The position numbers and the translations under genes were made by a program. Below the pieces are notes generated by a model. It was not told the DNA's origin, searched no databases, and saw nothing but the letters and a program-made list of their open reading frames with translations. DNA of 63,360 nucleotides, counting the filler, from a bacterium (lineage in GTDB: Bacteria > JAJRZV01), in assembly GCA_024275095.1 (NCBI GenBank). It is 4 parts of 4 records of this genome, joined end to end, with 100 filler letters (N's around TTAATTAATTAA, not from the genome) between each part and the next. Parts side by side here need not be neighbours in the genome. Positions count along the whole stretch, not along the records: positions 42,643 to 55,708 come from JAJRZV010000136.1; 3 more parts are not named here. The stretch is one strand, 5' to 3'. Below, in pieces: positions 1 through 63,360 of this stretch; positions within the stretch are counted from its first letter, which is position 1, and the number at the start of each line of letters is the position of its first letter.

Positions 1-1397
1 GCTCCTGCCGCCTCTACCAGCCGTGCCGCCGTTTCTTCCATCTTCACCGCATTCTGAGCAATCGCATGTGCCACTTCGTTTACCTCTGAAAGTGCCTCGG
101 TCATCTGCTCACTGGATGCCACCTGCTGCTTGGTGGAAAGACTGATCTCCTGGCTGACATCCAGCGCACGCGAAGCAGCTTTGTTAATCTCATCGAAAAT
201 AGAACCCACCTTTCCCAGCACCTTTACAACTTCATCAAATGATCTCACGCCCGTCTCAGTGGCCATAACCGTACGAGAAGTGGTTTCCTGAATTTCGGAA
301 ATAATATTCCTGATATCATTCGTCGCCTCTTTTGTCCGGCGTGCAAGGTTCCTGATCTCCGATGCCACCACCCCAAAGCGCCTGCCGGCCTCGCCCGCAC
401 CTGCCGCCTCGATGGCTGCATTCACAGCAAGAAGGTTGGTCTGTTCAGAGATATCCTCAATCAATCCTGTAATTCCTGTGATCCGGCGTGACATCTCGGC
501 CAGGCCAAGAATGGTCTGAGCCAGGTCCTCGATTTTTTTCTTGATATTGTAAATCTCGCTTATGAGAGACTGTATCTCCTCTTGAGAAGACTCTACCACA
601 GAGAACGTCTCGCGCGATGCTTTTTCCACACGAGCTGCTTTTTCCGAAATTTGCTTGGCAGCAGCTGCAATTTCTTCAGATGCAGTGGTAAGCTCCTGTA
701 CGGAAGACGCTTGCTGGGAAGTTCCAGCCCTGAATTCCATGACTGTACTGCTGATTTCTTGAGAGGAACTCGAGAGCACATCCACCGCATATCGGGCAGG
801 ATCGGATATCTGGGTCTTGGCGAAATACACTGCTGCCGCCGCACACACCAGAAACGAAAGAATGACCACGACCAGGCCGTGCATGAAAACTTCTTTAATG
901 AGGCTCTTTACGCGTCGGAGAGAGTAAAACACACGTAGCTGACCAACGACTTCTTTCTTTCCGGTTTCGTTCACGTTGATGATGGGATACTCTGTAATAA
1001 GAACCGTATGGTCGCCGATATTTCTCTTGTGCGTGACCGGTTTGTTCACCAATCTAAAGGGAAGATTTTCTTCAAGTCTTCCCAGCTCAGCCAGCAAAAC
1101 CCCTTTTGCATTAAATATCTGCGCTTTCAAAACGGCTTTATCATTTTTCAACACCTCCAGCTGTTTTTCCAGGGACATGGAATCCTCAACCGCCACCCCG
1201 AAAACGCTTTTTTCAGCGATCTGGGATGCGATGCGGTTGGTCCAGTACTTCAGCTCTCCGTACATGACGCTTGAGGTTTTGAAATAGGAAAAAACGCCGA
1301 TGGTGATACAGAACACAAGGAGCACGCTGAAAACCAGGGCAATAAGTTTCTTGGTGATATCAAATTTTATAAGTTTCGAAAATATTTCCTTCCACAT
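1..1397 (-). CDS. Methyl-accepting chemotaxis protein (3' end beyond window)
   Basis: Not in the ORF track. Manual translation gives an ATG at 1397 after a GGAGGA SD, two TM segments and the MCP signalling motif EQTNLLAVNAAIEAAGAGEAGRRFGVVASEIRNLA. Confidence 0.92.
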   Translation of the reverse strand, partial: MWKEIFSKLIKFDITKKLIALVFSVLLVFCITIGVFSYFKTSSVMYGELKYWTNRIASQIAEKSVFGVAVEDSMSLEKQLEVLKNDKAVLKAQIFNAKGVLLAELGRLEENLPFRLVNKPVTHKRNIGDHTVLITEYPIINVNETGKKEVVGQLRVFYSLRRVKSLIKEVFMHGLVVVILSFLVCAAAAVYFAKTQISDPARYAVDVLSSSSQEISSTVMEFRAGTSQQASSVQELTTASEEIAAAAKQISEKAARVEKASRETFSVVESSQEEIQSLISEIYNIKKKIEDLAQTILGLAEMSRRITGITGLIEDISEQTNLLAVNAAIEAAGAGEAGRRFGVVASEIRNLARRTKEATNDIRNIISEIQETTSRTVMATETGVRSFDEVVKVLGKVGSIFDEINKAASRALDVSQEISLSTKQQVASSEQMTEALSEVNEVAHAIAQNAVKMEETAARLVEAAG

Positions 1398-1547
1398 GTA
1401 AATCCTCCTGGCTTTAATTCCATCAAATTATAAATGCCCTGCATCCACCTGACCATTAAATTTCAAATTATAACATGAGGTTAGAAATACTCCTTCTCCA
1501 CCCTCTATTGTCAACATGTTCTCACCAAATAATACGTAAATAAATAG

Positions 1548-2816
1548 TTAAAACACCCTGAAAGGTTTGTTCTTTCTATTCAAGCCGGGGTAATCCTCTG
1601 CAAATGAAAGACGCTGAATCTGGTTTGTACCTTCATAAATCTGTGTCAACTTTACATCACGGAAAGCCTTTTCAACTTCGTTGCCCACCTTCACACCCTC
1701 GTCTCCCATAAAATCCACCACACGGGAACACACGTCCATAGCCACATCAGATGCAAAGCACTTGGCCGTTGCCGAAAGCCAGGATACAGGTGGAAACGTG
1801 GAACACGCGCGCCACACCACAGTCCGCGCAGCCTCAATTTTCATGAGCATATCGGCAAAAATGTGCTGCACGTGCCTGTCCCTGAGGAGGCCCTCCTTCT
1901 CCGCGTATTCAAGCCCTTTTCTCACGGCATGCTGAGCAGCACCAAGAGCGATAAAACCAACGGGTGGACGCGATGTATCGAGAGTCAACAAATTCAACTT
2001 CCAGCCTTCACCTTCACGACCCACACGGTTTGCAGAAGGCACTTTCACATCTTCAAAAATCAGCTCAGCCGCGGGGGAAGCCCGCTGTCCCATCTTATCT
2101 TCTATCCTTCCTACGGAAAATCCTTTCATCCCTCGCTCCACCACGAAGCACGTCCACGAATCAATCCCTTTTTCTTTGTCCGTTGCTGCAAATACTGTAA
2201 TAATACTGGCTACAGAGCCATTGGAAATGAAACACTTACGGCCGTTAAGTACATAATAGCCGTCTTTCTTTTTCGCGTAGGTGAGGAGCTTTGCCCTCCG
2301 AGCACCATGTGTATCTTCTGCATCAGAACCAGCCGCAGGTTCGGTAATGGCAAAAGCACAAAGCTCAGGCTTTCCTGACCTGGCAGCATCTGTAACACGT
2401 GAAAGAAACCGGCGTCCTGCCTTAAAATCCATTGACAGCAAAATGGGGAGCAATCCAAGCATGTGCGCACCGAAAATCACGGCTACTCCCGGACATACCT
2501 TGGAAAGTTCTTCAATAATCAATGCACCGTGAAGTGTACCGTGGCGGAAGAAATCGAGAAGCCGACCACCGCCGCCGAAAGTCCGCGGGATCAGGTCAGT
2601 GAGAAGGCCGATTTCGGCTCCCTTGCGCACAATCTCCCACGGGAATTCTTCCTTTGCGCGCCTGTCCAACTCTTCCACAACAGGCAAGATCTCTTCTTCA
2701 GCCCAGTGCCTCACCTCCTGGCGTTTCTTCTCTACATGGCGCGGAAGCCGACAGGGGTCTTTAATAAAGCCTCTGTGCGTGTAAAGAAAATTTAAGAGTT
2801 TATCCCGCAAACTCAT
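1548..2816 (-). CDS. Acyl-CoA dehydrogenase family protein (catalytic-type subunit)
   Basis: Motifs AFAITEPAAGSD, GRKCFISNG, KMGQRAS and TQIYEGTNQIQR. Confidence 0.92.
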   Translation of the reverse strand: MSLRDKLLNFLYTHRGFIKDPCRLPRHVEKKRQEVRHWAEEEILPVVEELDRRAKEEFPWEIVRKGAEIGLLTDLIPRTFGGGGRLLDFFRHGTLHGALIIEELSKVCPGVAVIFGAHMLGLLPILLSMDFKAGRRFLSRVTDAARSGKPELCAFAITEPAAGSDAEDTHGARRAKLLTYAKKKDGYYVLNGRKCFISNGSVASIITVFAATDKEKGIDSWTCFVVERGMKGFSVGRIEDKMGQRASPAAELIFEDVKVPSANRVGREGEGWKLNLLTLDTSRPPVGFIALGAAQHAVRKGLEYAEKEGLLRDRHVQHIFADMLMKIEAARTVVWRACSTFPPVSWLSATAKCFASDVAMDVCSRVVDFMGDEGVKVGNEVEKAFRDVKLTQIYEGTNQIQRLSFAEDYPGLNRKNKPFRVF

Positions 2817-3763
2817 AGCAACTTCTCTTCTATTACCTGTTTGAAAAGTGCTGTACTACCCCGGTCCAACGCCGCGATGGTCTTCGCATCACGCAGTTTC
2901 CGTTCCACAACGTAGTCCTTCATGTAACCGTACCCTCCCAGCAACTGAACGGCATCAACACATACTTCCTCACATAATACGGCAGCAAGTGCTCTCGCCA
3001 TGAGTTTATCCTCTGTACCGCCGGCCGCGGCTTTAAGAACCCCTGCCTCAGAGAGAAGAACTTTCGCTTTCATGCGGCCCAGTATCTCCTGTACAATGCC
3101 ATGCCTGATAATTACATCTCCGCCCTGATACCGTTCGTTGGCATATCCTTCTGCTATCCGTAATGCATCCATTGCATTACCCACAGCCACCGCGGCAAGC
3201 AGATTCTGGACACGTGCATATATGTGCTTCTGTTCGTGCAGATTTAACTCTCCCAGCTCTTTCGCATGAACATCAGAAGTGGTTACAAACACGCTGCATC
3301 CCTGCAATCCCAGAAGAGCAACTTGATTGCTTCTCTCTCGCAGTTGATCACCGGTTACAAGCTCTACCCTTCCAGCCTCAACCACCACGGCATTGTGTAT
3401 GAATGGAGCAGCAATCACATGATGACTGAGCAGTCCTGCAGATGCGTAAAACATGTTCCTGTCTACGGTGACGTTCAGCGACTGAAGCACGTAAATGCCC
3501 GCATAATGCGAAAGCAACGCAACAGCAAAAGACGCACTCGCTTTGCCCAGCTCCAGCAGCACCCCGCACAACTCCTGCTCTCCCAATCCAACACCACCGT
3601 GTTCCTCTGAAAGAGGAGCAAGATGTAACACCGTCTCATGCAGCCACTTCCTGCACCTTTCCCATGCGTCCACATCTCCCTTCTCCATATCAGCAGAAAG
3701 CTCCGTCAGTTCTCTTTTTACAAAAGACTCTACGGCTCCAGCAATCTGCTGATAAAGATTCAT
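2813..3763 (-). CDS. Short, divergent acyl-CoA dehydrogenase family protein
   Basis: Has an N-terminal EEHGGVGL, YANERYQGG and AVQLLGGYGYMKDYVVERKLRDAK. The middle domain is degenerate. Overlaps the next ACAD by 4 bp. Confidence 0.8.
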   Translation of the reverse strand: MNLYQQIAGAVESFVKRELTELSADMEKGDVDAWERCRKWLHETVLHLAPLSEEHGGVGLGEQELCGVLLELGKASASFAVALLSHYAGIYVLQSLNVTVDRNMFYASAGLLSHHVIAAPFIHNAVVVEAGRVELVTGDQLRERSNQVALLGLQGCSVFVTTSDVHAKELGELNLHEQKHIYARVQNLLAAVAVGNAMDALRIAEGYANERYQGGDVIIRHGIVQEILGRMKAKVLLSEAGVLKAAAGGTEDKLMARALAAVLCEEVCVDAVQLLGGYGYMKDYVVERKLRDAKTIAALDRGSTALFKQVIEEKLL

Positions 3764-4104
3764 CTTTACTCCATCAGAAAGTTATCAGATAGTGCATACT
3801 GACCTGATCGTGGGGAGTAAAACCTGGAACTTTGCACAATCTTATATCACCTGCCATCCGGGGATACATGAAATTATCTACAGTTCCCGAAGGATTGGAC
3901 TTCTGCAGGTACCAACGGACATCTTCTACTTGTATACACAATAATACTACATTACGTGGCAACTCACTCATCTTCTTTATCTCTTCCATCACATGCAGTG
4001 CAAGTCAACATTTTTCACAAAAAATTATACATGCCATGCTTTACCGAATGTAGCGCAGCTGTTACACTTTTGCCTGTTGTCCTCGTAAACAGGGAAATTG
4101 CAGG

Positions 4105-4774
4105 TGCGTTGGCTCAGGAAAAAGCGAAACATATTCTCTGAAAAAACATGAGAGACCTTCTTCTCATGCGTGCATCTCCTGGATCGATATTTTATACCCG
4201 GTCACACCTGAGTCAAAGCTCAACCTTCTGATCTCGTGAAAAGATTTATTTAGATAAACTTCTGCTGGTGTTCTCAGTCCTGATGCCCAGTGGGGCCTGC
4301 GCGAGCCCGGGTACCAGGTGTAGTGTTCTACGCTCTTCATCAGGTGAAGTATATTCTGCACTTCACCGGGATAAATGGCTTCCTGTTTGAGATTCTGATG
4401 GTATCTCTCGATCACTCCAATCTGCTCAGGTGATCTGTATCCCATCCTTATGTATGTGCCTGAAAAGGTTTTCAAAAAATTTTGCTTCCACCGGTGTACC
4501 GTCCCGGGCGATACCGGGTACCGCCCGGCCGCCTCCTCAACCGATAGCCCGCCTCTCGAAACCGCAAGCACAACCTCAAGTTTCTGCTCAACAGGCATCT
4601 CTGCTCTCCTGCCCGTGGCTCACCTCCTCATTTGAAACTGTTTCTATTTTATCCCTGACCTTTGAGCTGATTGAATTCCTGCCAGTTTTTCTTTTTCTAT
4701 TTTCGCCCTGAAGGCCCCGAACCTGCTCGTGAGGTCTCACTTATTAAATGTTTCGGTTTAGGTGGGGCAATACA
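4105..4774 (-). mobile_element. Internally deleted IS3-family element remnant
   Basis: ORF 4164-4598 fuses an OrfA-like HTH (EEAAGRYPVSPGTVHRWK) to an integrase C-terminus (IERYHQNLKQE...RPH...LRTPAEVY). Imperfect TG-starting terminal IRs share CGAAACAT (4105 on +, 4774 on -). Confidence 0.7.
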
Positions 4775-4979
4775 GGTCTTCCACATCCAGCAAGGGATCA
4801 AGACAATGACTTACGTAGACGCAATCGTTAATGGTCACCCCACCGGGCCTGTCTATATAAACACGCAAAATCCATCGCCCCTGTGATTGAAAAAACTGAA
4901 CATCCACGAGTTCGAAACCTTCCCCAGTAACCACCTCTTCAATTAACTGGAAAAGCCTGGCCGAATCCACGTCTTTCAT
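4758..4979 (-). pseudogene. rimP: N-terminal fragment of ribosome maturation factor RimP, truncated at the IS end
   Basis: GFELVDV...ILRVYIDRPGGVTINDC..VS..LD..LDVED is the RimP N-domain. Similarity stops at the IS terminus (4774), and the LEVSSPG motif is absent. Confidence 0.8.
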
Positions 4980-4986
4980 AGCTTTT

Positions 4987-5015
4987 ATTATGCGCTGTGA
5001 TTCAGTCTCTCACAA
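4987..5015 (-). promoter_or_regulatory. sigma70-like promoter of rimP (near-leaderless)
   Basis: TTGTGA-17 nt-CATAAT, then 7 nt to the ATG. Confidence 0.5.
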
Positions 5016-5083
5016 GAAACTTTCTGGGTTATCTTGCAACTACGGATTGCTATAGTAATATCCCTGTGTTACTTTTCTTTACC

Positions 5084-7135
5084 ATGAAATCTCTAAAAGG
5101 GTTTATAGGCAAAGTTCTGTTTGTTTTAAGAGTTTACAAATCTACCAATTTCAATGTAACAGCACGGTTTATACGACAAATAATCCAAGCTCGAATAATA
5201 CGCTTCAAGTTCCTCCTTATCAAATATGGTGTAATTCCAGCATACCCTTCCCTCAAACCTTTTCTTAACACCTTCAGCGAAGAAAATAAGTTAATAGACC
5301 ACATCAGAACCAACATGTCCTGCTTTTTTATCCCTATGGCCAAAGAAATCCATCAAATAAAAAACAACCATCCGGACTATGTAAATCGGATTATATCGCA
5401 AGCCAACCGCATATTAGACAACACTTATTCCTTTTTGGGATCAGGGGACATCACTTTTCGTCAAGGAAATCTACCTTGGCATACGGATATTAAATCGGGA
5501 TACCACTGGGACAAGAAGACTTTTTACAAAAAAATCCGATACGGCCATATCGAAGGAGCGGACGTAAAGGTCCCGTGGGAGATGTCACGCTTACAAATGC
5601 TTCCTATACTTTCCCTTGCTTATCTTTTCACCGATGAAGACATCTATGTACGAAAGTTTATGGAAATATTTCGGAATTGGGTAGATGAAAATCCTCCGTA
5701 CCAGGGAGTCAATTGGGCTTGTACCATGGACGTTGCCATTCGCATGGTGAATATGACCGTAGGATTTCTTAACATTCTAAATTCCAAAGCAGTGACAGAT
5801 GACGATATTCGGATATTCTTGAAAGTTCATCTGCAACATGCCCGTCATATCCGTACTAACCTCGAATGGTCTCCGTTTCTTACATCAAACCACTACATGG
5901 CTAATATATGCGGTCTTTTTGCAGCATGCCTGCCTTTTGAGAAGTTCCCGGAATACAAGCGCTATTTGAACTTCTGCCGCAGGGAGATGGAAACCGAAAT
6001 CTTTAAACAATTCCGTAACGACGGCACAAATTTCGAATCGTCAACTTATTACCATGCATTCGTCACGGAAATGCTTCTTTATCCGTACGTATTCTCCCGC
6101 ATCAAAGGAGGGATAACCTTTTCACCCGCTTTCGAGGAACGCTTAAAAAAAGCCTGTTTTGTCATTCGTGAAATAACAACACCCGCCCAGCGTATCCCTC
6201 AAATCGGCGATACGGATAGCGGCAAGTTTCTATGCTTTGATTCACGCGACATTCTCGACTACACACACATTATCACTCATGCGGCGGTATTGTTTCCAGA
6301 CTTCCATCTACCTGAAAATCTCCATCCATCACCAGAGGTGCATCTGTTCTATGACAAAGAGCACATAACTTCAGCTATTATGCGGCGGCAGTCAGCCGAA
6401 GCCTCATTGATCTCGTTTAATGAAGGAGGCCTGCATATATACCGTGACCCGAATATGTATTTTATATTCTACGCTACTCCCCAGGGGACCGATGGTATAG
6501 GCAATCATAACCACAATGACAAATTGTCTTTCATCCTATTCGTATACGGGCAAGAGATCGTGACAGATCCAGGCACATATGTTTACACACCATATCCCAA
6601 ATGGCGGAACACCTTTCGTTCAACACGCTACCACAACACTGTCATGGTCAACAAAGAAGAACAATGTCGATTCGTCGATTGGTCTCTGTTTTATACCGTA
6701 AACGATGCTGAGGTCTCTTCAAAAGCTGAAAATAAAAAAAACTTGATATTATTCAAAGGTAAACACACCGGTTACAAACGTATCGGCATAATACATGAGC
6801 GCACCGTTAAACTTTCGCCTGGGGATATGCGCTTGGAAATAGAAGATTCCCTCACACCTGTGGAGGAAAGTAAAAACCCAAAAATAGCAGCTTCTATTTT
6901 TCTGCATCTGCATCCCGCCGTGCAAGCAGAGCAACACGGGAGCGAAATCAACCTTTACTGCAACCATGTGCTTTCACGTGTAGAGGTGCATTGCAAGAAT
7001 GTCAAAATAATACAGTCTTGGCACTCCCCCGAATACGGCCTCAAAGAAAGTTCAAGTGCCATCGAGTGTCGCCTCCACGACACCTTACCCATCACTCACC
7101 GTATGATTCTGTCGTTTTCCCGGAGGAGTATTTGA
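5084..7135 (+). CDS. Heparinase II/III (alginate lyase-like) family protein of polysaccharide loci
   Basis: Motifs DVKVPWEMSR, NPPYQGVNW, SNHY, ESSTYYH, HNHNDKLSF, DPGTYVY and FRSTRYHNTV. Start taken at the first ATG (5084). Confidence 0.85.
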   Translation: MKSLKGFIGKVLFVLRVYKSTNFNVTARFIRQIIQARIIRFKFLLIKYGVIPAYPSLKPFLNTFSEENKLIDHIRTNMSCFFIPMAKEIHQIKNNHPDYVNRIISQANRILDNTYSFLGSGDITFRQGNLPWHTDIKSGYHWDKKTFYKKIRYGHIEGADVKVPWEMSRLQMLPILSLAYLFTDEDIYVRKFMEIFRNWVDENPPYQGVNWACTMDVAIRMVNMTVGFLNILNSKAVTDDDIRIFLKVHLQHARHIRTNLEWSPFLTSNHYMANICGLFAACLPFEKFPEYKRYLNFCRREMETEIFKQFRNDGTNFESSTYYHAFVTEMLLYPYVFSRIKGGITFSPAFEERLKKACFVIREITTPAQRIPQIGDTDSGKFLCFDSRDILDYTHIITHAAVLFPDFHLPENLHPSPEVHLFYDKEHITSAIMRRQSAEASLISFNEGGLHIYRDPNMYFIFYATPQGTDGIGNHNHNDKLSFILFVYGQEIVTDPGTYVYTPYPKWRNTFRSTRYHNTVMVNKEEQCRFVDWSLFYTVNDAEVSSKAENKKNLILFKGKHTGYKRIGIIHERTVKLSPGDMRLEIEDSLTPVEESKNPKIAASIFLHLHPAVQAEQHGSEINLYCNHVLSRVEVHCKNVKIIQSWHSPEYGLKESSSAIECRLHDTLPITHRMILSFSRRSI

Positions 7136-8415
7136 AATTTTCATTTCAGGTGTTGCTTACATTTTTTTCGCGATTACTAATCAGGGTGCTCAGCTTCATC
7201 ATAAGTGTATTGATCGCCAGGTTCCTCGGCCCCGTGGGGAAAGGACTTATCTCGTATGTCAACACTATTGTGGCTCTCCTCAATCAATTCGGTACATTCG
7301 GTTTTAGTGCGTCCACCATATACTTTCTTGCTAAAGAAAAAGAACGTCGTCATATAGTCGCCAGTACCATAATCGCCTTCTCTTCCGGAGTTGTCTTGCT
7401 GTTCGATGGAGCACTCTTCGCTGCGTGGTGGTTCCTCAACATATTTCACGATCTGAACACTTTACTGATACTCATTGTGTTGCTGAGATTTCCTTTCATG
7501 CTTTTTGCACAGCGCATGAGTGACTTTTACCTGGCATACCAGAAAATCAAACTTTACAACGCCGTATCTTCTGCATCAGCCGTACTATCAGTAATTGTAA
7601 CAGCCGTTATTATCCTTTTATTTCACGGAGGCGCCGTCCACGTTCTCCTCGGGCACCTCGCCGTATCATTTGTTCAATTCGCATTCAACATAGGATTCTG
7701 GCTGTATAACAGGGTCGTCAGATTTGTTGTAGACAAGATGCTTCTTTCGGAAATGGTGAAATACGGGCTCAAATTTTACGTAAACAACTTGTGTGCGTTT
7801 ATGGTTCTCAGGTCGGACATACTGTTTATCAAACACTACCATGACAATTGGCATGTAGGGCAATATTCCGTAGCGGTACAAGCGGCGGAACTTATTTATA
7901 TGGTAGTGTCAACCGCCTCTCTTCTGTTATTCCCAAAACTGGCGGACAAGTCTCCGCAGGAGGCTGCATACTACGTGCGACGGACCCTGCGCATCACCTT
8001 GCACTTGATGCTTATACTCCTGACCGTGTGGGCGTTCACCGGCCGGATTTTTATCATCGCCGTATTTTCTTCACGGTTCGCCCCGGCTGTTTCGCCGTTT
8101 TACATCCTTCTTCCGGGAATGTTTTTCTTGGCTCTCTGGAGTGTCAGCACGCGATATTTTGCTGTCACCGGTATGCCTTTGTTCGTGCCCATGGCATGGG
8201 TAATATTTTCGGCTGTGAATATCATTTTAAATATCTTCTTAATACCCTCATTGGGTGTCGCTGGCGCGGCTGCAGCATCTTCCCTTACCTATATGTGTGT
8301 CGCCGGATTCCTCCTTTACAAATTTTTTACAATCACCGGCACACCGGTAAAAAAGGTTTTCTATACTTCCTGGGAAGAACTTAAGGAAGATGCCAAACTT
8401 CTCTTACCCGTGTGA
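7132..8415 (+). CDS. Wzx-like oligosaccharide flippase (MOP superfamily)
   Basis: About 12 TM segments, ARFLGPVGKG, RSDILFI, VGQYSVA and LIPSLGVAGAAAAS. TTG start after GGAGGAG. Confidence 0.85.
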   Translation: MKFSFQVLLTFFSRLLIRVLSFIISVLIARFLGPVGKGLISYVNTIVALLNQFGTFGFSASTIYFLAKEKERRHIVASTIIAFSSGVVLLFDGALFAAWWFLNIFHDLNTLLILIVLLRFPFMLFAQRMSDFYLAYQKIKLYNAVSSASAVLSVIVTAVIILLFHGGAVHVLLGHLAVSFVQFAFNIGFWLYNRVVRFVVDKMLLSEMVKYGLKFYVNNLCAFMVLRSDILFIKHYHDNWHVGQYSVAVQAAELIYMVVSTASLLLFPKLADKSPQEAAYYVRRTLRITLHLMLILLTVWAFTGRIFIIAVFSSRFAPAVSPFYILLPGMFFLALWSVSTRYFAVTGMPLFVPMAWVIFSAVNIILNIFLIPSLGVAGAAAASSLTYMCVAGFLLYKFFTITGTPVKKVFYTSWEELKEDAKLLLPV

Positions 8416-8427
8416 TATTACGAATTA

Positions 8428-10107
8428 TCAATCAATATACCCAAGATCCCTAAGGCGTTTCATAACTTTTTCGCGTTCCTCATCAGAAAAGGCATCTTCG
8501 TCGTTTTCCCTTGTAAGTGGAGAGACTTTTACACGAATAGTCTTTTCCGGGAGTTTAAAATAGCGTTCATCAACGGCTGGGCACCCGTCGAATTCCACAT
8601 CCGCATCAACGCCTTCACACTTCAACAATGTCGGCAAAAAATCATACACATTGAAAGGAGGAAGCGTCCCTTTCTTAATATCTTTTCCTGCAGTCATAAA
8701 AACACCGTCAGGATGATGATTAGCTCCTCCTTTGAAGGTGGTAAGGATCTGTTTTTCTCCCGGATCATTAACAATCCCAACGCCCGGAGCAGCTATCATC
8801 AACAGTTCGGGAAGAATCCTATCCTTTTCCATAAGAGTTTTACGGAACGATGGCCTGAATACCCTGCTGACAAGAGAAGTTCCCTGGGCTTCCGCTGATT
8901 CAAGAACATCTTTAATTTTGTTGATCAGGTCTTCTTTTTCAGATTCTGGCACAGCACCTTTTAAGAAATCTATTTTGTCATTTATGTATATGCCCCCGCT
9001 CATTCCAAAAGAAAACGCCTTGGTTTTATCCCATGCCAATGCATCCAAATCCGCACTCGCGGGAATCTCCAGCGGGGCCCGACCTGTTTTTACTAATAGT
9101 TTATTGACAGTGTTTGAACCCGGCATAAGAGTAAAAAACGATAGCAGCACTTTGCGTTTCATGGAAAGCCAGGGAACGCTCCAAATACGCATGGCTCGAT
9201 GAATAGTACGAAAATATTGATAAGCAAAAGATAACTCCAGATAGCCTTTCTCCCTCAAATATGCATTTAAAGCGAAGTTTTTGTCCACATCCTGAGCGCC
9301 ATGATCTGAGACCACATAGTAGCGGCAAGCCTCTCCAAACATTTCCACCACTGCAGTTACAACATCATCCACTCCCGCATAAGACTGTGTGACAGGATCA
9401 AATTCTTCTTGTATCGCGGCAGCACCTTTGAAAAATCTCCATCCATAATGCTGTACGGTATCAACATCCGTGAAAGCGATGATTGCATAGTCAAAGGCGT
9501 ATTCTTTCAGCAAGAAACTTATAAGTTCCTTCCTGTGCATGAGACTATCTTTTTCTATTTCCATATAATCACGGAAATATCTACCTTCAGTATCATTCAT
9601 AAATGCGGTACGTGAAAATCCTGGATGATTTGCATAATGATTGGGGAAACGCATCTTCAAGTTTTTTTCAATTTCAGGATCGGAACAGACCCGGGCGCAT
9701 TGCGAAAGAGGTTTGGGTGCTCCCATAAAAACCACCGTATTTTTATAACCCCGATCCATAAGTTCCCTGGTAAAGGGGACATTGAACAAAAGCCCCCGCA
9801 TACCTGCGCTTTCCATAATTTCCCAGAGGTTCCAGGGCTGGTAATAGGATCGTTCGATATCCAACGTGTGATCCGGCTTTATTTTCAAAAAATCCAGGAT
9901 CCCGTGTGATATGACATCAAGCCCTGTAAATATGCTGTTCCACGCAGAAGGGGACATTGGCGGTATTGTGGATTTCAACGTCGCCCGAATCCCCTCGTCC
10001 ATCATCCATCCCAGGGCTTTCAATTGATGCTCAGCCCTCATATAGTCGAGTACGGAAAAAGATGCGGCATCTATTCCAAAAACAATAAATTTAGGAGCCG
10101 CCGACAT
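8428..10107 (-). CDS. Alkaline phosphatase superfamily / nucleotide pyrophosphatase-type protein
   Basis: Motifs GIDAA, STIPPMSPSAWNSIFTG, DTVQH, VSDHG, HHPDG and a C-terminal RLRDLGYID. Confidence 0.85.
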   Translation of the reverse strand: MSAAPKFIVFGIDAASFSVLDYMRAEHQLKALGWMMDEGIRATLKSTIPPMSPSAWNSIFTGLDVISHGILDFLKIKPDHTLDIERSYYQPWNLWEIMESAGMRGLLFNVPFTRELMDRGYKNTVVFMGAPKPLSQCARVCSDPEIEKNLKMRFPNHYANHPGFSRTAFMNDTEGRYFRDYMEIEKDSLMHRKELISFLLKEYAFDYAIIAFTDVDTVQHYGWRFFKGAAAIQEEFDPVTQSYAGVDDVVTAVVEMFGEACRYYVVSDHGAQDVDKNFALNAYLREKGYLELSFAYQYFRTIHRAMRIWSVPWLSMKRKVLLSFFTLMPGSNTVNKLLVKTGRAPLEIPASADLDALAWDKTKAFSFGMSGGIYINDKIDFLKGAVPESEKEDLINKIKDVLESAEAQGTSLVSRVFRPSFRKTLMEKDRILPELLMIAAPGVGIVNDPGEKQILTTFKGGANHHPDGVFMTAGKDIKKGTLPPFNVYDFLPTLLKCEGVDADVEFDGCPAVDERYFKLPEKTIRVKVSPLTRENDEDAFSDEEREKVMKRLRDLGYID

Positions 10108-10131
10108 ATGGGTTCACCTCCTCTAAAATGG

Positions 10132-11025
10132 TTACTTCTGTGCTTCAACAATAATATACCAGCCCACCCTTCGCCCAATGAGATCAAGGAGCAAATTCGG
10201 TTTATGTCTGTTTCTGAAAACTCGAGCTACGTAAGCAATATCTGCAGGCACGAGATGGCGCACATATGCCTTTACCTTTGAAAAATCCTCAAAAAGCCTG
10301 GAAAAGCCCCGCTTTGTATATAGTTTAACAACAAGGTTTTCATTCGTATGAGGATATTCAATAAGACTCAAATGTTGTTTTAATGTGCGCACCCTATAGT
10401 TGCCCGCTATAAGATAATTTAATGCAAATACATTCCACAAAAAAAATATAGAGCGTTTGTTATACACAGCGATGTAACACCTGCCGCCCTTCTTCAAAAC
10501 TCTGTGAACTTCACTTATCGCTTTTGCAGTATTCGGAACATGGTGCAACACACCCAGAGAATACACGAAATCAAAAGATTCATCCTCAAAAGGCAGAGAT
10601 TCCGCATCTCCTATAAGAAGGCGCGTCTTCATCCCGTAAATATCAAAAAGAGCTCGAGTCTCTTCAATACATCTGGGAGTAATATCCACTCCAAACATAT
10701 TCGCACCTCGTCCGGCAAGTTGCAGATGATCTGTGCCGGCACCCACACCAATTTCAAGTACCCTCTTCCCCTCAATATCAAAGGACTCTATGGCCTTCTT
10801 TATCCAAGGATGAGAAAAATAACGGAATCGGCGAATTTCCTCAAAATACTCCTTGGTGAGATGCGGCGCTTTAGCGACGTGTGTGCCTGCAGGAGCTTGA
10901 GACCATACTCTTCTGGCTGATTTTTTGTATTTCGGACTGTATGAATATTCAACGGTGTCACGCAGTTCCATCAAGGCCGAAAAGAAATCTTTTATCCTGG
11001 AAGAGATGTTACTTTTGATCTTCAT
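10132..11025 (-). CDS. Class I SAM-dependent methyltransferase
   Basis: Motifs VLEIGVGAG, GDAESLPF, GVLHH and RVLKKGG. Confidence 0.9.
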   Translation of the reverse strand: MKIKSNISSRIKDFFSALMELRDTVEYSYSPKYKKSARRVWSQAPAGTHVAKAPHLTKEYFEEIRRFRYFSHPWIKKAIESFDIEGKRVLEIGVGAGTDHLQLAGRGANMFGVDITPRCIEETRALFDIYGMKTRLLIGDAESLPFEDESFDFVYSLGVLHHVPNTAKAISEVHRVLKKGGRCYIAVYNKRSIFFLWNVFALNYLIAGNYRVRTLKQHLSLIEYPHTNENLVVKLYTKRGFSRLFEDFSKVKAYVRHLVPADIAYVARVFRNRHKPNLLLDLIGRRVGWYIIVEAQK

Positions 11026-12131
11026 TGCCCACCATATTCAAACACACTCATAAATTGAGTGCTGTTGGCTGGATGAATCCGATATACCAAGGAAGTTTTC
11101 GATGTATACTTTGCTGCTTTTTTTAAAAATTCTTCCGCTGTTGCAGGCAGAGTAAAGAAGCGTTTTTCGTAAAGAAGTGTATTCTTATTTATGTCGTATA
11201 TAGCAATGGTGTTATGATCAGACACCGAAAACGCATAAATATCGCCGCTGAGTTGCGTCGCGTCATGAAGCCACCTAGAGTTCACCTTGAACCTCCGCTG
11301 GATTCTCCCTTCATCATCAATAAAAACAAGACTCCCCGTTACGCTATCAGCGAAATAAATACGACCTTCCCGCGACATACGCGATCCGTGGCATCCTACA
11401 AAACCCCTTGTTATTTCTTTATATGAACCTTTACGCCAGTCAAAAACACCTACAGCCCCTTGTATTAAAGTAGAAACAATTATCTTGTCACCGGCTGTAT
11501 CGGGATAGGCACAGTTAATGTGTGTCGTCTGGCAATCATTGTTAATATAGTGCTTGTGTAGATCCATATCTTCACTCAAATCATAATTTTTCCCGTAAAG
11601 TTCTTCCGGCATTCTCAGGATCTTTTCAACAACTCCATTTTCAACATTCAACATCAACACAGCATCGGGAGCTGATGCAGAAACAGCCACCATCTTATCG
11701 CTGACAGGAAATACCGTGTGCAAGCCTGCAAAAAACGGGTGATTGTAAGTTCTCAAATTCCGGCATGGTTCACCAGCAATGGACTTCCATTTTTCCACCG
11801 GAGTCTCAAACTCCCACATTTCAATAAAATGTTCATAGCATACTACAAGTCGGCGGCTGTCCATCATAACCACATGCTGAATTTTGTGATCAGATTTTTT
11901 CATACCGAGATAATCCACCTTTACTTTATTGCCAGAAGATACAAGAACACGGAAAGCTGAAACTGCCCCGGCGTAAAAATAGTCAGCAGGCTTCAAGGAT
12001 TCAAAAGGAGGGAGTTTTTTTAACCTATCCGGATCTGCATAACGTTGAGTAAGAAAATTAAGGGAACATCGAGAATAATCGGTAACCCTGCTCGAATGGG
12101 TTAAAAAAAGAATAAAATATCTATCATTCAT
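11022..12131 (-). CDS. Hypothetical protein, probable beta-propeller
   Basis: Long ORF with repeated beta-rich blades and His residues (GLHTV, THIN, GCHG, WLHD). Start placed at ATG 12131, downstream of a promoter. Confidence 0.6.
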   Translation of the reverse strand: MNDRYFILFLTHSSRVTDYSRCSLNFLTQRYADPDRLKKLPPFESLKPADYFYAGAVSAFRVLVSSGNKVKVDYLGMKKSDHKIQHVVMMDSRRLVVCYEHFIEMWEFETPVEKWKSIAGEPCRNLRTYNHPFFAGLHTVFPVSDKMVAVSASAPDAVLMLNVENGVVEKILRMPEELYGKNYDLSEDMDLHKHYINNDCQTTHINCAYPDTAGDKIIVSTLIQGAVGVFDWRKGSYKEITRGFVGCHGSRMSREGRIYFADSVTGSLVFIDDEGRIQRRFKVNSRWLHDATQLSGDIYAFSVSDHNTIAIYDINKNTLLYEKRFFTLPATAEEFLKKAAKYTSKTSLVYRIHPANSTQFMSVFEYGGQ

Positions 12132-12171
12132 TAGAAAAGCACTTGATTTCCAACCTGTCCGGGTTAAATGT

Positions 12172-12200
12172 ATTCTAAAGTCTGCCATGAAAACTGTCAA
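12172..12200 (-). promoter_or_regulatory. sigma70-like promoter
   Basis: TTGACA-17 nt-TAGAAT on the minus strand. Confidence 0.65.
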
Positions 12201-12229
12201 CTCCCGATATTTCTATAACGTCAGGGCTG

Positions 12230-12258
12230 TTGAACAAGCTGGATGCGCTTCGTATAAT
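12230..12258 (+). promoter_or_regulatory. sigma70-like promoter (near-leaderless)
   Basis: TTGAAC-17 nt-TATAAT, then 9 nt to ATG 12268. Confidence 0.65.
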
Positions 12259-12267
12259 GCTTTTGGA

Positions 12268-13071
12268 ATGGACAATTTAAGAGAAAATATTTACGGGCAT
12301 AAAAAACGCTTCGAACATATTCTGCAAGAAATCGAGAAATATCGTATTCAGCAAGGAATCTCCAAAAATGAGTTAGAAATACTGGATGTCGGCTGTGGCA
12401 CAGGTGTAATGTTGACCTTCCCGCTGGGCCATGCAGGCTTTCATGTCACGGGCTTGGACATTGATTCTAAAAGCATCCAAGCGGCACAATCCCTTAGTCC
12501 TCCCGAGAATGTGAAGTTCATATGCGGCACACTGGAAGATTTGAAACAACGTTTCCACGTCATTGTGTGCTCTGAAGTGCTGGAACATATTAATGACCCA
12601 GAAAACTTTCTTAGAAAAGTTGCCCAGCATCTTCGCAGCGATGGAATTCTCATCCTTACTGTTCCCAACGGTTACGGGGCTTTTGAAATTGAAAAATTTA
12701 TATACGAAAAATTAGGCGGAAAACCCGCCATCAATATTACGGAAAAAATTATTTATCGCATCCGCCGAATGCTCATACGCACGGGGCTTTATCAGCCTCC
12801 TCCCTCCCTGCCGTGCCCGTCCACGCTCAACAAAAGTCCTCATGTACAAAGATTCACATTAAAAAAATTGGTGTCTTTGGCAGAAAAATGTGGACTAAGG
12901 GCAATAAATATCAGAGGAAGTACAGTGGTAGGAGGAGCTGTGACCCATTTTTTGATTGGCTGGTCTGAATTTTTCGTAAAAATGAATGCTGTCTTGGGAG
13001 ATCGGGTACCACTACCTGCAGCGAGTGGGTGGTATGTCACCCTGAAAAAGATCGAGAAGACAGGCCCATAA
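12268..13071 (+). CDS. Class I SAM-dependent methyltransferase (UbiG-like fold)
   Basis: Motifs ILDVGCGTG, GLDID, SEVLEH and LILTVPN. Confidence 0.88.
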   Translation: MDNLRENIYGHKKRFEHILQEIEKYRIQQGISKNELEILDVGCGTGVMLTFPLGHAGFHVTGLDIDSKSIQAAQSLSPPENVKFICGTLEDLKQRFHVIVCSEVLEHINDPENFLRKVAQHLRSDGILILTVPNGYGAFEIEKFIYEKLGGKPAINITEKIIYRIRRMLIRTGLYQPPPSLPCPSTLNKSPHVQRFTLKKLVSLAEKCGLRAINIRGSTVVGGAVTHFLIGWSEFFVKMNAVLGDRVPLPAASGWYVTLKKIEKTGP

Positions 13072-14680
13072 ACTCAATTATCCTTCTCACATGTGCTTGC
13101 CAGGTATAATGAGCAAGTGCTTCTTCGCGTGCACTTCTGCCCAGGCGCATACGCATTTCATCATTCTTAATCAGTTTTTCGATGCCATCACAAAGGGCTT
13201 GCACGTTCCCCGGTTCCACCAGCAATGCTGTTTCACCCTCACGCAGGATTTCACTTATTTGACCCAAAGCGCTTGCTACAATGGGCCGACCTGCCATCAT
13301 GTATTCAAATAATTTAGTAGGTGAACCGAAAAATTCGGAACCGTCAGGGTTGGGCACGTGGGGCGAGACGAGCACGTCACAGGCAAGAAGATATACAGGC
13401 ACATCTTCAGGTGGAATCATTCCTGTAAAAATAGTCAAGTGGACCACTCCTTCGTGTGAGGCGATCTCTTCTGCAAACCGTCTCCGGACACCATCGCCGA
13501 TAAAGAGAAAACTTACATCAGGAATACGCTTCGATAAGGGCTTAACCGCTTTCGCCAGCACTTCTGCACCGTGCCATGGACCGAATGTGCCCACAAATCC
13601 CACCACATAGCGATTCTGTAAACCAAGCTTTTTTCGCAAATTTTCTACTTCCTCCCGCTGGACCTTAATAAAAGGCTCGGGATCTACACCATTTGGGTTT
13701 ACAAGGACTCGCTCCTTTTTAGCTCCACGATTTAAGAGTTCATCCCGTAATGATCGAGACACCACTACAATATAATCCGCTCCCTGTATAACTATGTTTT
13801 CATACCACAATGCAACACTGCTGCCTGAGCGTCCTTCCCCCCATTTCTCCGCAATCCAAACTTCAGAACCGTTGTATTCCAAAACCAACGGGATTCGCCT
13901 CAAACGAGCATAAAGCACTCCTGCAATAGCATATATGGAATAACGCTGGTAGAGAAAAGCGGGACGACCGAATTCTCTCTCCAAGTGGATCATATGCATG
14001 AAAACACGGAGGTTGAAAAGAATAAGCGCAGGGATACGAAGGTTGGCAAACCAACGGAACGGATTTACAAGCCTGCGGACCGCTTCTTCAGGTTCAATCA
14101 TAGGATTATCCTCAACCGCTACAAATACACAGCTTATACCGCATCGTCTAAACCCCTTTATCACACCGGCTGTATGGGTTACGGATCCACCGGCTTTAAT
14201 GCCTTTTTTATAGTTCATTCGAAGATAAAAACACATATCACCACTGGGCGGCATTGGGCGGCGGTGAAGTAACATCCTAGCCGCACAGCCCATAATCAGC
14301 GCCACAGGCCAAGCCACAATGCTTGTAAGTAATTCTAAAAACAAATGCGGAATATCCTTCCCGAACAAACGCATCCACGAAATGCGCCTGATGTTTCCCT
14401 CCGTATCTATTATCATTCGTTCTGCCGCTGGAGTGACAAGAAGAAGAAGCGCAATCAACACCAGTGGTTGAACCATACTTGTGTCGGAGACGGCAAACAG
14501 GCTTTTATGTACGGTCCCCCATTGCCGCCTGCGATTCCTTATGAAACTCGAGATCTCGCGACGAAGACTCGTAACTTCTATTGTATCCACAAGCTCATCA
14601 CGTAAAAAGCGCTCTCGAACCTCACTGGCAAAGCGGCTTTCGCCCCAGAAGTGGAACAGGAGAGTCTTCCCAAACGACAC
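13037..14680 (-). CDS. Glycosyltransferase family 4 with N-terminal extension
   Basis: Motifs LEYNGSE, NPNGVD, GFVGTFGPWHG and FFGSPTKLFEYMMAGRPIVAS. Confidence 0.9.
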   Translation of the reverse strand: MSFGKTLLFHFWGESRFASEVRERFLRDELVDTIEVTSLRREISSFIRNRRRQWGTVHKSLFAVSDTSMVQPLVLIALLLLVTPAAERMIIDTEGNIRRISWMRLFGKDIPHLFLELLTSIVAWPVALIMGCAARMLLHRRPMPPSGDMCFYLRMNYKKGIKAGGSVTHTAGVIKGFRRCGISCVFVAVEDNPMIEPEEAVRRLVNPFRWFANLRIPALILFNLRVFMHMIHLEREFGRPAFLYQRYSIYAIAGVLYARLRRIPLVLEYNGSEVWIAEKWGEGRSGSSVALWYENIVIQGADYIVVVSRSLRDELLNRGAKKERVLVNPNGVDPEPFIKVQREEVENLRKKLGLQNRYVVGFVGTFGPWHGAEVLAKAVKPLSKRIPDVSFLFIGDGVRRRFAEEIASHEGVVHLTIFTGMIPPEDVPVYLLACDVLVSPHVPNPDGSEFFGSPTKLFEYMMAGRPIVASALGQISEILREGETALLVEPGNVQALCDGIEKLIKNDEMRMRLGRSAREEALAHYTWQAHVRRIIEFMGLSSRSFSG

Positions 14681-16587
14681 TACAGTATTGCCTCCTTCCC
14701 CTCAATCCACATTTCATACCAGAGCACAAAATTAAGTAGATACCACAACTTAACACCTTTAGTGGTTTCAAGAAATTCTTGGAGGTACTGTCTATCAAAA
14801 AACTCAGTGCGGCTGGCGAACTCCAACAACTTTCTCCTTCCCACTTCGCCCAATCGACTCTCAAACCATTCGTACACAGGAACACCGAACCCCTGTTTTT
14901 TACGGTATACGATTTCGTGAGGTAAAATATTTTCCACTGCTTTTTTCAAAATGTATTTCAGTTCATCGTTTTTAGTTTTCAAATCTTCGGGAATACCCAT
15001 TACATATTCCACAAAGCGATGATCAAGAAACGGAACCCGTGCCTCAAGAGATACCGCCATACTCATTTTATCTACGCGCATCAAAAGCAGTTCCGGGAGT
15101 CTGAAATTCAAATCGAGATACGTCATCCACAGCAATGGATCTTTCTTCACGCTTCTTGTCCGGCAGAATCTCCTGTAAAATGGCTCTATTGCATCAAAGG
15201 ACGAAATTTCTCCCAGTTCATCCTTTACATCGGTGGATAAAAGATTGCGTTTTTCTGCTTCATAAAAGGCCTCAGCGCCTCCCCAGAAGACAGGTTGTCC
15301 CTCTGTGTTGCGACGCAAAAATTCATAGTAGCCAGAACTTCCTTTACCCAGCATCCGTATTGCACTCAGCAACACACGTTTGAAAAGCCGGGGCACAGGC
15401 AAATTACCCCAGCGCTGAAGCTGAAGCAAAATTTTCCAGCCGGGATAACCCCAGAAAAGCTCGTCGCTCCCCTCTCCAACCTGGCACACAATCACCCCGT
15501 TGTCTCGGGCAAGCTTTGACACGTAGTAAACAGGCACACACACAGGGTCACCGATGGGTTCGTCCTGGTGGTAAACGAGCGACGAGAGAAAGGAAATGAG
15601 GTCGTCTTCACCTATGACAATCTCATGGTGTCGTGCACCGATCATTTGTGCCACCCGCCGCGCGTATTCGAATTCGTTGGCGTACGTTTTGTAGTCTCCC
15701 CTGTAACCTATGGAAAATGTACATACCGGTTCTCCACGAGAATGCTTTGAAAAGAGCACCGCGTTTGTACTTGAATCTATTCCTCCTGAAAGAAACACAC
15801 CAACAGGCACATCACTCACCATGCGATAGCGCACAGCCTCTTCAAGCCGTGCCAGCAGTTCTGCAGAAATATCTTCCTCACTACCGGAAATACTTTCCGC
15901 GTTCTCAATTGGGTCCCAGTATCTATGTTCTTGAACGTTACCTCTTTCATCCACCTTGAGCCATGTAGCTGGCGGCAGTTTGTATATACCTTTGAATAAT
16001 GTTTTAGGAGCCGGAGACGTAAGGAAAGACATATAATGATAGAAGGCTTCAATATCCACCGCCCTTTCTACCCGGGGGTGCTGCAACAATGCCTTTATCT
16101 CACTGGCGAAAAGAATGCTTGAAGAACTGAGGGTGTAATATAAAGGCTTAATCCCTATTCGATCCCTCACAAGGTAAAGTTCCCTTTTTCTTGCGTCCCA
16201 CAATGCAAATGCGAACATCCCTCTGAACCTGTGGATACACTCAATCCCCCATTCCCGATACGCGTAAAGGATAACTTCTGTATCCGAACGGGTGCGAAAA
16301 TGGTGCATGTCCTTGAGCTCATCTCTCAATTCTGCAAAATTGTAAATTTCGCCGTTGTAAACCACCCATATCTCACCGGAATCATCACTCATGGGCTGTG
16401 AAGCTGCCTCGCTCAGGTCAATGATGGAAAGCCTCCTGTGCCCGAGACCCACCGACCCGTCATCAGCAATCCAGGTACCGCCCGCGTCTGGACCACGGTG
16501 GGTCATTACATTGATCATGCGCTCGATCAGAAGCCTGTCCACCTCCTTCTTCTTGCCGAAACAAAAGCATCCTGCAATTCCACACAT
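14680..16587 (-). CDS. asnB: Asparagine synthase (glutamine-hydrolysing) family amidotransferase, probably acting on polysaccharide
   Basis: Motifs MCGIAG, HRGPD, HRRLSIID, NGEIYN, LSGGIDS, GEGSDE and EARVPFLD. Confidence 0.93.
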   Translation of the reverse strand: MCGIAGCFCFGKKKEVDRLLIERMINVMTHRGPDAGGTWIADDGSVGLGHRRLSIIDLSEAASQPMSDDSGEIWVVYNGEIYNFAELRDELKDMHHFRTRSDTEVILYAYREWGIECIHRFRGMFAFALWDARKRELYLVRDRIGIKPLYYTLSSSSILFASEIKALLQHPRVERAVDIEAFYHYMSFLTSPAPKTLFKGIYKLPPATWLKVDERGNVQEHRYWDPIENAESISGSEEDISAELLARLEEAVRYRMVSDVPVGVFLSGGIDSSTNAVLFSKHSRGEPVCTFSIGYRGDYKTYANEFEYARRVAQMIGARHHEIVIGEDDLISFLSSLVYHQDEPIGDPVCVPVYYVSKLARDNGVIVCQVGEGSDELFWGYPGWKILLQLQRWGNLPVPRLFKRVLLSAIRMLGKGSSGYYEFLRRNTEGQPVFWGGAEAFYEAEKRNLLSTDVKDELGEISSFDAIEPFYRRFCRTRSVKKDPLLWMTYLDLNFRLPELLLMRVDKMSMAVSLEARVPFLDHRFVEYVMGIPEDLKTKNDELKYILKKAVENILPHEIVYRKKQGFGVPVYEWFESRLGEVGRRKLLEFASRTEFFDRQYLQEFLETTKGVKLWYLLNFVLWYEMWIEGKEAIL

Positions 16588-16761
16588 AAAAGAATCCTCC
16601 AGCTGCGTTCTTTTGAGTATTATACCCTCACAAATTTTATTCTTTCGCTACAAAACAAACATGCATCGTTCAAATTTACAAATTTTTACAATTCATTACC
16701 TGTTTGAATCAAAAGGTGTAAACCCTGTTAACTTCTAAATGGATCTGGAGCATGGCGTGTC

Positions 16762-16790
16762 TTGAAAAAATTTTCATCCGCTGATAGTGT
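16762..16790 (+). promoter_or_regulatory. sigma70-like promoter (near-leaderless)
   Basis: TTGAAA-17 nt-TAGTGT with a TG extension, then 8 nt to ATG 16799. Confidence 0.5.
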
Positions 16791-16798
16791 AACTCTCC

Positions 16799-17641
16799 AT
16801 GCCTGCAGAAGAACCCAAAAAAGCTTCAAGAACGCGGCAAGAAAAGTATGGGGCACACACCGGCATGATTCACTCGCTCCTTCTCTCAAGCCGGGGCACG
16901 AAGGAATTTTTCGAGGCAGTATTGCAGAAAAGGTCGCAAACAGAACTTAACTGGTTATTTGGAATCATCGACTTCAACTCGTTTTCAGGAAAACGAGTTC
17001 TTGAAGTAGGTTTTGGGGCAGGATATGATGCCTATGCTTTCTGCAAGCATGGTGCTCATTATTTCGGCGTGGACATCGCCTTTGAAAACGCCATCAGGTG
17101 TATAAAACACTTGTCTTACTACAACTTAACCCCTCAGGTGATCCAGGGAGATGCTGAAAACATCCCGTTTAAAAACTCAACGTTTGATTATTACTTCAGC
17201 TTTGGTGTCCTGCATCACACGCCGGATTTCGAAAAGGCCCTGCATGAAGCAGCAAGGGTTCTGAAACCAGGTGCGGGTGGTGTAATTATCGTTTACAACA
17301 GGAATTCCATAATTTACTGGATTAACATCTTTCTGTTGAAATACCTGTTACGAGGCAAATTTTTAAGATCGAGCCTGTCCGATGTGCTGAGTGAAATAGA
17401 ATACACCCACAGCGAATGCAGGCCCCTGGTCAGGGTATATACCAAACGGCAGTTGAGAAAAACATTCGAAAAAACGGAATCAAATATTACGTCTATGAAA
17501 GTGAGAAAGTTACTTAAAGAAGATCTGCCCAGACTAAAAGAATTGGGCACTCTTTTCTATAACCTTATTCCTGAAAAAATCTTTTATTTAATCAGCAGAC
17601 ATGTTGGATGGTATATCATTGTGGAATTTTGCAAAAAATAA
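16799..17641 (+). CDS. Class I SAM-dependent methyltransferase, paralog of 10132-11025
   Basis: Motifs VLEVGFGAG, GDAENIPF, GVLHH and a shared C-terminal GWYIIVE. Confidence 0.9.
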   Translation: MPAEEPKKASRTRQEKYGAHTGMIHSLLLSSRGTKEFFEAVLQKRSQTELNWLFGIIDFNSFSGKRVLEVGFGAGYDAYAFCKHGAHYFGVDIAFENAIRCIKHLSYYNLTPQVIQGDAENIPFKNSTFDYYFSFGVLHHTPDFEKALHEAARVLKPGAGGVIIVYNRNSIIYWINIFLLKYLLRGKFLRSSLSDVLSEIEYTHSECRPLVRVYTKRQLRKTFEKTESNITSMKVRKLLKEDLPRLKELGTLFYNLIPEKIFYLISRHVGWYIIVEFCKK

Positions 17642-17773
17642 GTGCATTTAGCTCAAGAGGCAAATAACATGAAATAAATTTGAACTTCAAACGAGTACAA
17701 TCAGCCTCATGCATTAAGTAGCACACAATGTTGTTTTGATTTACAATTTCATCATCATGTTTCAGGAGGCGCA

Positions 17774-19201
17774 ATGAACATTCCCAGACCCAGCATCATC
17801 ATCGTAGGAGCCGGTCAAACAGGACGCGATCTGGCCAACAAACTTGTTCCCGACTGGGACGTGGTTGTGGTGGATGTGGAAGAAACCAAGTTGAAGCTTC
17901 TCCCGGAGTCGAAACACATTACCCGCGTGAAGGGAGACGCCACCAGCCGGCTGGTTTTGAAAAAACTCGAGTTGACAACCGCATCTTACTTCATCATTGC
18001 TACAGGGCGAGACGACGTCAATCTTGAAGTGGCACGTCTTGCACTGGAGCGCGGTACCAGGCGTATTATTGCTGTAAGCATCGATGTCAAGCGTAACGAC
18101 GAGTATCTCAAGCTGGGAGTAGAAGTCGTTAACAGGGCACATGCAGTGGTAGGAATACTTTTTTCCAAAATCGAAAAAGGCAAAGTCGTCGCTTCGGGAA
18201 TTGGTCTCGGCAAGGGAGAAATCATCGAAGTAACCGTTCTGCCCGGGTCAGTCGTTGTTGGCAAACGTCTGTCCGAACTCCGACCCAAGGCATGGCTGGT
18301 AGGAGCAGTTTATCGAAGAGACGAATTCATTGTCCCTCACGGCGACACGAAGATACAGGTGGGTGATAGGATTCTCCTCATCGGAAACCCCGATATCATC
18401 AAAGTCATTGCCGAACTTTTACGTACAGGCTCACCGGAATTCCCGCTCCAATATGGGGCGAGATTACTCACATACATGCCATCGTATGCCCCGGAGGTTT
18501 CTAAGGAGGAGCTGGAATATCTTTTAAAAAACACACGCGCTTATGAAGCGAGAATCGCCGGTTCCAACACCCGTGCTTGCTGGAAACTGGAATCAGATCT
18601 GAAAAATGCGGGATTAAAAATCTCCTACGATCCTCAGATTAAATTCCAGGAAAATCCCCAAGACGTTCTTGATAAAGAAGATGTGGGTCTTGTGATAATG
18701 CCTCCTTTTTCCCTGAGCATACTTGAAATTATCGGTTTGAAAAAAGGTTGGGCGTCCAGGATATTCGATCGCGTAAACATTCCGGTCCTCATTGCAAGAG
18801 GGACTCATCCTTACGAAAAAATCACACTGTTTGCCACAAGTCGAGAAACCCTGAGAAGAGAAGCTGAACTGGCCATAGATCTAGCCCGGCTTTTGGGAAG
18901 TCAGTTAACAATTGCTACGGTTGTACCTCCAGAGTTCAGCGTTGACAGAGAAGTAAAGGTAGAGTCAGAGCACATTCTTTCTGAGGCCCTGCAAATCGCC
19001 CTCATGTACGGTATCAAGATACAGGAAGTATGCCTCGAGGGTAATCCGATTGAAGAGATGGAACAATTTTCCGAAACTCAAAATCTTATCATCATAGGGC
19101 ACAAGAGGGGGGTGTGGAACCACGTCTTTAAACCGGATGTAAGCCTCCACGTGGCGTCAAGGTCTCACTGTTCCTGCATTATTGTTCCTCACGAGGGCTG
19201 A
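17774..19201 (+). CDS. TrkA-N/TrkA-C (RCK) protein fused to a universal stress protein-like domain
   Basis: Rossmann motif IVGAGQTG, TrkA-C IVPHGDTKIQVGD and USP-like GNPIEE...LIIIG...SHCSCIIVP. Confidence 0.8.
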   Translation: MNIPRPSIIIVGAGQTGRDLANKLVPDWDVVVVDVEETKLKLLPESKHITRVKGDATSRLVLKKLELTTASYFIIATGRDDVNLEVARLALERGTRRIIAVSIDVKRNDEYLKLGVEVVNRAHAVVGILFSKIEKGKVVASGIGLGKGEIIEVTVLPGSVVVGKRLSELRPKAWLVGAVYRRDEFIVPHGDTKIQVGDRILLIGNPDIIKVIAELLRTGSPEFPLQYGARLLTYMPSYAPEVSKEELEYLLKNTRAYEARIAGSNTRACWKLESDLKNAGLKISYDPQIKFQENPQDVLDKEDVGLVIMPPFSLSILEIIGLKKGWASRIFDRVNIPVLIARGTHPYEKITLFATSRETLRREAELAIDLARLLGSQLTIATVVPPEFSVDREVKVESEHILSEALQIALMYGIKIQEVCLEGNPIEEMEQFSETQNLIIIGHKRGVWNHVFKPDVSLHVASRSHCSCIIVPHEG

Positions 19202-19203
19202 GT

Positions 19204-20355
19204 TTGAACCATTCCGAGGCCCTACCCCTGATCGCAACCGCGGTGGGAGCATTTATTACACCGCTCATATCAAACAGGTTAGGACTGCCAGCACCTGTAG
19301 GAGAAATGATTTACGGTGTAATTCTCGGACAATTCATATGGTTCACCGAAGGAACCCTGCTGAAATTTTTGGCCGAAATAGGCTTTTTAATCCTCCTTTT
19401 TATCGCAGGATCAGAAGTACAGATGGAAATAATAGAGAAACCCCTATGGCCGGTAATTTTCAGCCCTTTTGTGGCCGTGGGCATCCCGTTCATGCTTGTT
19501 TCACTGTTCAACATATCCCTATTTGTAGCACTTTCTGCAGCAGCAATTTCCGTGGGCATGGTTCACGTGTTCACGCGGAGCATGCAACAGCATCCTGATC
19601 CTCATTTTCCCCATCTCATGGTATGGGCCTCTATCGGGGAAGTGCTCACACTTCTTCTCCTGGCGATCATACCCCATCTGATGATGAATCAGCCGGCGCT
19701 GGTTTCGCTAAAAAAAATCCTGGAAATTGCCGGTGTATTCCTTGGAGCATATTTGTTTTTTATAGGTATCAAAACATACACCTGGTGGTTCCCTCACGAT
19801 ATATCACGCATGCTTTCTGAAGCAGACCCTTCAGAGCTGGGTATACGCGCAGCATTCGCTGCCACGTTCGTTATGGCGGGGTTGTGTCTGCTTCTTGAAA
19901 TAGAACCAATCATCGGTGCATTTCTCACAGGCATGATTTTTTCGCTGGTATTCAAAAAGCGCGAAATACTCACCTACAAAATCAACGCCATGGCCAACGG
20001 TTTTTTCATCCCCATATTTTTCATCCACGTGGGCGCTTCATTTAACATTGCCCACGTTTTCAAGGTGCGGGAATCGATACTACTCCTGGTATTACTCTTC
20101 TTCATATCCTTTGTGGCGAAACTGATCGCAATGCTCTCTTTTACGGCACTTCGAATGCGCCTGAGAAAAATTGTATCTTATGTGTTTGTTGTCTCAGCTC
20201 CTTTGAGCCTCATTGTAGCGATAGCCAGTGTGGGAGCAGAAAAAGGCCTTGTCAATGAAACAGAAGCTTCTATTCTTATCGCGTATGCTCTTATCAGTGC
20301 CGTAGTGTTTCCTGCTGCCGGCAAAACGCTCATGAAAAATTCAAAAGAAGAGTAG
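19204..20355 (+). CDS. Cation:proton antiporter (CPA2 family)
   Basis: Multi-TM protein with LPAPVGEMIYGVILG, LLFIAGSE, IIGAFLTG and FFIPIFFIHVG. Confidence 0.85.
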   Translation: MNHSEALPLIATAVGAFITPLISNRLGLPAPVGEMIYGVILGQFIWFTEGTLLKFLAEIGFLILLFIAGSEVQMEIIEKPLWPVIFSPFVAVGIPFMLVSLFNISLFVALSAAAISVGMVHVFTRSMQQHPDPHFPHLMVWASIGEVLTLLLLAIIPHLMMNQPALVSLKKILEIAGVFLGAYLFFIGIKTYTWWFPHDISRMLSEADPSELGIRAAFAATFVMAGLCLLLEIEPIIGAFLTGMIFSLVFKKREILTYKINAMANGFFIPIFFIHVGASFNIAHVFKVRESILLLVLLFFISFVAKLIAMLSFTALRMRLRKIVSYVFVVSAPLSLIVAIASVGAEKGLVNETEASILIAYALISAVVFPAAGKTLMKNSKEE

Positions 20356-20381
20356 TTCAGGCTTTCACCCAACAACGTGTA

Positions 20382-20780
20382 TCACTCTACTTCCAGCTGG
20401 GCCACAAGAGAGACCACGAGTTCTTCTACCTTATCACGGGTGCGCCTGTAAGCTTCTATATCTCTCTCAAAAGGGTCTGGTACAGGCCTTGTGATTATCT
20501 TTTTACCTGGTAAATTGTGCAAGTTGATATTGTTGTCAAGAAACACGATCAGATCGAACGGAGCCTCATGAAGAACCTCGTCAATGTGTTTGGGACGCTG
20601 TGAAGAGACATCTATCCCTTTTTCAGCCATAACCTTAACGGTTTTGGAAGTTACTCGATTAAGGGGCATAATTCCGGCACTGAAAACCTCTATTTTCCCT
20701 TCGCCGTACTTGCGAGCAAAACCTTCCGCCATCTGACTTCTACAGGCATTTCCAATGCACACGAACAGCAACTTCAACAT
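20382..20780 (-). CDS. LMW-PTP/ArsC family protein
   Basis: P-loop CIGNACRSQMAE, SAG and PDPF. Confidence 0.85.
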   Translation of the reverse strand: MLKLLFVCIGNACRSQMAEGFARKYGEGKIEVFSAGIMPLNRVTSKTVKVMAEKGIDVSSQRPKHIDEVLHEAPFDLIVFLDNNINLHNLPGKKIITRPVPDPFERDIEAYRRTRDKVEELVVSLVAQLEVE

Positions 20781-20792
20781 TTCTGTCTCTCC

Positions 20793-23077
20793 TTAGAAGA
20801 ATGTACCAATTGAAAATTCAAACACCACAGACCGCTCCCCGGGTTTCTTCTTGATGGGAAATCCCCACTCGAACCGGAAGGGAGCAATGGGAGTAAACCA
20901 GCGGAACCCAACACCCCAGCCCATCCTCATCCTGGTAAGGTCAAGTGGTTCATCTTCAGCATAAGCTCGACCTGCATCAAAAAAAATAACACCTTTTATC
21001 CCGGCCTGCTCGAAAATAGGGAACAGCAGTTCTGTATTAATAATAAAGGCCTTGTTGCCTCCGTAAACAACGTCACGGGTATAGGAATAGGGTTCATCAG
21101 AAAGCTCAAGAACTCTGGTGGTGGGACTGAGTGAATTATAGTCGTATCCTCGCACAGTATAAATGCCTCCCACGAAAAAGCGTTCGGAAAATGGCATGCG
21201 TCCCCCGTTGAGCTCATAACCGGCTCTCAATTTGGCACCGAGCATAAACACGAGTTTCCACACTGGATTAAAGTACATCTGATGCCCCACAGTCGTTTTT
21301 ACAAAATCAAAATCACCGCCAAGGTATGTTCCTGCAAAGTGGTAGAGATAATCGTGTACTGACCTTTTTTGGGGTCAAAGGGATGGTCCCTTGTATCACG
21401 GACCAACTCGAGCGACATACTGCTCGTCCATCCACCCTCAAAAAGCGAGGAAAGACCGCTTCCGCTGATGTCAGTAATCCCCACTTTCTCCAGCTTGTAA
21501 GAGATGTAAAAACGTGTGAAATCCGTGATAAGGCGCCCCACGCGAATGACACCGCCGTACGCACGCCTGGTAAAATCAATGTAATTCTGGTCCTGTGCGT
21601 ACATGTCCAGTCCAAAAGACCAATCCGTGTCCAGAAAGTAATTATCCAGAAAAGAAAGGGCGGCATTTTTGCGTCGTGAAGATATCTCAAAATTCATTCT
21701 TACACGCTGGCCGTATCCCATGAAATTCCCAAAAGATGCCTGAAAGGTGCCGATGAAACTTTCGAAAGAACTGAAACCAACTCCTGCTGTCAGTGTACCT
21801 GTGCGTCCTTCTTTAACATCCACAACCAGATTCATCCGCCGTTCACCCTGGGGTCTCGTCTTGATTTTCACCTCTTCAAAAAAACCTGTAGCCATGAGCC
21901 TCTGGCGCGAAAACGCTAGCAAACTCGCATTGTAAAGGTCACCCTCTCCCAGCCTTATCTCTCTGCGAATAACTTTATCACGTGTTTTTGTGTTGCCGGT
22001 GATATCAATTCGATTGATGTAAACAAGTTCACCTGTCTCAATGCGAAAGGTGATATCCACTGTCTTGTTTACGTCGTCAGGACGTATAATTGGCTCCACA
22101 TTACAATACGCATATCCAATATCTTCATACTTGCGCGTGAGGGTCAGTATATCCATTCCCACTTTGGAACGGCTGAACGGTTCACCTTCCTTTGTCTTCA
22201 ATGATTTAATAATTTCAGACCGGCTGAAAATCACATTGTTTTCAACGTCTATTTTTCCAATATAATATTTATCTCCTTCTTCCACAGGAATGGAAATGTA
22301 AATATACTTTTTATCACGGGAGACCTCTACAACAGGCTGGCCCACGGACACACGCAAAAAACCTTTGTCCATATAATAAAACCGAATACGATCCAGATCT
22401 TCAGACAGCTTGTCCACTTCGTATTTTCCCGAGCGGGTGAGAAAGGAAAGAGGCCACCATTCCCTCGTCTGCATAATTCTTTTTATCTCCTCATCAGGAA
22501 TCTGAACATTCCCGGATATAAATATTCGCTTTACACGCACAGGGCTTCCTTCTTTTACGTCGTAAATCACTTCCACGGCATTCTTACCACTATCCTTAAC
22601 CACAGGGTTCACTTCTGCCAGGAAATATCCCTTCTCCTCGTATGCCCGCCGAATAGTCTTTACATCTTTATCAAGGCGTGACTTGTCGAAGAAACGTCCT
22701 TTCTTCAGCTGTAAATCTTTTTCTATATCTTCCTTTTTGACCTTCTTCATGCCCCGAAATTTCACATCCCTCACGTATTTCTTCTCTTTCAACCGATAAA
22801 TAAGAACTACGCCTCCTGTGACAGGTTTCGTATACACGCGTATGTTTTCAAAATATCCCAGATTGTAAAGGGACTTTATATCATTACGCACAGCATCTTT
22901 ATCGAGAATGTCCCCTTCTCTTATAGATATGTACTCTCTTACGAGTTCAGAAGAAATTCGATAAAGTCCTTCTATGATGATCTCTTCGACTTTCTGTTTC
23001 GAAACATCAGCAGCATGGGACGCTACAGAGAACAACACCAGTACCATCAGGATTAATCCTCGGAAAAACTTCAGCAC
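20793..23077 (-). CDS. bamA: Outer membrane assembly factor BamA, split by a 1-nt frameshift near 21337
   Basis: POTRA repeats, GNTKTRDKVIRRE, VRGY and a C-terminal FEFSIGTFF. Adding one T (ACT TTT GCA GGA ACA TAC CTT GGC GGT GAT) joins ORFs 21299-23077 and 20793-21290. Confidence 0.92.
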
Positions 23078-23082
23078 GGTTG

Positions 23083-23772
23083 CTATCCTGCAGAGTGTTC
23101 CATCTTATAAAGAAGTCCGTTTTCCATTTTAAACGTTTTACCCGCTTTAAGCGCCAGGGCTTCATTGTGTGTTACCACGAGTAACGATGCCCTGTATTCC
23201 CTTACGGCTCGGAGAAAAAGGTCGAATACCAGTTTCTGCGTTTCTGTGTCCAGATTACCTGTGGGCTCGTCCGCGAGCACAAGAGCAGGATTGTTCACCA
23301 GAGCTCTGGCTATAGCCACGCGCTGCTGTTCGCCTCCCGATAGTTCGCCTGGCTTGTGTTCCAGTCTCTCTCCCAGCCCAAGATATTCCAGAAGTTCACC
23401 TGCGCGTACAAAAGCCTCCTTACGGGAAACGCCGGCAATAAGTGCAGGCATGGCCACATTCTCCAACGCTGTAAATTCAGGCATAAGGTAGTGAAACTGA
23501 AAAACGAAACCGATGTGACGATTCCGAAATTCATCGAGTTCACACTCGTTCATAGCAGTGATATCCTCTCCCCTGAAAAGAATCCTTCCCCGAGTGGGAC
23601 GATCGATGGCACCAACAATCTGAAGTAATGTGGTCTTACCCACGCCTGAGACGCCCACGATACTGACCGTCTCCCCTTCTTCCATGGAGAAATCAATCCC
23701 TTTCAGTACCTTTAACGTTCGGTTCCTTATGCAAAATTCTTTTTCCAATCCTATAACCTTTAACAAGCTCAA
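23083..23772 (-). CDS. lolD: LolD-type lipoprotein-release ABC ATPase
   Basis: Motifs GVSGVGKT, IGFVFQFHYL, LSGGEQQR and LADEPTGNLD. TTG start at 23772 after GGAGG. Confidence 0.8.
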   Translation of the reverse strand: MSLLKVIGLEKEFCIRNRTLKVLKGIDFSMEEGETVSIVGVSGVGKTTLLQIVGAIDRPTRGRILFRGEDITAMNECELDEFRNRHIGFVFQFHYLMPEFTALENVAMPALIAGVSRKEAFVRAGELLEYLGLGERLEHKPGELSGGEQQRVAIARALVNNPALVLADEPTGNLDTETQKLVFDLFLRAVREYRASLLVVTHNEALALKAGKTFKMENGLLYKMEHSAG

Positions 23773-23855
23773 AGGGAAACCTCCTGTTGAAGGTTGCCCG
23801 TTGAAGTTACATCCAACTGGCTCGAAATTCAAGGCTACATGTTACCAATCTCACC

Positions 23856-23884
23856 TTGACCAGGCTACACCACCTTTTTACAAT
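23856..23884 (+). promoter_or_regulatory. sigma70-like promoter (leaderless)
   Basis: TTGACC-17 nt-TACAAT, then 6 nt to ATG 23891. Confidence 0.7.
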
Positions 23885-23890
23885 GAGAGC

Positions 23891-24796
23891 ATGACTCACG
23901 ACCACAAGGATGAAGTTTTTCCAGCCCAAAGACGTGCACTCATTATTGCACTTGTGATCAATTTTCTGTTTCTCGTTGTTGAGTTCGTAGGGGGACTGCT
24001 TACCAATTCCATGGCACTCATTGCAGATGCAGGGCACATGCTTACAGACGTGATGGCACTGGGTGTAGCACTGTTTGCCCTCAATATTTCCAGGAAGCCG
24101 CCCACGCTTCAGAAAACATACGGGTTCAGGCGTGCAGAGATCATCGCCGCATTTATTAACGGACTTACACTGTGGTTGATTGTTCTCGTCATCATATACG
24201 AGTCGTTTGAACGATTTTTGCACCCACCTGATGTAAAAACCACCGAAATGCTCATCATCGCCATACTCGGGCTTGCTGCCAATGTAGGGAGTTCAATAGC
24301 CGTGTTGCGCCATGCACACGAAAATCTCAACATCAAAGGCGCATTCCTGCACCTCGTGGCAGACGCGCTGGGATCAGTAGGAGTTATCGCTGGTGCAATA
24401 ATTATTTTGCTTACAGGCTGGATGGTGGTTGATCCTATCATCAGCGTACTTATCTGTGTGCTCATTGTGGCAGGGAGCATCGACATTATTAAAGAATCTC
24501 TCAACATTCTCATGCAGGGGACACCTCCCGAACTTGATCTCTCGGCACTAAAGGCGGACCTTCAGGAACTTGAAGGTGTCAGGGATGTTCACGACATGCA
24601 CGCCTGGGCGTTGTCGCGTGGACTTAATGCACTGAGTGCACACGTGGTTGTAGAAAAAGAAGTGAATCATGAAATACTCCTTTCCCAGATTGTAAAGCTG
24701 GTCACTAGTAAGTACCCTGTACATCACGTGACGATACAGATGGAAACCACAAACATTCAGCCTCTCATATGCACCGATTGTGGTGCACCTGTCTAA
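23891..24796 (+). CDS. Cation diffusion facilitator (CzcD/ZitB-like)
   Basis: Motifs ALIADAGHMLTD, TYGFRRAE, GAFLHLVAD and HDMHAW. Real start is likely MTHDH. Confidence 0.92.
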   Translation: MTHDHKDEVFPAQRRALIIALVINFLFLVVEFVGGLLTNSMALIADAGHMLTDVMALGVALFALNISRKPPTLQKTYGFRRAEIIAAFINGLTLWLIVLVIIYESFERFLHPPDVKTTEMLIIAILGLAANVGSSIAVLRHAHENLNIKGAFLHLVADALGSVGVIAGAIIILLTGWMVVDPIISVLICVLIVAGSIDIIKESLNILMQGTPPELDLSALKADLQELEGVRDVHDMHAWALSRGLNALSAHVVVEKEVNHEILLSQIVKLVTSKYPVHHVTIQMETTNIQPLICTDCGAPV

Positions 24797-24811
24797 TTAA
24801 AGATAGGTACT

Positions 24812-24971
24812 ATGCCGATCATCACACTGCTTACTGATTTCGGGCTTCAGGATGAATATGTGGGTGCGATGAAAGGAATTATTCTTTCAATCTCTCCAGA
24901 AGCTACAATCGTTGATATTTCCCACATGATTGAACCAGGAGACATACTTCATGCTCAATTTCTCCTTCAAA
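24812..24971 (+). CDS. SAM hydrolase / SAM-dependent halogenase (DUF62) family, partial
   Basis: IITLLTDFG..D.YVGAMKG...VDISH; truncated by the assembly gap. Confidence 0.85.
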
Positions 24972-25071
24972 NNNNNNNNNNNNNNNNNNNNNNNNNNNNN
25001 NNNNNNNNNNNNNNNTTAATTAATTAANNNNNNNNNNNNNNNNNNNNNNNNNNNNNNNNNNNNNNNNNNNN
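24972..25071. other. Artificial assembly spacer
   Basis: N-run with a TTAATTAATTAA all-frame stop linker, 100 nt. Confidence 0.98.
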
Positions 25072-25374
25072 ACTCAAAAAACACCGAACCAAAACACCGC
25101 CTTATATTCCGACTGAATTCTGGAAAAGGTGTGCGATGTCCATCATGCCCTTTCTTTTCGCTTTGCCGGCTCTGTGGTGCGCCGTCTTTTTTGGGGAAAG
25201 CTGGAAGGAAAAGGCGGGCTCGCGTGGGCTTTTCTGCTGTTCTCATTCTATGTAGGCTTGTCCATCGGGAAAAAGTTAGGATATGCAGGTATATTCCCAC
25301 CACTCGCCTTCATCCTGCCTTCTCTTATCTCTTTGCCGTTTATCTTCCTGTGGAAAAGGGTGGTATTCCGGTGA
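25072..25374 (+). CDS. LptF/LptG-family permease C-terminal part (partial, apparent frameshift)
   Basis: TEFWKRCAMSIMPFLFAL in one frame continues as FYVGLSIGKKLGYAGIFPPLAFILP in another; lies directly upstream of a second LptF/G gene. Confidence 0.55.
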
Positions 25375-26477
25375 AAACTCTTCAGAAGTACATTATCACC
25401 CGCTTCGTCCTTGTGCTGGTAGCATGTGAAATAACACTTACAGCTTTGTTTGCAGGAATAGATATTGCCGAGCATATGGAGCTGTTTAGAACATCTTCAT
25501 TTCAAACAGTGATCAAGTATTACCTCTCTCTTTCCGTTGTAATTATTACTGCGGGAATACCAATAGCAATAGCCGTTGCTGCAGGAATTACTCTAATGGC
25601 CATGAAAAAGCGGGGTGAATTGGGAGCTGTATTTACAGCCGCGGTGTCCCCTTCCATGGTTGTAGAAGCCTTCAAACGCGCAAGTTACGTGATTATTCTG
25701 TTAACACTTCTTTCTTTCGAGGTTCTGGTACCCCCGGCAATGAGCCTCGTCACCTCTCTCATTGCTCGGGAAAATCCTCTGAAAATTCAGGAAGGTGCAC
25801 CTGTTGCCATTTTCACAGGGAATACACTCCTATTCTCCACAAGTGTTCAGTACGAAAAGGCAATATTGAAAGACGTCATTGTCATTGAAGGATTCTTTGA
25901 TCCCATTCCTGAAAACCTCTATGTTTCGCCTCAAGGGTTGCTCGAAGGAGGAACCATCATTCTCCACGATGTGTACAATTTCAGTACCTCTACAACCTCA
26001 ACCACTCGAGTAATTCAGGCAGAAGTGCACGATCCACTTGCCGGTAAAAGCGGGGTGCTTGCAGCGCTTACACATTCGACTTATGAATTAGCCAACCTCA
26101 TGAGTGCATATACACCAAAGGACATACTGTTCAGCCGTTATACCGCATTCATCATGTTTCGCCTGATTTTTCTCATTTTAATTCTGGTGATATGCACAGG
26201 GGCAGTGAAAATAAGCATACGCTCCCCGATTTTTGATACCCTGGATATCAGTGCATGTACCATTTCTCTTCTCATATTCATGGTCATAGGTATATGTACA
26301 GCAGCTTTACCCTTCATATTTCTTTCAGCGCGACCTGGTATCCGAATTACAGGATATGTGTTGTCATTCACGATACTCTTTTCTCTACCCGCAATCGCTT
26401 CGCTCCTCTATCATCTGGTATCTGGTACATCACAGGTAATCTCCGGAAGAATCCCTTATCCTTCTCCAAGAAGCTAA
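25371..26477 (+). CDS. LptF/LptG-family permease
   Basis: GTG start (VKTLQKYII..F), 3 TM + periplasmic region + 3 TM layout, and MKKRGELGAVFTAAVS. Confidence 0.65.
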   Translation: MKTLQKYIITRFVLVLVACEITLTALFAGIDIAEHMELFRTSSFQTVIKYYLSLSVVIITAGIPIAIAVAAGITLMAMKKRGELGAVFTAAVSPSMVVEAFKRASYVIILLTLLSFEVLVPPAMSLVTSLIARENPLKIQEGAPVAIFTGNTLLFSTSVQYEKAILKDVIVIEGFFDPIPENLYVSPQGLLEGGTIILHDVYNFSTSTTSTTRVIQAEVHDPLAGKSGVLAALTHSTYELANLMSAYTPKDILFSRYTAFIMFRLIFLILILVICTGAVKISIRSPIFDTLDISACTISLLIFMVIGICTAALPFIFLSARPGIRITGYVLSFTILFSLPAIASLLYHLVSGTSQVISGRIPYPSPRS

Positions 26478-26560
26478 AGCTCCTCAGCAGCTCCTGAGTC
26501 ACTTTCAGCACGAAACCGAACTGTGGTAATATTCTCAATCATTTCCGCGCGAGGTAAAAA

Positions 26561-27622
26561 ATGAAAGCTCTGGTTCTCAGTGGGGGCAAGGGCACGCGAT
26601 TGAGACCCATCACGCACACCTATGCGAAGCAGCTTGTGCCGGTGGCTAACAAACCCATTCTCTTTTACGTGCTTGAAAACATTGCAAAACTAAACATCAA
26701 AGACGTTGGAATAATCGTCGGCGACACAGGAGAAGAAGTCAAAGCAGCGGTCGGTGACGGCAGCAGGTGGCACATTTCTGTTACATATATTTACCAAGAC
26801 CAACCCCTGGGGCTGGCTCACGCAGTTAAGGTGGCACAACGCTTTCTCCAGGATGAACCGTTTCTCATGTACCTGGGAGATAACATTCTGCTCGAAGACC
26901 TCTCCCCGCTGGTACAGAAATTCAACAACTCGTCTCCCAATGCGATCATATTACTCACAGAGGTTGCCAACCCAAGCGAATTCGGTGTCGCCACTCTTAA
27001 CGAGAAAGGAGAGGTCATTAAACTGGTGGAGAAGCCTCGCGAACCCGAAAGCAACCTTGCACTGGTTGGAGTGTATCTTTTCGACAGGCACGTACACAAA
27101 GCCATCGAGCATCTGAAGCCGTCCTGGAGAGGGGAGTTAGAAATCACCGATGCCATTCAATGGCTCATTGACAACAACTTCCGTGTGGAATCACATATTG
27201 TCTCGGGATGGTGGAAGGACACCGGTAAGGTAGAAGACCTGCTCGAAGCCAATCGGATTATTCTCGATACCCAGACAGACTGCATAAAAGGTGAACTTCA
27301 CAACAGCACTGCTGAATTCAAAGTCGTTATTGAAAAAGACGCTGTAGTTAAAGGCAGCAAAATTCGTGGACCGGCCATTATCGGAAAAGGCGCACGCATT
27401 GTGGATTCCTACATAGGGCCTTTCACTTCTGTTGCCCCGGGAGTTGAAATCGTCAATTCTGAAATTGAACACAGCATCATTATGGAAGGGTCACGCATTG
27501 TGAATGCAGGGCGTATTATAGACAGCCTCATCGGTCGCGAGGTGATTATTCAACGATCACAAAACCATCCACGGGCTCACAGGTTTATTGTAGGCGATCG
27601 CAGTGACATAGAACTTCTGTAG
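26561..27622 (+). CDS. rfbA: Glucose-1-phosphate thymidylyltransferase (long form)
   Basis: Motifs LSGGKGTRLRP, KQLVPVANKP, PSWRGELEITD and WWKDTG, plus a C-terminal hexapeptide region. Confidence 0.95.
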   Translation: MKALVLSGGKGTRLRPITHTYAKQLVPVANKPILFYVLENIAKLNIKDVGIIVGDTGEEVKAAVGDGSRWHISVTYIYQDQPLGLAHAVKVAQRFLQDEPFLMYLGDNILLEDLSPLVQKFNNSSPNAIILLTEVANPSEFGVATLNEKGEVIKLVEKPREPESNLALVGVYLFDRHVHKAIEHLKPSWRGELEITDAIQWLIDNNFRVESHIVSGWWKDTGKVEDLLEANRIILDTQTDCIKGELHNSTAEFKVVIEKDAVVKGSKIRGPAIIGKGARIVDSYIGPFTSVAPGVEIVNSEIEHSIIMEGSRIVNAGRIIDSLIGREVIIQRSQNHPRAHRFIVGDRSDIELL

Positions 27623-27631
27623 GAGGAGCAT

Positions 27632-28093
27632 ATGGAACTTATCCACGGAGTAAAGGTCAAAAAACTCAGGGTTATTCCTGATGAACGCGGACGACTTATG
27701 GAAATGCTCCGTGCAGATGACGACTTTTTCATCAAATTCGGACAGGTGTACATGACAACGGTTTACCCGGGAGTGGTAAAAGCCTGGCATTATCACCGAA
27801 TTCAGTACGATAACTTTTGCGTTGTAAAAGGCATGGTCAAGCTCGCCCTTTATGACGACCGTGAAGGGTCTCCTACCCGTGGAAAAGTAAATGAATTCTT
27901 TATGGGAGAGTACAACCCCATCCTCGTCCACATTCCTCCACTGGTGTATCACGGTTTTAAAGGAATTGGAATAAAAGAAGCGATTGTTATCAACATCCCC
28001 ACTGAACCGTACAACAGAGAGACCCCCGATGAATACCGCATTGATCCTCACGACAACGAAATTCCATACGACTGGGCCAGACGAGACTACTGA
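27632..28093 (+). CDS. rfbC: dTDP-4-dehydrorhamnose 3,5-epimerase family
   Basis: Cupin motifs DERG, KAWHYH and VYHGFK. Confidence 0.88.
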   Translation: MELIHGVKVKKLRVIPDERGRLMEMLRADDDFFIKFGQVYMTTVYPGVVKAWHYHRIQYDNFCVVKGMVKLALYDDREGSPTRGKVNEFFMGEYNPILVHIPPLVYHGFKGIGIKEAIVINIPTEPYNRETPDEYRIDPHDNEIPYDWARRDY

Positions 28094-29121
28094 TGGCTGA
28101 AAAAACTTTTCTGGTTACAGGTGGAGCGGGATTTATAGGGTCTAACCTCGTGCATTTTCTCCATCGTGAAATAAACGATGCGACCGTAATCAATCTTGAT
28201 GCTCTTACTTACGCGGGCAACTTGGAAAACCTGCAAGGTCTGGAGAATTCTTCGAGATACCACTTCATCCGGGGAAATATATGTGATGGTGATACTGTCA
28301 AAAAAATTCTTGAAGAGTGGAAACCAGGCGTCATATTTCATCTTGCAGCAGAATCCCATGTGGACAGAAGCATCCTTGACCCGTCTCCGTTTATACGAAC
28401 GAACGTAGAGGGCACACAGGTATTACTTCATGCCGTGTTGGAAATTATTCCGGAGGCACGGTTTGTATACGTCTCAACCGATGAAGTATACGGCGATGCT
28501 GAACCAGAGGAATTTTTTACCGAGACAAGTCCCCTCAAACCATCAAGTCCTTACTCTGCATCCAAGGCAGCGGGAGACATGCTGGTGAGTGCATACGTAA
28601 GAACGTATGGATTAAATGCAATAACCGTACGGCCCTCCAATAACTACGGTCCATACCAGTTCCCCGAAAAGCTTATACCACTTGTTATTACCAGTGCTCT
28701 TGAAGAAAAACCCATACCTGTTTACGGAGATGGCAAGCAGGAAAGAGACTGGATTTACGTTGAGGACACGTGTCGCGGCATCTACGCCGCTGCAATGAAG
28801 GGAAATCAGGGTGAAGCATATAATATCGGCAGCGGGCGACCTCGGCACAATCTTGAAGTCGTACAAACCATTCTTGATATTCTTGAAAAACCACACTCCC
28901 TCATTACTCATGTGAAGGATCGTCCAGGACACGACAGGCGCTACGCCATGCGCATAGACAAGGCACGACAGGCTTTGAACTGGGAGCCTCTTACTTCTTT
29001 CCAGGAGGGGCTCAGGCAAACAGTGAACTGGTATTTGAACAACCGTGATTGGTGGATACGTATTAAAAGTGGAGAGTATCAGGAATACTATGAAAAACAA
29101 TACGGGCACCGGCTGAGATAA
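28093..29121 (+). CDS. rfbB: dTDP-glucose 4,6-dehydratase
   Basis: Motifs GGAGFIG, AAESHVDRS, STDEVYG, YSASK and DRPGHDRRY. Confidence 0.95.
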   Translation: MAEKTFLVTGGAGFIGSNLVHFLHREINDATVINLDALTYAGNLENLQGLENSSRYHFIRGNICDGDTVKKILEEWKPGVIFHLAAESHVDRSILDPSPFIRTNVEGTQVLLHAVLEIIPEARFVYVSTDEVYGDAEPEEFFTETSPLKPSSPYSASKAAGDMLVSAYVRTYGLNAITVRPSNNYGPYQFPEKLIPLVITSALEEKPIPVYGDGKQERDWIYVEDTCRGIYAAAMKGNQGEAYNIGSGRPRHNLEVVQTILDILEKPHSLITHVKDRPGHDRRYAMRIDKARQALNWEPLTSFQEGLRQTVNWYLNNRDWWIRIKSGEYQEYYEKQYGHRLR

Positions 29122-29132
29122 CACCCGGCAGA

Positions 29133-31013
29133 TTGAAACTCAACGTCAAGAACATCATACTGGCTCCCCTTCAAGCGGCCAGAAAATCACCTGTCGTTGT
29201 TGCATTTCTGGCTCTGGTTCTGGTTATGCACGTTTACTTTTACACAGCCAATGGGATTAAACCCGTGGAACAGGCCATGCTCTCCGACACGGCGCTCCTG
29301 GTCGGTCTTTCCTTTCTCATATCCGCCTTCGGTAGACTCGCCGGTACAGTCACAGCCTTAGCCACCGGCTCGCTCATAACTATTGTGATACTGACGAATA
29401 CGGTCTACTATCGATTTTTCCACCGTTTTCCGCCTCCGGGAGCCGTCAAGCTCCTGCCAATGCTGAAACAAGCGGGGGACGCGCTGGCGCGAGGGGTCCG
29501 TCCTTACGAGTGGATAATCCCGGCGCTACCTCTGGCCATTCTGGTGGCCTACTTTGTCTTCCCCAGAAACTCCCTGCAGGGGTCCCCGCATTCGAGGTTT
29601 AAAAAGATTTCAATTTCAGCGCTGTTACTGGTTGTGTGGAGTACACTCGTACTTTCGACATCCCACGCAATATACAAAAAACAGTGGTTCGCCGGAGACG
29701 ACCTCTGGATCGCCCGCAAAACAGGACCCGAGGGCTTTCACTTGTACCAGCTATACCAACACATCAGGACCCGACCTCGACCAGTGCTCCCTGAAGAAAA
29801 GGAGTTCATACAAACGGAACTCGAAAGAAAAGCCTCTCTCCCGGCACACCCACGCTTTGCTGCATTGAAGGGTATATGTCGCAAATGCAACATCATCATT
29901 GTTCTTGTGGAATCATTGCATAGCAATGTAATTCAGGCAAAAGTCAACTCTCAAGAAGTAACCCCTTTCCTAAATCTTATGGCGGAAGAAAGCTTTTATT
30001 TTCCCTGGATTTTCTCTGTACTCGGTCCGGGCAATACTTCCGATGCAGAATTCAGCCTTAATACAGGGCTGTATCCCCTTGCAAACGAGGCTGTTTATAT
30101 CAGTTACCATCGCCGAAAGTTCAATGCTCTGCCCCGCTTTCTCAAAACTATCGGATACTTTACTGCTGTCTTTCACGCGTTTGACCCTGCATTCTGGAAC
30201 CGCATGCGTATATACCCCCAACTTGGCTTCCAGAAATTCTTTTCTGTCAAGGACCTCAAAACTGCACCGGAAGACGTAATAGGATGGGGGTTGGGCGACA
30301 GACCCTTTCTGGAACAGGTGGTGCAGCACCTCAAAACACTGCCCCAGCCTTTCTACACCATGCTCATAACGCTTTCCTCACACGTCCCATATCGAATTCC
30401 ACGACCCCTTCAAGGCATTAATATTCCCCCTGAAATTCAGGACCCGACGGCGAGTTATCTCCAGGCGATACACTATACAGACAGGGCACTTGCCCGCTTT
30501 GTGAGCCTCCTCAAAGTCAATGGACTTTACCATAAAACTCTGCTCGTTATCGTCGGTGACCACGGACCACTTCTCGTAAGTCCCGAAGCTCTGAAGAAAC
30601 TGAAAAATAAAGGCACAGCACCAGATTCTTTTTCTTTCTTTCATGTGCCGCTCTTCATTCATGTTCCCACCGCGTCCAACCCGGAACGCATCACCCGTGT
30701 GGGAAGCCTCAAAGACATTCCGTCCACCCTGCTATTTCTTCTGGGTGAAGAAAAGAAATTCCTGTCTCTTGGAGAAAATCTCTTCTCACAAAGTGAAGGA
30801 TTCGTGCCGTTTCGGAGATATGTAAAATCCGGGAGCTGGCTGTCAAACAAAAAATATTTCACGGGGGGCAAATGTCATTCGTTTCCAGGGGGCGAATCCC
30901 TTGCTCCTGGAGAATGCGAAGAGGGGATCAAACGTGCCCACCAGGAGTTAAACATTTCGGATGCTATTATTCTGAAAGATATTACCTTTTATCCAGAACC
31001 AAATCCCAAATAA
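29133..31013 (+). CDS. LTA synthase (LtaS/MdoB) family membrane phosphoglycerol transferase-like protein
   Basis: About 5 N-terminal TMs, VES, GNTSDAEF...GLYP, FWNR, TLSSH.PY, HYTD and GDH. Confidence 0.85.
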   Translation: MKLNVKNIILAPLQAARKSPVVVAFLALVLVMHVYFYTANGIKPVEQAMLSDTALLVGLSFLISAFGRLAGTVTALATGSLITIVILTNTVYYRFFHRFPPPGAVKLLPMLKQAGDALARGVRPYEWIIPALPLAILVAYFVFPRNSLQGSPHSRFKKISISALLLVVWSTLVLSTSHAIYKKQWFAGDDLWIARKTGPEGFHLYQLYQHIRTRPRPVLPEEKEFIQTELERKASLPAHPRFAALKGICRKCNIIIVLVESLHSNVIQAKVNSQEVTPFLNLMAEESFYFPWIFSVLGPGNTSDAEFSLNTGLYPLANEAVYISYHRRKFNALPRFLKTIGYFTAVFHAFDPAFWNRMRIYPQLGFQKFFSVKDLKTAPEDVIGWGLGDRPFLEQVVQHLKTLPQPFYTMLITLSSHVPYRIPRPLQGINIPPEIQDPTASYLQAIHYTDRALARFVSLLKVNGLYHKTLLVIVGDHGPLLVSPEALKKLKNKGTAPDSFSFFHVPLFIHVPTASNPERITRVGSLKDIPSTLLFLLGEEKKFLSLGENLFSQSEGFVPFRRYVKSGSWLSNKKYFTGGKCHSFPGGESLAPGECEEGIKRAHQELNISDAIILKDITFYPEPNPK

Positions 31014-31027
31014 AAAATTACGGGCAA

Positions 31028-33664
31028 CTATTTGAGCACCATGTCAAATAAAAAGCGTGAGGGACGAAGCACCTGATAACCCCGACGTGAGGGGAAACTA
31101 AGTATCACTCTCTGAAGTGCTCTCGTCAGGGCAACGAAAAGAAGCCGCCGCTCTTCCTCCATATCCCTCTGACTGATGGAGCTACTTTCCAAGGGAAAGA
31201 TTCCTTCCGCAAGTCCTGTAATAAATACCACAGGGAACTCCAGCCCTTTCGACGAATGGACAGTCATCAACCGCACTGCATTGGTATTCCATCGGGCGAG
31301 TTCCAGGTCTTCCATGAGTCCTATATGGTCAATGAATTCCTGAATGGTCCCTTTAAATTCTCTTCCTGCTCTGAGAAGCTCTTCCAGGTTTTCGACCTGT
31401 CCCGCAGCCTGAGCTGAACCGCGTCGTTTCAACTTCTTCAGACACCCCGTATCCTCGAGAAGCACCTGCAATACATCTCCTGGAGCAAACTGATGTGGAG
31501 AACGCATGATTTCGGCTCCATACTCTATGAAACGCCTGTACCTGGGTGGTGCATTCTGCTTCATATCATCCGGGAATTCGAACTCGCTGAGTCCCTGAAT
31601 AACGCGTCTTGAACCTGTCAACCATGCCAACCCTTTCAGATACTCTTCCACATTACCTGAGACAAGTGCTCTCAAAATGCCGACGACTCGTGTAACCTCC
31701 TCCCTCTCGTAAAATGCTGTCATGCCCACAAGCGTATACGGAACACCTGAACGGCTGAATGCTTCCTCAAAATTTCGAGAATAAAAATGAGAGCGAAACA
31801 GAACGCATACACCCGAATAACTCACATCACCAGAGCGTACAAGTTCATGAATGCGTCGTGCAACGAACTCCGCCTCCTCTGTATCTGAAGAGGCTCGAAA
31901 GAGTTCCACCTCACCTTCATTTTTTGCAGCTGTAGCCACCAGCCCGGCCTGTTCGTGGCGACTCATAAGATTTTGAGCCACCTGAAGAACCTTCGCCGGG
32001 AGGCGAAAACTCGTCTGAAGAGAAAACTCCACAACCCCGGGAAAATCCTCAACGACCCGGTCCATAAACTGTGTACTTGCACCCCGCCATGAATAAATAT
32101 GCTGGTACGGGTCCCCGGTGATAAAAAGACAGGCATCCTCTGCGGTCAGGAGCTTAATCAGTTCATATTGACTACATGTAAAATCCTGTATCTCGTCAAC
32201 AAATACAGCCTTGAAATTGGCACGCAGTTCTTCCGCCACCTCAGGATGACGATGCATAATCCTACAGGGGAAGTAAAGAAGGTCCTCGTAAGTCAGCAAG
32301 CCTTCGGTTGCCAGACGATTCATCATGTGGAAAATCCTCGCAACATTCATGCGATAGTCACTGCCCAGGCTCCATCTATTCACTTCATCTGCCCGCATCA
32401 ACCGTGTTTTTAATTTCTCTGCTTCTCTTACGAGTCGCTTGAGTCTTTTACCTTTTTGCTTGATGTCCAGCTTTTTCAAATACTCATCATCTAAAGGCGT
32501 AACTTCAAAATCTTCCGGTATGCCGACCAGCCAGCCGTATTTTCTGAGGATTCTCAAACCGATACCGTGAACAGTATCAATGAGCATTTCGTGAACTTCA
32601 CGCCGCAGTATTTTCTCCACGCGTTCCTTTACATCAGCTGCGGCCTTGCGCGTAAACGTGGCTACCAGCATGGAAGAAGGTTCGAGTTCCTTCTTTTCAA
32701 CGAGATAACATATCCGATGCACCAGGCAGGTCGTCTTTCCCGAGCCGGCACAACCCTTTAAAAGTATCCGGCGATGCTCACACTCCACCACACGTCTCTG
32801 GCCCTCGGTCAATTGCAAGCCTTCTTCCTTTACGGAAGTTTCCACAAGGACAGCCTTTCTCACTCGATGGGCACTTATAGCTCCGACATCTACCAGTGCA
32901 TCTCTAAACTCTTCTGCACTTGCAAATCGCTCCTGAGGATTAACGTGCATGGCCTTTCCCACAACCTGAGCAAGCGACGGAGGAACCGAAGAGTTAATCA
33001 CAGTAACAGGTGCAGCTCTGCCCTGAAAAATAGCCTTTCTCACCTCTTCCAAGGAATCACCGGTAAAGGGCTGAACTCCTGTGAGCATCTCATAAAGAAC
33101 CACCCCCAGCGAATAAATATCTGAACGTTCTGTGAATTTACCCGTCCATCCTTCGGGCGGGAGATATACAGGGGTGCCAGCCATAGAGGCGGAGATGGTA
33201 CCTTTCTTCAGAAATCGTGCAAGACCGAAATCCGTAAGTTTCACCTCACCTTGCGGCCCCAAGAGTATGTTTTCGGGTTTTATATCCCGGTGAACAACCC
33301 CCTGTTTGTGAGCATACTCAAGTCCTTCCAGCACACGACAAGCAATTTCTACAGCCTTCTCCACCCCCGGAGGATCTTTATCCATCAGATGCCTGAGAGA
33401 CCCACCCTCCACATATTCCATCACCATTACCAGGCGACCATCAATAAAGTCGGCATTGTAAAATCTAACAATACACGGGTGGTAAAGACGTGCAAGAACT
33501 CGTGCTTCATCTTTAAGCACCTGGACTTCCTTCGGGGAAAGACGCGATACCTTCAGGGCGAATTTTTCTCCAAGAATGGAATCTTCTGCCAGATATACAT
33601 CTCCAAATGCCCCTCCTCCCAGCCAGCGCAGTATGGAATATTTACCAATTCTGGTGGAAATCAA
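31028..33664 (-). CDS. Hanks-type Ser/Thr kinase fused to a UvrD/PcrA-like SF1A helicase
   Basis: Kinase motifs LGGGAFG, ALK, HRDIKPEN, DFG and GTPVYLPPE. Helicase motifs GCAGSGKT, TFTRKAA, VDEIQD, GDPYQHIYSWRGA, TVHSSKGLEF and EERRLLFVALTRA. Confidence 0.92.
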   Translation of the reverse strand: MISTRIGKYSILRWLGGGAFGDVYLAEDSILGEKFALKVSRLSPKEVQVLKDEARVLARLYHPCIVRFYNADFIDGRLVMVMEYVEGGSLRHLMDKDPPGVEKAVEIACRVLEGLEYAHKQGVVHRDIKPENILLGPQGEVKLTDFGLARFLKKGTISASMAGTPVYLPPEGWTGKFTERSDIYSLGVVLYEMLTGVQPFTGDSLEEVRKAIFQGRAAPVTVINSSVPPSLAQVVGKAMHVNPQERFASAEEFRDALVDVGAISAHRVRKAVLVETSVKEEGLQLTEGQRRVVECEHRRILLKGCAGSGKTTCLVHRICYLVEKKELEPSSMLVATFTRKAAADVKERVEKILRREVHEMLIDTVHGIGLRILRKYGWLVGIPEDFEVTPLDDEYLKKLDIKQKGKRLKRLVREAEKLKTRLMRADEVNRWSLGSDYRMNVARIFHMMNRLATEGLLTYEDLLYFPCRIMHRHPEVAEELRANFKAVFVDEIQDFTCSQYELIKLLTAEDACLFITGDPYQHIYSWRGASTQFMDRVVEDFPGVVEFSLQTSFRLPAKVLQVAQNLMSRHEQAGLVATAAKNEGEVELFRASSDTEEAEFVARRIHELVRSGDVSYSGVCVLFRSHFYSRNFEEAFSRSGVPYTLVGMTAFYEREEVTRVVGILRALVSGNVEEYLKGLAWLTGSRRVIQGLSEFEFPDDMKQNAPPRYRRFIEYGAEIMRSPHQFAPGDVLQVLLEDTGCLKKLKRRGSAQAAGQVENLEELLRAGREFKGTIQEFIDHIGLMEDLELARWNTNAVRLMTVHSSKGLEFPVVFITGLAEGIFPLESSSISQRDMEEERRLLFVALTRALQRVILSFPSRRGYQVLRPSRFLFDMVLK

Positions 33665-34575
33665 TGAGCTGTCCTGAAAGCCGAGAGGTGTACAGGTTTC
33701 CCATCAAGCACCGTAAGCTTCGAAACAAAGGAGCGTCCGAGAACCCTGAATTCCTCACCCTTTGCAACCGAAGGAAATTTTTCCGTCTCTCCCTCGAAAA
33801 CATCGGATATAAAACGTGTTGCTTTTCTATGAGCTACGGTCCCTCTTTGAGTACTCATGTATAACAATCCCTCAAGCGCGTAGCTCTTCAACAGTTTCTC
33901 AAACTCTTTCTTATACAGGGACCTGTCAAAAAAAATGTCCATCCCGATAACGCGTGAACCTGTAGCAACAAGAAACCCGGAATAATTCTTCAATTCACTT
34001 CCTTCACTGACAAACTGATCAAGCTCCGCCCGCAGCTCATAAAACGCATCTGAAAGACTCACTGTATTCGAACGCACCCGAAGCGTTGTTAACGTTGAAG
34101 AGACGGTACTCCACACACGGCCCTGGTCTGAGTGAAAGGAGCGTCGCGTTCGCAGGTTACGTGTGACACTCGAGCAAAGAATAGCCCTGAGGCTGGGATG
34201 GGAACAGCCTGTGGACCCGGAAAAGGTCCCGCGGCCAGACCATCTCCCCTGCTCCACGCAGGACACAGGCACCACAGCTTCGCCCATGGGGTCAAGGATG
34301 ACACTGGTGTTGAACACGCGGTTCTGCAAAGCACCGTATATCTCCTCGCCCTCAAGAATAAAAAGAAAATCATCCGCTGAATTCCTCACGACAACAGACT
34401 CAACACTCGCACGATCGAGCTCTTCCACCTGCACACGCCCTGCTACAAGACCCTCATCGAGAACAATAAACGGCAACACTTTTCTTTCTTCGGCCTGGAG
34501 CGGGAAAACGGTCAGGTTTCTCCACAGCAACGGCTCATTCACCTCTGGTTGTGAACAAATATCCCTTAACCTCAT
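33661..34575 (-). CDS. ARPP-1 (DUF6569)-like domain protein
   Basis: NLTVFPL, LDEGL, V.E...V..V.V.N, EGEEIYGALQNRVFN, VPVSCVEQGRW, DQGRVW and LLKSYALE match this family as I recall it. Confidence 0.75.
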   Translation of the reverse strand: MRLRDICSQPEVNEPLLWRNLTVFPLQAEERKVLPFIVLDEGLVAGRVQVEELDRASVESVVVRNSADDFLFILEGEEIYGALQNRVFNTSVILDPMGEAVVPVSCVEQGRWSGRGTFSGSTGCSHPSLRAILCSSVTRNLRTRRSFHSDQGRVWSTVSSTLTTLRVRSNTVSLSDAFYELRAELDQFVSEGSELKNYSGFLVATGSRVIGMDIFFDRSLYKKEFEKLLKSYALEGLLYMSTQRGTVAHRKATRFISDVFEGETEKFPSVAKGEEFRVLGRSFVSKLTVLDGKPVHLSAFRTAH

Positions 34576-34925
34576 CTCGGTTCACCTCCTTGCTTCTCTT
34601 CCACTGCAAGTAATTTTACATCATGCGTACGTGCGAATGCCCCAAGGTCATCACCCTCAACATCCATGATTTCAGGCATCTCCCGGGTAAGCACGCCCCT
34701 CCTTTTGTGACGGTGCATGTACACCACAACAAAACCTTCAACAGGAAAGGAACGGAGCGAAGCCATAACAGGTACAAGTTCATCTTCAATAACAGAAACA
34801 CCTGTAAACGGTTCCTCTGATAACGGTACCGGGAACACGCGCGTCTGATATACGCCCTGAACCTGGTCAAGGGGTATGATTAAGTACTCCCCTCGCAGGT
34901 CAGCAGGTATTAAAAGACACCGCAC
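34572..34925 (-). CDS. Small CheW-like domain protein
   Basis: IPLDQVQGV...VFPVPLSEEPFTGVSVIEDELVPV resembles the CheW core. Confidence 0.6.
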   Translation of the reverse strand: MRCLLIPADLRGEYLIIPLDQVQGVYQTRVFPVPLSEEPFTGVSVIEDELVPVMASLRSFPVEGFVVVYMHRHKRRGVLTREMPEIMDVEGDDLGAFARTHDVKLLAVEEKQGGEPR

Positions 34926-34933
34926 GGCCTACT

Positions 34934-35254
34934 CTAACTCAGCAAAAAGTATACTGCTTCATTCTTGACCACCGCGCCGGCAAGAAATATTTGATTCCGT
35001 GCTGTTTTCACCTCATCCGGAAGTTCATGTATCCTGTCAATCTGGAAAATTCCTTTCACCACATCTGCAGGATAAGCTGTAATAGAGCCCTCTCTCATAC
35101 AGAATATGACAAATCGGCCTGTACGTGTCTCAGAAAGCGGGGTTATCACTTCTTCAGGTACACTTTCTTCCTGACAGTCAACAATACGCTCAACCCTTTC
35201 AGCTTCAACAGCATATCCCACACCATCTTTTTCCATGAGCAGGAATACCATCAT
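34934..35254 (-). CDS. Small, degenerate CheW-like protein
   Basis: GYAVEAERVERI...ADVVKGI...IHELP...LAGAV..NEAVYFLL resembles CheW start and end segments. Confidence 0.5.
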   Translation of the reverse strand: MMVFLLMEKDGVGYAVEAERVERIVDCQEESVPEEVITPLSETRTGRFVIFCMREGSITAYPADVVKGIFQIDRIHELPDEVKTARNQIFLAGAVVKNEAVYFLLS

Positions 35255-36981
35255 TACTCTCTTACAGTCTTTTCATTTTCTATCATAGATTTCAATCGAA
35301 GGGTACACTCCTGAAAAGGTATGTCCTGACGTTCACCAGTGCGCCTCACCTTCACCTCCACCATTCCCTCACTGGCCTTCCGGCCAACTATCACGTGGAA
35401 AGGGAATCCAATAAGGTCTGAGTCCTTGAACTTCACGCCGGGGCGCTCATTGCGGTCATCTATGATCACATCTACCCCTTCACCGGAAAGTGATGAGTAC
35501 ACTTTTTCAGCCACTTCCCGTTGAGCTGGATAGGTTGGATTGAGAAGTATCACGACGGCCTCGAAAGGCGCCAACGGCACGGGCCAGATAATGCCGTCTT
35601 TATCATGATTTTGTTCCACAGCAGCAGCCATGGTGCGACCCACTCCTATTCCGTAACACCCCATGATCATGGGTCGAGAGTTGCCTTCTTCATCGAGAAA
35701 ACAGCATTCCATTGGTTCACTGTATTTTGTGCCCAGCTTAAACGTATGCCCGACCTCTATGCCGCGCTTTTCCATGAGCACACCGTTTTCACACCTGGGA
35801 CATCTGTCCCCGGAAACAGCAAACGCAATATCGGCCAGCTCTTTTACAGCAAAGTCTCTTCCGGGATTCACGTTGACAAAATGGTGGTCTTCTTCGTTGG
35901 CTCCGGTCACCCCGTTCACAACTTCCGCCACAGAATAATCGCACACAATCCGAACTTTACCCTCCATATTCACGGGACCTGCAAAACCGACGGGTGCACC
36001 CGTTAAATTCTCAATTTCTTCCGCCGTGGCCAGCTCCACCCGCTCTGCTCCCAGAAAGCGCGTTAGTTTGTTTTCGTTGATCTCCCGCAAACCTGCCGTG
36101 ACTGCCATGACAAGGCTTCCGCTATCCACCTTGTAAATCAGGGTTTTGAGCAAACGATTCTTGTCAACCTTGAGAAAAGCACTTACCTCTTCCACAGTTC
36201 TCTTTCCCGGCGTGTGAACCTTCTCAAGCGGCCTCTGCTCCTCGTGCACGCTCGCATTTTCCCTTCTCCGCTCAGCCCGCTCGCGGTTGGCCGCATAGCC
36301 GCACTTCTGACAGTACATGATAAGGTCTTCTCCAGTCTCTGCTATCACCATGAATTCATGGGAAAAATGTCCGCCTATAGCACCCGTTTCTGCTTCCACA
36401 GGCTGAAACTCAAGTCCACACCGTTTGAAAATTCTCACATAAGCATCAAACATGCGCCTGTAGCTGTCCTCAAGGCCCTTCTCATCCACATCGAAACTGT
36501 ACGCATCCTTCATGCTGAACTCCCGCGCCCGCATGAGCCCAAAGCGGGGCCTGATTTCATCACGGAACTTCGGGCCTATCTGGTAAATGATAAGGGGCAA
36601 ATCCCTGTAAGACCTGACATCCTTGCGTACGAGATCAACAACCACCTCTTCGTGTGTTGGTCCCAGGCAAAACCACCGGTCAGAGCGATCCTTGAAACGC
36701 AGAAGTTCTTTGCCGTAAGCATCCCACCGGCCTGTCTCCTTCCACAAATCCGCAGGAATGGTAAGCGGCATACTCACCTCTACGGCACCGGCACGGTTCA
36801 TCTCCTCGCGGATAATGTTTTCAACCTTTCTGATAGTTCTCAAACCAAGTGGGAGACCATCGTAAATGCCTGAAGCGACTTTACGTATGAAGCCCGCCTT
36901 TACAAGGAGCCTGTGCGACGGAACCTCCGCGTCACGGGGGGCTTCTCTCAATGTGGGAATGTAGTAGTGGCTCCAGCGCAT
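35254..36981 (-). CDS. proS: Proline--tRNA ligase (with editing insertion)
   Basis: Motifs PTLRE.P.DAE..SH, LGPTHEE, FRDEIRPRFGLMRAREF, GIEVGH.F.LG and MGCYGIGV.R. Confidence 0.98.
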   Translation of the reverse strand: MRWSHYYIPTLREAPRDAEVPSHRLLVKAGFIRKVASGIYDGLPLGLRTIRKVENIIREEMNRAGAVEVSMPLTIPADLWKETGRWDAYGKELLRFKDRSDRWFCLGPTHEEVVVDLVRKDVRSYRDLPLIIYQIGPKFRDEIRPRFGLMRAREFSMKDAYSFDVDEKGLEDSYRRMFDAYVRIFKRCGLEFQPVEAETGAIGGHFSHEFMVIAETGEDLIMYCQKCGYAANRERAERRRENASVHEEQRPLEKVHTPGKRTVEEVSAFLKVDKNRLLKTLIYKVDSGSLVMAVTAGLREINENKLTRFLGAERVELATAEEIENLTGAPVGFAGPVNMEGKVRIVCDYSVAEVVNGVTGANEEDHHFVNVNPGRDFAVKELADIAFAVSGDRCPRCENGVLMEKRGIEVGHTFKLGTKYSEPMECCFLDEEGNSRPMIMGCYGIGVGRTMAAAVEQNHDKDGIIWPVPLAPFEAVVILLNPTYPAQREVAEKVYSSLSGEGVDVIIDDRNERPGVKFKDSDLIGFPFHVIVGRKASEGMVEVKVRRTGERQDIPFQECTLRLKSMIENEKTVRE

Positions 36982-37063
36982 GCTCACCTCCTTTATCTAA
37001 TCTGCATCTGTAATGCTTGTATTTAACAACTGCAAAATATCCCTTCAAGAATATAGAGATCAC

Positions 37064-37561
37064 TCAAAGAGGAAAAATTCGCGTAATCCAGTTGGCCACA
37101 AGACCGGCGATGGGCGGAAAGAAAAACGTACTTGCGAGGTGCAGGAGAGTGAACTTTATGCCAAGTATTCCCACCTCAATAGGCAACCGGCTCAATGCAC
37201 CCAATGCCCATGCTGTAACGTAACTGACCATCGTTCCAATGGCAGCGCCGGAAGCAATAAAACCAGCTGCAATGGGAAACACCACGAACGGGCCGCCGGG
37301 TGTGAGAAAACCGGCGATGGTACCCACCAGAACGCCCTTCAGCCCGGATTCCGGCCCCACCCATTGAACTATAATTTCCCGGGGCACGAGCACCTGGACA
37401 AGCCCGGAAACAGCCAGCGCGAAAACCAGCAGGGGCAGAATCCGAACAAGCAAGCTCATTCCCATTTTCAGGCCGAGGATGTGCTCTCCCTGACCGCGGA
37501 AGTACGCGATAAGAAAAAGCAAACCCGCCACCACCGCCATGAACACTGTAGGAACCAGCAC
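37064..37561 (-). CDS. Small predicted permease (DUF318/ArsP-like)
   Basis: Hydrophobic protein with WVGPESG.KG...G...PGGPFVVFPIAA. Likely GTG start at 37561. Confidence 0.7.
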   Translation of the reverse strand: MLVPTVFMAVVAGLLFLIAYFRGQGEHILGLKMGMSLLVRILPLLVFALAVSGLVQVLVPREIIVQWVGPESGLKGVLVGTIAGFLTPGGPFVVFPIAAGFIASGAAIGTMVSYVTAWALGALSRLPIEVGILGIKFTLLHLASTFFFPPIAGLVANWITRIFPL

Positions 37562-37728
37562 GTTGTTTCCCTGACCTTCTCCGTTCTTCACTGTCCGGTG
37601 ATTGTACCAGGGTAAAAAACACAAAGCCACACATAACAGATTCACCTCATGGTGTAATCGAACAAATCAGCTTGTTAAGCATTCTTTCCTTCATCCCCTG
37701 CAAAACACGCCACTGGTTCCTCAATAAG

Positions 37729-37759
37729 GAAAACCCCGGTCAAATCAGGACACCGGGGG
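37729..37759 (-). terminator. Possible intrinsic terminator
   Basis: CCCCGGT/ACCGGGG stem followed by TTTT on the minus strand. Confidence 0.3.
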
Positions 37760-38019
37760 CATACCAGCCCGATTTTTTTAGACGCTTACGTTTTTTTCTG
37801 GCAATTGACAATTTATCTTTCACAAACTCTTTTTTTACCGGAATTTTCAACATTACTTGCTACTCATTAAAATTCTTAAAAAATCTTGACAGGTAGGAAC
37901 TATAGATGGTAACAATGCAGTCAGTGCACTGGATAGGGGACACGTGGCGGGAGGGACAGCTTACAAAGATGCGTTTATGGGCTTTCAAAACACTCTTTCT
38001 TTAATGGAGGGAGGACAAA

Positions 38020-38739
38020 ATGAAAAACCACAAAAAAACCACTTTAATCAAAAGGCACGCGTTATGTTTGGTAGGGATTTGCGCGTTTGTCTATTCATGT
38101 GTATTTGGACATTCTTATACAAAATACGAATTTTCCAGCGTTACCGCAGCAAAAATACCGTTCAAAGTAAACAAAATAGTTCAGCTCCCCACCCTGATGA
38201 TGCTGGACGAATGTGCATACGAGAGCGGGCACATGTACGACCACGTGGTAACCGAAAGCCTGAAAGCTGTCCTTTCAGGGCGTCAGATAGATTTCATTCC
38301 TGTACAGGCAGTTTATGAAATTTTCAGCAACGACCTTCGAAACACCGAAGATGCTTACACGTATCTGGCCGGCCTCCAGTACTCTCCTCGAGGAGCACTG
38401 TTCCTTTTCAGGAAAATAGCCGAAAACACCAAAGCAGAATACGGGGTGCTACCCATTGTGTATGTATCGACCGCGGAGACATACGTCAGGAAAGAAGCCC
38501 GAACATCAACCGGGCAAAGCATGGAACAGGCCCGGGGCCTTTCACTTTACGAATACGTCATTGTCTCGTTCGTCAGGTTAACCGACGGGAAAATACTCTA
38601 CCAGTACTTATACGGTGATTGCACGGAAGGCGGACTGGGTGGATATGCCGAATGCGCGTTTGACCCTGTAAGCACGAAAAAACTGACCCGGATAGTATCA
38701 AACGCAATGGAAGCGTTTATAAACAAAACAAGCCGCTGA
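38020..38739 (+). CDS. Hypothetical lipoprotein
   Basis: GGAGG SD; basic N-region, hydrophobic stretch, then VYSC. Confidence 0.65.
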   Translation: MKNHKKTTLIKRHALCLVGICAFVYSCVFGHSYTKYEFSSVTAAKIPFKVNKIVQLPTLMMLDECAYESGHMYDHVVTESLKAVLSGRQIDFIPVQAVYEIFSNDLRNTEDAYTYLAGLQYSPRGALFLFRKIAENTKAEYGVLPIVYVSTAETYVRKEARTSTGQSMEQARGLSLYEYVIVSFVRLTDGKILYQYLYGDCTEGGLGGYAECAFDPVSTKKLTRIVSNAMEAFINKTSR

Positions 38740-38749
38740 GGAGGGGGTC

Positions 38750-39382
38750 ATGGAACGTAAACAATTCACGTTTATACTGCTTTTCATCATAGCAGGTGTT
38801 GTCCTGTCAGGCGGTTGCGCTTCAGCATACAGAATGGCCTACGGTGTACCGGAATTTAAAAGCATGGGCAGCAGAATTCCTTCGGGCGCGTCAATCATAG
38901 TCCTGCCCCCTGTCAATGAAACCCCGGTGAAATTTCTGGCAATGCTATTCCAAGAGCAACTGGTTAACGGCATAAAGAAAAATCGAAAAGGATTCAGGGT
39001 AACAAATGCTTATCAAATGTTTGGATCTGATAAAAATACGGCGGCCCTTTACGACAGGTGCATAGACGAACTGAGAGCCGATAAATTTAAAAATATTGAC
39101 AAAGATTCGTGCGTTGCCGTTTATAACAAAACAGGCGGAGACGTAATCATACTGCCGGTGATTAAAAACCTGAACCTCCATCTGGATGTAAAAATATCCA
39201 GGGGCTCCTTCTACATAAAAGTCAAGTCAATCACGAGGGTGTATTATCTGGACGCAAAGATATATGCCTATTCCAGGAACACCGGGGATATTATATTCAA
39301 AACGGATGGTTCTGTTGCGGCAATAAACGACCTGGAAGATTCAATAACCAGACTGGCAGACCAGATAGCCGAAAACCTGTGA
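38750..39382 (+). CDS. Hypothetical lipoprotein (DUF799/CsgG-like alpha/beta fold suspected)
   Basis: LSGGC lipobox, IIVLPPVNET and a C-terminal IYAYSRNTGDIIF. Confidence 0.7.
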   Translation: MERKQFTFILLFIIAGVVLSGGCASAYRMAYGVPEFKSMGSRIPSGASIIVLPPVNETPVKFLAMLFQEQLVNGIKKNRKGFRVTNAYQMFGSDKNTAALYDRCIDELRADKFKNIDKDSCVAVYNKTGGDVIILPVIKNLNLHLDVKISRGSFYIKVKSITRVYYLDAKIYAYSRNTGDIIFKTDGSVAAINDLEDSITRLADQIAENL

Positions 39383-39400
39383 AAAAAAGGAGGCACCCAA

Positions 39401-40009
39401 ATGAACGAAAAAATGTGTAATATTGCAATCAGAGCGATCATTTCATGCCTGTACATCACGGCAATCGTCTCCTGTGCACCTTCAATGTCGTCGTATGACA
39501 TGAAGTATCGAAAAATTGATTCGGATACCCGGCTGCTGGTATTAAAATGCATTTTTCCAGAAAACACGGAGCACGCGGCAGCCGCAAAGCTCACATGCCG
39601 GCAGGTGGACTCCATAATCGTTGCTTTGTTGGAAACTGGAAATATATTTAAAAACATTTCACAAGTTTCAAAAAACATTTTGAGCGAATCCGAAAAGAAT
39701 TCTTTAGCAAGCCCCATGATTCCATCGATAGAAAAAAGGGTGGCAATAAAAAAGGTAATTAACAAAATTAACAACTCGGCTCAGCAGGAACCTGATTACG
39801 TGCTCCTGCCTTTTGCAACGGTGGCATATTCCCTCGGTTACAGCGGTATCAAACTGGAACTTTACAACACCCAGGGTGAAATGGTGTGGGAAGGCGGAAA
39901 GGTGATAGATTTAGACGACTTTTTCAACTTCAAAAGCAACCAGGATGTCGCAAACATTACACAGGAACTCATAAACAAAATGTACAATGCTTTATCCACG
40001 GAAGAGTGA
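39401..40009 (+). CDS. Hypothetical lipoprotein
   Basis: IVSC lipobox and PDYVLL...LELYNTQGEMVW. Confidence 0.65.
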   Translation: MNEKMCNIAIRAIISCLYITAIVSCAPSMSSYDMKYRKIDSDTRLLVLKCIFPENTEHAAAAKLTCRQVDSIIVALLETGNIFKNISQVSKNILSESEKNSLASPMIPSIEKRVAIKKVINKINNSAQQEPDYVLLPFATVAYSLGYSGIKLELYNTQGEMVWEGGKVIDLDDFFNFKSNQDVANITQELINKMYNALSTEE

Positions 40010-40052
40010 TCAACGAAGTACGATTCACGACTTCTTTCACCGGGGTAACATC

Positions 40053-40637
40053 ATGATCAAAAAGTACAAATGCAACTCAAAATGCCTGGGCCTGTTAATT
40101 ACCTTACTCTTCCCGGTCGTGGCCGGATGCGGCGACATGACACGACTTCCAAACATAGCTGGCAGTTACGAGGGTTTTGTAATTTACACTGACACCACGT
40201 GTGATTGGCCTCTTCCGGCATCCTTTCCTCTGGAAATAACATTTCAATACAAAAGTTTTCCCACAACCATCGAGATTACGATGGACCCCAACCTAATTTT
40301 GTTAAACACGTTAGAACCCGCAGATATTAAATTTGAACAACATCCCTGCATTAAAATTTCCTATGCCACTCCCAGGAATCTGGAAGGCGCAATGTATAAC
40401 CAGCAGGGGAATTTCGCTATTTACACCCCGTCTGAATATGGAATTACCATTACCACAACGTGTTCACCGTATCTTTACATGAGCCTGAGGATTGTACCAT
40501 TTAACGGCCACTACAATGAACAATCGCATAAGGTCGACATAAACGGTACAATATCAATATTCATAAGCCCGGACATCTTCTGTAAATACTCCTGCAGAAT
40601 AACAGGTTATAAAAAAGATAAACATAAAATCGAATAA
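40053..40637 (+). CDS. Hypothetical lipoprotein
   Basis: VAGC lipobox after ATG 40053; beta-rich sequence. Confidence 0.6.
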   Translation: MIKKYKCNSKCLGLLITLLFPVVAGCGDMTRLPNIAGSYEGFVIYTDTTCDWPLPASFPLEITFQYKSFPTTIEITMDPNLILLNTLEPADIKFEQHPCIKISYATPRNLEGAMYNQQGNFAIYTPSEYGITITTTCSPYLYMSLRIVPFNGHYNEQSHKVDINGTISIFISPDIFCKYSCRITGYKKDKHKIE

Positions 40638-40648
40638 AAGGGCGTGAA

Positions 40649-41296
40649 ATGGATAAACACAAATTCTTAAAAAATAAAACACCTGTGGTGTTCGGTATAA
40701 TTTTCTTTGTTTGTTGCCCTGTAAAAAGCACTGCCGGTGATGTACAGCTCAGGCACTTGGGGTTCAATTTTCTCACGGGTGGAAAGGTGATGTTTTCAAA
40801 AGCCTTCAAGGGGAAAACGAGGGTACCGTTCGGCGGCACGTTCGAATTATCTATTTTACCGGTAAAGTACTTCGATATAAACTTGAGGCTTCTCTTCACA
40901 AACATATATTACTCGGCCAAAGAAAAGATCGAATTTGCTGACGGCATTAAAATTGACGCAGGCTCTTTAATCCTTGAAGGAGTGTACATTGGATATGACC
41001 ATAACATTCTTCCGGGTAGAAAACTTAATCCCTTTGCCGAAATTGGACTCAATCTTGCATTCCATGGCCTGAGGGGTGGTGATGTCGATGCTGGAGAATG
41101 GAACATCGACATGCTTATGGGAGGAGGCGTCAAGTTTTATCCTGTAAAATCAGGATGGCTGGAATTAAAACTTGAGGCTGGCGTAAGCATCGAACTTTCA
41201 ACCATTTCAGCAAGTATAGGAAGCATTTATGTAAGTGACGTGTTCAATCCGTCTCACTTTTTCTTTCTGGTGGGTGCAGGATTCAGGGTTTTGTAG
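40649..41296 (+). CDS. Small outer-membrane beta-barrel protein
   Basis: Signal peptide and amphipathic strands (LNPFAEIGL, GGGVKFY, FFLVGAGFRVL). Confidence 0.65.
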   Translation: MDKHKFLKNKTPVVFGIIFFVCCPVKSTAGDVQLRHLGFNFLTGGKVMFSKAFKGKTRVPFGGTFELSILPVKYFDINLRLLFTNIYYSAKEKIEFADGIKIDAGSLILEGVYIGYDHNILPGRKLNPFAEIGLNLAFHGLRGGDVDAGEWNIDMLMGGGVKFYPVKSGWLELKLEAGVSIELSTISASIGSIYVSDVFNPSHFFFLVGAGFRVL

Positions 41297-41489
41297 TTTT
41301 TGTAGTATAAGGTGGCGAGACATGACCTGCCCAACGATAAAGTGTGCATCATGGGTCATCGAAGAGGTAATTGGATGATTAAATGTTTAAAAATCCAATC
41401 GATGAAACACTGTGCTTCGCTTATTCCCTTTCTTTTCCAGGTTATCTTTTATATCACGCAAGTAGTTAGCAGCCACCCCTTCCGGCTAT

Positions 41490-42542
41490 TTACTTAATCG
41501 TGATATCACATGTGGCGTAATTAATAACCCCGTTACCCCCATATACCTTTTGAACACCGTACCAGAGTTTTAAAACGCCGTCTTCATACAGTGCTCCAAC
41601 TGGAAAGTAAGCAATATCTGCCGGGGCAAAAAACGGGTTGTTCTGGCATTTGACCCAGGAAATTCCATCATGTGAGAAAGCACAGTTAAACCCGTTCTGG
41701 CCCGAGTCCAGATTCTCCGTGTAAATCAAGAGGAACAAATCCTGATATACAACGACTCTTCTAACCAGATAACGAGTTGACGGATCTACGAAATCGGGAA
41801 GAGGGTTGTCAGGATTTTTTGTCCAGTTGACTCCATCTGGAGATGTGGCAAGCCCGATCTTAAAACTCTCGGCAGAGGAATCACGATAAGAATAAAACAT
41901 ATAGTATGTACCCTCTTTTACCGTTACTGCAAAGTCGGAAAGGTTCCACCACTGGCCGTTTGAGGGGAATACGGGATTGCCCTCGTACAGGGTCCAGGAT
42001 ATTCCGTCATCTGAAGTTGCATACCCGTACTGTTTATTACCGTACAGGTTTACCTCGTTTCCCCAGTAGAAAGCTTCATAGCCTTTCTGTGGATCGTACA
42101 GGAGGTTGTAAGCACATACCCTGTGGTATGCCCAGTCTTCCTGCTTGTTCGGAAACACAGGATTGGTGTCTGCCCTGGTCCAGTTTAACCCATCCGGTGA
42201 TACAGCAAGATATGTTTGCTCCTGGTTATCGCCTGTATTTGCCCAGTAATCTATGTACATTTTGTAGCCCACACTATCTCTCAGAACACCAATTTGTCTA
42301 ATTGCTGCTTCCCAGGTACCTCCTCCTCTTACGAATACAGGATTTCCAGCATAATCAGTGCAGCTGATGGTATATGAACACGAAAGACCTTCATTTGTTT
42401 TTCCATTGCAATTGTTATCCCAGCCATCGCATACCTCTGTGCTTTCCACACAGACACCTGCAGATTCAGGGTTGAGCGCCACCACCCCCAGCGTCACATC
42501 CAGCGCGTACTCGCTCAGGCACACGAACTTCACCGTCTCAGC
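41490..42542 (-). CDS. Five-bladed beta-propeller glycoside hydrolase-like protein with a MopE-like motif (5' partial)
   Basis: EVCDGWDNNCNG motif and four S.DG..W....NP repeats; truncated by the gap. Confidence 0.7.
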   Translation of the reverse strand, partial: AETVKFVCLSEYALDVTLGVVALNPESAGVCVESTEVCDGWDNNCNGKTNEGLSCSYTISCTDYAGNPVFVRGGGTWEAAIRQIGVLRDSVGYKMYIDYWANTGDNQEQTYLAVSPDGLNWTRADTNPVFPNKQEDWAYHRVCAYNLLYDPQKGYEAFYWGNEVNLYGNKQYGYATSDDGISWTLYEGNPVFPSNGQWWNLSDFAVTVKEGTYYMFYSYRDSSAESFKIGLATSPDGVNWTKNPDNPLPDFVDPSTRYLVRRVVVYQDLFLLIYTENLDSGQNGFNCAFSHDGISWVKCQNNPFFAPADIAYFPVGALYEDGVLKLWYGVQKVYGGNGVINYATCDITIK

Positions 42543-42642
42543 NNNNNNNNNNNNNNNNNNNNNNNNNNNNNNNNNNNNNNNNNNNNTTAATTAATTAANN
42601 NNNNNNNNNNNNNNNNNNNNNNNNNNNNNNNNNNNNNNNNNN
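42543..42642. other. Artificial assembly spacer
   Basis: N-run with TTAATTAATTAA. Confidence 0.98.
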
Positions 42643-42961
42643 CAAAGGAAATATCCAGAGGTCGTTAAATCCCTGGAGAAAGACCTGCCTCATCTTTTTA
42701 CTTTCTTTGATGCCCCTCCTCCCGCAAGACGTTCCATGTATACCACAAACATCCTTGAAAGGGCCATTAAGGAGTTCAGAAGAAGAGTGAAAATTATTGA
42801 TTCATTGCCTTCTCCTGATGCACTGTTAAAGCTTATTTTTCTGCGTGTGATGGAGTTTAATTCCTCTGCCGCCACGAGAAAAGCTCGTGGCTTCACGGGC
42901 TGGAGCCTCTGGTCCGAAATGGAAGATGAATTAAAAATTACACACCTTTCTTGACGCTATG
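42643..42961 (+). mobile_element. IS256-family transposase 3' part and right end (partial)
   Basis: YPEVVKSL...LFTFF...YTTNILER...EFRRR.K...P; ends in TTACACACCTTTCTTGACGCTA, like an IS256 terminus. Confidence 0.85.
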
Positions 42962-43384
42962 GCAAACCATCATGCGAAGATCACATTTACACATACTCTT
43001 ATTTAAACATTACTTATTACTTATATAAGATTTTATTTTTATTTAAGCTTTTTTACTTGCTAAAGGGGGATTTCATATGTTAAAATATAAATTGAAAGCC
43101 AGGATAGCGTGGGGTGTGGGCCTCTCACGTCACCCATCCCTCCCTCGGGCCGGGGTCCCACCCCATCACAACTATCCCAGCCATGCTATTAGAAGTAGCA
43201 AAATCAATGCCAAATATGAATGTGCAACGATTTATGGTGAAAGCAGGAATTTAAAATCTTCTCTGTCCAACAAAAACAAAAAATGCTTTAATATTCAACA
43301 CCTTTTACCCTCTCATCACCGGCTCTTCCGGAGTTTTTCATTAAGAGCCACCATGCCGGAATTATTTTTGTGCAAATATTATCG

Positions 43385-43945
43385 TCAAAATTGTAGCAGC
43401 CCTGTCAATTTTTTGACAAAAACATGGCCTGCAAACACCCAAATGAAATAAAAAATTACAACAATTGCTAAATGATATTCCCGATTTCCGGTGAAACGTC
43501 TCAAGCTCCATTTTCCTTCTGATGACGTGAATCTGAACGATCTGGGAACAAAGCGGGGGGTCCTTGAGGCATAAAGCTGATATTCAGTGCCAAACCGCAC
43601 GGCAAGTAGCCTTTCTTCTTCAAGAGCAGCCAGGGTGTGGATGTAAAAAAAGATGGGAAAATAACAAACAAGCAACCACCACAATGCGCCCCCGACACCC
43701 ATTCCTACCATTACCAGAAAACTGCCCAAATAAAGTGGGTGCCTGACAAGACTGTAAGGACCACTGGTGGTGAGCTTGACGTTTTTCTCGATGTGGCCAG
43801 CAGCCCAGGCTCTGATGGTAAATCCTGCCAATGCAAGTACAAAACCCGCTATCCAGGTTTCTTTTTGATAATGCGAAAATGCCAGAGCGAGGATAAAGAA
43901 TAACGTATTGATCATCACCCTGTATTTCAAAAGCATTTTCTTCAT
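43385..43945 (-). CDS. ICMT/PEMT-family membrane methyltransferase
   Basis: Motifs IRAWAAGH, LTTSGPYSLVRHPLYLG and EEE..L...FG.EY..Y...TPRFVP. Confidence 0.9.
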   Translation of the reverse strand: MKKMLLKYRVMINTLFFILALAFSHYQKETWIAGFVLALAGFTIRAWAAGHIEKNVKLTTSGPYSLVRHPLYLGSFLVMVGMGVGGALWWLLVCYFPIFFYIHTLAALEEERLLAVRFGTEYQLYASRTPRFVPRSFRFTSSEGKWSLRRFTGNREYHLAIVVIFYFIWVFAGHVFVKKLTGLLQF

Positions 43946-44814
43946 CTGTTCCTCTCTTCACTCGAGCTGGCAGGTGGGATGTTTTTCCACCGGTCATGCA
44001 TCCAGAGATACTGCTCGGGATAACGCCGAATATAAACCTCCAGCGCACGTGAATACAGAGAAAAAAACTCTTCAGGTGTGGCTGCGTCCTCAATAATTGA
44101 CAGGTATTCCACGCAAAGACTACCTTTTTTGAAATTGGTAAATGCAATGACAGCAGGTGCGCCAGTGCGTTTCATAAGTAGATACGGACTTCGGGGGAAG
44201 CTCGCTGGTTTATTAAAAAACTCCACAAACAGGGCTTTTTCGTAAGGAGTGTTGTGATCCGGTAGTATGGCCACATCACGTTTTGCACGGAGTATCCTCG
44301 ACATCTGGTAGAAAGAACCGTGAAATGGCACCTGGTGCATCCGCATTTTACTTCTCAATTCGACAAGCAATTCTTCAACTTTGGAATTTCTCACGGGTCT
44401 GCCCACGGTGCACAACCCCCCGTAACGAATGGCATGTGCAAATCCTCCAAGTTCCCAGTTGCCCACGTGTGCTGTCAGTATAATCACCCCTGAGCCTTTT
44501 CTACGAGCCTCTTCGTACAGATCTACACCCCTCAATCTCAAATGTTCCTCAAACCATCCCTTACCTTTCCTCAGCACATGAGCTGTTAGCAAAGTCATAC
44601 TCCCCAGATGAGCAAAATGCTTCAATGCAGTGAGAAGGCGCCACCGTCTTGATCTTTGAGGAAATGCCTGTCGAAGATTTTTAAGAGCAATTAACCATCG
44701 CCCCGGGAGAAAAAAAGACGCAATAACACCAATTATTGCCCCACCAAAAACTACCAGTTTTTCTGGTAAAAATCCTGCAAGGTTGATTGCGATTTTAAGA
44801 ACGCGGGCTATCAT
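43942..44814 (-). CDS. lpxL: Lipid A late acyltransferase (LpxL/HtrB family)
   Basis: Motifs NLRQAFP, LTAHVGNWE, ILPD and PEQYLWMHDRWK. Confidence 0.85.
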   Translation of the reverse strand: MIARVLKIAINLAGFLPEKLVVFGGAIIGVIASFFLPGRWLIALKNLRQAFPQRSRRWRLLTALKHFAHLGSMTLLTAHVLRKGKGWFEEHLRLRGVDLYEEARRKGSGVIILTAHVGNWELGGFAHAIRYGGLCTVGRPVRNSKVEELLVELRSKMRMHQVPFHGSFYQMSRILRAKRDVAILPDHNTPYEKALFVEFFNKPASFPRSPYLLMKRTGAPAVIAFTNFKKGSLCVEYLSIIEDAATPEEFFSLYSRALEVYIRRYPEQYLWMHDRWKNIPPASSSEERNR

Positions 44815-45820
44815 CTTGAGTTATACGCTGTAAAAGTATTTTAAAAAACTCCTCTTCATCCGATATGCTCAATTGGATGTCAACAACTATCGTCTTTTCT
44901 TTAACGTCTCGCGGCCAGGTGTCTGAACCATATCGGAGCCGGTCTTTCAAGGTTATAACCACATACGAGGCATCACCCTGATTTAAAGCACGGACCATTT
45001 CGTTCAAATGTTTTTTTTGAAAAACTCCGTGGTCTCCAACAATGATACTTTTTTTTATTTTAAAGTATTTTTCCATTCCCTTTATAAAACGGTAAGGATG
45101 TGCAATACCACAGGCTACCACCACATCTGTTCCCTGTATTTCGGAGGGTGATACGCGTTCGAGTCGCCAGTTATAAAACACCTGCTTCTCATCAACTAAA
45201 AAAATACTTGTGTGCGGAAAACGCTGTGAAATTAAAGCAGGAATTTTTTCAAAATTTCTAAGCACCAGAATTTCATCTCCACGCAAAAAAGAAGGAATAA
45301 CTCTGTGAAGACATCGAGGTTTCAAACGCTCAACATCTGAATAATCTTTCCCATTCAATATTACAATGTCAGCGTTTCTGTATATGTAATATGAAATATA
45401 AGCATCATCCATAATAACAACCGTTTTTTCCAGAAAAGGAACAGATTTTAATGCTGCTCTCTTAGAGGGTCCAGCCAGGACTTTAATATGGAGTGGAGCA
45501 AGGTAAAATGCCTGAAGTGCAGCTTCATCCGGGACAAACATTTTTGCCTCTTTTATATCTTCCACTGTAACAGTATTTTTAAGCCAGCTTTTGTACGAAT
45601 GAGAAACCAGATATACATTCCAACCATGCTGATTAAAAAGTGAAGCCAGAAATACGCATAATGGACTTTTGCCCGCTCCGCCTGCAGAGAGCGAGCCCAC
45701 TGAGATAACTGGAACAGGTGCTCTGTACACCTGTGAGGTTAGCCAATCAAAATATTTTGTCCTTGCCCGCACACACCAGGAGTAAAAAACGCTTGCCAAA
45801 TATATACACTTCTCTCTCAC
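44795..45820 (-). CDS. lpxK: Tetraacyldisaccharide 4'-kinase (divergent)
   Basis: Motifs PVPVISVGSL..GGAGKSP, DE, MDD, CGIAHP..F, DH and TLKD; lies between kdtA and lpxL. Confidence 0.8.
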   Translation of the reverse strand: MREKCIYLASVFYSWCVRARTKYFDWLTSQVYRAPVPVISVGSLSAGGAGKSPLCVFLASLFNQHGWNVYLVSHSYKSWLKNTVTVEDIKEAKMFVPDEAALQAFYLAPLHIKVLAGPSKRAALKSVPFLEKTVVIMDDAYISYYIYRNADIVILNGKDYSDVERLKPRCLHRVIPSFLRGDEILVLRNFEKIPALISQRFPHTSIFLVDEKQVFYNWRLERVSPSEIQGTDVVVACGIAHPYRFIKGMEKYFKIKKSIIVGDHGVFQKKHLNEMVRALNQGDASYVVITLKDRLRYGSDTWPRDVKEKTIVVDIQLSISDEEEFFKILLQRITQDDSPRS

Positions 45821-47085
45821 CTGGACTCTCCACCATGTACACGTCGAATAACATCCACGGTAACTTCCAGGCCGTCTATCGTCTTTAAAATCTCCACAAG
45901 TTCATCCCGTTGACATGGAGGGCCCGACTGAAGAAACTTATCCACAGCAGTCACAACAGCCTCTTCCGAATGTGCAATACACACGCAACCTCTCCTGGCA
46001 AGTTCCTGCACTTCCACTTCATAATTCCAGTGATACGGCCCTACCACCACAGGGACTCCACAAAAAAGAGGTTCGTAAATATTGTGGCCGCCTTTACGTG
46101 AAAAAGATCCTCCCATCACCGCGACAGCCATTGCAGGAAAAAGCGTGTTTAACACGCCCATCTTATCAATTACCATCACTTTCGAATTCTTTGTTTCACC
46201 TGAACTGTACAAAGAATAATCAATGCCATTGTCACTGAGTAACTTCAACAAAACACGCAAAGTATGCAGGTGTCTCGGAGCGATTAGATGAAAGCAGTGT
46301 TTTAACCTTTGAACAGCTCTTATTAACACGGGAAATTCATCTTTGTGAAAGCTCACCCATAACACAGCTTTAGTACTTGAAATCACATGATCGAGAAAGG
46401 AAGGTGGAGAGACGGAAACGGAATATTCCCTGAGCTTGAGCGTACCACCTGTGATAACGTCACGAAGCCCGGGGAAAATTTTACGATAATAAAAAGCGCT
46501 TGAGCTATCTGCAAGGCACACTGTGCGCACGGCCGGAGCACCAGGCCTTAACAAAACTTTCATTATTGAAACCGTCTTGCGCCTCATAAAACCGGCACGA
46601 GCCGCAACAAGAACTACAGGGACACGAAAAATACGACACAAAAATAAAAAAGAAGGCCAGGTTTCACCTTCTATGATAACTACACATGCGGGCCGGACCT
46701 TTTTTAACCACATTGCCGCAATAAAAATCATATCCAGTGGAAACAAAAAGGCCCATTTGATTAAATGGGGTTGGGCTCTTAATACCTGAAGTCCCTCCGG
46801 TGTCATGGAGGCCGCCGCAATGCGTAAATTTACACTATCCTTCTTCAGAACTTCCACAAGCCTTAATACGCTTTTCGCCTCGCCCACAGAAGGTGCGTAA
46901 AATAAATAATCCGGATTGATATCCGGAATGTTCAACGCAAACCTCTCTTTCAACCCTTTTCTCCAGCGGGGCCTGCTCAAGCTGAGAAGTAAAAAAATGG
47001 GAAAAATTGAAACGAATATAACAATCCACATAAAATTGTACAGGGCTATAATAATGTAATCTATTACCATGCCCCCATTCTCCAT
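45817..47085 (-). CDS. waaA: Kdo transferase
   Basis: Motifs SVGE, PLD, EGETWP, IAPRH, DKMGVL and GGSF..KGGHNIYEP. Confidence 0.88.
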   Translation of the reverse strand: MENGGMVIDYIIIALYNFMWIVIFVSIFPIFLLLSLSRPRWRKGLKERFALNIPDINPDYLFYAPSVGEAKSVLRLVEVLKKDSVNLRIAAASMTPEGLQVLRAQPHLIKWAFLFPLDMIFIAAMWLKKVRPACVVIIEGETWPSFLFLCRIFRVPVVLVAARAGFMRRKTVSIMKVLLRPGAPAVRTVCLADSSSAFYYRKIFPGLRDVITGGTLKLREYSVSVSPPSFLDHVISSTKAVLWVSFHKDEFPVLIRAVQRLKHCFHLIAPRHLHTLRVLLKLLSDNGIDYSLYSSGETKNSKVMVIDKMGVLNTLFPAMAVAVMGGSFSRKGGHNIYEPLFCGVPVVVGPYHWNYEVEVQELARRGCVCIAHSEEAVVTAVDKFLQSGPPCQRDELVEILKTIDGLEVTVDVIRRVHGGESR

Positions 47086-47645
47086 TGAAGTTCTTCCAGA
47101 GCACAGTGTTGCAGGTCACAGACAGAACCATGATAAATAATCTCTATCCGGGCAAACGGAAGAGGTATAATCGTTTTATCCCATGTAGGAAGGCGTATAC
47201 AGGATGACACCTTAACTTCCACAGGAACAACAGGAACACCGGCCCGCTTTGCAAGTACGAGCCCGCCCTTTTTCAACCTGCCAGGAGGCCCTTTTGGGCC
47301 GTCTCCGGCCATGGCCACACGAAATCCCGAACGAAGATAACGTGTAAGCCTCAATAATGCTTCAAAACCTCCCTTTGACGATGAACCCCTTACAACTGTA
47401 TACCCTCGCCGCATTGAAAGAGCTGCTGCGGCCATATCACCATCCCGGCTCTGTGAAACCAGGATAGCCACTCGTTTAAAACGGTACAGTGGATAAAGAA
47501 GTAGCATATAAGAATGCCAGAAAAGGTACACAGCGGCTTTACCTTCGACAAAAGCACCTTTTTGGTTTACATATCTGATCCGCCACGTACGGGCAAGAAG
47601 TATCAATATCAATCCTATCACCTTGCCGGCCAGTTTTCTCAGCAT
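47064..47645 (-). CDS. DUF374 lysophospholipid acyltransferase-like protein
   Basis: Motifs FWH, LVSQSRDG, VRGSSSKGG, DGPKGP and WDK..IPLPF. Confidence 0.85.
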   Translation of the reverse strand: MLRKLAGKVIGLILILLARTWRIRYVNQKGAFVEGKAAVYLFWHSYMLLLYPLYRFKRVAILVSQSRDGDMAAAALSMRRGYTVVRGSSSKGGFEALLRLTRYLRSGFRVAMAGDGPKGPPGRLKKGGLVLAKRAGVPVVPVEVKVSSCIRLPTWDKTIIPLPFARIEIIYHGSVCDLQHCALEELQWRMGAW

Positions 47646-47796
47646 TTTATAAGAAGCCCCGTGTGTTGTTTATCTGTACAGAAAGTATATCACCTGTAAA
47701 TTAATTTCATATTTCTATCTTCCGGATCAACTTGACCCTACATATTTATGTAGGGTATACGCAGTTTAAAATTGTAAAAATATTCTCTATACAGAA

Positions 47797-50664
47797 TTAA
47801 CGGCAGGTGTCATTATACACTGATACTTCTCCGGTGTTATCAGTTACAATGTAAACCCTCGCATAATTCATTGCCGGAAGTCGCAAGGTACTCAGATAAT
47901 AAGCGCGCCTGATATGATTAGAAGGACTTATGGCAGAAAGGTTCAGTGTGCTCGGGTCAGTCGCATTAAGTACAATAACCCCATTGTACTCCGTCGCCTC
48001 AACGAGATAACGTGAAATGGAAAGCCCACTTCCACCTTCTATGTAAAGCATATCCTTGATATTGTCTTTACTTCCTATGTCCCCTTCGAAAAGCTTTAGA
48101 AGATTGAGGTCAACATCATAGACTGCTGTCTTCAAATCCGTTCCCAAGGCGACGTAAAGATACTGGCCGTCAAAAGAGGCTGCCACAGCCGTTGGGTACA
48201 TGCTTGCAGGAAGGTACGCCTTGGCAACCGGTGACACCGTTCCCGACGGATTTGCTCCGTCAAAGCGATAGATACTTGTATTGGATATCACATAAACAGA
48301 GTCGCCTCCTGAAGCTATAAAGGTGTTACTACTATCGATAAAGGCCCCGCTCTGCGCCACGAGAGACAACACATCTCCTGTGCGTTTGTAAACTTTAAGT
48401 TGAAAGGCTGTTCCCGAGGGTGCACACATCCACAAATAGTCATCCGTGCCGGACGCATACGCGTCGAGGCATATCACATTACCTCCTCCTGATATAGTGG
48501 CAATACGTCGGGGGTTTTCCGGTTGTGTAATGGAATACACATAGACGCTGTTTCCCCCTGCAAGCGCGTAGAGGTACTGGTTCTCCGTCGTACTCAAGCG
48601 GGTAATAGAAGCCTCTTCATCAATACGTGCAATAATGGGGGGGACATCATTGGCAGCATCTATGTTCCTGAAATCAAACACACTGATTCCACCATCTCCT
48701 TCCGCAGTCAGCAATATTGCAGATGGTTCGAAACCTTCGAGATCTACAGGAACGTTGCTTAAATCAAGATGACTGTCAAATACAATTGAAGCAGGAGAGA
48801 GGTCATGAAGAGAAATACCTCTTCCCATACCTGCAGTGAGAACAATTTGCCTGCCACCCTGATCCGCTCTTGCAATTCCATAAGCTCTTCCCACACCTGT
48901 AGATGGGTACACACAGGTGATAGCACCCGGCAATCCTTCTTTCAGTTGAGAACAAAAGTGAGCATTGGACTCCACACAACCAGTGCCCGGGAGCACGTAT
49001 ATCTCCTCCCAGCCGTGGTAATCCCAGGCAATGTAAGCAACAGTATCAGAGAAGGGATACGCATCCCGTACAATTTTTGGATAATAGTGATTGTAATCAT
49101 ACCCGCCGTCGTAGTTATCGTTAAATTCGCATCCAGTAACCGGAGCCGGTGCTGATGTGAGAGGATCCGCATAAATAGAATACACCCTCAGCCCGAATGG
49201 ACAGTTTGTAGCAGTACAGGTGGGCCACTCCACCGCGTAAAGCAAACGCGAAGAGTCCATGATTTCCACCTTTTCGACAGGGTACGACTCCGGTCTGAAA
49301 TTAAAGCTGGCCGTTCCTATCACGCTGATGCTCGGGGACACCCTCACACGAGCTACAAAAAGTTTATTGGTGACATCCTCGCCATAGTGCGAGACAAACA
49401 CGTAGTGATCTCCACTCACTGCATCTTCCAGAACAGCGACGTCATTCAAAACGAGAGTTGTTCCAGCTCCCGTAAGCTGCCTTATGTTTATGATTTTGCA
49501 CTGATTAAATCCCTGAAAGTTATCGGGATCGCTGACATCACATGCGTATACCGTATCATAATCCTGCATGAGATACACCACCGTGACACCCGCCGGACTG
49601 TCCTCCACATCAAGTCTTCGAGTGTTCAGAGTGAGAGTATTTGAAGAAGGAATGAGCACGGGATTCGCCGGGTCACTGAGATCGTACATGCGTATTCCAC
49701 CGTAAGCAATGAACAGAACAGGCCTTGTTCCATAAAAATGGATCACCATATCTCCTGAAACAGCGGGAATCCGGGTAACAAACACCGGAGCATCCGGATC
49801 AGTCACGTCTATGATCCATGTGCCTCCACCTGAATGGTTGACCACGGCATAGAGCCTACCGTTGTAAGAAAGAGGTAAAATATCCTGCGATGAACCACCT
49901 GCCATAAAAGAATTAAAATAATCGAACACGCATGAACAGATAACCTGTTCACACTCGTCAGAGTCAAAATATCCACCATCATCAGCAGCACCTATCACAG
50001 GAGAATATATGCCGGAGGAAATGTAGCAGTAATCAAACGTGAACTCCTGTTCCCCGGTTCCTGTGAGAGTGGTATTGTAGTCGTAAATGCCGTCTCCATT
50101 TGTGTCCAGCATAATGGGCCCAAAATCTGCATCATCGTATACAACTGCACGAAATGTGTAGTTGCACGAACAGGAAGGCTGAGGATTAATCTGCCGTGAA
50201 TCACACTGTACAAAAAGAGGAAGGTTTTTTCGTACATTAACACTTGACCTTACAGAACACATCTGACCGTCAGACTTTAATGCTGTCACAACCACCGGAT
50301 AATCATTCTCAAGTGCCCCCGGAGCAACATTGAACACGTGGGTAAAACTTTCGCTGAATGTACTACCCGCCTCGTCATCAGAAAATTCACGTGAATAAAT
50401 CCAATCAAAGGAGTCTCCTGTTGCAACACCGATGAAAGAGTAGGGATTATCCTCTACCGTTACAGAGATATTCACCCTCATGGGTTCTCGACCCTGAAGA
50501 GGTGTAACGGAGAGAATTACATCCGGGCATTCGGAAGGCTTCGATTTGTCACACGAACAACCCGCATTTAAGTAAAGCGTTAATAAAAGAAATACTCCAC
50601 CTGCCGCAAATAGTGATCGTTGTTTATTCAATAAGCCGCCTATGTTCCAGGTTCCTTCATCCAC
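47797..50664 (-). CDS. Large lipoprotein with PKD/Ig-like domains and an LVIVD-like repeat beta-propeller
   Basis: LNAGCSC lipobox and repeats such as GTWIIDVTDPDAP, GIRMYDLSDPANP and VYVYSITQPENP. Confidence 0.7.
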   Translation of the reverse strand: MDEGTWNIGGLLNKQRSLFAAGGVFLLLTLYLNAGCSCDKSKPSECPDVILSVTPLQGREPMRVNISVTVEDNPYSFIGVATGDSFDWIYSREFSDDEAGSTFSESFTHVFNVAPGALENDYPVVVTALKSDGQMCSVRSSVNVRKNLPLFVQCDSRQINPQPSCSCNYTFRAVVYDDADFGPIMLDTNGDGIYDYNTTLTGTGEQEFTFDYCYISSGIYSPVIGAADDGGYFDSDECEQVICSCVFDYFNSFMAGGSSQDILPLSYNGRLYAVVNHSGGGTWIIDVTDPDAPVFVTRIPAVSGDMVIHFYGTRPVLFIAYGGIRMYDLSDPANPVLIPSSNTLTLNTRRLDVEDSPAGVTVVYLMQDYDTVYACDVSDPDNFQGFNQCKIINIRQLTGAGTTLVLNDVAVLEDAVSGDHYVFVSHYGEDVTNKLFVARVRVSPSISVIGTASFNFRPESYPVEKVEIMDSSRLLYAVEWPTCTATNCPFGLRVYSIYADPLTSAPAPVTGCEFNDNYDGGYDYNHYYPKIVRDAYPFSDTVAYIAWDYHGWEEIYVLPGTGCVESNAHFCSQLKEGLPGAITCVYPSTGVGRAYGIARADQGGRQIVLTAGMGRGISLHDLSPASIVFDSHLDLSNVPVDLEGFEPSAILLTAEGDGGISVFDFRNIDAANDVPPIIARIDEEASITRLSTTENQYLYALAGGNSVYVYSITQPENPRRIATISGGGNVICLDAYASGTDDYLWMCAPSGTAFQLKVYKRTGDVLSLVAQSGAFIDSSNTFIASGGDSVYVISNTSIYRFDGANPSGTVSPVAKAYLPASMYPTAVAASFDGQYLYVALGTDLKTAVYDVDLNLLKLFEGDIGSKDNIKDMLYIEGGSGLSISRYLVEATEYNGVIVLNATDPSTLNLSAISPSNHIRRAYYLSTLRLPAMNYARVYIVTDNTGEVSVYNDTCR

Positions 50665-53600
50665 GGCGCATTTTAAGATAGAAACCGCCCACGAAGACCA
50701 GCATCATCAGGAAAGTGACCATCATGCCGGTGTTACCTGTAGAATGTGTCATAACACATCCAAATGAAGAAAGAATCACGTCAGATTCACTTTCAGGAAC
50801 ACCGTCTGTTACCATGAAACGATATTTGATTTCACTGACGTTACCAAGGTCATCGAATGCCCTGATGCGGAGCGTGTGAATTCCGAGATCAAGATTTTCC
50901 AGCACCACCTTTCTGTTGAGTGTGGGTTCCGTCCATCCTTTCTCATCAAGATTGTAACTGACAGTTACCTTGTCATCCGGAGCCTGCCAGTCATGAGCAT
51001 AAATTTGAAATTCAAGTCGGCGCTCGTGTACCTCCGCCGGAATATTGGGAATGGTGGCAAGGTGAGGCCCCACCCGGTCAACACGGAAGGTGTAAACTGC
51101 CGGTGTTGCATCAATAAATCCATCAGTATCCTTAGCCATCACCTCCAGACGATGGGTGCCCTCGCGAATCACGGGGAAGGCTATGTTGTCAGATTTGAAG
51201 AAGGGTGACCACACCCCGTTATCTATCCGGTAGGAATACTGTATTTCAGAAGCAGGGGTCTTGTCATCCACCGCGGTGAAATACGCACCATAGGTTACAT
51301 CGTCAATAGGTTTAACCTCAGTAATAATTGTCTCCGGTATGGAAGAGGAAAGCTCGGAAGTCTCAGACGCCAGATCACCGGAAGGCGGGGCAAGGCCCAG
51401 GCTTCCAACATTCAAATCACTCAAACCCTCGAGAATATCGAAGACAAACTTCGCATCAATTCCGCTCTGCCAGAGATCTATGTACATGGCAAAGTAATTC
51501 CCTGCTGGGTCATCATCAGGGGTGGTGTCCCCTGCTGCTCCGATGACAGGCGCGGTAATGCTCAATTGAGCAGGTTTGATGAGGGGAGAGATGTCCAGAG
51601 TAACCGACATGTTTGCACCCATGATGCCGCTCAGCAGTATGGGCAATATATCCCCCATAAACTTTTCATAGTCGGCAGAAGTGGGATAAACGGTATTGGT
51701 TGTCTCAACAATATTGAGCACCGTGGGATCCAATACAAATCCGGCAAAAATGCGGAATGCAGTGGTTGTATCACACACAGGCGGGTTCACCACACCGCAA
51801 CGTTCTATATCCAGGCCCACGCCGATAAACAAATCGAGTTCCATGCGAAAGATTTTCTGCCATCCCGAAGCCTGTGTATCCACCCAGAAATCCAGGTACA
51901 TGTGAGGCACACGCATGATAAGGTCATTATACACGTAAAAAGTACCACCAGATGCTGTTGGTATGGAGGTTGCAGCCTCGGTGGTATACGCCCTGGTCTT
52001 ATCTGCGTTCAGAGAGGCTTCAAACATCGGCACCACAGAAATACGCATGTCCCTATCGGGCTCTTTCTGGGGCAAATCGGGCAGGAAAAAGCCAAAAACA
52101 TCTGTGTTAAGTACGGATGTTAAGGATTCTCCTATAGTGGGGGTATCACGATCAAGCGTGATGGACATAATTCCGTCTCTCAAAACTTCGTAAATAATTT
52201 CCGAAACCACCTGCTCGTGAAGGGCGACTCCTATATCATACCCAGCAGTTCCTACGGTGTTGCCGGTAAAAGGCAAGGTGTACCAATCCGTGGCAGTTGT
52301 GAAGGTGGTGGGCGGTAAAACAAGCACAGGTGCATAATCAGTTATCACTTCGATGTACGAATCTGAGCAGAAATTCGACGTGGCCACGCAGCCGATTGTC
52401 CCGGCTCCATTGTAGCACGGGTCACACACCCAGTTAGACGAAAGCCTGGGATCCACATTGAGCGCATTTAACCAGTAGGTATCTATATTAAGCTGTCCCA
52501 GGATCATGCCCCCGTTGTAACTCCCTCCCCACGGCCTGTAACAGTACCACGCATTCGCAGCCACGTCGTAACCGATGTAGTCATAGCCGATGGGATGAGT
52601 GATTCCTCCCCTCCATACGGCAGAGACCGGGTCATAATAAGGATTTTGAAGGGTACTGGTTAAATCAAACGCGCGGGTGCATCCAACGTACTGATCCAGC
52701 GCGCTGGAAATGGTGCTATCGAACCATGCACGAAATTCTGCATCGAAAAACGGCACGACCTGCGTGAGCTGTTCTGTTGCATCGCAGTCACACCAGAGGT
52801 CTGAACACCCAACAGTGGTAGGGTCTGCATAGGTAGAGGATATGGCATCGGTATAGTCCGGGTACCCGTCACCGTCACTGTCCGGGCACTGGTTGGTGCC
52901 TGACGACACCGTGCAATCCGCGCCGTCAAGGCATTCACAATTATCCGGTACCTGCCAGTCATACTGAAACTGAGCCCCCACGTAAATATCCCCCATACAA
53001 ATATTCAAATACTGGGTGTGGGGATCAGTGCTTTCCTTGTGCTGGAGCGCAGGTGCCAGTTCCACATCCAGGGAAACCCCACACGGTGGGTTGGGGCAGT
53101 ACAGGGAAGTCCCGGCCTTGGCGTCAACGTATATATAATCGTCACACCGGGTAGATGCAGGACCGGCAAGCCAGTTGGGATCTGACGTAACAGGTGCAGT
53201 CCACGGACGGCCAAACCGCAGTTCCAACTCGATGTCTTTGAGGAAGATATGAAAATGAATGGCATCGTCTGTATCAGAGGTATCGTAAGGAAAACAGGTA
53301 TCCGGCAGATCAGTCTCAGTTCCTTCGGTCGAGTACATCACTGCATTACTACCATTGGGGGGTGGCGTTGAATAATCATACTGAACAACCCATGGATCAC
53401 TGTCAATGTTCTGCAACTGCACGGCAAAACAGACATTTCCAAGCAGAGGGATATCCATGCACTCATCCATTAACCAGTCGGGCTCCCATCCCTTGCAGTA
53501 CATGTAGTCATCCTGGCCATCGTCACATCCCGTGGTTCCCACGCTTGCGGCCGGAGAACCTGCCTCGCATGAGCCCGTAAAATTCGCGGAAGAACACACT

Positions 53601-53902
53601 GTATCACCATTATCATCCTGGTAACAGAGCTTGCCCTCCCAGCAAAACTCCACGGGAGTCGAGTAATTATCATCATCAGTGAAGCGCCGGAACAAAAGAT
53701 CAAGGTAATTCTGGGTCAAGCTGTTATTGATGACGTTGGCAAGGATTTCATTGATAAACCCGAATCCTGTATCCGTAATGGCCACAACAATGTTATTGGT
53801 CATGGAACCTGCAAACGTGGATGCTCGGGCTTCTAACGAAAACCCTGCGACAAAAATCATACTGATAATACTTATTAGAAATCCTTTTTTAATCATTTCC
53901 AT
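50657..53902 (-). CDS. Large secreted Cys/Asp-rich protein, possible BPI/LBP-like fold, two C-terminal Ig-like domains and a CTERM-like sorting tail
   Basis: Signal peptide, DSDGDG Ca-type motif, QYSYRIDNG.W...G.H..EV.A.D domains, and a tail of FGC-spacer-TM-KMRRG. Confidence 0.7.
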   Translation of the reverse strand: MEMIKKGFLISIISMIFVAGFSLEARASTFAGSMTNNIVVAITDTGFGFINEILANVINNSLTQNYLDLLFRRFTDDDNYSTPVEFCWEGKLCYQDDNGDTVCSSANFTGSCEAGSPAASVGTTGCDDGQDDYMYCKGWEPDWLMDECMDIPLLGNVCFAVQLQNIDSDPWVVQYDYSTPPPNGSNAVMYSTEGTETDLPDTCFPYDTSDTDDAIHFHIFLKDIELELRFGRPWTAPVTSDPNWLAGPASTRCDDYIYVDAKAGTSLYCPNPPCGVSLDVELAPALQHKESTDPHTQYLNICMGDIYVGAQFQYDWQVPDNCECLDGADCTVSSGTNQCPDSDGDGYPDYTDAISSTYADPTTVGCSDLWCDCDATEQLTQVVPFFDAEFRAWFDSTISSALDQYVGCTRAFDLTSTLQNPYYDPVSAVWRGGITHPIGYDYIGYDVAANAWYCYRPWGGSYNGGMILGQLNIDTYWLNALNVDPRLSSNWVCDPCYNGAGTIGCVATSNFCSDSYIEVITDYAPVLVLPPTTFTTATDWYTLPFTGNTVGTAGYDIGVALHEQVVSEIIYEVLRDGIMSITLDRDTPTIGESLTSVLNTDVFGFFLPDLPQKEPDRDMRISVVPMFEASLNADKTRAYTTEAATSIPTASGGTFYVYNDLIMRVPHMYLDFWVDTQASGWQKIFRMELDLFIGVGLDIERCGVVNPPVCDTTTAFRIFAGFVLDPTVLNIVETTNTVYPTSADYEKFMGDILPILLSGIMGANMSVTLDISPLIKPAQLSITAPVIGAAGDTTPDDDPAGNYFAMYIDLWQSGIDAKFVFDILEGLSDLNVGSLGLAPPSGDLASETSELSSSIPETIITEVKPIDDVTYGAYFTAVDDKTPASEIQYSYRIDNGVWSPFFKSDNIAFPVIREGTHRLEVMAKDTDGFIDATPAVYTFRVDRVGPHLATIPNIPAEVHERRLEFQIYAHDWQAPDDKVTVSYNLDEKGWTEPTLNRKVVLENLDLGIHTLRIRAFDDLGNVSEIKYRFMVTDGVPESESDVILSSFGCVMTHSTGNTGMMVTFLMMLVFVGGFYLKMRRG

Positions 53903-54011
53903 ACCCCCCGGGCATAGCTGTAATTTTATTATCTTACAAAACCTCTCTCCAAGTCAAGATTTACACGGTCTCCATTTCCACAAGCAAGGGTGACATTTAA
54001 AATTATCCGCC

Positions 54012-55133
54012 TTAACTCTCCGTCACACTTCCTTCTATCTCACCGACCAGCTGAACATGTTTTTCCGATTTAACGATATTGAGATCAAGGGGAGGTAATT
54101 CTTTTCGATTTTTTGTCATTTCTTCACGTATTTCATCAATCCAGCCTGAAGAAAGCATCAAGCGTTTCTCAGGAATTATATTCTTTTTCACCGCATCAAA
54201 CAGTGCTGACGCCACTTCCTCTACGCATTCATACCGGCTCACGATCAGCATATCCACCCCTGCATCCACTGCTTTCACCGCGGCTTCACCAATGCTTCCC
54301 CATCTCTCGACAGCACCCATGTTGAGGTCATCACTGAAAACAAGGCCGTCAAAGTCAAGATCGCGCCTCAGAATTTCCATTACAACCTTCCGTGAAAATG
54401 TTGCAGGAGAAAATGAATCAATTACTTCGTATACCACGTGGGCCGTCATTATGGAAAATACGCGATTCTCAATCAAATGTACGAAGGGACGCAAATGAAC
54501 CTCCTGAACTTCTTTCCAAGACAACCTGCACACGGGCAGACTCTTGTGTGAATCTTCCGCAACCGTTCCATGCCCGGGAAAATGCTTTGCGCATGCAATG
54601 ATACCCTGGTCCTGAAAAGCCGCCGCGTAAATGAGCCCGAGCTCGGAAACAGTAAGCGCACTGCTGCTGAAGGATCTATCACCAATAACCTCGTTCCCGT
54701 CAGATGAAGTGACATCCACTACAGGAGCAAAGTTCACATTAATACCTGATTCACGAAGTTCCACTGCCATGGATGCCGCCATCTCATAAACTTTTCTTAC
54801 ATCCCCGCCCTGTTCAAAATATCGTCCTACCACAGCAGGAGCGGGGTACCTGGTATATCCCTTCTTAAGACGCTGTACCCTGCCGCCCTCCTGATCCACG
54901 CATATAAGTGGACTCTTCCCGGCTGTAAAGGCAATCCTATCAGTGAGGTCCCTCACCTGTTGGGGAGACTCACAATTCTTTTCAAAAAGAACCACTCCTC
55001 CGATACCTTCTTTTATAAGCTTTCTCAAATCTGAATCCACATCTTTCCCCTCAAATCCTGTGACGATAAGGTTCATAACCGCCCTTTTAAGATCTGCGTT
55101 CTTCAATGTTCCCCCTTTTAAGTCTTTTATCAC
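54012..55133 (-). CDS. nagZ: Beta-N-acetylhexosaminidase (GH3)
   Basis: Motifs VDQEGGRVQR, NFAPVVD, KHFPGHG...DSH and SDDLNM. Start uncertain. Confidence 0.92.
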   Translation of the reverse strand: MIKDLKGGTLKNADLKRAVMNLIVTGFEGKDVDSDLRKLIKEGIGGVVLFEKNCESPQQVRDLTDRIAFTAGKSPLICVDQEGGRVQRLKKGYTRYPAPAVVGRYFEQGGDVRKVYEMAASMAVELRESGINVNFAPVVDVTSSDGNEVIGDRSFSSSALTVSELGLIYAAAFQDQGIIACAKHFPGHGTVAEDSHKSLPVCRLSWKEVQEVHLRPFVHLIENRVFSIMTAHVVYEVIDSFSPATFSRKVVMEILRRDLDFDGLVFSDDLNMGAVERWGSIGEAAVKAVDAGVDMLIVSRYECVEEVASALFDAVKKNIIPEKRLMLSSGWIDEIREEMTKNRKELPPLDLNIVKSEKHVQLVGEIEGSVTES

Positions 55134-55181
55134 ACAGTGTATTACGGAGTAGCTCGCCTCTCAATGCTTTGAAAACTTAAA

Positions 55182-55708
55182 TTATATCTTCTCCGCGATT
55201 TTGTGGAGAGAGAAAACCACAGAAAAAAACAACAACCCAGGCAAAATTACAGCAAAAGGCTGAAGTAATAGATATTCCGTGCCCTCAGCAATGATACGAC
55301 CGATACTTTCTGTCTCCGGGGGACCCACTCCCAGAAAACTTAGAGACGCCTCTGTAAGCATGCTTCCTGCTACGGTAAGAAGCACCTGGACTCTCACACC
55401 GCTTTCAATCTGAGGAAAAACGTGATAAAGAAGCGTACGCCCCGGGGATGCTCCGGTAGAGACATTCGCTGCCACAAAATCCTGTGATACAACTCTCATT
55501 GCTATACCTCGACTGATACGGGCGAAACCAACCCATGCAAAAGAAGCAATGGCCAGAATTACATTGGTAAATGAAGGTCCCAGAAAAGCGGCGAATGCCA
55601 GTGCAAGTAAAAATCCGGGGAAAGCCTGAAACACTTCCAGAACTCTCATAAACACCGCATCAACCAATCCTCCTGCGTAACCCGAGAGTATCCCGCAAAA
55701 GGTTCCGA
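55182..55708 (-). CDS. Peptide/nickel ABC transporter permease (DppC/OppC-like), 5' partial
   Basis: Motifs AFPGFLLAL, W..FARI.RG, GAS..R....HVFP and EASLSFLG.G. Confidence 0.85.
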
Positions 55709-55808
55709 NNNNNNNNNNNNNNNNNNNNNNNNNNNNNNNNNNNNNNNNNNNNTTAATTAATTAANNNNNNNNNNNNNNNNNNNNNNNNNNNNNNNNNNNN
55801 NNNNNNNN
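55709..55808. other. Artificial assembly spacer
   Basis: N-run with TTAATTAATTAA. Confidence 0.98.
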
Positions 55809-56342
55809 AAGGTGAAACTCTTTTCAGAAGATGGGAAACCCCTGCGCTTCTGGCACATAGGGCGCGTGGGTGAGATATGCGTAAAAGGCAAAACAGTGAT
55901 GAAGGGGTATATGGTCGGTGGGCAGCTCAAGCGTGATAATTTTTACGGTGATTGGATGCGCACCGGTGACCTTGCTCGCAAACGGCTTTTTGGATTTACC
56001 TTTGTGGGCCGGGAGAAGGACAGACTCAAAGTGGGTGGATACTCCGTCTTCCCCGCGGAAGTGGAAGCGGAACTGCGGGCTCATCCGGATATTGAAGATG
56101 CAGTGGTGTTTCCCATCCCCCACGAAGTGAAAGGGGAGCTCCCTCTCGCTGCTGTGAAACTGAGAGAAGGTGCTTCTCTTACAGAAGAAGCGCTTATGGA
56201 ATGGATTAAAAACAATATCGCTCCGTATAAAGCACCGCGTAAGGTTGTTTTTGTCCCTGAATTTCCCAGGAATCTCACCCTGAAGGTGCTCAGGACTGAA
56301 TTGAGCAATCAGTACAGACATCTTGCAGCTGAGTTTCAGTGA
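55809..56342 (+). CDS. Acyl-CoA synthetase / AMP-binding enzyme C-terminus (partial)
   Basis: Motifs GEICVKG..VMKGY, W.RTGDL, GR.KD..KVGG..VFPAEVE and YKAPR. Confidence 0.9.
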   Translation, partial: KVKLFSEDGKPLRFWHIGRVGEICVKGKTVMKGYMVGGQLKRDNFYGDWMRTGDLARKRLFGFTFVGREKDRLKVGGYSVFPAEVEAELRAHPDIEDAVVFPIPHEVKGELPLAAVKLREGASLTEEALMEWIKNNIAPYKAPRKVVFVPEFPRNLTLKVLRTELSNQYRHLAAEFQ

Positions 56343-57673
56343 AGGCATCACCCACAAAGCTGAAATATAAACCTGTAGTTCGGGTTCTTCTTTCGCTCGG
56401 CCTTTTTCTGCACATTGTGTTGTGGATATATATCCTCGTATATTTGCGCAGGTTCAGGCTGCTCTCTTACCACGGATTTCGACAGCGAATGCGTCGGCTC
56501 AATGAGAAGAATGCCCGGCGTGTATACAGACTCATGGCTTATTTAGAAGGGCTTTTTATCAAAGTGGGACAATTCATCAGCACGCGATTTGATATTTTGC
56601 CCAAAGAATATACTAAGGAACTTGCGCGCCTCCAGGATGAAGTGCCTCCTCGTCCGTTTGAGGAAATGCGAAAAGTGATTGAGGGTGAACTGGGAAAATC
56701 TCTGGAAGAAGTTTTTGAAAAAATTGACAGTGAACCGGTGGCATCTGCTTCGCTTGCCCAGGTGCATCACGCTATTTTGAATGACGGTCGTGAAGTGGCT
56801 GTCAAGGTTCAGTATCCCAACATTGACAAAATCGTTCGTGTGGACCTGAAGGTACTCAAAATTATTCTGCGCATTCTTTCCAGGCTTCAGAACACGGGTG
56901 ATCTGACACCCATATACAGAGAATTTGAAAGGTACATTTCCTGGGAACTCGACTTTGTAAAGGAAGGTCATAACGCTGACCGCGTGCGAAAAAATTTTAG
57001 TGATGATCCCACCGTGATTGTTCCTGAGGTGATATGGGAACTAACTCGTCCTAAATTACTCGTGCTTGAATATATTCACGGGGTGAAGGTGACTGACAAA
57101 GAAGCAGCACTCCGTTTTGGTTTCACTCCAAAAGAATTGATGGAGAAAGTGGTCTCGGTATATTTTACTCAGATTCTCAAACACGGTTTTTTTCAGGCCG
57201 ATCCTCACCCCGGCAACATTTTTGTGTGCCCTGATGGAAAAATCGCACTGCTGGATTTTGGGCTGTCCAAAGAACTTGCACCGGGACTTATCAGTGGCCT
57301 CATGCGTTTTGTTCAGGGGGTGGCGAATGCCGATGAAAAAACAGTGGTAGAGGCCCTGTGGGAGATGGGATTTTCTACAAAGGATAGACGTAAAGAAGGC
57401 CTGGAAGATTTTGCCCGGTTTGTCGTGAGATACGGCCGCGGGGCTGTAATGAAGAGTGCTCGAAAGCTTAATTATCAAAGAATTGTTCAGGAGCTCGTTG
57501 AGATGAGCCGCAAGAATCCTATGGTTAGAATGCCGACGGACCTTTTGCTTCTTGGGCGTGTATTTGGACACCTTATGGGGCTGGGGCGATACTACAAGGT
57601 ACGGTTGAATTTTGAAAAGATACTGGCGGATTTTTTCCCTGTGCGGTGGAGAGGGTCGCCAGGAGAAGCGTGA
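56339..57673 (+). CDS. ABC1/UbiB (AarF) family atypical kinase
   Basis: Motifs FIKVGQ, LQDEVPP, ASASLAQVH, VAVKVQYP, ADPHPGN and LLDFG. Confidence 0.92.
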   Translation: MKASPTKLKYKPVVRVLLSLGLFLHIVLWIYILVYLRRFRLLSYHGFRQRMRRLNEKNARRVYRLMAYLEGLFIKVGQFISTRFDILPKEYTKELARLQDEVPPRPFEEMRKVIEGELGKSLEEVFEKIDSEPVASASLAQVHHAILNDGREVAVKVQYPNIDKIVRVDLKVLKIILRILSRLQNTGDLTPIYREFERYISWELDFVKEGHNADRVRKNFSDDPTVIVPEVIWELTRPKLLVLEYIHGVKVTDKEAALRFGFTPKELMEKVVSVYFTQILKHGFFQADPHPGNIFVCPDGKIALLDFGLSKELAPGLISGLMRFVQGVANADEKTVVEALWEMGFSTKDRRKEGLEDFARFVVRYGRGAVMKSARKLNYQRIVQELVEMSRKNPMVRMPTDLLLLGRVFGHLMGLGRYYKVRLNFEKILADFFPVRWRGSPGEA

Positions 57674-57719
57674 GACAGTTGACGGTAAGGGTTTCGACCT
57701 GATAAAAATAAACGTTCAA

Positions 57720-57792
57720 GAGCCGTTAGCTCAGCAGGAAGAGCACCGGCCTTTTAAGCCGGGGGTCCCAGGTTCGAGGCCTGGACGGCTCA
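57720..57792 (+). tRNA. tRNA-Lys(TTT), CCA not encoded
   Basis: Acceptor GAGCCGT/ACGGCTC, anticodon arm CCGGC-CTTTTAA-GCCGG and T-arm GTTCGA. Confidence 0.93.
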
Positions 57793-57799
57793 AGGAGAT

Positions 57800-57874
57800 G
57801 TCCCCGTCGTCTAGCCAGGTCAAGGACACGGGCCTTTCGAGCCCGCGGCACGGGTTCAAATCCCGTCGGGGACA
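57800..57874 (+). tRNA. tRNA-Glu(TTC), CCA not encoded
   Basis: Acceptor GTCCCCG/CGGGGAC, anticodon arm CGGGC-CTTTCGA-GCCCG and T-loop GTTCAAAT. Confidence 0.93.
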
Positions 57875-58119
57875 TTAAGGCGTTATTGGTAGTAGAGGGG
57901 TAAATTTCTTTTTTATTTTCCGTGTTTATTTTCCGTGGTAGAAGGGATGGGGTAGGGATTTGAACCCGTCGCAGAGCGTGGAGGGCGGAGCCCAGATATA
58001 ATGCGCGGTGGGTGGTGTGTGTATGAAAAATATATTTTTTACGGTTAAAAAGGTGCCCCAAGAGTAATTGTGTGTCTGTGGTGATTTTGATAAGATTCAA
58101 ATAAATGCTTTTTGTGCAA

Positions 58120-58207
58120 GGAGAGGTGGCCGAGTGGTCGAAGGCGACCGCCTGCTAAGCGGTTTCCCGCCAAAAGCGGGACGTGGGTTCGAATCCCACC
58201 CTCTCCG
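58120..58207 (+). tRNA. tRNA-Ser(GCT), CCA not encoded
   Basis: Acceptor GGAGAGG/CCTCTCC, anticodon arm ACCGC-CTGCTAA-GCGGT and a long variable arm. Confidence 0.93.
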
Positions 58208-58421
58208 GTAAAGGATTCATTGAAGAAGGTTTGTTGCTGGTTTTGATATTGAATTATTCATGATGTTAAAGTGGGATTCGAACGCACGTCTGGCGTAGCC
58301 AGGATAAAGCGAAGCAATATGTAAGAGGCGCGGGCAGTAGCAGGGGGCAACCGAGGGGTATAGGTTTGAGGTAGTACAGCAGGTTTTAAGATGAAAGGTT
58401 TGAGCGGTAGCGCGCCTGTGC

Positions 58422-58447
58422 GGGTTCGAATCCCACCCTCTCCGGTA
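58422..58447 (+). repeat. 26-bp direct repeat of the tRNA-Ser 3' end
   Basis: GGGTTCGAATCCCACCCTCTCCGGTA is identical at 58185-58210 and 58422-58447. Confidence 0.9.
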
Positions 58448-58782
58448 GTTAAATTTATCAACGAAGTTTAAATCCGGTTGAAGTATTGTAATTATCCATG
58501 TGGTGGTGGGATTCGAACGCCGGGAGGGGGGTGAACGGAGCAAACGGATGTGTGTGGTGGTTGTTTATGAGGGGCATCGCCCAGGTGTGAGATAGAAGGC
58601 TTGTGAAGGGTGATATTGGAGCACGGGTGGCAGGTCACGCGCCTCGTTGTTTATGTTCCACTCCACTCGTCGAAGCAATCTAAGGGTTCACAGACACCCC
58701 ACACCATCCCCCCTCCCAGCGCAGAACACCAAATATCAAATTAGACCAGACCCTGGAGTTCGGTTTGGGGTAGGGCAATGCA

Positions 58783-58811
58783 TTGAAGCAGGACCTTCTC
58801 CTGTGTATCAT
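58783..58811 (+). promoter_or_regulatory. sigma70-like promoter of mutS (near-leaderless)
   Basis: TTGAAG-17 nt-TATCAT, then 8 nt to ATG 58820. Confidence 0.55.
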
Positions 58812-58819
58812 GGTGCATC

Positions 58820-61426
58820 ATGTTCGGGAGCAAGCCTTCAGGTAAAAAGAACATAAAGTCGATTTCTGAGCTCACGCCCATGATGCGCCAATACATGGAA
58901 ATCAAAAACCGGTACAGGGATTGTATTCTTTTCTTCCGCATGGGTGATTTTTACGAGATGTTTTTTGAAGATGCGGAAATTGCCTCGCGGGTACTCAATA
59001 TTGCTCTGACCACTCGTGATCGTACCAGTGAAAATCCTGCTCCCATGTGCGGTGTTCCCTTTCACAGTGCTGGTCCTTACATCCGCAAGCTCCTTGAGGC
59101 AGGTTATCGGGTGGCAGTGTGTGAACAACTGGAAGAGCCGGGCAAAGGAAAAAAAATTGTAACCCGTGATGTTGTGCGGGTGTACAGTCCTGGTGTGGAT
59201 TACGATTTCGAGGAAGAGGACAGATTTAACTATGTTTTTGCTGTCGTCCGTACAGACGAGTTGTTCGGCTATGCTTATGCAGACGTTTCCACGCGCCTTT
59301 TCCGGGCTGGGCAGGTGAAAGGAGTAAAAGATATCACGGACATGGTGGAGCGGTTGAACCCTGCTGAAATTATTATGCTGGGAGATCCTGAAAAGCCCCA
59401 TTCAACATGGAAGCAACTCCGACGACACTTGCTTGTAAGAGTTGCGGAACAGCTGAACTTTCCCGAAGACGCGGATTTTGCACTCAGGATGCTTATGGAA
59501 AAATTTAAAAATGATATCACATGGTTAAAGAACAAACCTGCGGCGGCCATTGCGGCAGCAGGCCTGTTGCATCACGTGATGCGGTTTGCACTGACGAGAG
59601 AAGTGCTGGACCCTCCTCAGGAGGACACATACGGGGGAGAGGGAGCCACTGTAGATGCGGCGACATTGAGAAACCTGGAAGTGTTTCAAACTCTTTCAGG
59701 AGATAAAAAAGGATCTGTATACAGCACTCTTTGCCTTGCGGTGACTTCAGGAGGTAAAAGAGTCATCAGAGATATGCTTTCGCGTCCGCTGAAAGAAAGG
59801 AAGAGAATACTACAGCGTCTTTCAGCCATAGAAGAGCTTTACAGGGAGCACCTGTTACGCTCGCGTCTAAGGGAATACCTTTCAGGTGTGCCAGATGCAG
59901 AGCGTATTATGGCCCGCATCAATGCAGGAACCGCGACTCCAGCTGATCTTGCACAGCTGAGGCGTTTCCTGCAGGCCGTGCCTTTGGTGAAATCCGAAAT
60001 CGAGAATTTGAACTCTCCTTTTCTTGTACATCTGCGCACGCAGGTTTCAGAACTCTCACACATACGGGAATTGCTGGAAAAGGCCATTGTAGAGACTCCG
60101 CCATCACACATGCGGGATGGCGGAGTTATCAACCCGGATTTTGATGAAGAATTAAAGGAATTGCATCGGTTAAGAGAGGCCGGGGGGCGCTGGATAGCAG
60201 AATTCGAGGCCCGGGAGAAAGAGCGCACGGGCATTCCCACGTTGAAAGTGGGTTACAATCGCGTGTTTGGATACTACATTGAAATTTCAAAAGGGCAGCT
60301 GTCTCGTGTTCCTCCCGAATACGAACGCCGCCAGACCCTTGTTTCCAGTGAAAGATTCATTACCCCGGAGTTAAAGGAATGGGAGGAGAAGATACTCACA
60401 AGCAGCGAGCGAATCGTTCAGCGTGAAAAAGAGATTTACGAGCGAATTCTCAGAGATATAAAAGATGTCAGCCAGGAAATATTCACGTGTGCGCGTGCGC
60501 TGTTCCAGCTGGATGCCATCGCAGGTCTTGCCGAGGTTGCTGACCGATATGGATATGTAAAGCCGGAAATTGTCGAGGAACCCGTAACCGAAATCGTGGG
60601 AGGGAGACACCCTGCAATGGAGAGACTTCATGGAAGTGATGCTTTCATACCGCTGGATGTCAGCGTCAGTGCCGACAATGAACAGATACTGATTATTACC
60701 GGGCCGAACATGGCGGGAAAGTCAACGGTGCTGCGCACTGCAGCACTTATTCAACTTATGGGTCAGGCAGGTTTTTTTGTTCCCGCGGAGAAAGCCGTTA
60801 TTGGGATTGCTGATCGAATAACCTCTCGCATTGGTGCGTCTGATGACATCACCCGTGGCAAGAGCACCTTTATGGTCGAGATGGAGGAGACAGCGGAAAT
60901 TCTCAGGAAGGCCACGCGCTCCAGCTTTATCATCCTCGACGAAATAGGCAGGGGCACGTCTACTTACGATGGTATCAGCATCGCCTGGGCAGTGGTTGAA
61001 TATATTCATGACACTGTAGGAGCACGAACACTGTGCGCAACCCATTACCACGAATTGACGGAGGTGGCTCGATTAAAACCACGCGTTGTTAACTACACCA
61101 TGGAAGTAAGGGAATATGGAGACGAACTGCTTTTTATGTATCGTCTCGTTCGGGGCAGAGCCAATCGCAGTTACGGAGTTCACGTGGCGCGCCTGGCGGC
61201 ATTGCCCCCGGACGTATTGCAAAGAGCAGAGGAAATCCTTCGTTCCATGGAGGAAGGTGTTGGAGTGGGCAAGATACTCAGAGAGGCGAGACAGTTAGAA
61301 CTGTTTTCCCCTACCTCCAACCAGGTGCTTCAGGAGCTGGTGAAAATTGATGTAGGCCAGATCACCCCTCTCGAAGCCATTAACCTTCTTTACAGACTTC
61401 AGGAGAAGGCCAAACAGGAGCAGTGA
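58820..61426 (+). CDS. mutS: DNA mismatch repair protein MutS
   Basis: Motifs TPMMRQY, FFRMGDFYE, TGPNMAGKST, STFMVEM, DEIGRGTST and SYGVHVA. Confidence 0.98.
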   Translation: MFGSKPSGKKNIKSISELTPMMRQYMEIKNRYRDCILFFRMGDFYEMFFEDAEIASRVLNIALTTRDRTSENPAPMCGVPFHSAGPYIRKLLEAGYRVAVCEQLEEPGKGKKIVTRDVVRVYSPGVDYDFEEEDRFNYVFAVVRTDELFGYAYADVSTRLFRAGQVKGVKDITDMVERLNPAEIIMLGDPEKPHSTWKQLRRHLLVRVAEQLNFPEDADFALRMLMEKFKNDITWLKNKPAAAIAAAGLLHHVMRFALTREVLDPPQEDTYGGEGATVDAATLRNLEVFQTLSGDKKGSVYSTLCLAVTSGGKRVIRDMLSRPLKERKRILQRLSAIEELYREHLLRSRLREYLSGVPDAERIMARINAGTATPADLAQLRRFLQAVPLVKSEIENLNSPFLVHLRTQVSELSHIRELLEKAIVETPPSHMRDGGVINPDFDEELKELHRLREAGGRWIAEFEAREKERTGIPTLKVGYNRVFGYYIEISKGQLSRVPPEYERRQTLVSSERFITPELKEWEEKILTSSERIVQREKEIYERILRDIKDVSQEIFTCARALFQLDAIAGLAEVADRYGYVKPEIVEEPVTEIVGGRHPAMERLHGSDAFIPLDVSVSADNEQILIITGPNMAGKSTVLRTAALIQLMGQAGFFVPAEKAVIGIADRITSRIGASDDITRGKSTFMVEMEETAEILRKATRSSFIILDEIGRGTSTYDGISIAWAVVEYIHDTVGARTLCATHYHELTEVARLKPRVVNYTMEVREYGDELLFMYRLVRGRANRSYGVHVARLAALPPDVLQRAEEILRSMEEGVGVGKILREARQLELFSPTSNQVLQELVKIDVGQITPLEAINLLYRLQEKAKQEQ

Positions 61427-62089
61427 GTGAAATATTTAAGGGACGGCCTGATTTTAACATTATTAATATATATCGTGCTCGTTGCATTCGCTCTGGTATC
61501 AATTCATTTTTCTTCACTTGTAAGTTTGCGTCCTGTGGTGACAGCTGTTTTGTTTTTGTACGTGCCGCTTTTATGGGCGCGTATGAGAAGGTATCCCGTG
61601 GAATTGTTTGGGTTTAATTTTTCTGATTTGCCCGGCCAATTGAAGGATTTTATGGTAGTTGTGCTCTGGGTTTTCCCGGTATTTGCAGGAGGATTTTTAT
61701 TCTATCATCGGGTGATACTGGGTTTTCACTACACTTGGGCTATTCCTCATCAGCCTCTTCAAAAAGTACTTTTTCATTTATTCGGAGCAGCCCTTCCAGA
61801 GGAACTTTACTTTCGAGGTTTCCTTCAGCAATTGTGTAATGAGGATCTGCGTCGTAGATGGCACTCCTTTGGTGCCTCGTGGGGCCCGGGAGTTTTTGTC
61901 TCGGCATTACTGTTTGCAATGGGACACCTTGTTTTTGATCCCCGCCCCGAGCGTCTCGCGGTGTTCGTTCCCGGCGTTTTATTCGGCGTTCTCCGTGAGC
62001 GCCACGACAGCATAGCGCTTCCCGTGCTTCTTCACTGGAGTGCCAACGTGATGGTAGATTGGTTGAGCGAGGGGATTCTTCTTTTCTGA
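61427..62089 (+). CDS. CPBP/CAAX glutamic intramembrane protease, myxosortase (Mrt)-like
   Basis: Motifs PEELYFRGFLQ, LFAMGH, RLAVFVPGVLFGVLRER and LHWSAN. Confidence 0.8.
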   Translation: MKYLRDGLILTLLIYIVLVAFALVSIHFSSLVSLRPVVTAVLFLYVPLLWARMRRYPVELFGFNFSDLPGQLKDFMVVVLWVFPVFAGGFLFYHRVILGFHYTWAIPHQPLQKVLFHLFGAALPEELYFRGFLQQLCNEDLRRRWHSFGASWGPGVFVSALLFAMGHLVFDPRPERLAVFVPGVLFGVLRERHDSIALPVLLHWSANVMVDWLSEGILLF

Positions 62090-62252
62090 ACAGAAGTAAC
62101 ACAAATTGACAATGTGTTAAAAATTCGTCACTCGGTTATGAAAAAAAAATCAAAAAGTAAAAGAATGCTTGACATGACATTTGGATGTTTGGCAAAATAA
62201 GGATGATGGCTGGGGAAGTATCTTAAATATTTGAGACTGAAGGAGGGGGAGC

Positions 62253-63360
62253 ATGAGAGTGTTCAAATATGGGCCAATTATAGCAGCGATTTTTTTGTGC
62301 AGTACGGCTGGGGCATCAGAGAGCCTGTGGGAGCCGCTGGTAAACTTTGAAGCTCCACAGAAACACGTTACTGTCGTGTTTGACACAGAACACGGGTGTG
62401 ATCCCACAAATTCTTACCGCGGTGCATGGTATCCTGCCACGCCCGGTCAGGATGCAAGCCAGGGTGGTCCCTGCTATGAAAATGAAAATTTCGCGGATGA
62501 GTACCTGATCATTCGTATTACCAAGCCCGGAATGGACTACATCGCTAACCTTGTCAGAAATATTATGACCGATGATTCTATCCTTGCTTTCGCAGATTCA
62601 CTGATGAAGCTCTTTACAGACCAGGATACCAGGCCCATCTCACCGGATCAGATTACCACCACACCCCAGGGGCATCCACTGGCACCCTGGAGATGTGCCA
62701 CATACCAGTCAAATATGACCATCAGCGCATGTGATGGCATGCAGATCTGTGTTGACGGCTCAGATGACGAAGAGATTTACGGGCCCTCCAACGGTGGTGC
62801 CGATGGATGGGGTGGTGACGGTATATATTTTCAGTATATCTGCGGGTTTGATCCATGGATGCCTCCTGGTGCCACTTCTGTAGCAGATGATATTGGAAAA
62901 GGAATATTTAGCACCTGCATGACAGTTCCTCTCGTGGGTCCTGTCTGCCTCAACATGGCAATAGCAGATGTAAACGATATTCCCGGAGTAAGTACCTGGC
63001 ATCCTGACACCGATGATTCGGCCTCCGCTACCCTCCCAACGATCAGCCGTGTAATTTACTGGAACCCTGACGACGTGAGCGTGCAACTTGAATCAGACAT
63101 TGGTACCAAATGTGAAGAATATAAAATTGACCGTGACGGTGATGGATTCGTGGATGCAACCATCGCATGCGATTACTGGCCCCACACTCATGACGACAGC
63201 CTGCAGTTTAAACTCCAGATAAACAATCCCATTATTGACGTGCTTCTTGACTGGCGTCCGAGAGCCACCTCGTTTGGGGGAACAGTCACCGATTACTGTA
63301 CTCCAGCAACGTCCGACCCGGACATTGATGACGAGTGCGGAACCGGAGAAATTCAAATTC
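62253..63360 (+). CDS. Secreted Cys/Asp-rich protein, paralog of 50657-53902 (3' end beyond window)
   Basis: Not in the ORF track. ATG after AGGAGG, open to the window end, with a signal peptide, LIIRITKPGMDYIAN, CMTVPLVGPVC and DRDGDG. Confidence 0.85.
   Translation, partial: MRVFKYGPIIAAIFLCSTAGASESLWEPLVNFEAPQKHVTVVFDTEHGCDPTNSYRGAWYPATPGQDASQGGPCYENENFADEYLIIRITKPGMDYIANLVRNIMTDDSILAFADSLMKLFTDQDTRPISPDQITTTPQGHPLAPWRCATYQSNMTISACDGMQICVDGSDDEEIYGPSNGGADGWGGDGIYFQYICGFDPWMPPGATSVADDIGKGIFSTCMTVPLVGPVCLNMAIADVNDIPGVSTWHPDTDDSASATLPTISRVIYWNPDDVSVQLESDIGTKCEEYKIDRDGDGFVDATIACDYWPHTHDDSLQFKLQINNPIIDVLLDWRPRATSFGGTVTDYCTPATSDPDIDDECGTGEIQI

Follow-up and report, generated by a model that had tools for sequence, protein, structure and literature searches.

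A bacterial protein with a predicted BPI-like double-TULIP fold, Ig-like domains and a Cys-bearing C-terminal tag, probably displayed on the cell surface

A gene in the window (the whole stretch of bacterial DNA analysed, 63,360 nucleotides in four joined parts) encodes a large secreted protein, and structure prediction gives its core a fold like that of human BPI, a binder of lipids and LPS. A sequence-only reading of this DNA had first proposed a two-lobed (double-TULIP) fold of the BPI/LBP/CETP type; the predicted models and three structure searches, independent of each other, support it, and weak sequence signals concur. The domain order is a signal peptide, a BPI-like double-TULIP module, two Ig-like domains and a Cys-bearing C-terminal tag. 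The fold assignment is well supported, and from it we infer the function.

This protein is a rare variant of a kind already published in bacteria. Bacterial BPI-like double TULIPs were reported recently from AFDB clustering (PMC10584675), and TipA is the sole member studied both structurally and biochemically. The present family would bring a new architecture, namely a surface-tethered module with an Ig-like stalk and a much enlarged, disulfide-rich, acidic N-lobe, and it has a sequence link, weak but recurrent, with the C-domain profile of the eukaryotic proteins. Were lipid transfer at the cell surface demonstrated, the family would offer a handle on lipid movement outside the outer membrane of diderms and would add one observation on how BPI/LBP/CETP arose from bacterial ancestors.

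Gene and domain architecture

The open reading frame at 50657-53902 lies on the minus strand and translates into 1081 residues. Because the database copy of the protein has 1079 residues, the second methionine, M3 (53896), is the probable start. At 53957-53928 there is a promoter-like site (10 of 12 positions matched), and promoter and terminator scans of the region gave counts not above shuffled expectation. The following parts were distinguished in the protein.

53819..53902, minus strand: signal peptide, residues 1-28 (KK n-region, hydrophobic core and ARA/ST site, by inspection)
52268..53800, minus strand: N-lobe, residues ~35-545, predicted N-terminal TULIP barrel, aligning with the N-lobes of the homologues P0005, P0006 and P0007
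51464..52246, minus strand: C-lobe, residues 553-813, predicted TULIP barrel, counterpart of the BPI C-terminal domain
51068..51307, minus strand: Ig-like domain 1, residues ~866-945
50807..51040, minus strand: Ig-like domain 2, residues ~955-1032 (NCBIfam OmpL47-type match and P0007 model)
50660..50767, minus strand: C-terminal sorting tag, residues ~1046-1081 (SSFGC motif, hydrophobic helix and KMRRG)

All three motifs quoted in the sequence-only reading were located, and their coordinates were checked. NNIVVAITDTGFGFINEIL corresponds to residues 36-54, nine residues past the likely signal-peptide cut between ARA and ST (judged by eye), and YDIGVALHEQVVSEIIYEVLRDGIMSITL to residues 555-583 of the 1081-residue protein. 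The third, LIIRITKPGMDY, represents residues 85-96 of a plus-strand frame at 62253-63359, that is, window positions 62505-62540. The NCBIfam OmpL47-type match on Ig-like domain 2 (E 1.4e-6) reaches 28.7 bits against a cutoff of 40.

Large Cys/Asp-rich insertions mark the N-lobe, among them DSDGDGYPD at 341-349. That such insertions interrupt the protein had been noticed earlier, and they are real: relative to P0006 and P0007, the window protein has 12 insertions of at least 8 residues, and its ectodomain contains 28 cysteines, 26 of them within residues 87-512 and 25 of the 28 conserved in P0005. The mature protein is strongly acidic (149 Asp+Glu versus 49 Lys+Arg). Comparison of the N-lobe and C-lobe sub-alignments by hhalign gave no internal-repeat signal (E 0.46), a result that says little either way.

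Predicted structure

BPI, LBP and CETP (PDB 1bp1, 1ewf, 4m4d and 2obd) are the top structural matches for both models, those of the window protein and of P0007. Both models, which were built separately, indicate the BPI family and none other, as do three search methods, Pfam, a PDB profile search and the ESM Atlas; single-domain bacterial TULIPs (YceB/DUF1439, P47, OrfX and DUF4403) score far below BPI. The best-predicted part is the C-lobe (pLDDT 70-87), and in the predicted models this C-terminal tubular lobe can be superposed on the BPI C-domain. Since the N-lobe of the window protein's own model lies below pLDDT 50-60, its two-lobe status rests on P0007, which is 26-27% identical. In the P0007 model, the region equivalent to the N-lobe aligns to BPI 15-250 within a 373-residue alignment (N-lobe pLDDT 45-67, rmsd 8.8 A).

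Sequence evidence for a possible kinship with BPI/LBP/CETP

Sequence signals are weak and sub-threshold, yet they agree consistently with a BPI/TULIP fold. PF02886 matches residues 558-624 of the window protein with 13.0 bits (E 0.067), below its gathering score of 23; among the relatives the best score is 17.9 bits, and 7 of the 21 aligned members match at E <=1, all under the cutoff. The N-terminal domain model PF01273 has no match at E <=1 in the window protein, the paralogue or the 21 aligned members, and no Pfam or NCBIfam model attains its cutoff on the TULIP part. A local C-domain match pairs the family consensus LnTdtFgfllPkL...m.i.v with BPI 293-318. The family profile matches BPI at E 0.16, which is non-significant alone, and a PDB sequence search with the single protein gave chance-level matches only. 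The family alignments are shallow, with 17-21 sequences.

A profile search of a 5.8-billion-sequence set, with full-length rows, returned 8 matches besides the window's own copy and P0005. These are large multidomain Ig-like/repeat proteins, probably caught through the Ig-like domains of the homologues, so this search is uninformative on the TULIP part.

Family members

A further member of the family is encoded near the end of the window.

62253..63359, plus strand: second family member, N-terminal 369 residues, 3'-open at the window end, 52% identity to P0008

This frame had been regarded as a paralogue of the BPI-like gene. The direct BLASTP comparison is marginal (E 0.001, 20% identity), and the relationship is secured indirectly because P0008, a family member of 1330 residues with a GFGC tail, links both proteins. 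Its N-terminus is 52% identical to the product of the frame (E 4e-124), and it matches the BPI-like protein at E 9.5e-17. The closest homologue of the latter is P0005, with 52% identity. Most N-lobe insertions are missing from P0006 and P0007, and the conserved core of the family is the TULIP C-lobe rather than the loops. Related loci were sought with a 4-sequence alignment; the loci of relatives contain tandem paralogue clusters adjoining BNR-repeat proteins.

C-terminal tag and candidate protease

Display on the cell surface, which had been suggested from the sequence alone, gains support from a family-wide tag of Cys, TM helix and basic end, and from a gene of the myxosortase family that the window also contains. 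Of 17 family members, 15 have the Cys motif and 13 the full Cys, TM and basic tail; among the window's frames of at least 100 residues there is no second tail of such kind. When the last 42 residues were compared with NCBIfam at E <=10, LPXTG_anchor alone was matched (E 0.17) and no curated CTERM model. For this reason, short models being hard to match, the tail is termed MYXO-CTERM-like only. By analogy with MYXO-CTERM proteins, the C-terminal tag is probably cleavable and probably serves to attach the protein to the cell surface.

61427..62089, plus strand: myxosortase-family CPBP intramembrane protease, candidate tag processor (NCBIfam NF040914 Mrt_core; Pfam Rce1-like)

This protease of 220 residues scores 102.1 bits with NF040914 Mrt_core, against a cutoff of 100. 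Over its full length it matches MrtP (E 4.5e-37) and MrtC (E 1.7e-35) best, and with the subtype models MrtP, MrtC and MrtX all scores lie under the respective cutoffs. The gene is 7.5 kb from the BPI-like gene, counted along the joined stretch.

Neighbouring genes

Two features lie downstream of the BPI-like gene, on the same strand.

47797..50664, minus strand: lipoprotein of 955 residues (P0002) with an LNAGC lipobox, a possible partner, overlapping the BPI-like gene by 8 nt
43385..47645, minus strand: lipid A operon, DUF374-kdtA-lpxK-lpxL and a PEMT/LmtA-like methyltransferase (Pfam and NCBIfam matches)

The lipoprotein is probably beta-propeller-like, judging from weak LVIVD and choice-of-anchor-B matches. 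P0030, with Beta_propel and LVIVD domains, is the sole other homologue found (E 5.4e-10), a PDB sequence search gave no relative, and loci L001-L003 contain no homologue. With one weak propeller homologue and no copy at these loci, a conserved pair of TULIP protein and partner is not demonstrable.

As described earlier, DUF374, kdtA, lpxK and lpxL (43942-47645) follow downstream in the same orientation, a single gene (47797-50664) intervening. Among themselves the lipid A genes overlap by 4-22 nt, and a 152-nt AT-rich gap with a hairpin separates them from 47797-50664; they probably form a transcription unit separate from the BPI-like gene. Three loci from relatives (L001, L003 and L012) were examined and none has lipid A genes near the family genes, so the synteny check went against the proposed link.

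Envelope genes are frequent in the wider window, among them those for BamA, an LptF/G-like protein, polysaccharide synthesis and a sulfatase-family enzyme.

Possible function and alternative explanations

The explanation that we favour, with moderate confidence, is that of a surface BPI-like double-TULIP protein which stands on an Ig-like stalk, carries a Cys-bearing sorting tag and exchanges lipids. The protein would be exported by Sec and may form up to 14 disulfides, mostly in the Cys/Asp-rich loops of the N-lobe. Its tail would keep it in the inner membrane until the protease at 61427-62089 cuts off the helix and the basic end; the protein could then carry a lipid anchor at Cys1049 and be transferred to the cell surface, as suggested by analogy with MYXO-CTERM proteins. 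The Ig-like domains would hold the TULIP module of ~780 residues off the outer membrane. Lipid binding is suggested by the fold: two hydrophobic tubes could take up acyl lipids and act as a shuttle or bridge linking the outer membrane of the cell itself with a second lipid source, for which neighbouring cells, prey cells, vesicles or lipids from the environment are candidates. The acidic Cys/Asp loops, with a DxDxDG-type motif, probably bind Ca2+ and may give rigidity or target recognition.

The sequence-only reading had tied the protein to the adjacent DUF374-kdtA-lpxK-lpxL operon as an LPS/lipid A binding or transfer factor. The gene does lie on the strand of the lipid A genes and is the second gene upstream of them, envelope genes abound in the surrounding window, and BPI and LBP, the best fold matches, bind LPS (PMC10584675). 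This functional tie is not supported, since a 955-residue gene and a 152-nt AT-rich gap part the BPI-like gene from the tightly overlapping lipid A genes, whose counterparts are absent from all three relatives' flanks. A BPI-style protein that binds anionic lipid A would not be expected to have so strong a negative charge, and TULIP ligands are diverse, with CETP and TipA carrying neutral lipids or phospholipids in the cited papers. Action with the operon is regarded as very improbable. An even slimmer chance is given to the resemblance being an artefact of low-confidence models and weak matches, the true fold being unrelated and beta-rich. Mean pLDDT values of 46 and 61, TM-scores to BPI of just 0.26-0.37 and sequence matches that all fall under curated cutoffs would fit such an artefact, but the convergence of both models and every search on one family argues against it, as does the high prediction confidence of precisely the lobe that matches.

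It is also conceivable, though unlikely, that the protein works in surface adhesion or recognition and transports no lipid, its TULIP-like lobes being mainly a scaffold. Binding, for example to polysaccharide, to matrix or to a second cell, would then fall to the Ig-like domains and to the variable Cys/Asp-rich loops, which probably bind Ca2+. Lineage-specific N-lobe insertions totalling more than 200 residues, the DSDGDGYPD motif, the combination of Ig-like domains and surface tag that is typical of adhesins, and the clustering of relatives beside BNR-repeat proteins are consistent with this role. However, it is the C-lobe, not the loops, that is conserved family-wide, P0006 and P0007 do without most insertions, and all characterised TULIPs named in the cited papers handle hydrophobic ligands.

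The preferred reading of a surface lipid-exchange protein can be extended into a bolder version, which is speculative and quite doubtful. In that version, the rare family would be a lipid-anchored, Ca2+-stiffened BPI homologue on an Ig stalk, extracting or delivering lipids between the outer membranes of cells in contact, in outer-membrane exchange among kin or in predation by myxobacteria-like bacteria. The PF02886 echo would then make it a close bacterial relative of eukaryotic BPI/LBP/CETP and would bear on the origin of that innate-immunity family.

Comparison with known systems

The predicted protein resembles BPI/LBP/CETP (PF01273 and PF02886) in being secreted and in its predicted build of two tubular lobes, each of helix-strands-helix form, around a central sheet. 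The TULIP module is larger here (~780 residues versus ~456 in the human proteins), the N-lobe has Cys/Asp-rich insertions with 26 cysteines, and the whole protein is strongly acidic. Additionally, two Ig-like domains and a membrane-sorting tail are added, the Pfam score is sub-threshold, and a PF01273 signal is absent. Single-domain bacterial TULIPs (YceB/DUF1439, P47, OrfX and DUF4403) have one lobe or another arrangement, and carry neither Ig domains nor a sorting tag.

The tail shares the tripartite build of MYXO-CTERM proteins processed by myxosortases (MrtX, MrtC and MrtP; PMC11980579; 10.1101/2023.06.07.544157), with a Cys motif, a TM helix and a basic end, and the window protease passes the myxosortase core model. 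In contrast to that system, the tail here has no curated CTERM match, and the protease stays under the MrtX, MrtC and MrtP subtype cutoffs. For MrtX, co-expression with a tagged tail in E. coli has been reported (PMC11980579).

TipA is likewise a bacterial, secreted, BPI-like double TULIP with a possible partner gene adjoining. None of the PDB match lists contained TipA, a result that carries no information on their relation. The TipA paper describes bacterial homologues fused to beta-rich domains, one of them with a C-terminal beta-sandwich, which parallels the two Ig-like domains of the present protein. Whereas TipB is a small C2-like sandwich, the downstream gene here encodes a 955-residue lipoprotein with weak LVIVD/propeller signals; an operonic small beta-sandwich adapter of the TipB type was not found downstream, and the beta-sandwich domains are fused in cis instead. 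Finally, while TipA is released, the protein described here would be anchored by its tag of Cys, TM helix and basic end.

Gene product and domain order

The open reading frame on the minus strand at 50657-53902 encodes 1081 amino acids, and since the public copy of the protein has 1079, translation probably begins at the second methionine (M3). The sequence-only reading had proposed a BPI/LBP/CETP-like surface protein here and had quoted motifs from it and from a paralogue. The reading frame is confirmed and all of the motifs are there, at residues 36-54 and 555-583 of the protein and at residues 85-96 of the 3'-open ORF 62253-63359. The product is arranged as follows:

Signal peptide, N-terminus: cut after ARA, by inspection
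Region of ~780 residues: no family over threshold
Two Ig-like domains: Pfam Y_Y_Y (E 4.3e-4) and NCBIfam OmpL47-type (E 1.4e-6), neither reaching cutoff
C-terminal tail: SSFGC followed by a hydrophobic helix and KMRRG

The ectodomain contains 28 cysteines, 26 of them within residues 87-512, and 25 are common to P0005, the nearest relative (52% identity); the tail adds one more. The mature protein is strongly acidic, with 149 Asp and Glu residues against 49 Lys and Arg.

Predicted fold

Very probably, the protein has a BPI-like TULIP fold. An AlphaFold2 model of residues 30-860, built from a 17-sequence alignment, is of low quality as a whole (mean pLDDT 46.4), with values of 70-82 across model residues ~526-760. 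In a Foldseek search of this model against the PDB, the top five places are taken by structures of BPI (E 1.6e-6 and 4.5e-6), LBP (2.9e-5 and 4.4e-5) and CETP (4.9e-5), and the next matches are to BPIFA1/SPLUNC1 at E ~0.13. A second model, of the homologue P0007, which is free of the insertions, was built from a 21-sequence alignment and reaches a mean pLDDT of 61 (72-87 in the C-lobe, 45-67 in the N-lobe). Its topology is helix-long strands-helix, occurring twice with strands between, and its Foldseek matches are BPI at E 1.1e-11, CETP at 2.7e-10 and LBP at 1.9e-8. Taken together, the two models indicate that the C-lobe assignment holds for the window protein itself, and that support for two lobes comes mainly from the homologue.

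Signals at the sequence level concur weakly with this fold. The Pfam model PF02886 (LBP_BPI_CETP_C) scores 13 bits against residues 558-624, below its cutoff of 23; the same region matches at E<=1 in 7 of 21 aligned members (best 0.0046) and, at 0.0022, in one more relative outside that set. The N-terminal model PF01273 was never seen among the matches of family members. When the family profile was compared with all PDB sequences, the best non-Ig match was BPI 292-318 (E 0.16 and 0.2). For both lobes, those ESM Atlas neighbours that carry a family name belong solely to TULIP families, namely LBP_BPI_CETP(_C), BPI-like, OrfX-like and DUF4403; at scores of 0.81-0.88, these are leads only. No similarity between the N-lobe and the C-lobe was detected by hhalign.

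Family size and paralogue

Judged from sequence searches, this is a rare family: when residues 30-860 were run with phmmer exhaustively against 1.84 billion cluster representatives, 16 proteins came up at E<=0.001 and seven at E<=1e-10. Residues ~530-835 form the conserved core. Most Cys/Asp-rich segments are missing from the homologues P0006 and P0007, so these segments are lineage-specific insertions. The ORF at 62253 matches the window protein marginally (E 0.001) and shares 52% identity (E 4e-124) with the beginning of P0008, which belongs to the family and has 1330 aa; the window therefore contains two members of the family.

C-terminal tag and myxosortase-family gene

Of 17 family members, 15 have a Cys motif close to the C-terminus (family consensus GFGC), and 13 have the full helix and basic end. 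Published accounts describe MYXO-CTERM as a Cys motif with a transmembrane helix and an end rich in Arg, together with lipidation (predicted), cleavage that depends on MrtX and localisation at the surface (PMC11980579; 10.1101/2023.06.07.544157), and the tail fits this description. It is named MYXO-CTERM-like only, because no curated CTERM model matched it. A myxosortase-family ORF (61427-62089) sits immediately upstream of the second family member; it passes the NCBIfam myxosortase core model (102.1 bits, cutoff 100) and is below the cutoffs of the MrtP, MrtC and MrtX subtype models. Some distant relatives, at loci L001, L002 and L004, seem to start with a lipoprotein-type signal at the N-terminus instead and to be without the tail. 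Anchoring of the window protein at the surface through the tag is likely.

Gene neighbourhood and lipid A

Downstream of the gene lie the following features:

47797-50664: gene overlapping that of the window protein by 8 nt; 955 aa, lipobox LNAGC
Next: a 152-nt AT-rich gap with a hairpin
After the gap: lipid A cluster of DUF374, kdtA, lpxK, lpxL and a PEMT/LmtA-like methyltransferase, with mutual overlaps of 4-22 nt

The 955-aa product gives weak LVIVD and choice-of-anchor-B signals; its sole detectable relative is one propeller protein, and no homologue was found in the relatives' loci L001-L003. The sequence-only reading had tied the protein to the lipid A operon. Lipid A genes are absent from the flanks of relatives at L001 (a Polyangia MAG), L003 (an unclassified MAG) and L012, so this neighbourhood is not a conserved feature, and the acidic charge speaks against the binding of anionic lipid A in the manner of BPI. 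The proposed tie is thus not upheld, and a functional link to the operon is quite improbable. That the protein binds or transfers lipid is somewhat favoured. A common gene cluster occurs at L003 9692-18798 and L012 5122-16934, in two genomes of a small phylum whose genomes are ~2 Mb; its genes encode a TULIP member, a protein of 410/419 aa without a family assignment, a protein with BNR_4 repeats and then one or two further TULIP paralogues.

The last gene of the window's lipid A cluster, a PEMT/ICMT-type methyltransferase (43385-43945, minus strand), has as its best NCBIfam match the Leptospira lipid A Kdo2 1-phosphate O-methyltransferase LmtA (E 2.2e-14, far under cutoff), which hints at a methylated lipid A phosphate.

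Other loci in the window

BamA (20793-23077, minus strand) is seemingly split into two ORFs, with 21299-23077 carrying five POTRA repeats and the first part of Omp85 and 20793-21290 covering Omp85 positions 170-325; the shift of reading frame near 21290-21300 suggests a frameshift or assembly error. At 31028-34575 (minus strand), an 878-aa Ser/Thr protein kinase-UvrD-type helicase fusion directly follows an ARPP-1 family protein (33661-34575), and the locus might serve in defence or signalling. Five tandem ORFs of 202-239 aa with lipoprotein-like N-termini (38020-41296, plus strand) have no Pfam match and no mutual BLASTP similarity at E<=1e-3. In the 347-aa protein at 41490-42533 (minus strand), a MopE-like Cys-rich metal-binding motif occurs together with a propeller signal like that of GH32/GH130. 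At 55182-56342, a short BPD_transp_1 permease ORF (161 aa) stands back to back with a 176-aa ORF holding a C-terminal AMP-binding domain only; both may be gene remnants.

Comparison with known bacterial TULIP proteins

Bacterial structural relatives of human BPI are already reported in an AFDB clustering study (PMC10584675), and another paper notes double TULIPs in bacteria that are joined to beta-rich domains (10.1101/2025.09.09.675085). The single-lobe bacterial TULIPs YceB, P47/OrfX and DUF4403 are older knowledge (PMC5507252; PMC6791001). Since BPI-like and single-lobe bacterial TULIPs have been described, the present family is not a new kind. It differs from those known in its enlarged, disulfide-rich and acidic N-lobe, its Ig-like stalk, its Cys-tag with a myxosortase-family neighbour, and its faint direct sequence link to PF02886.
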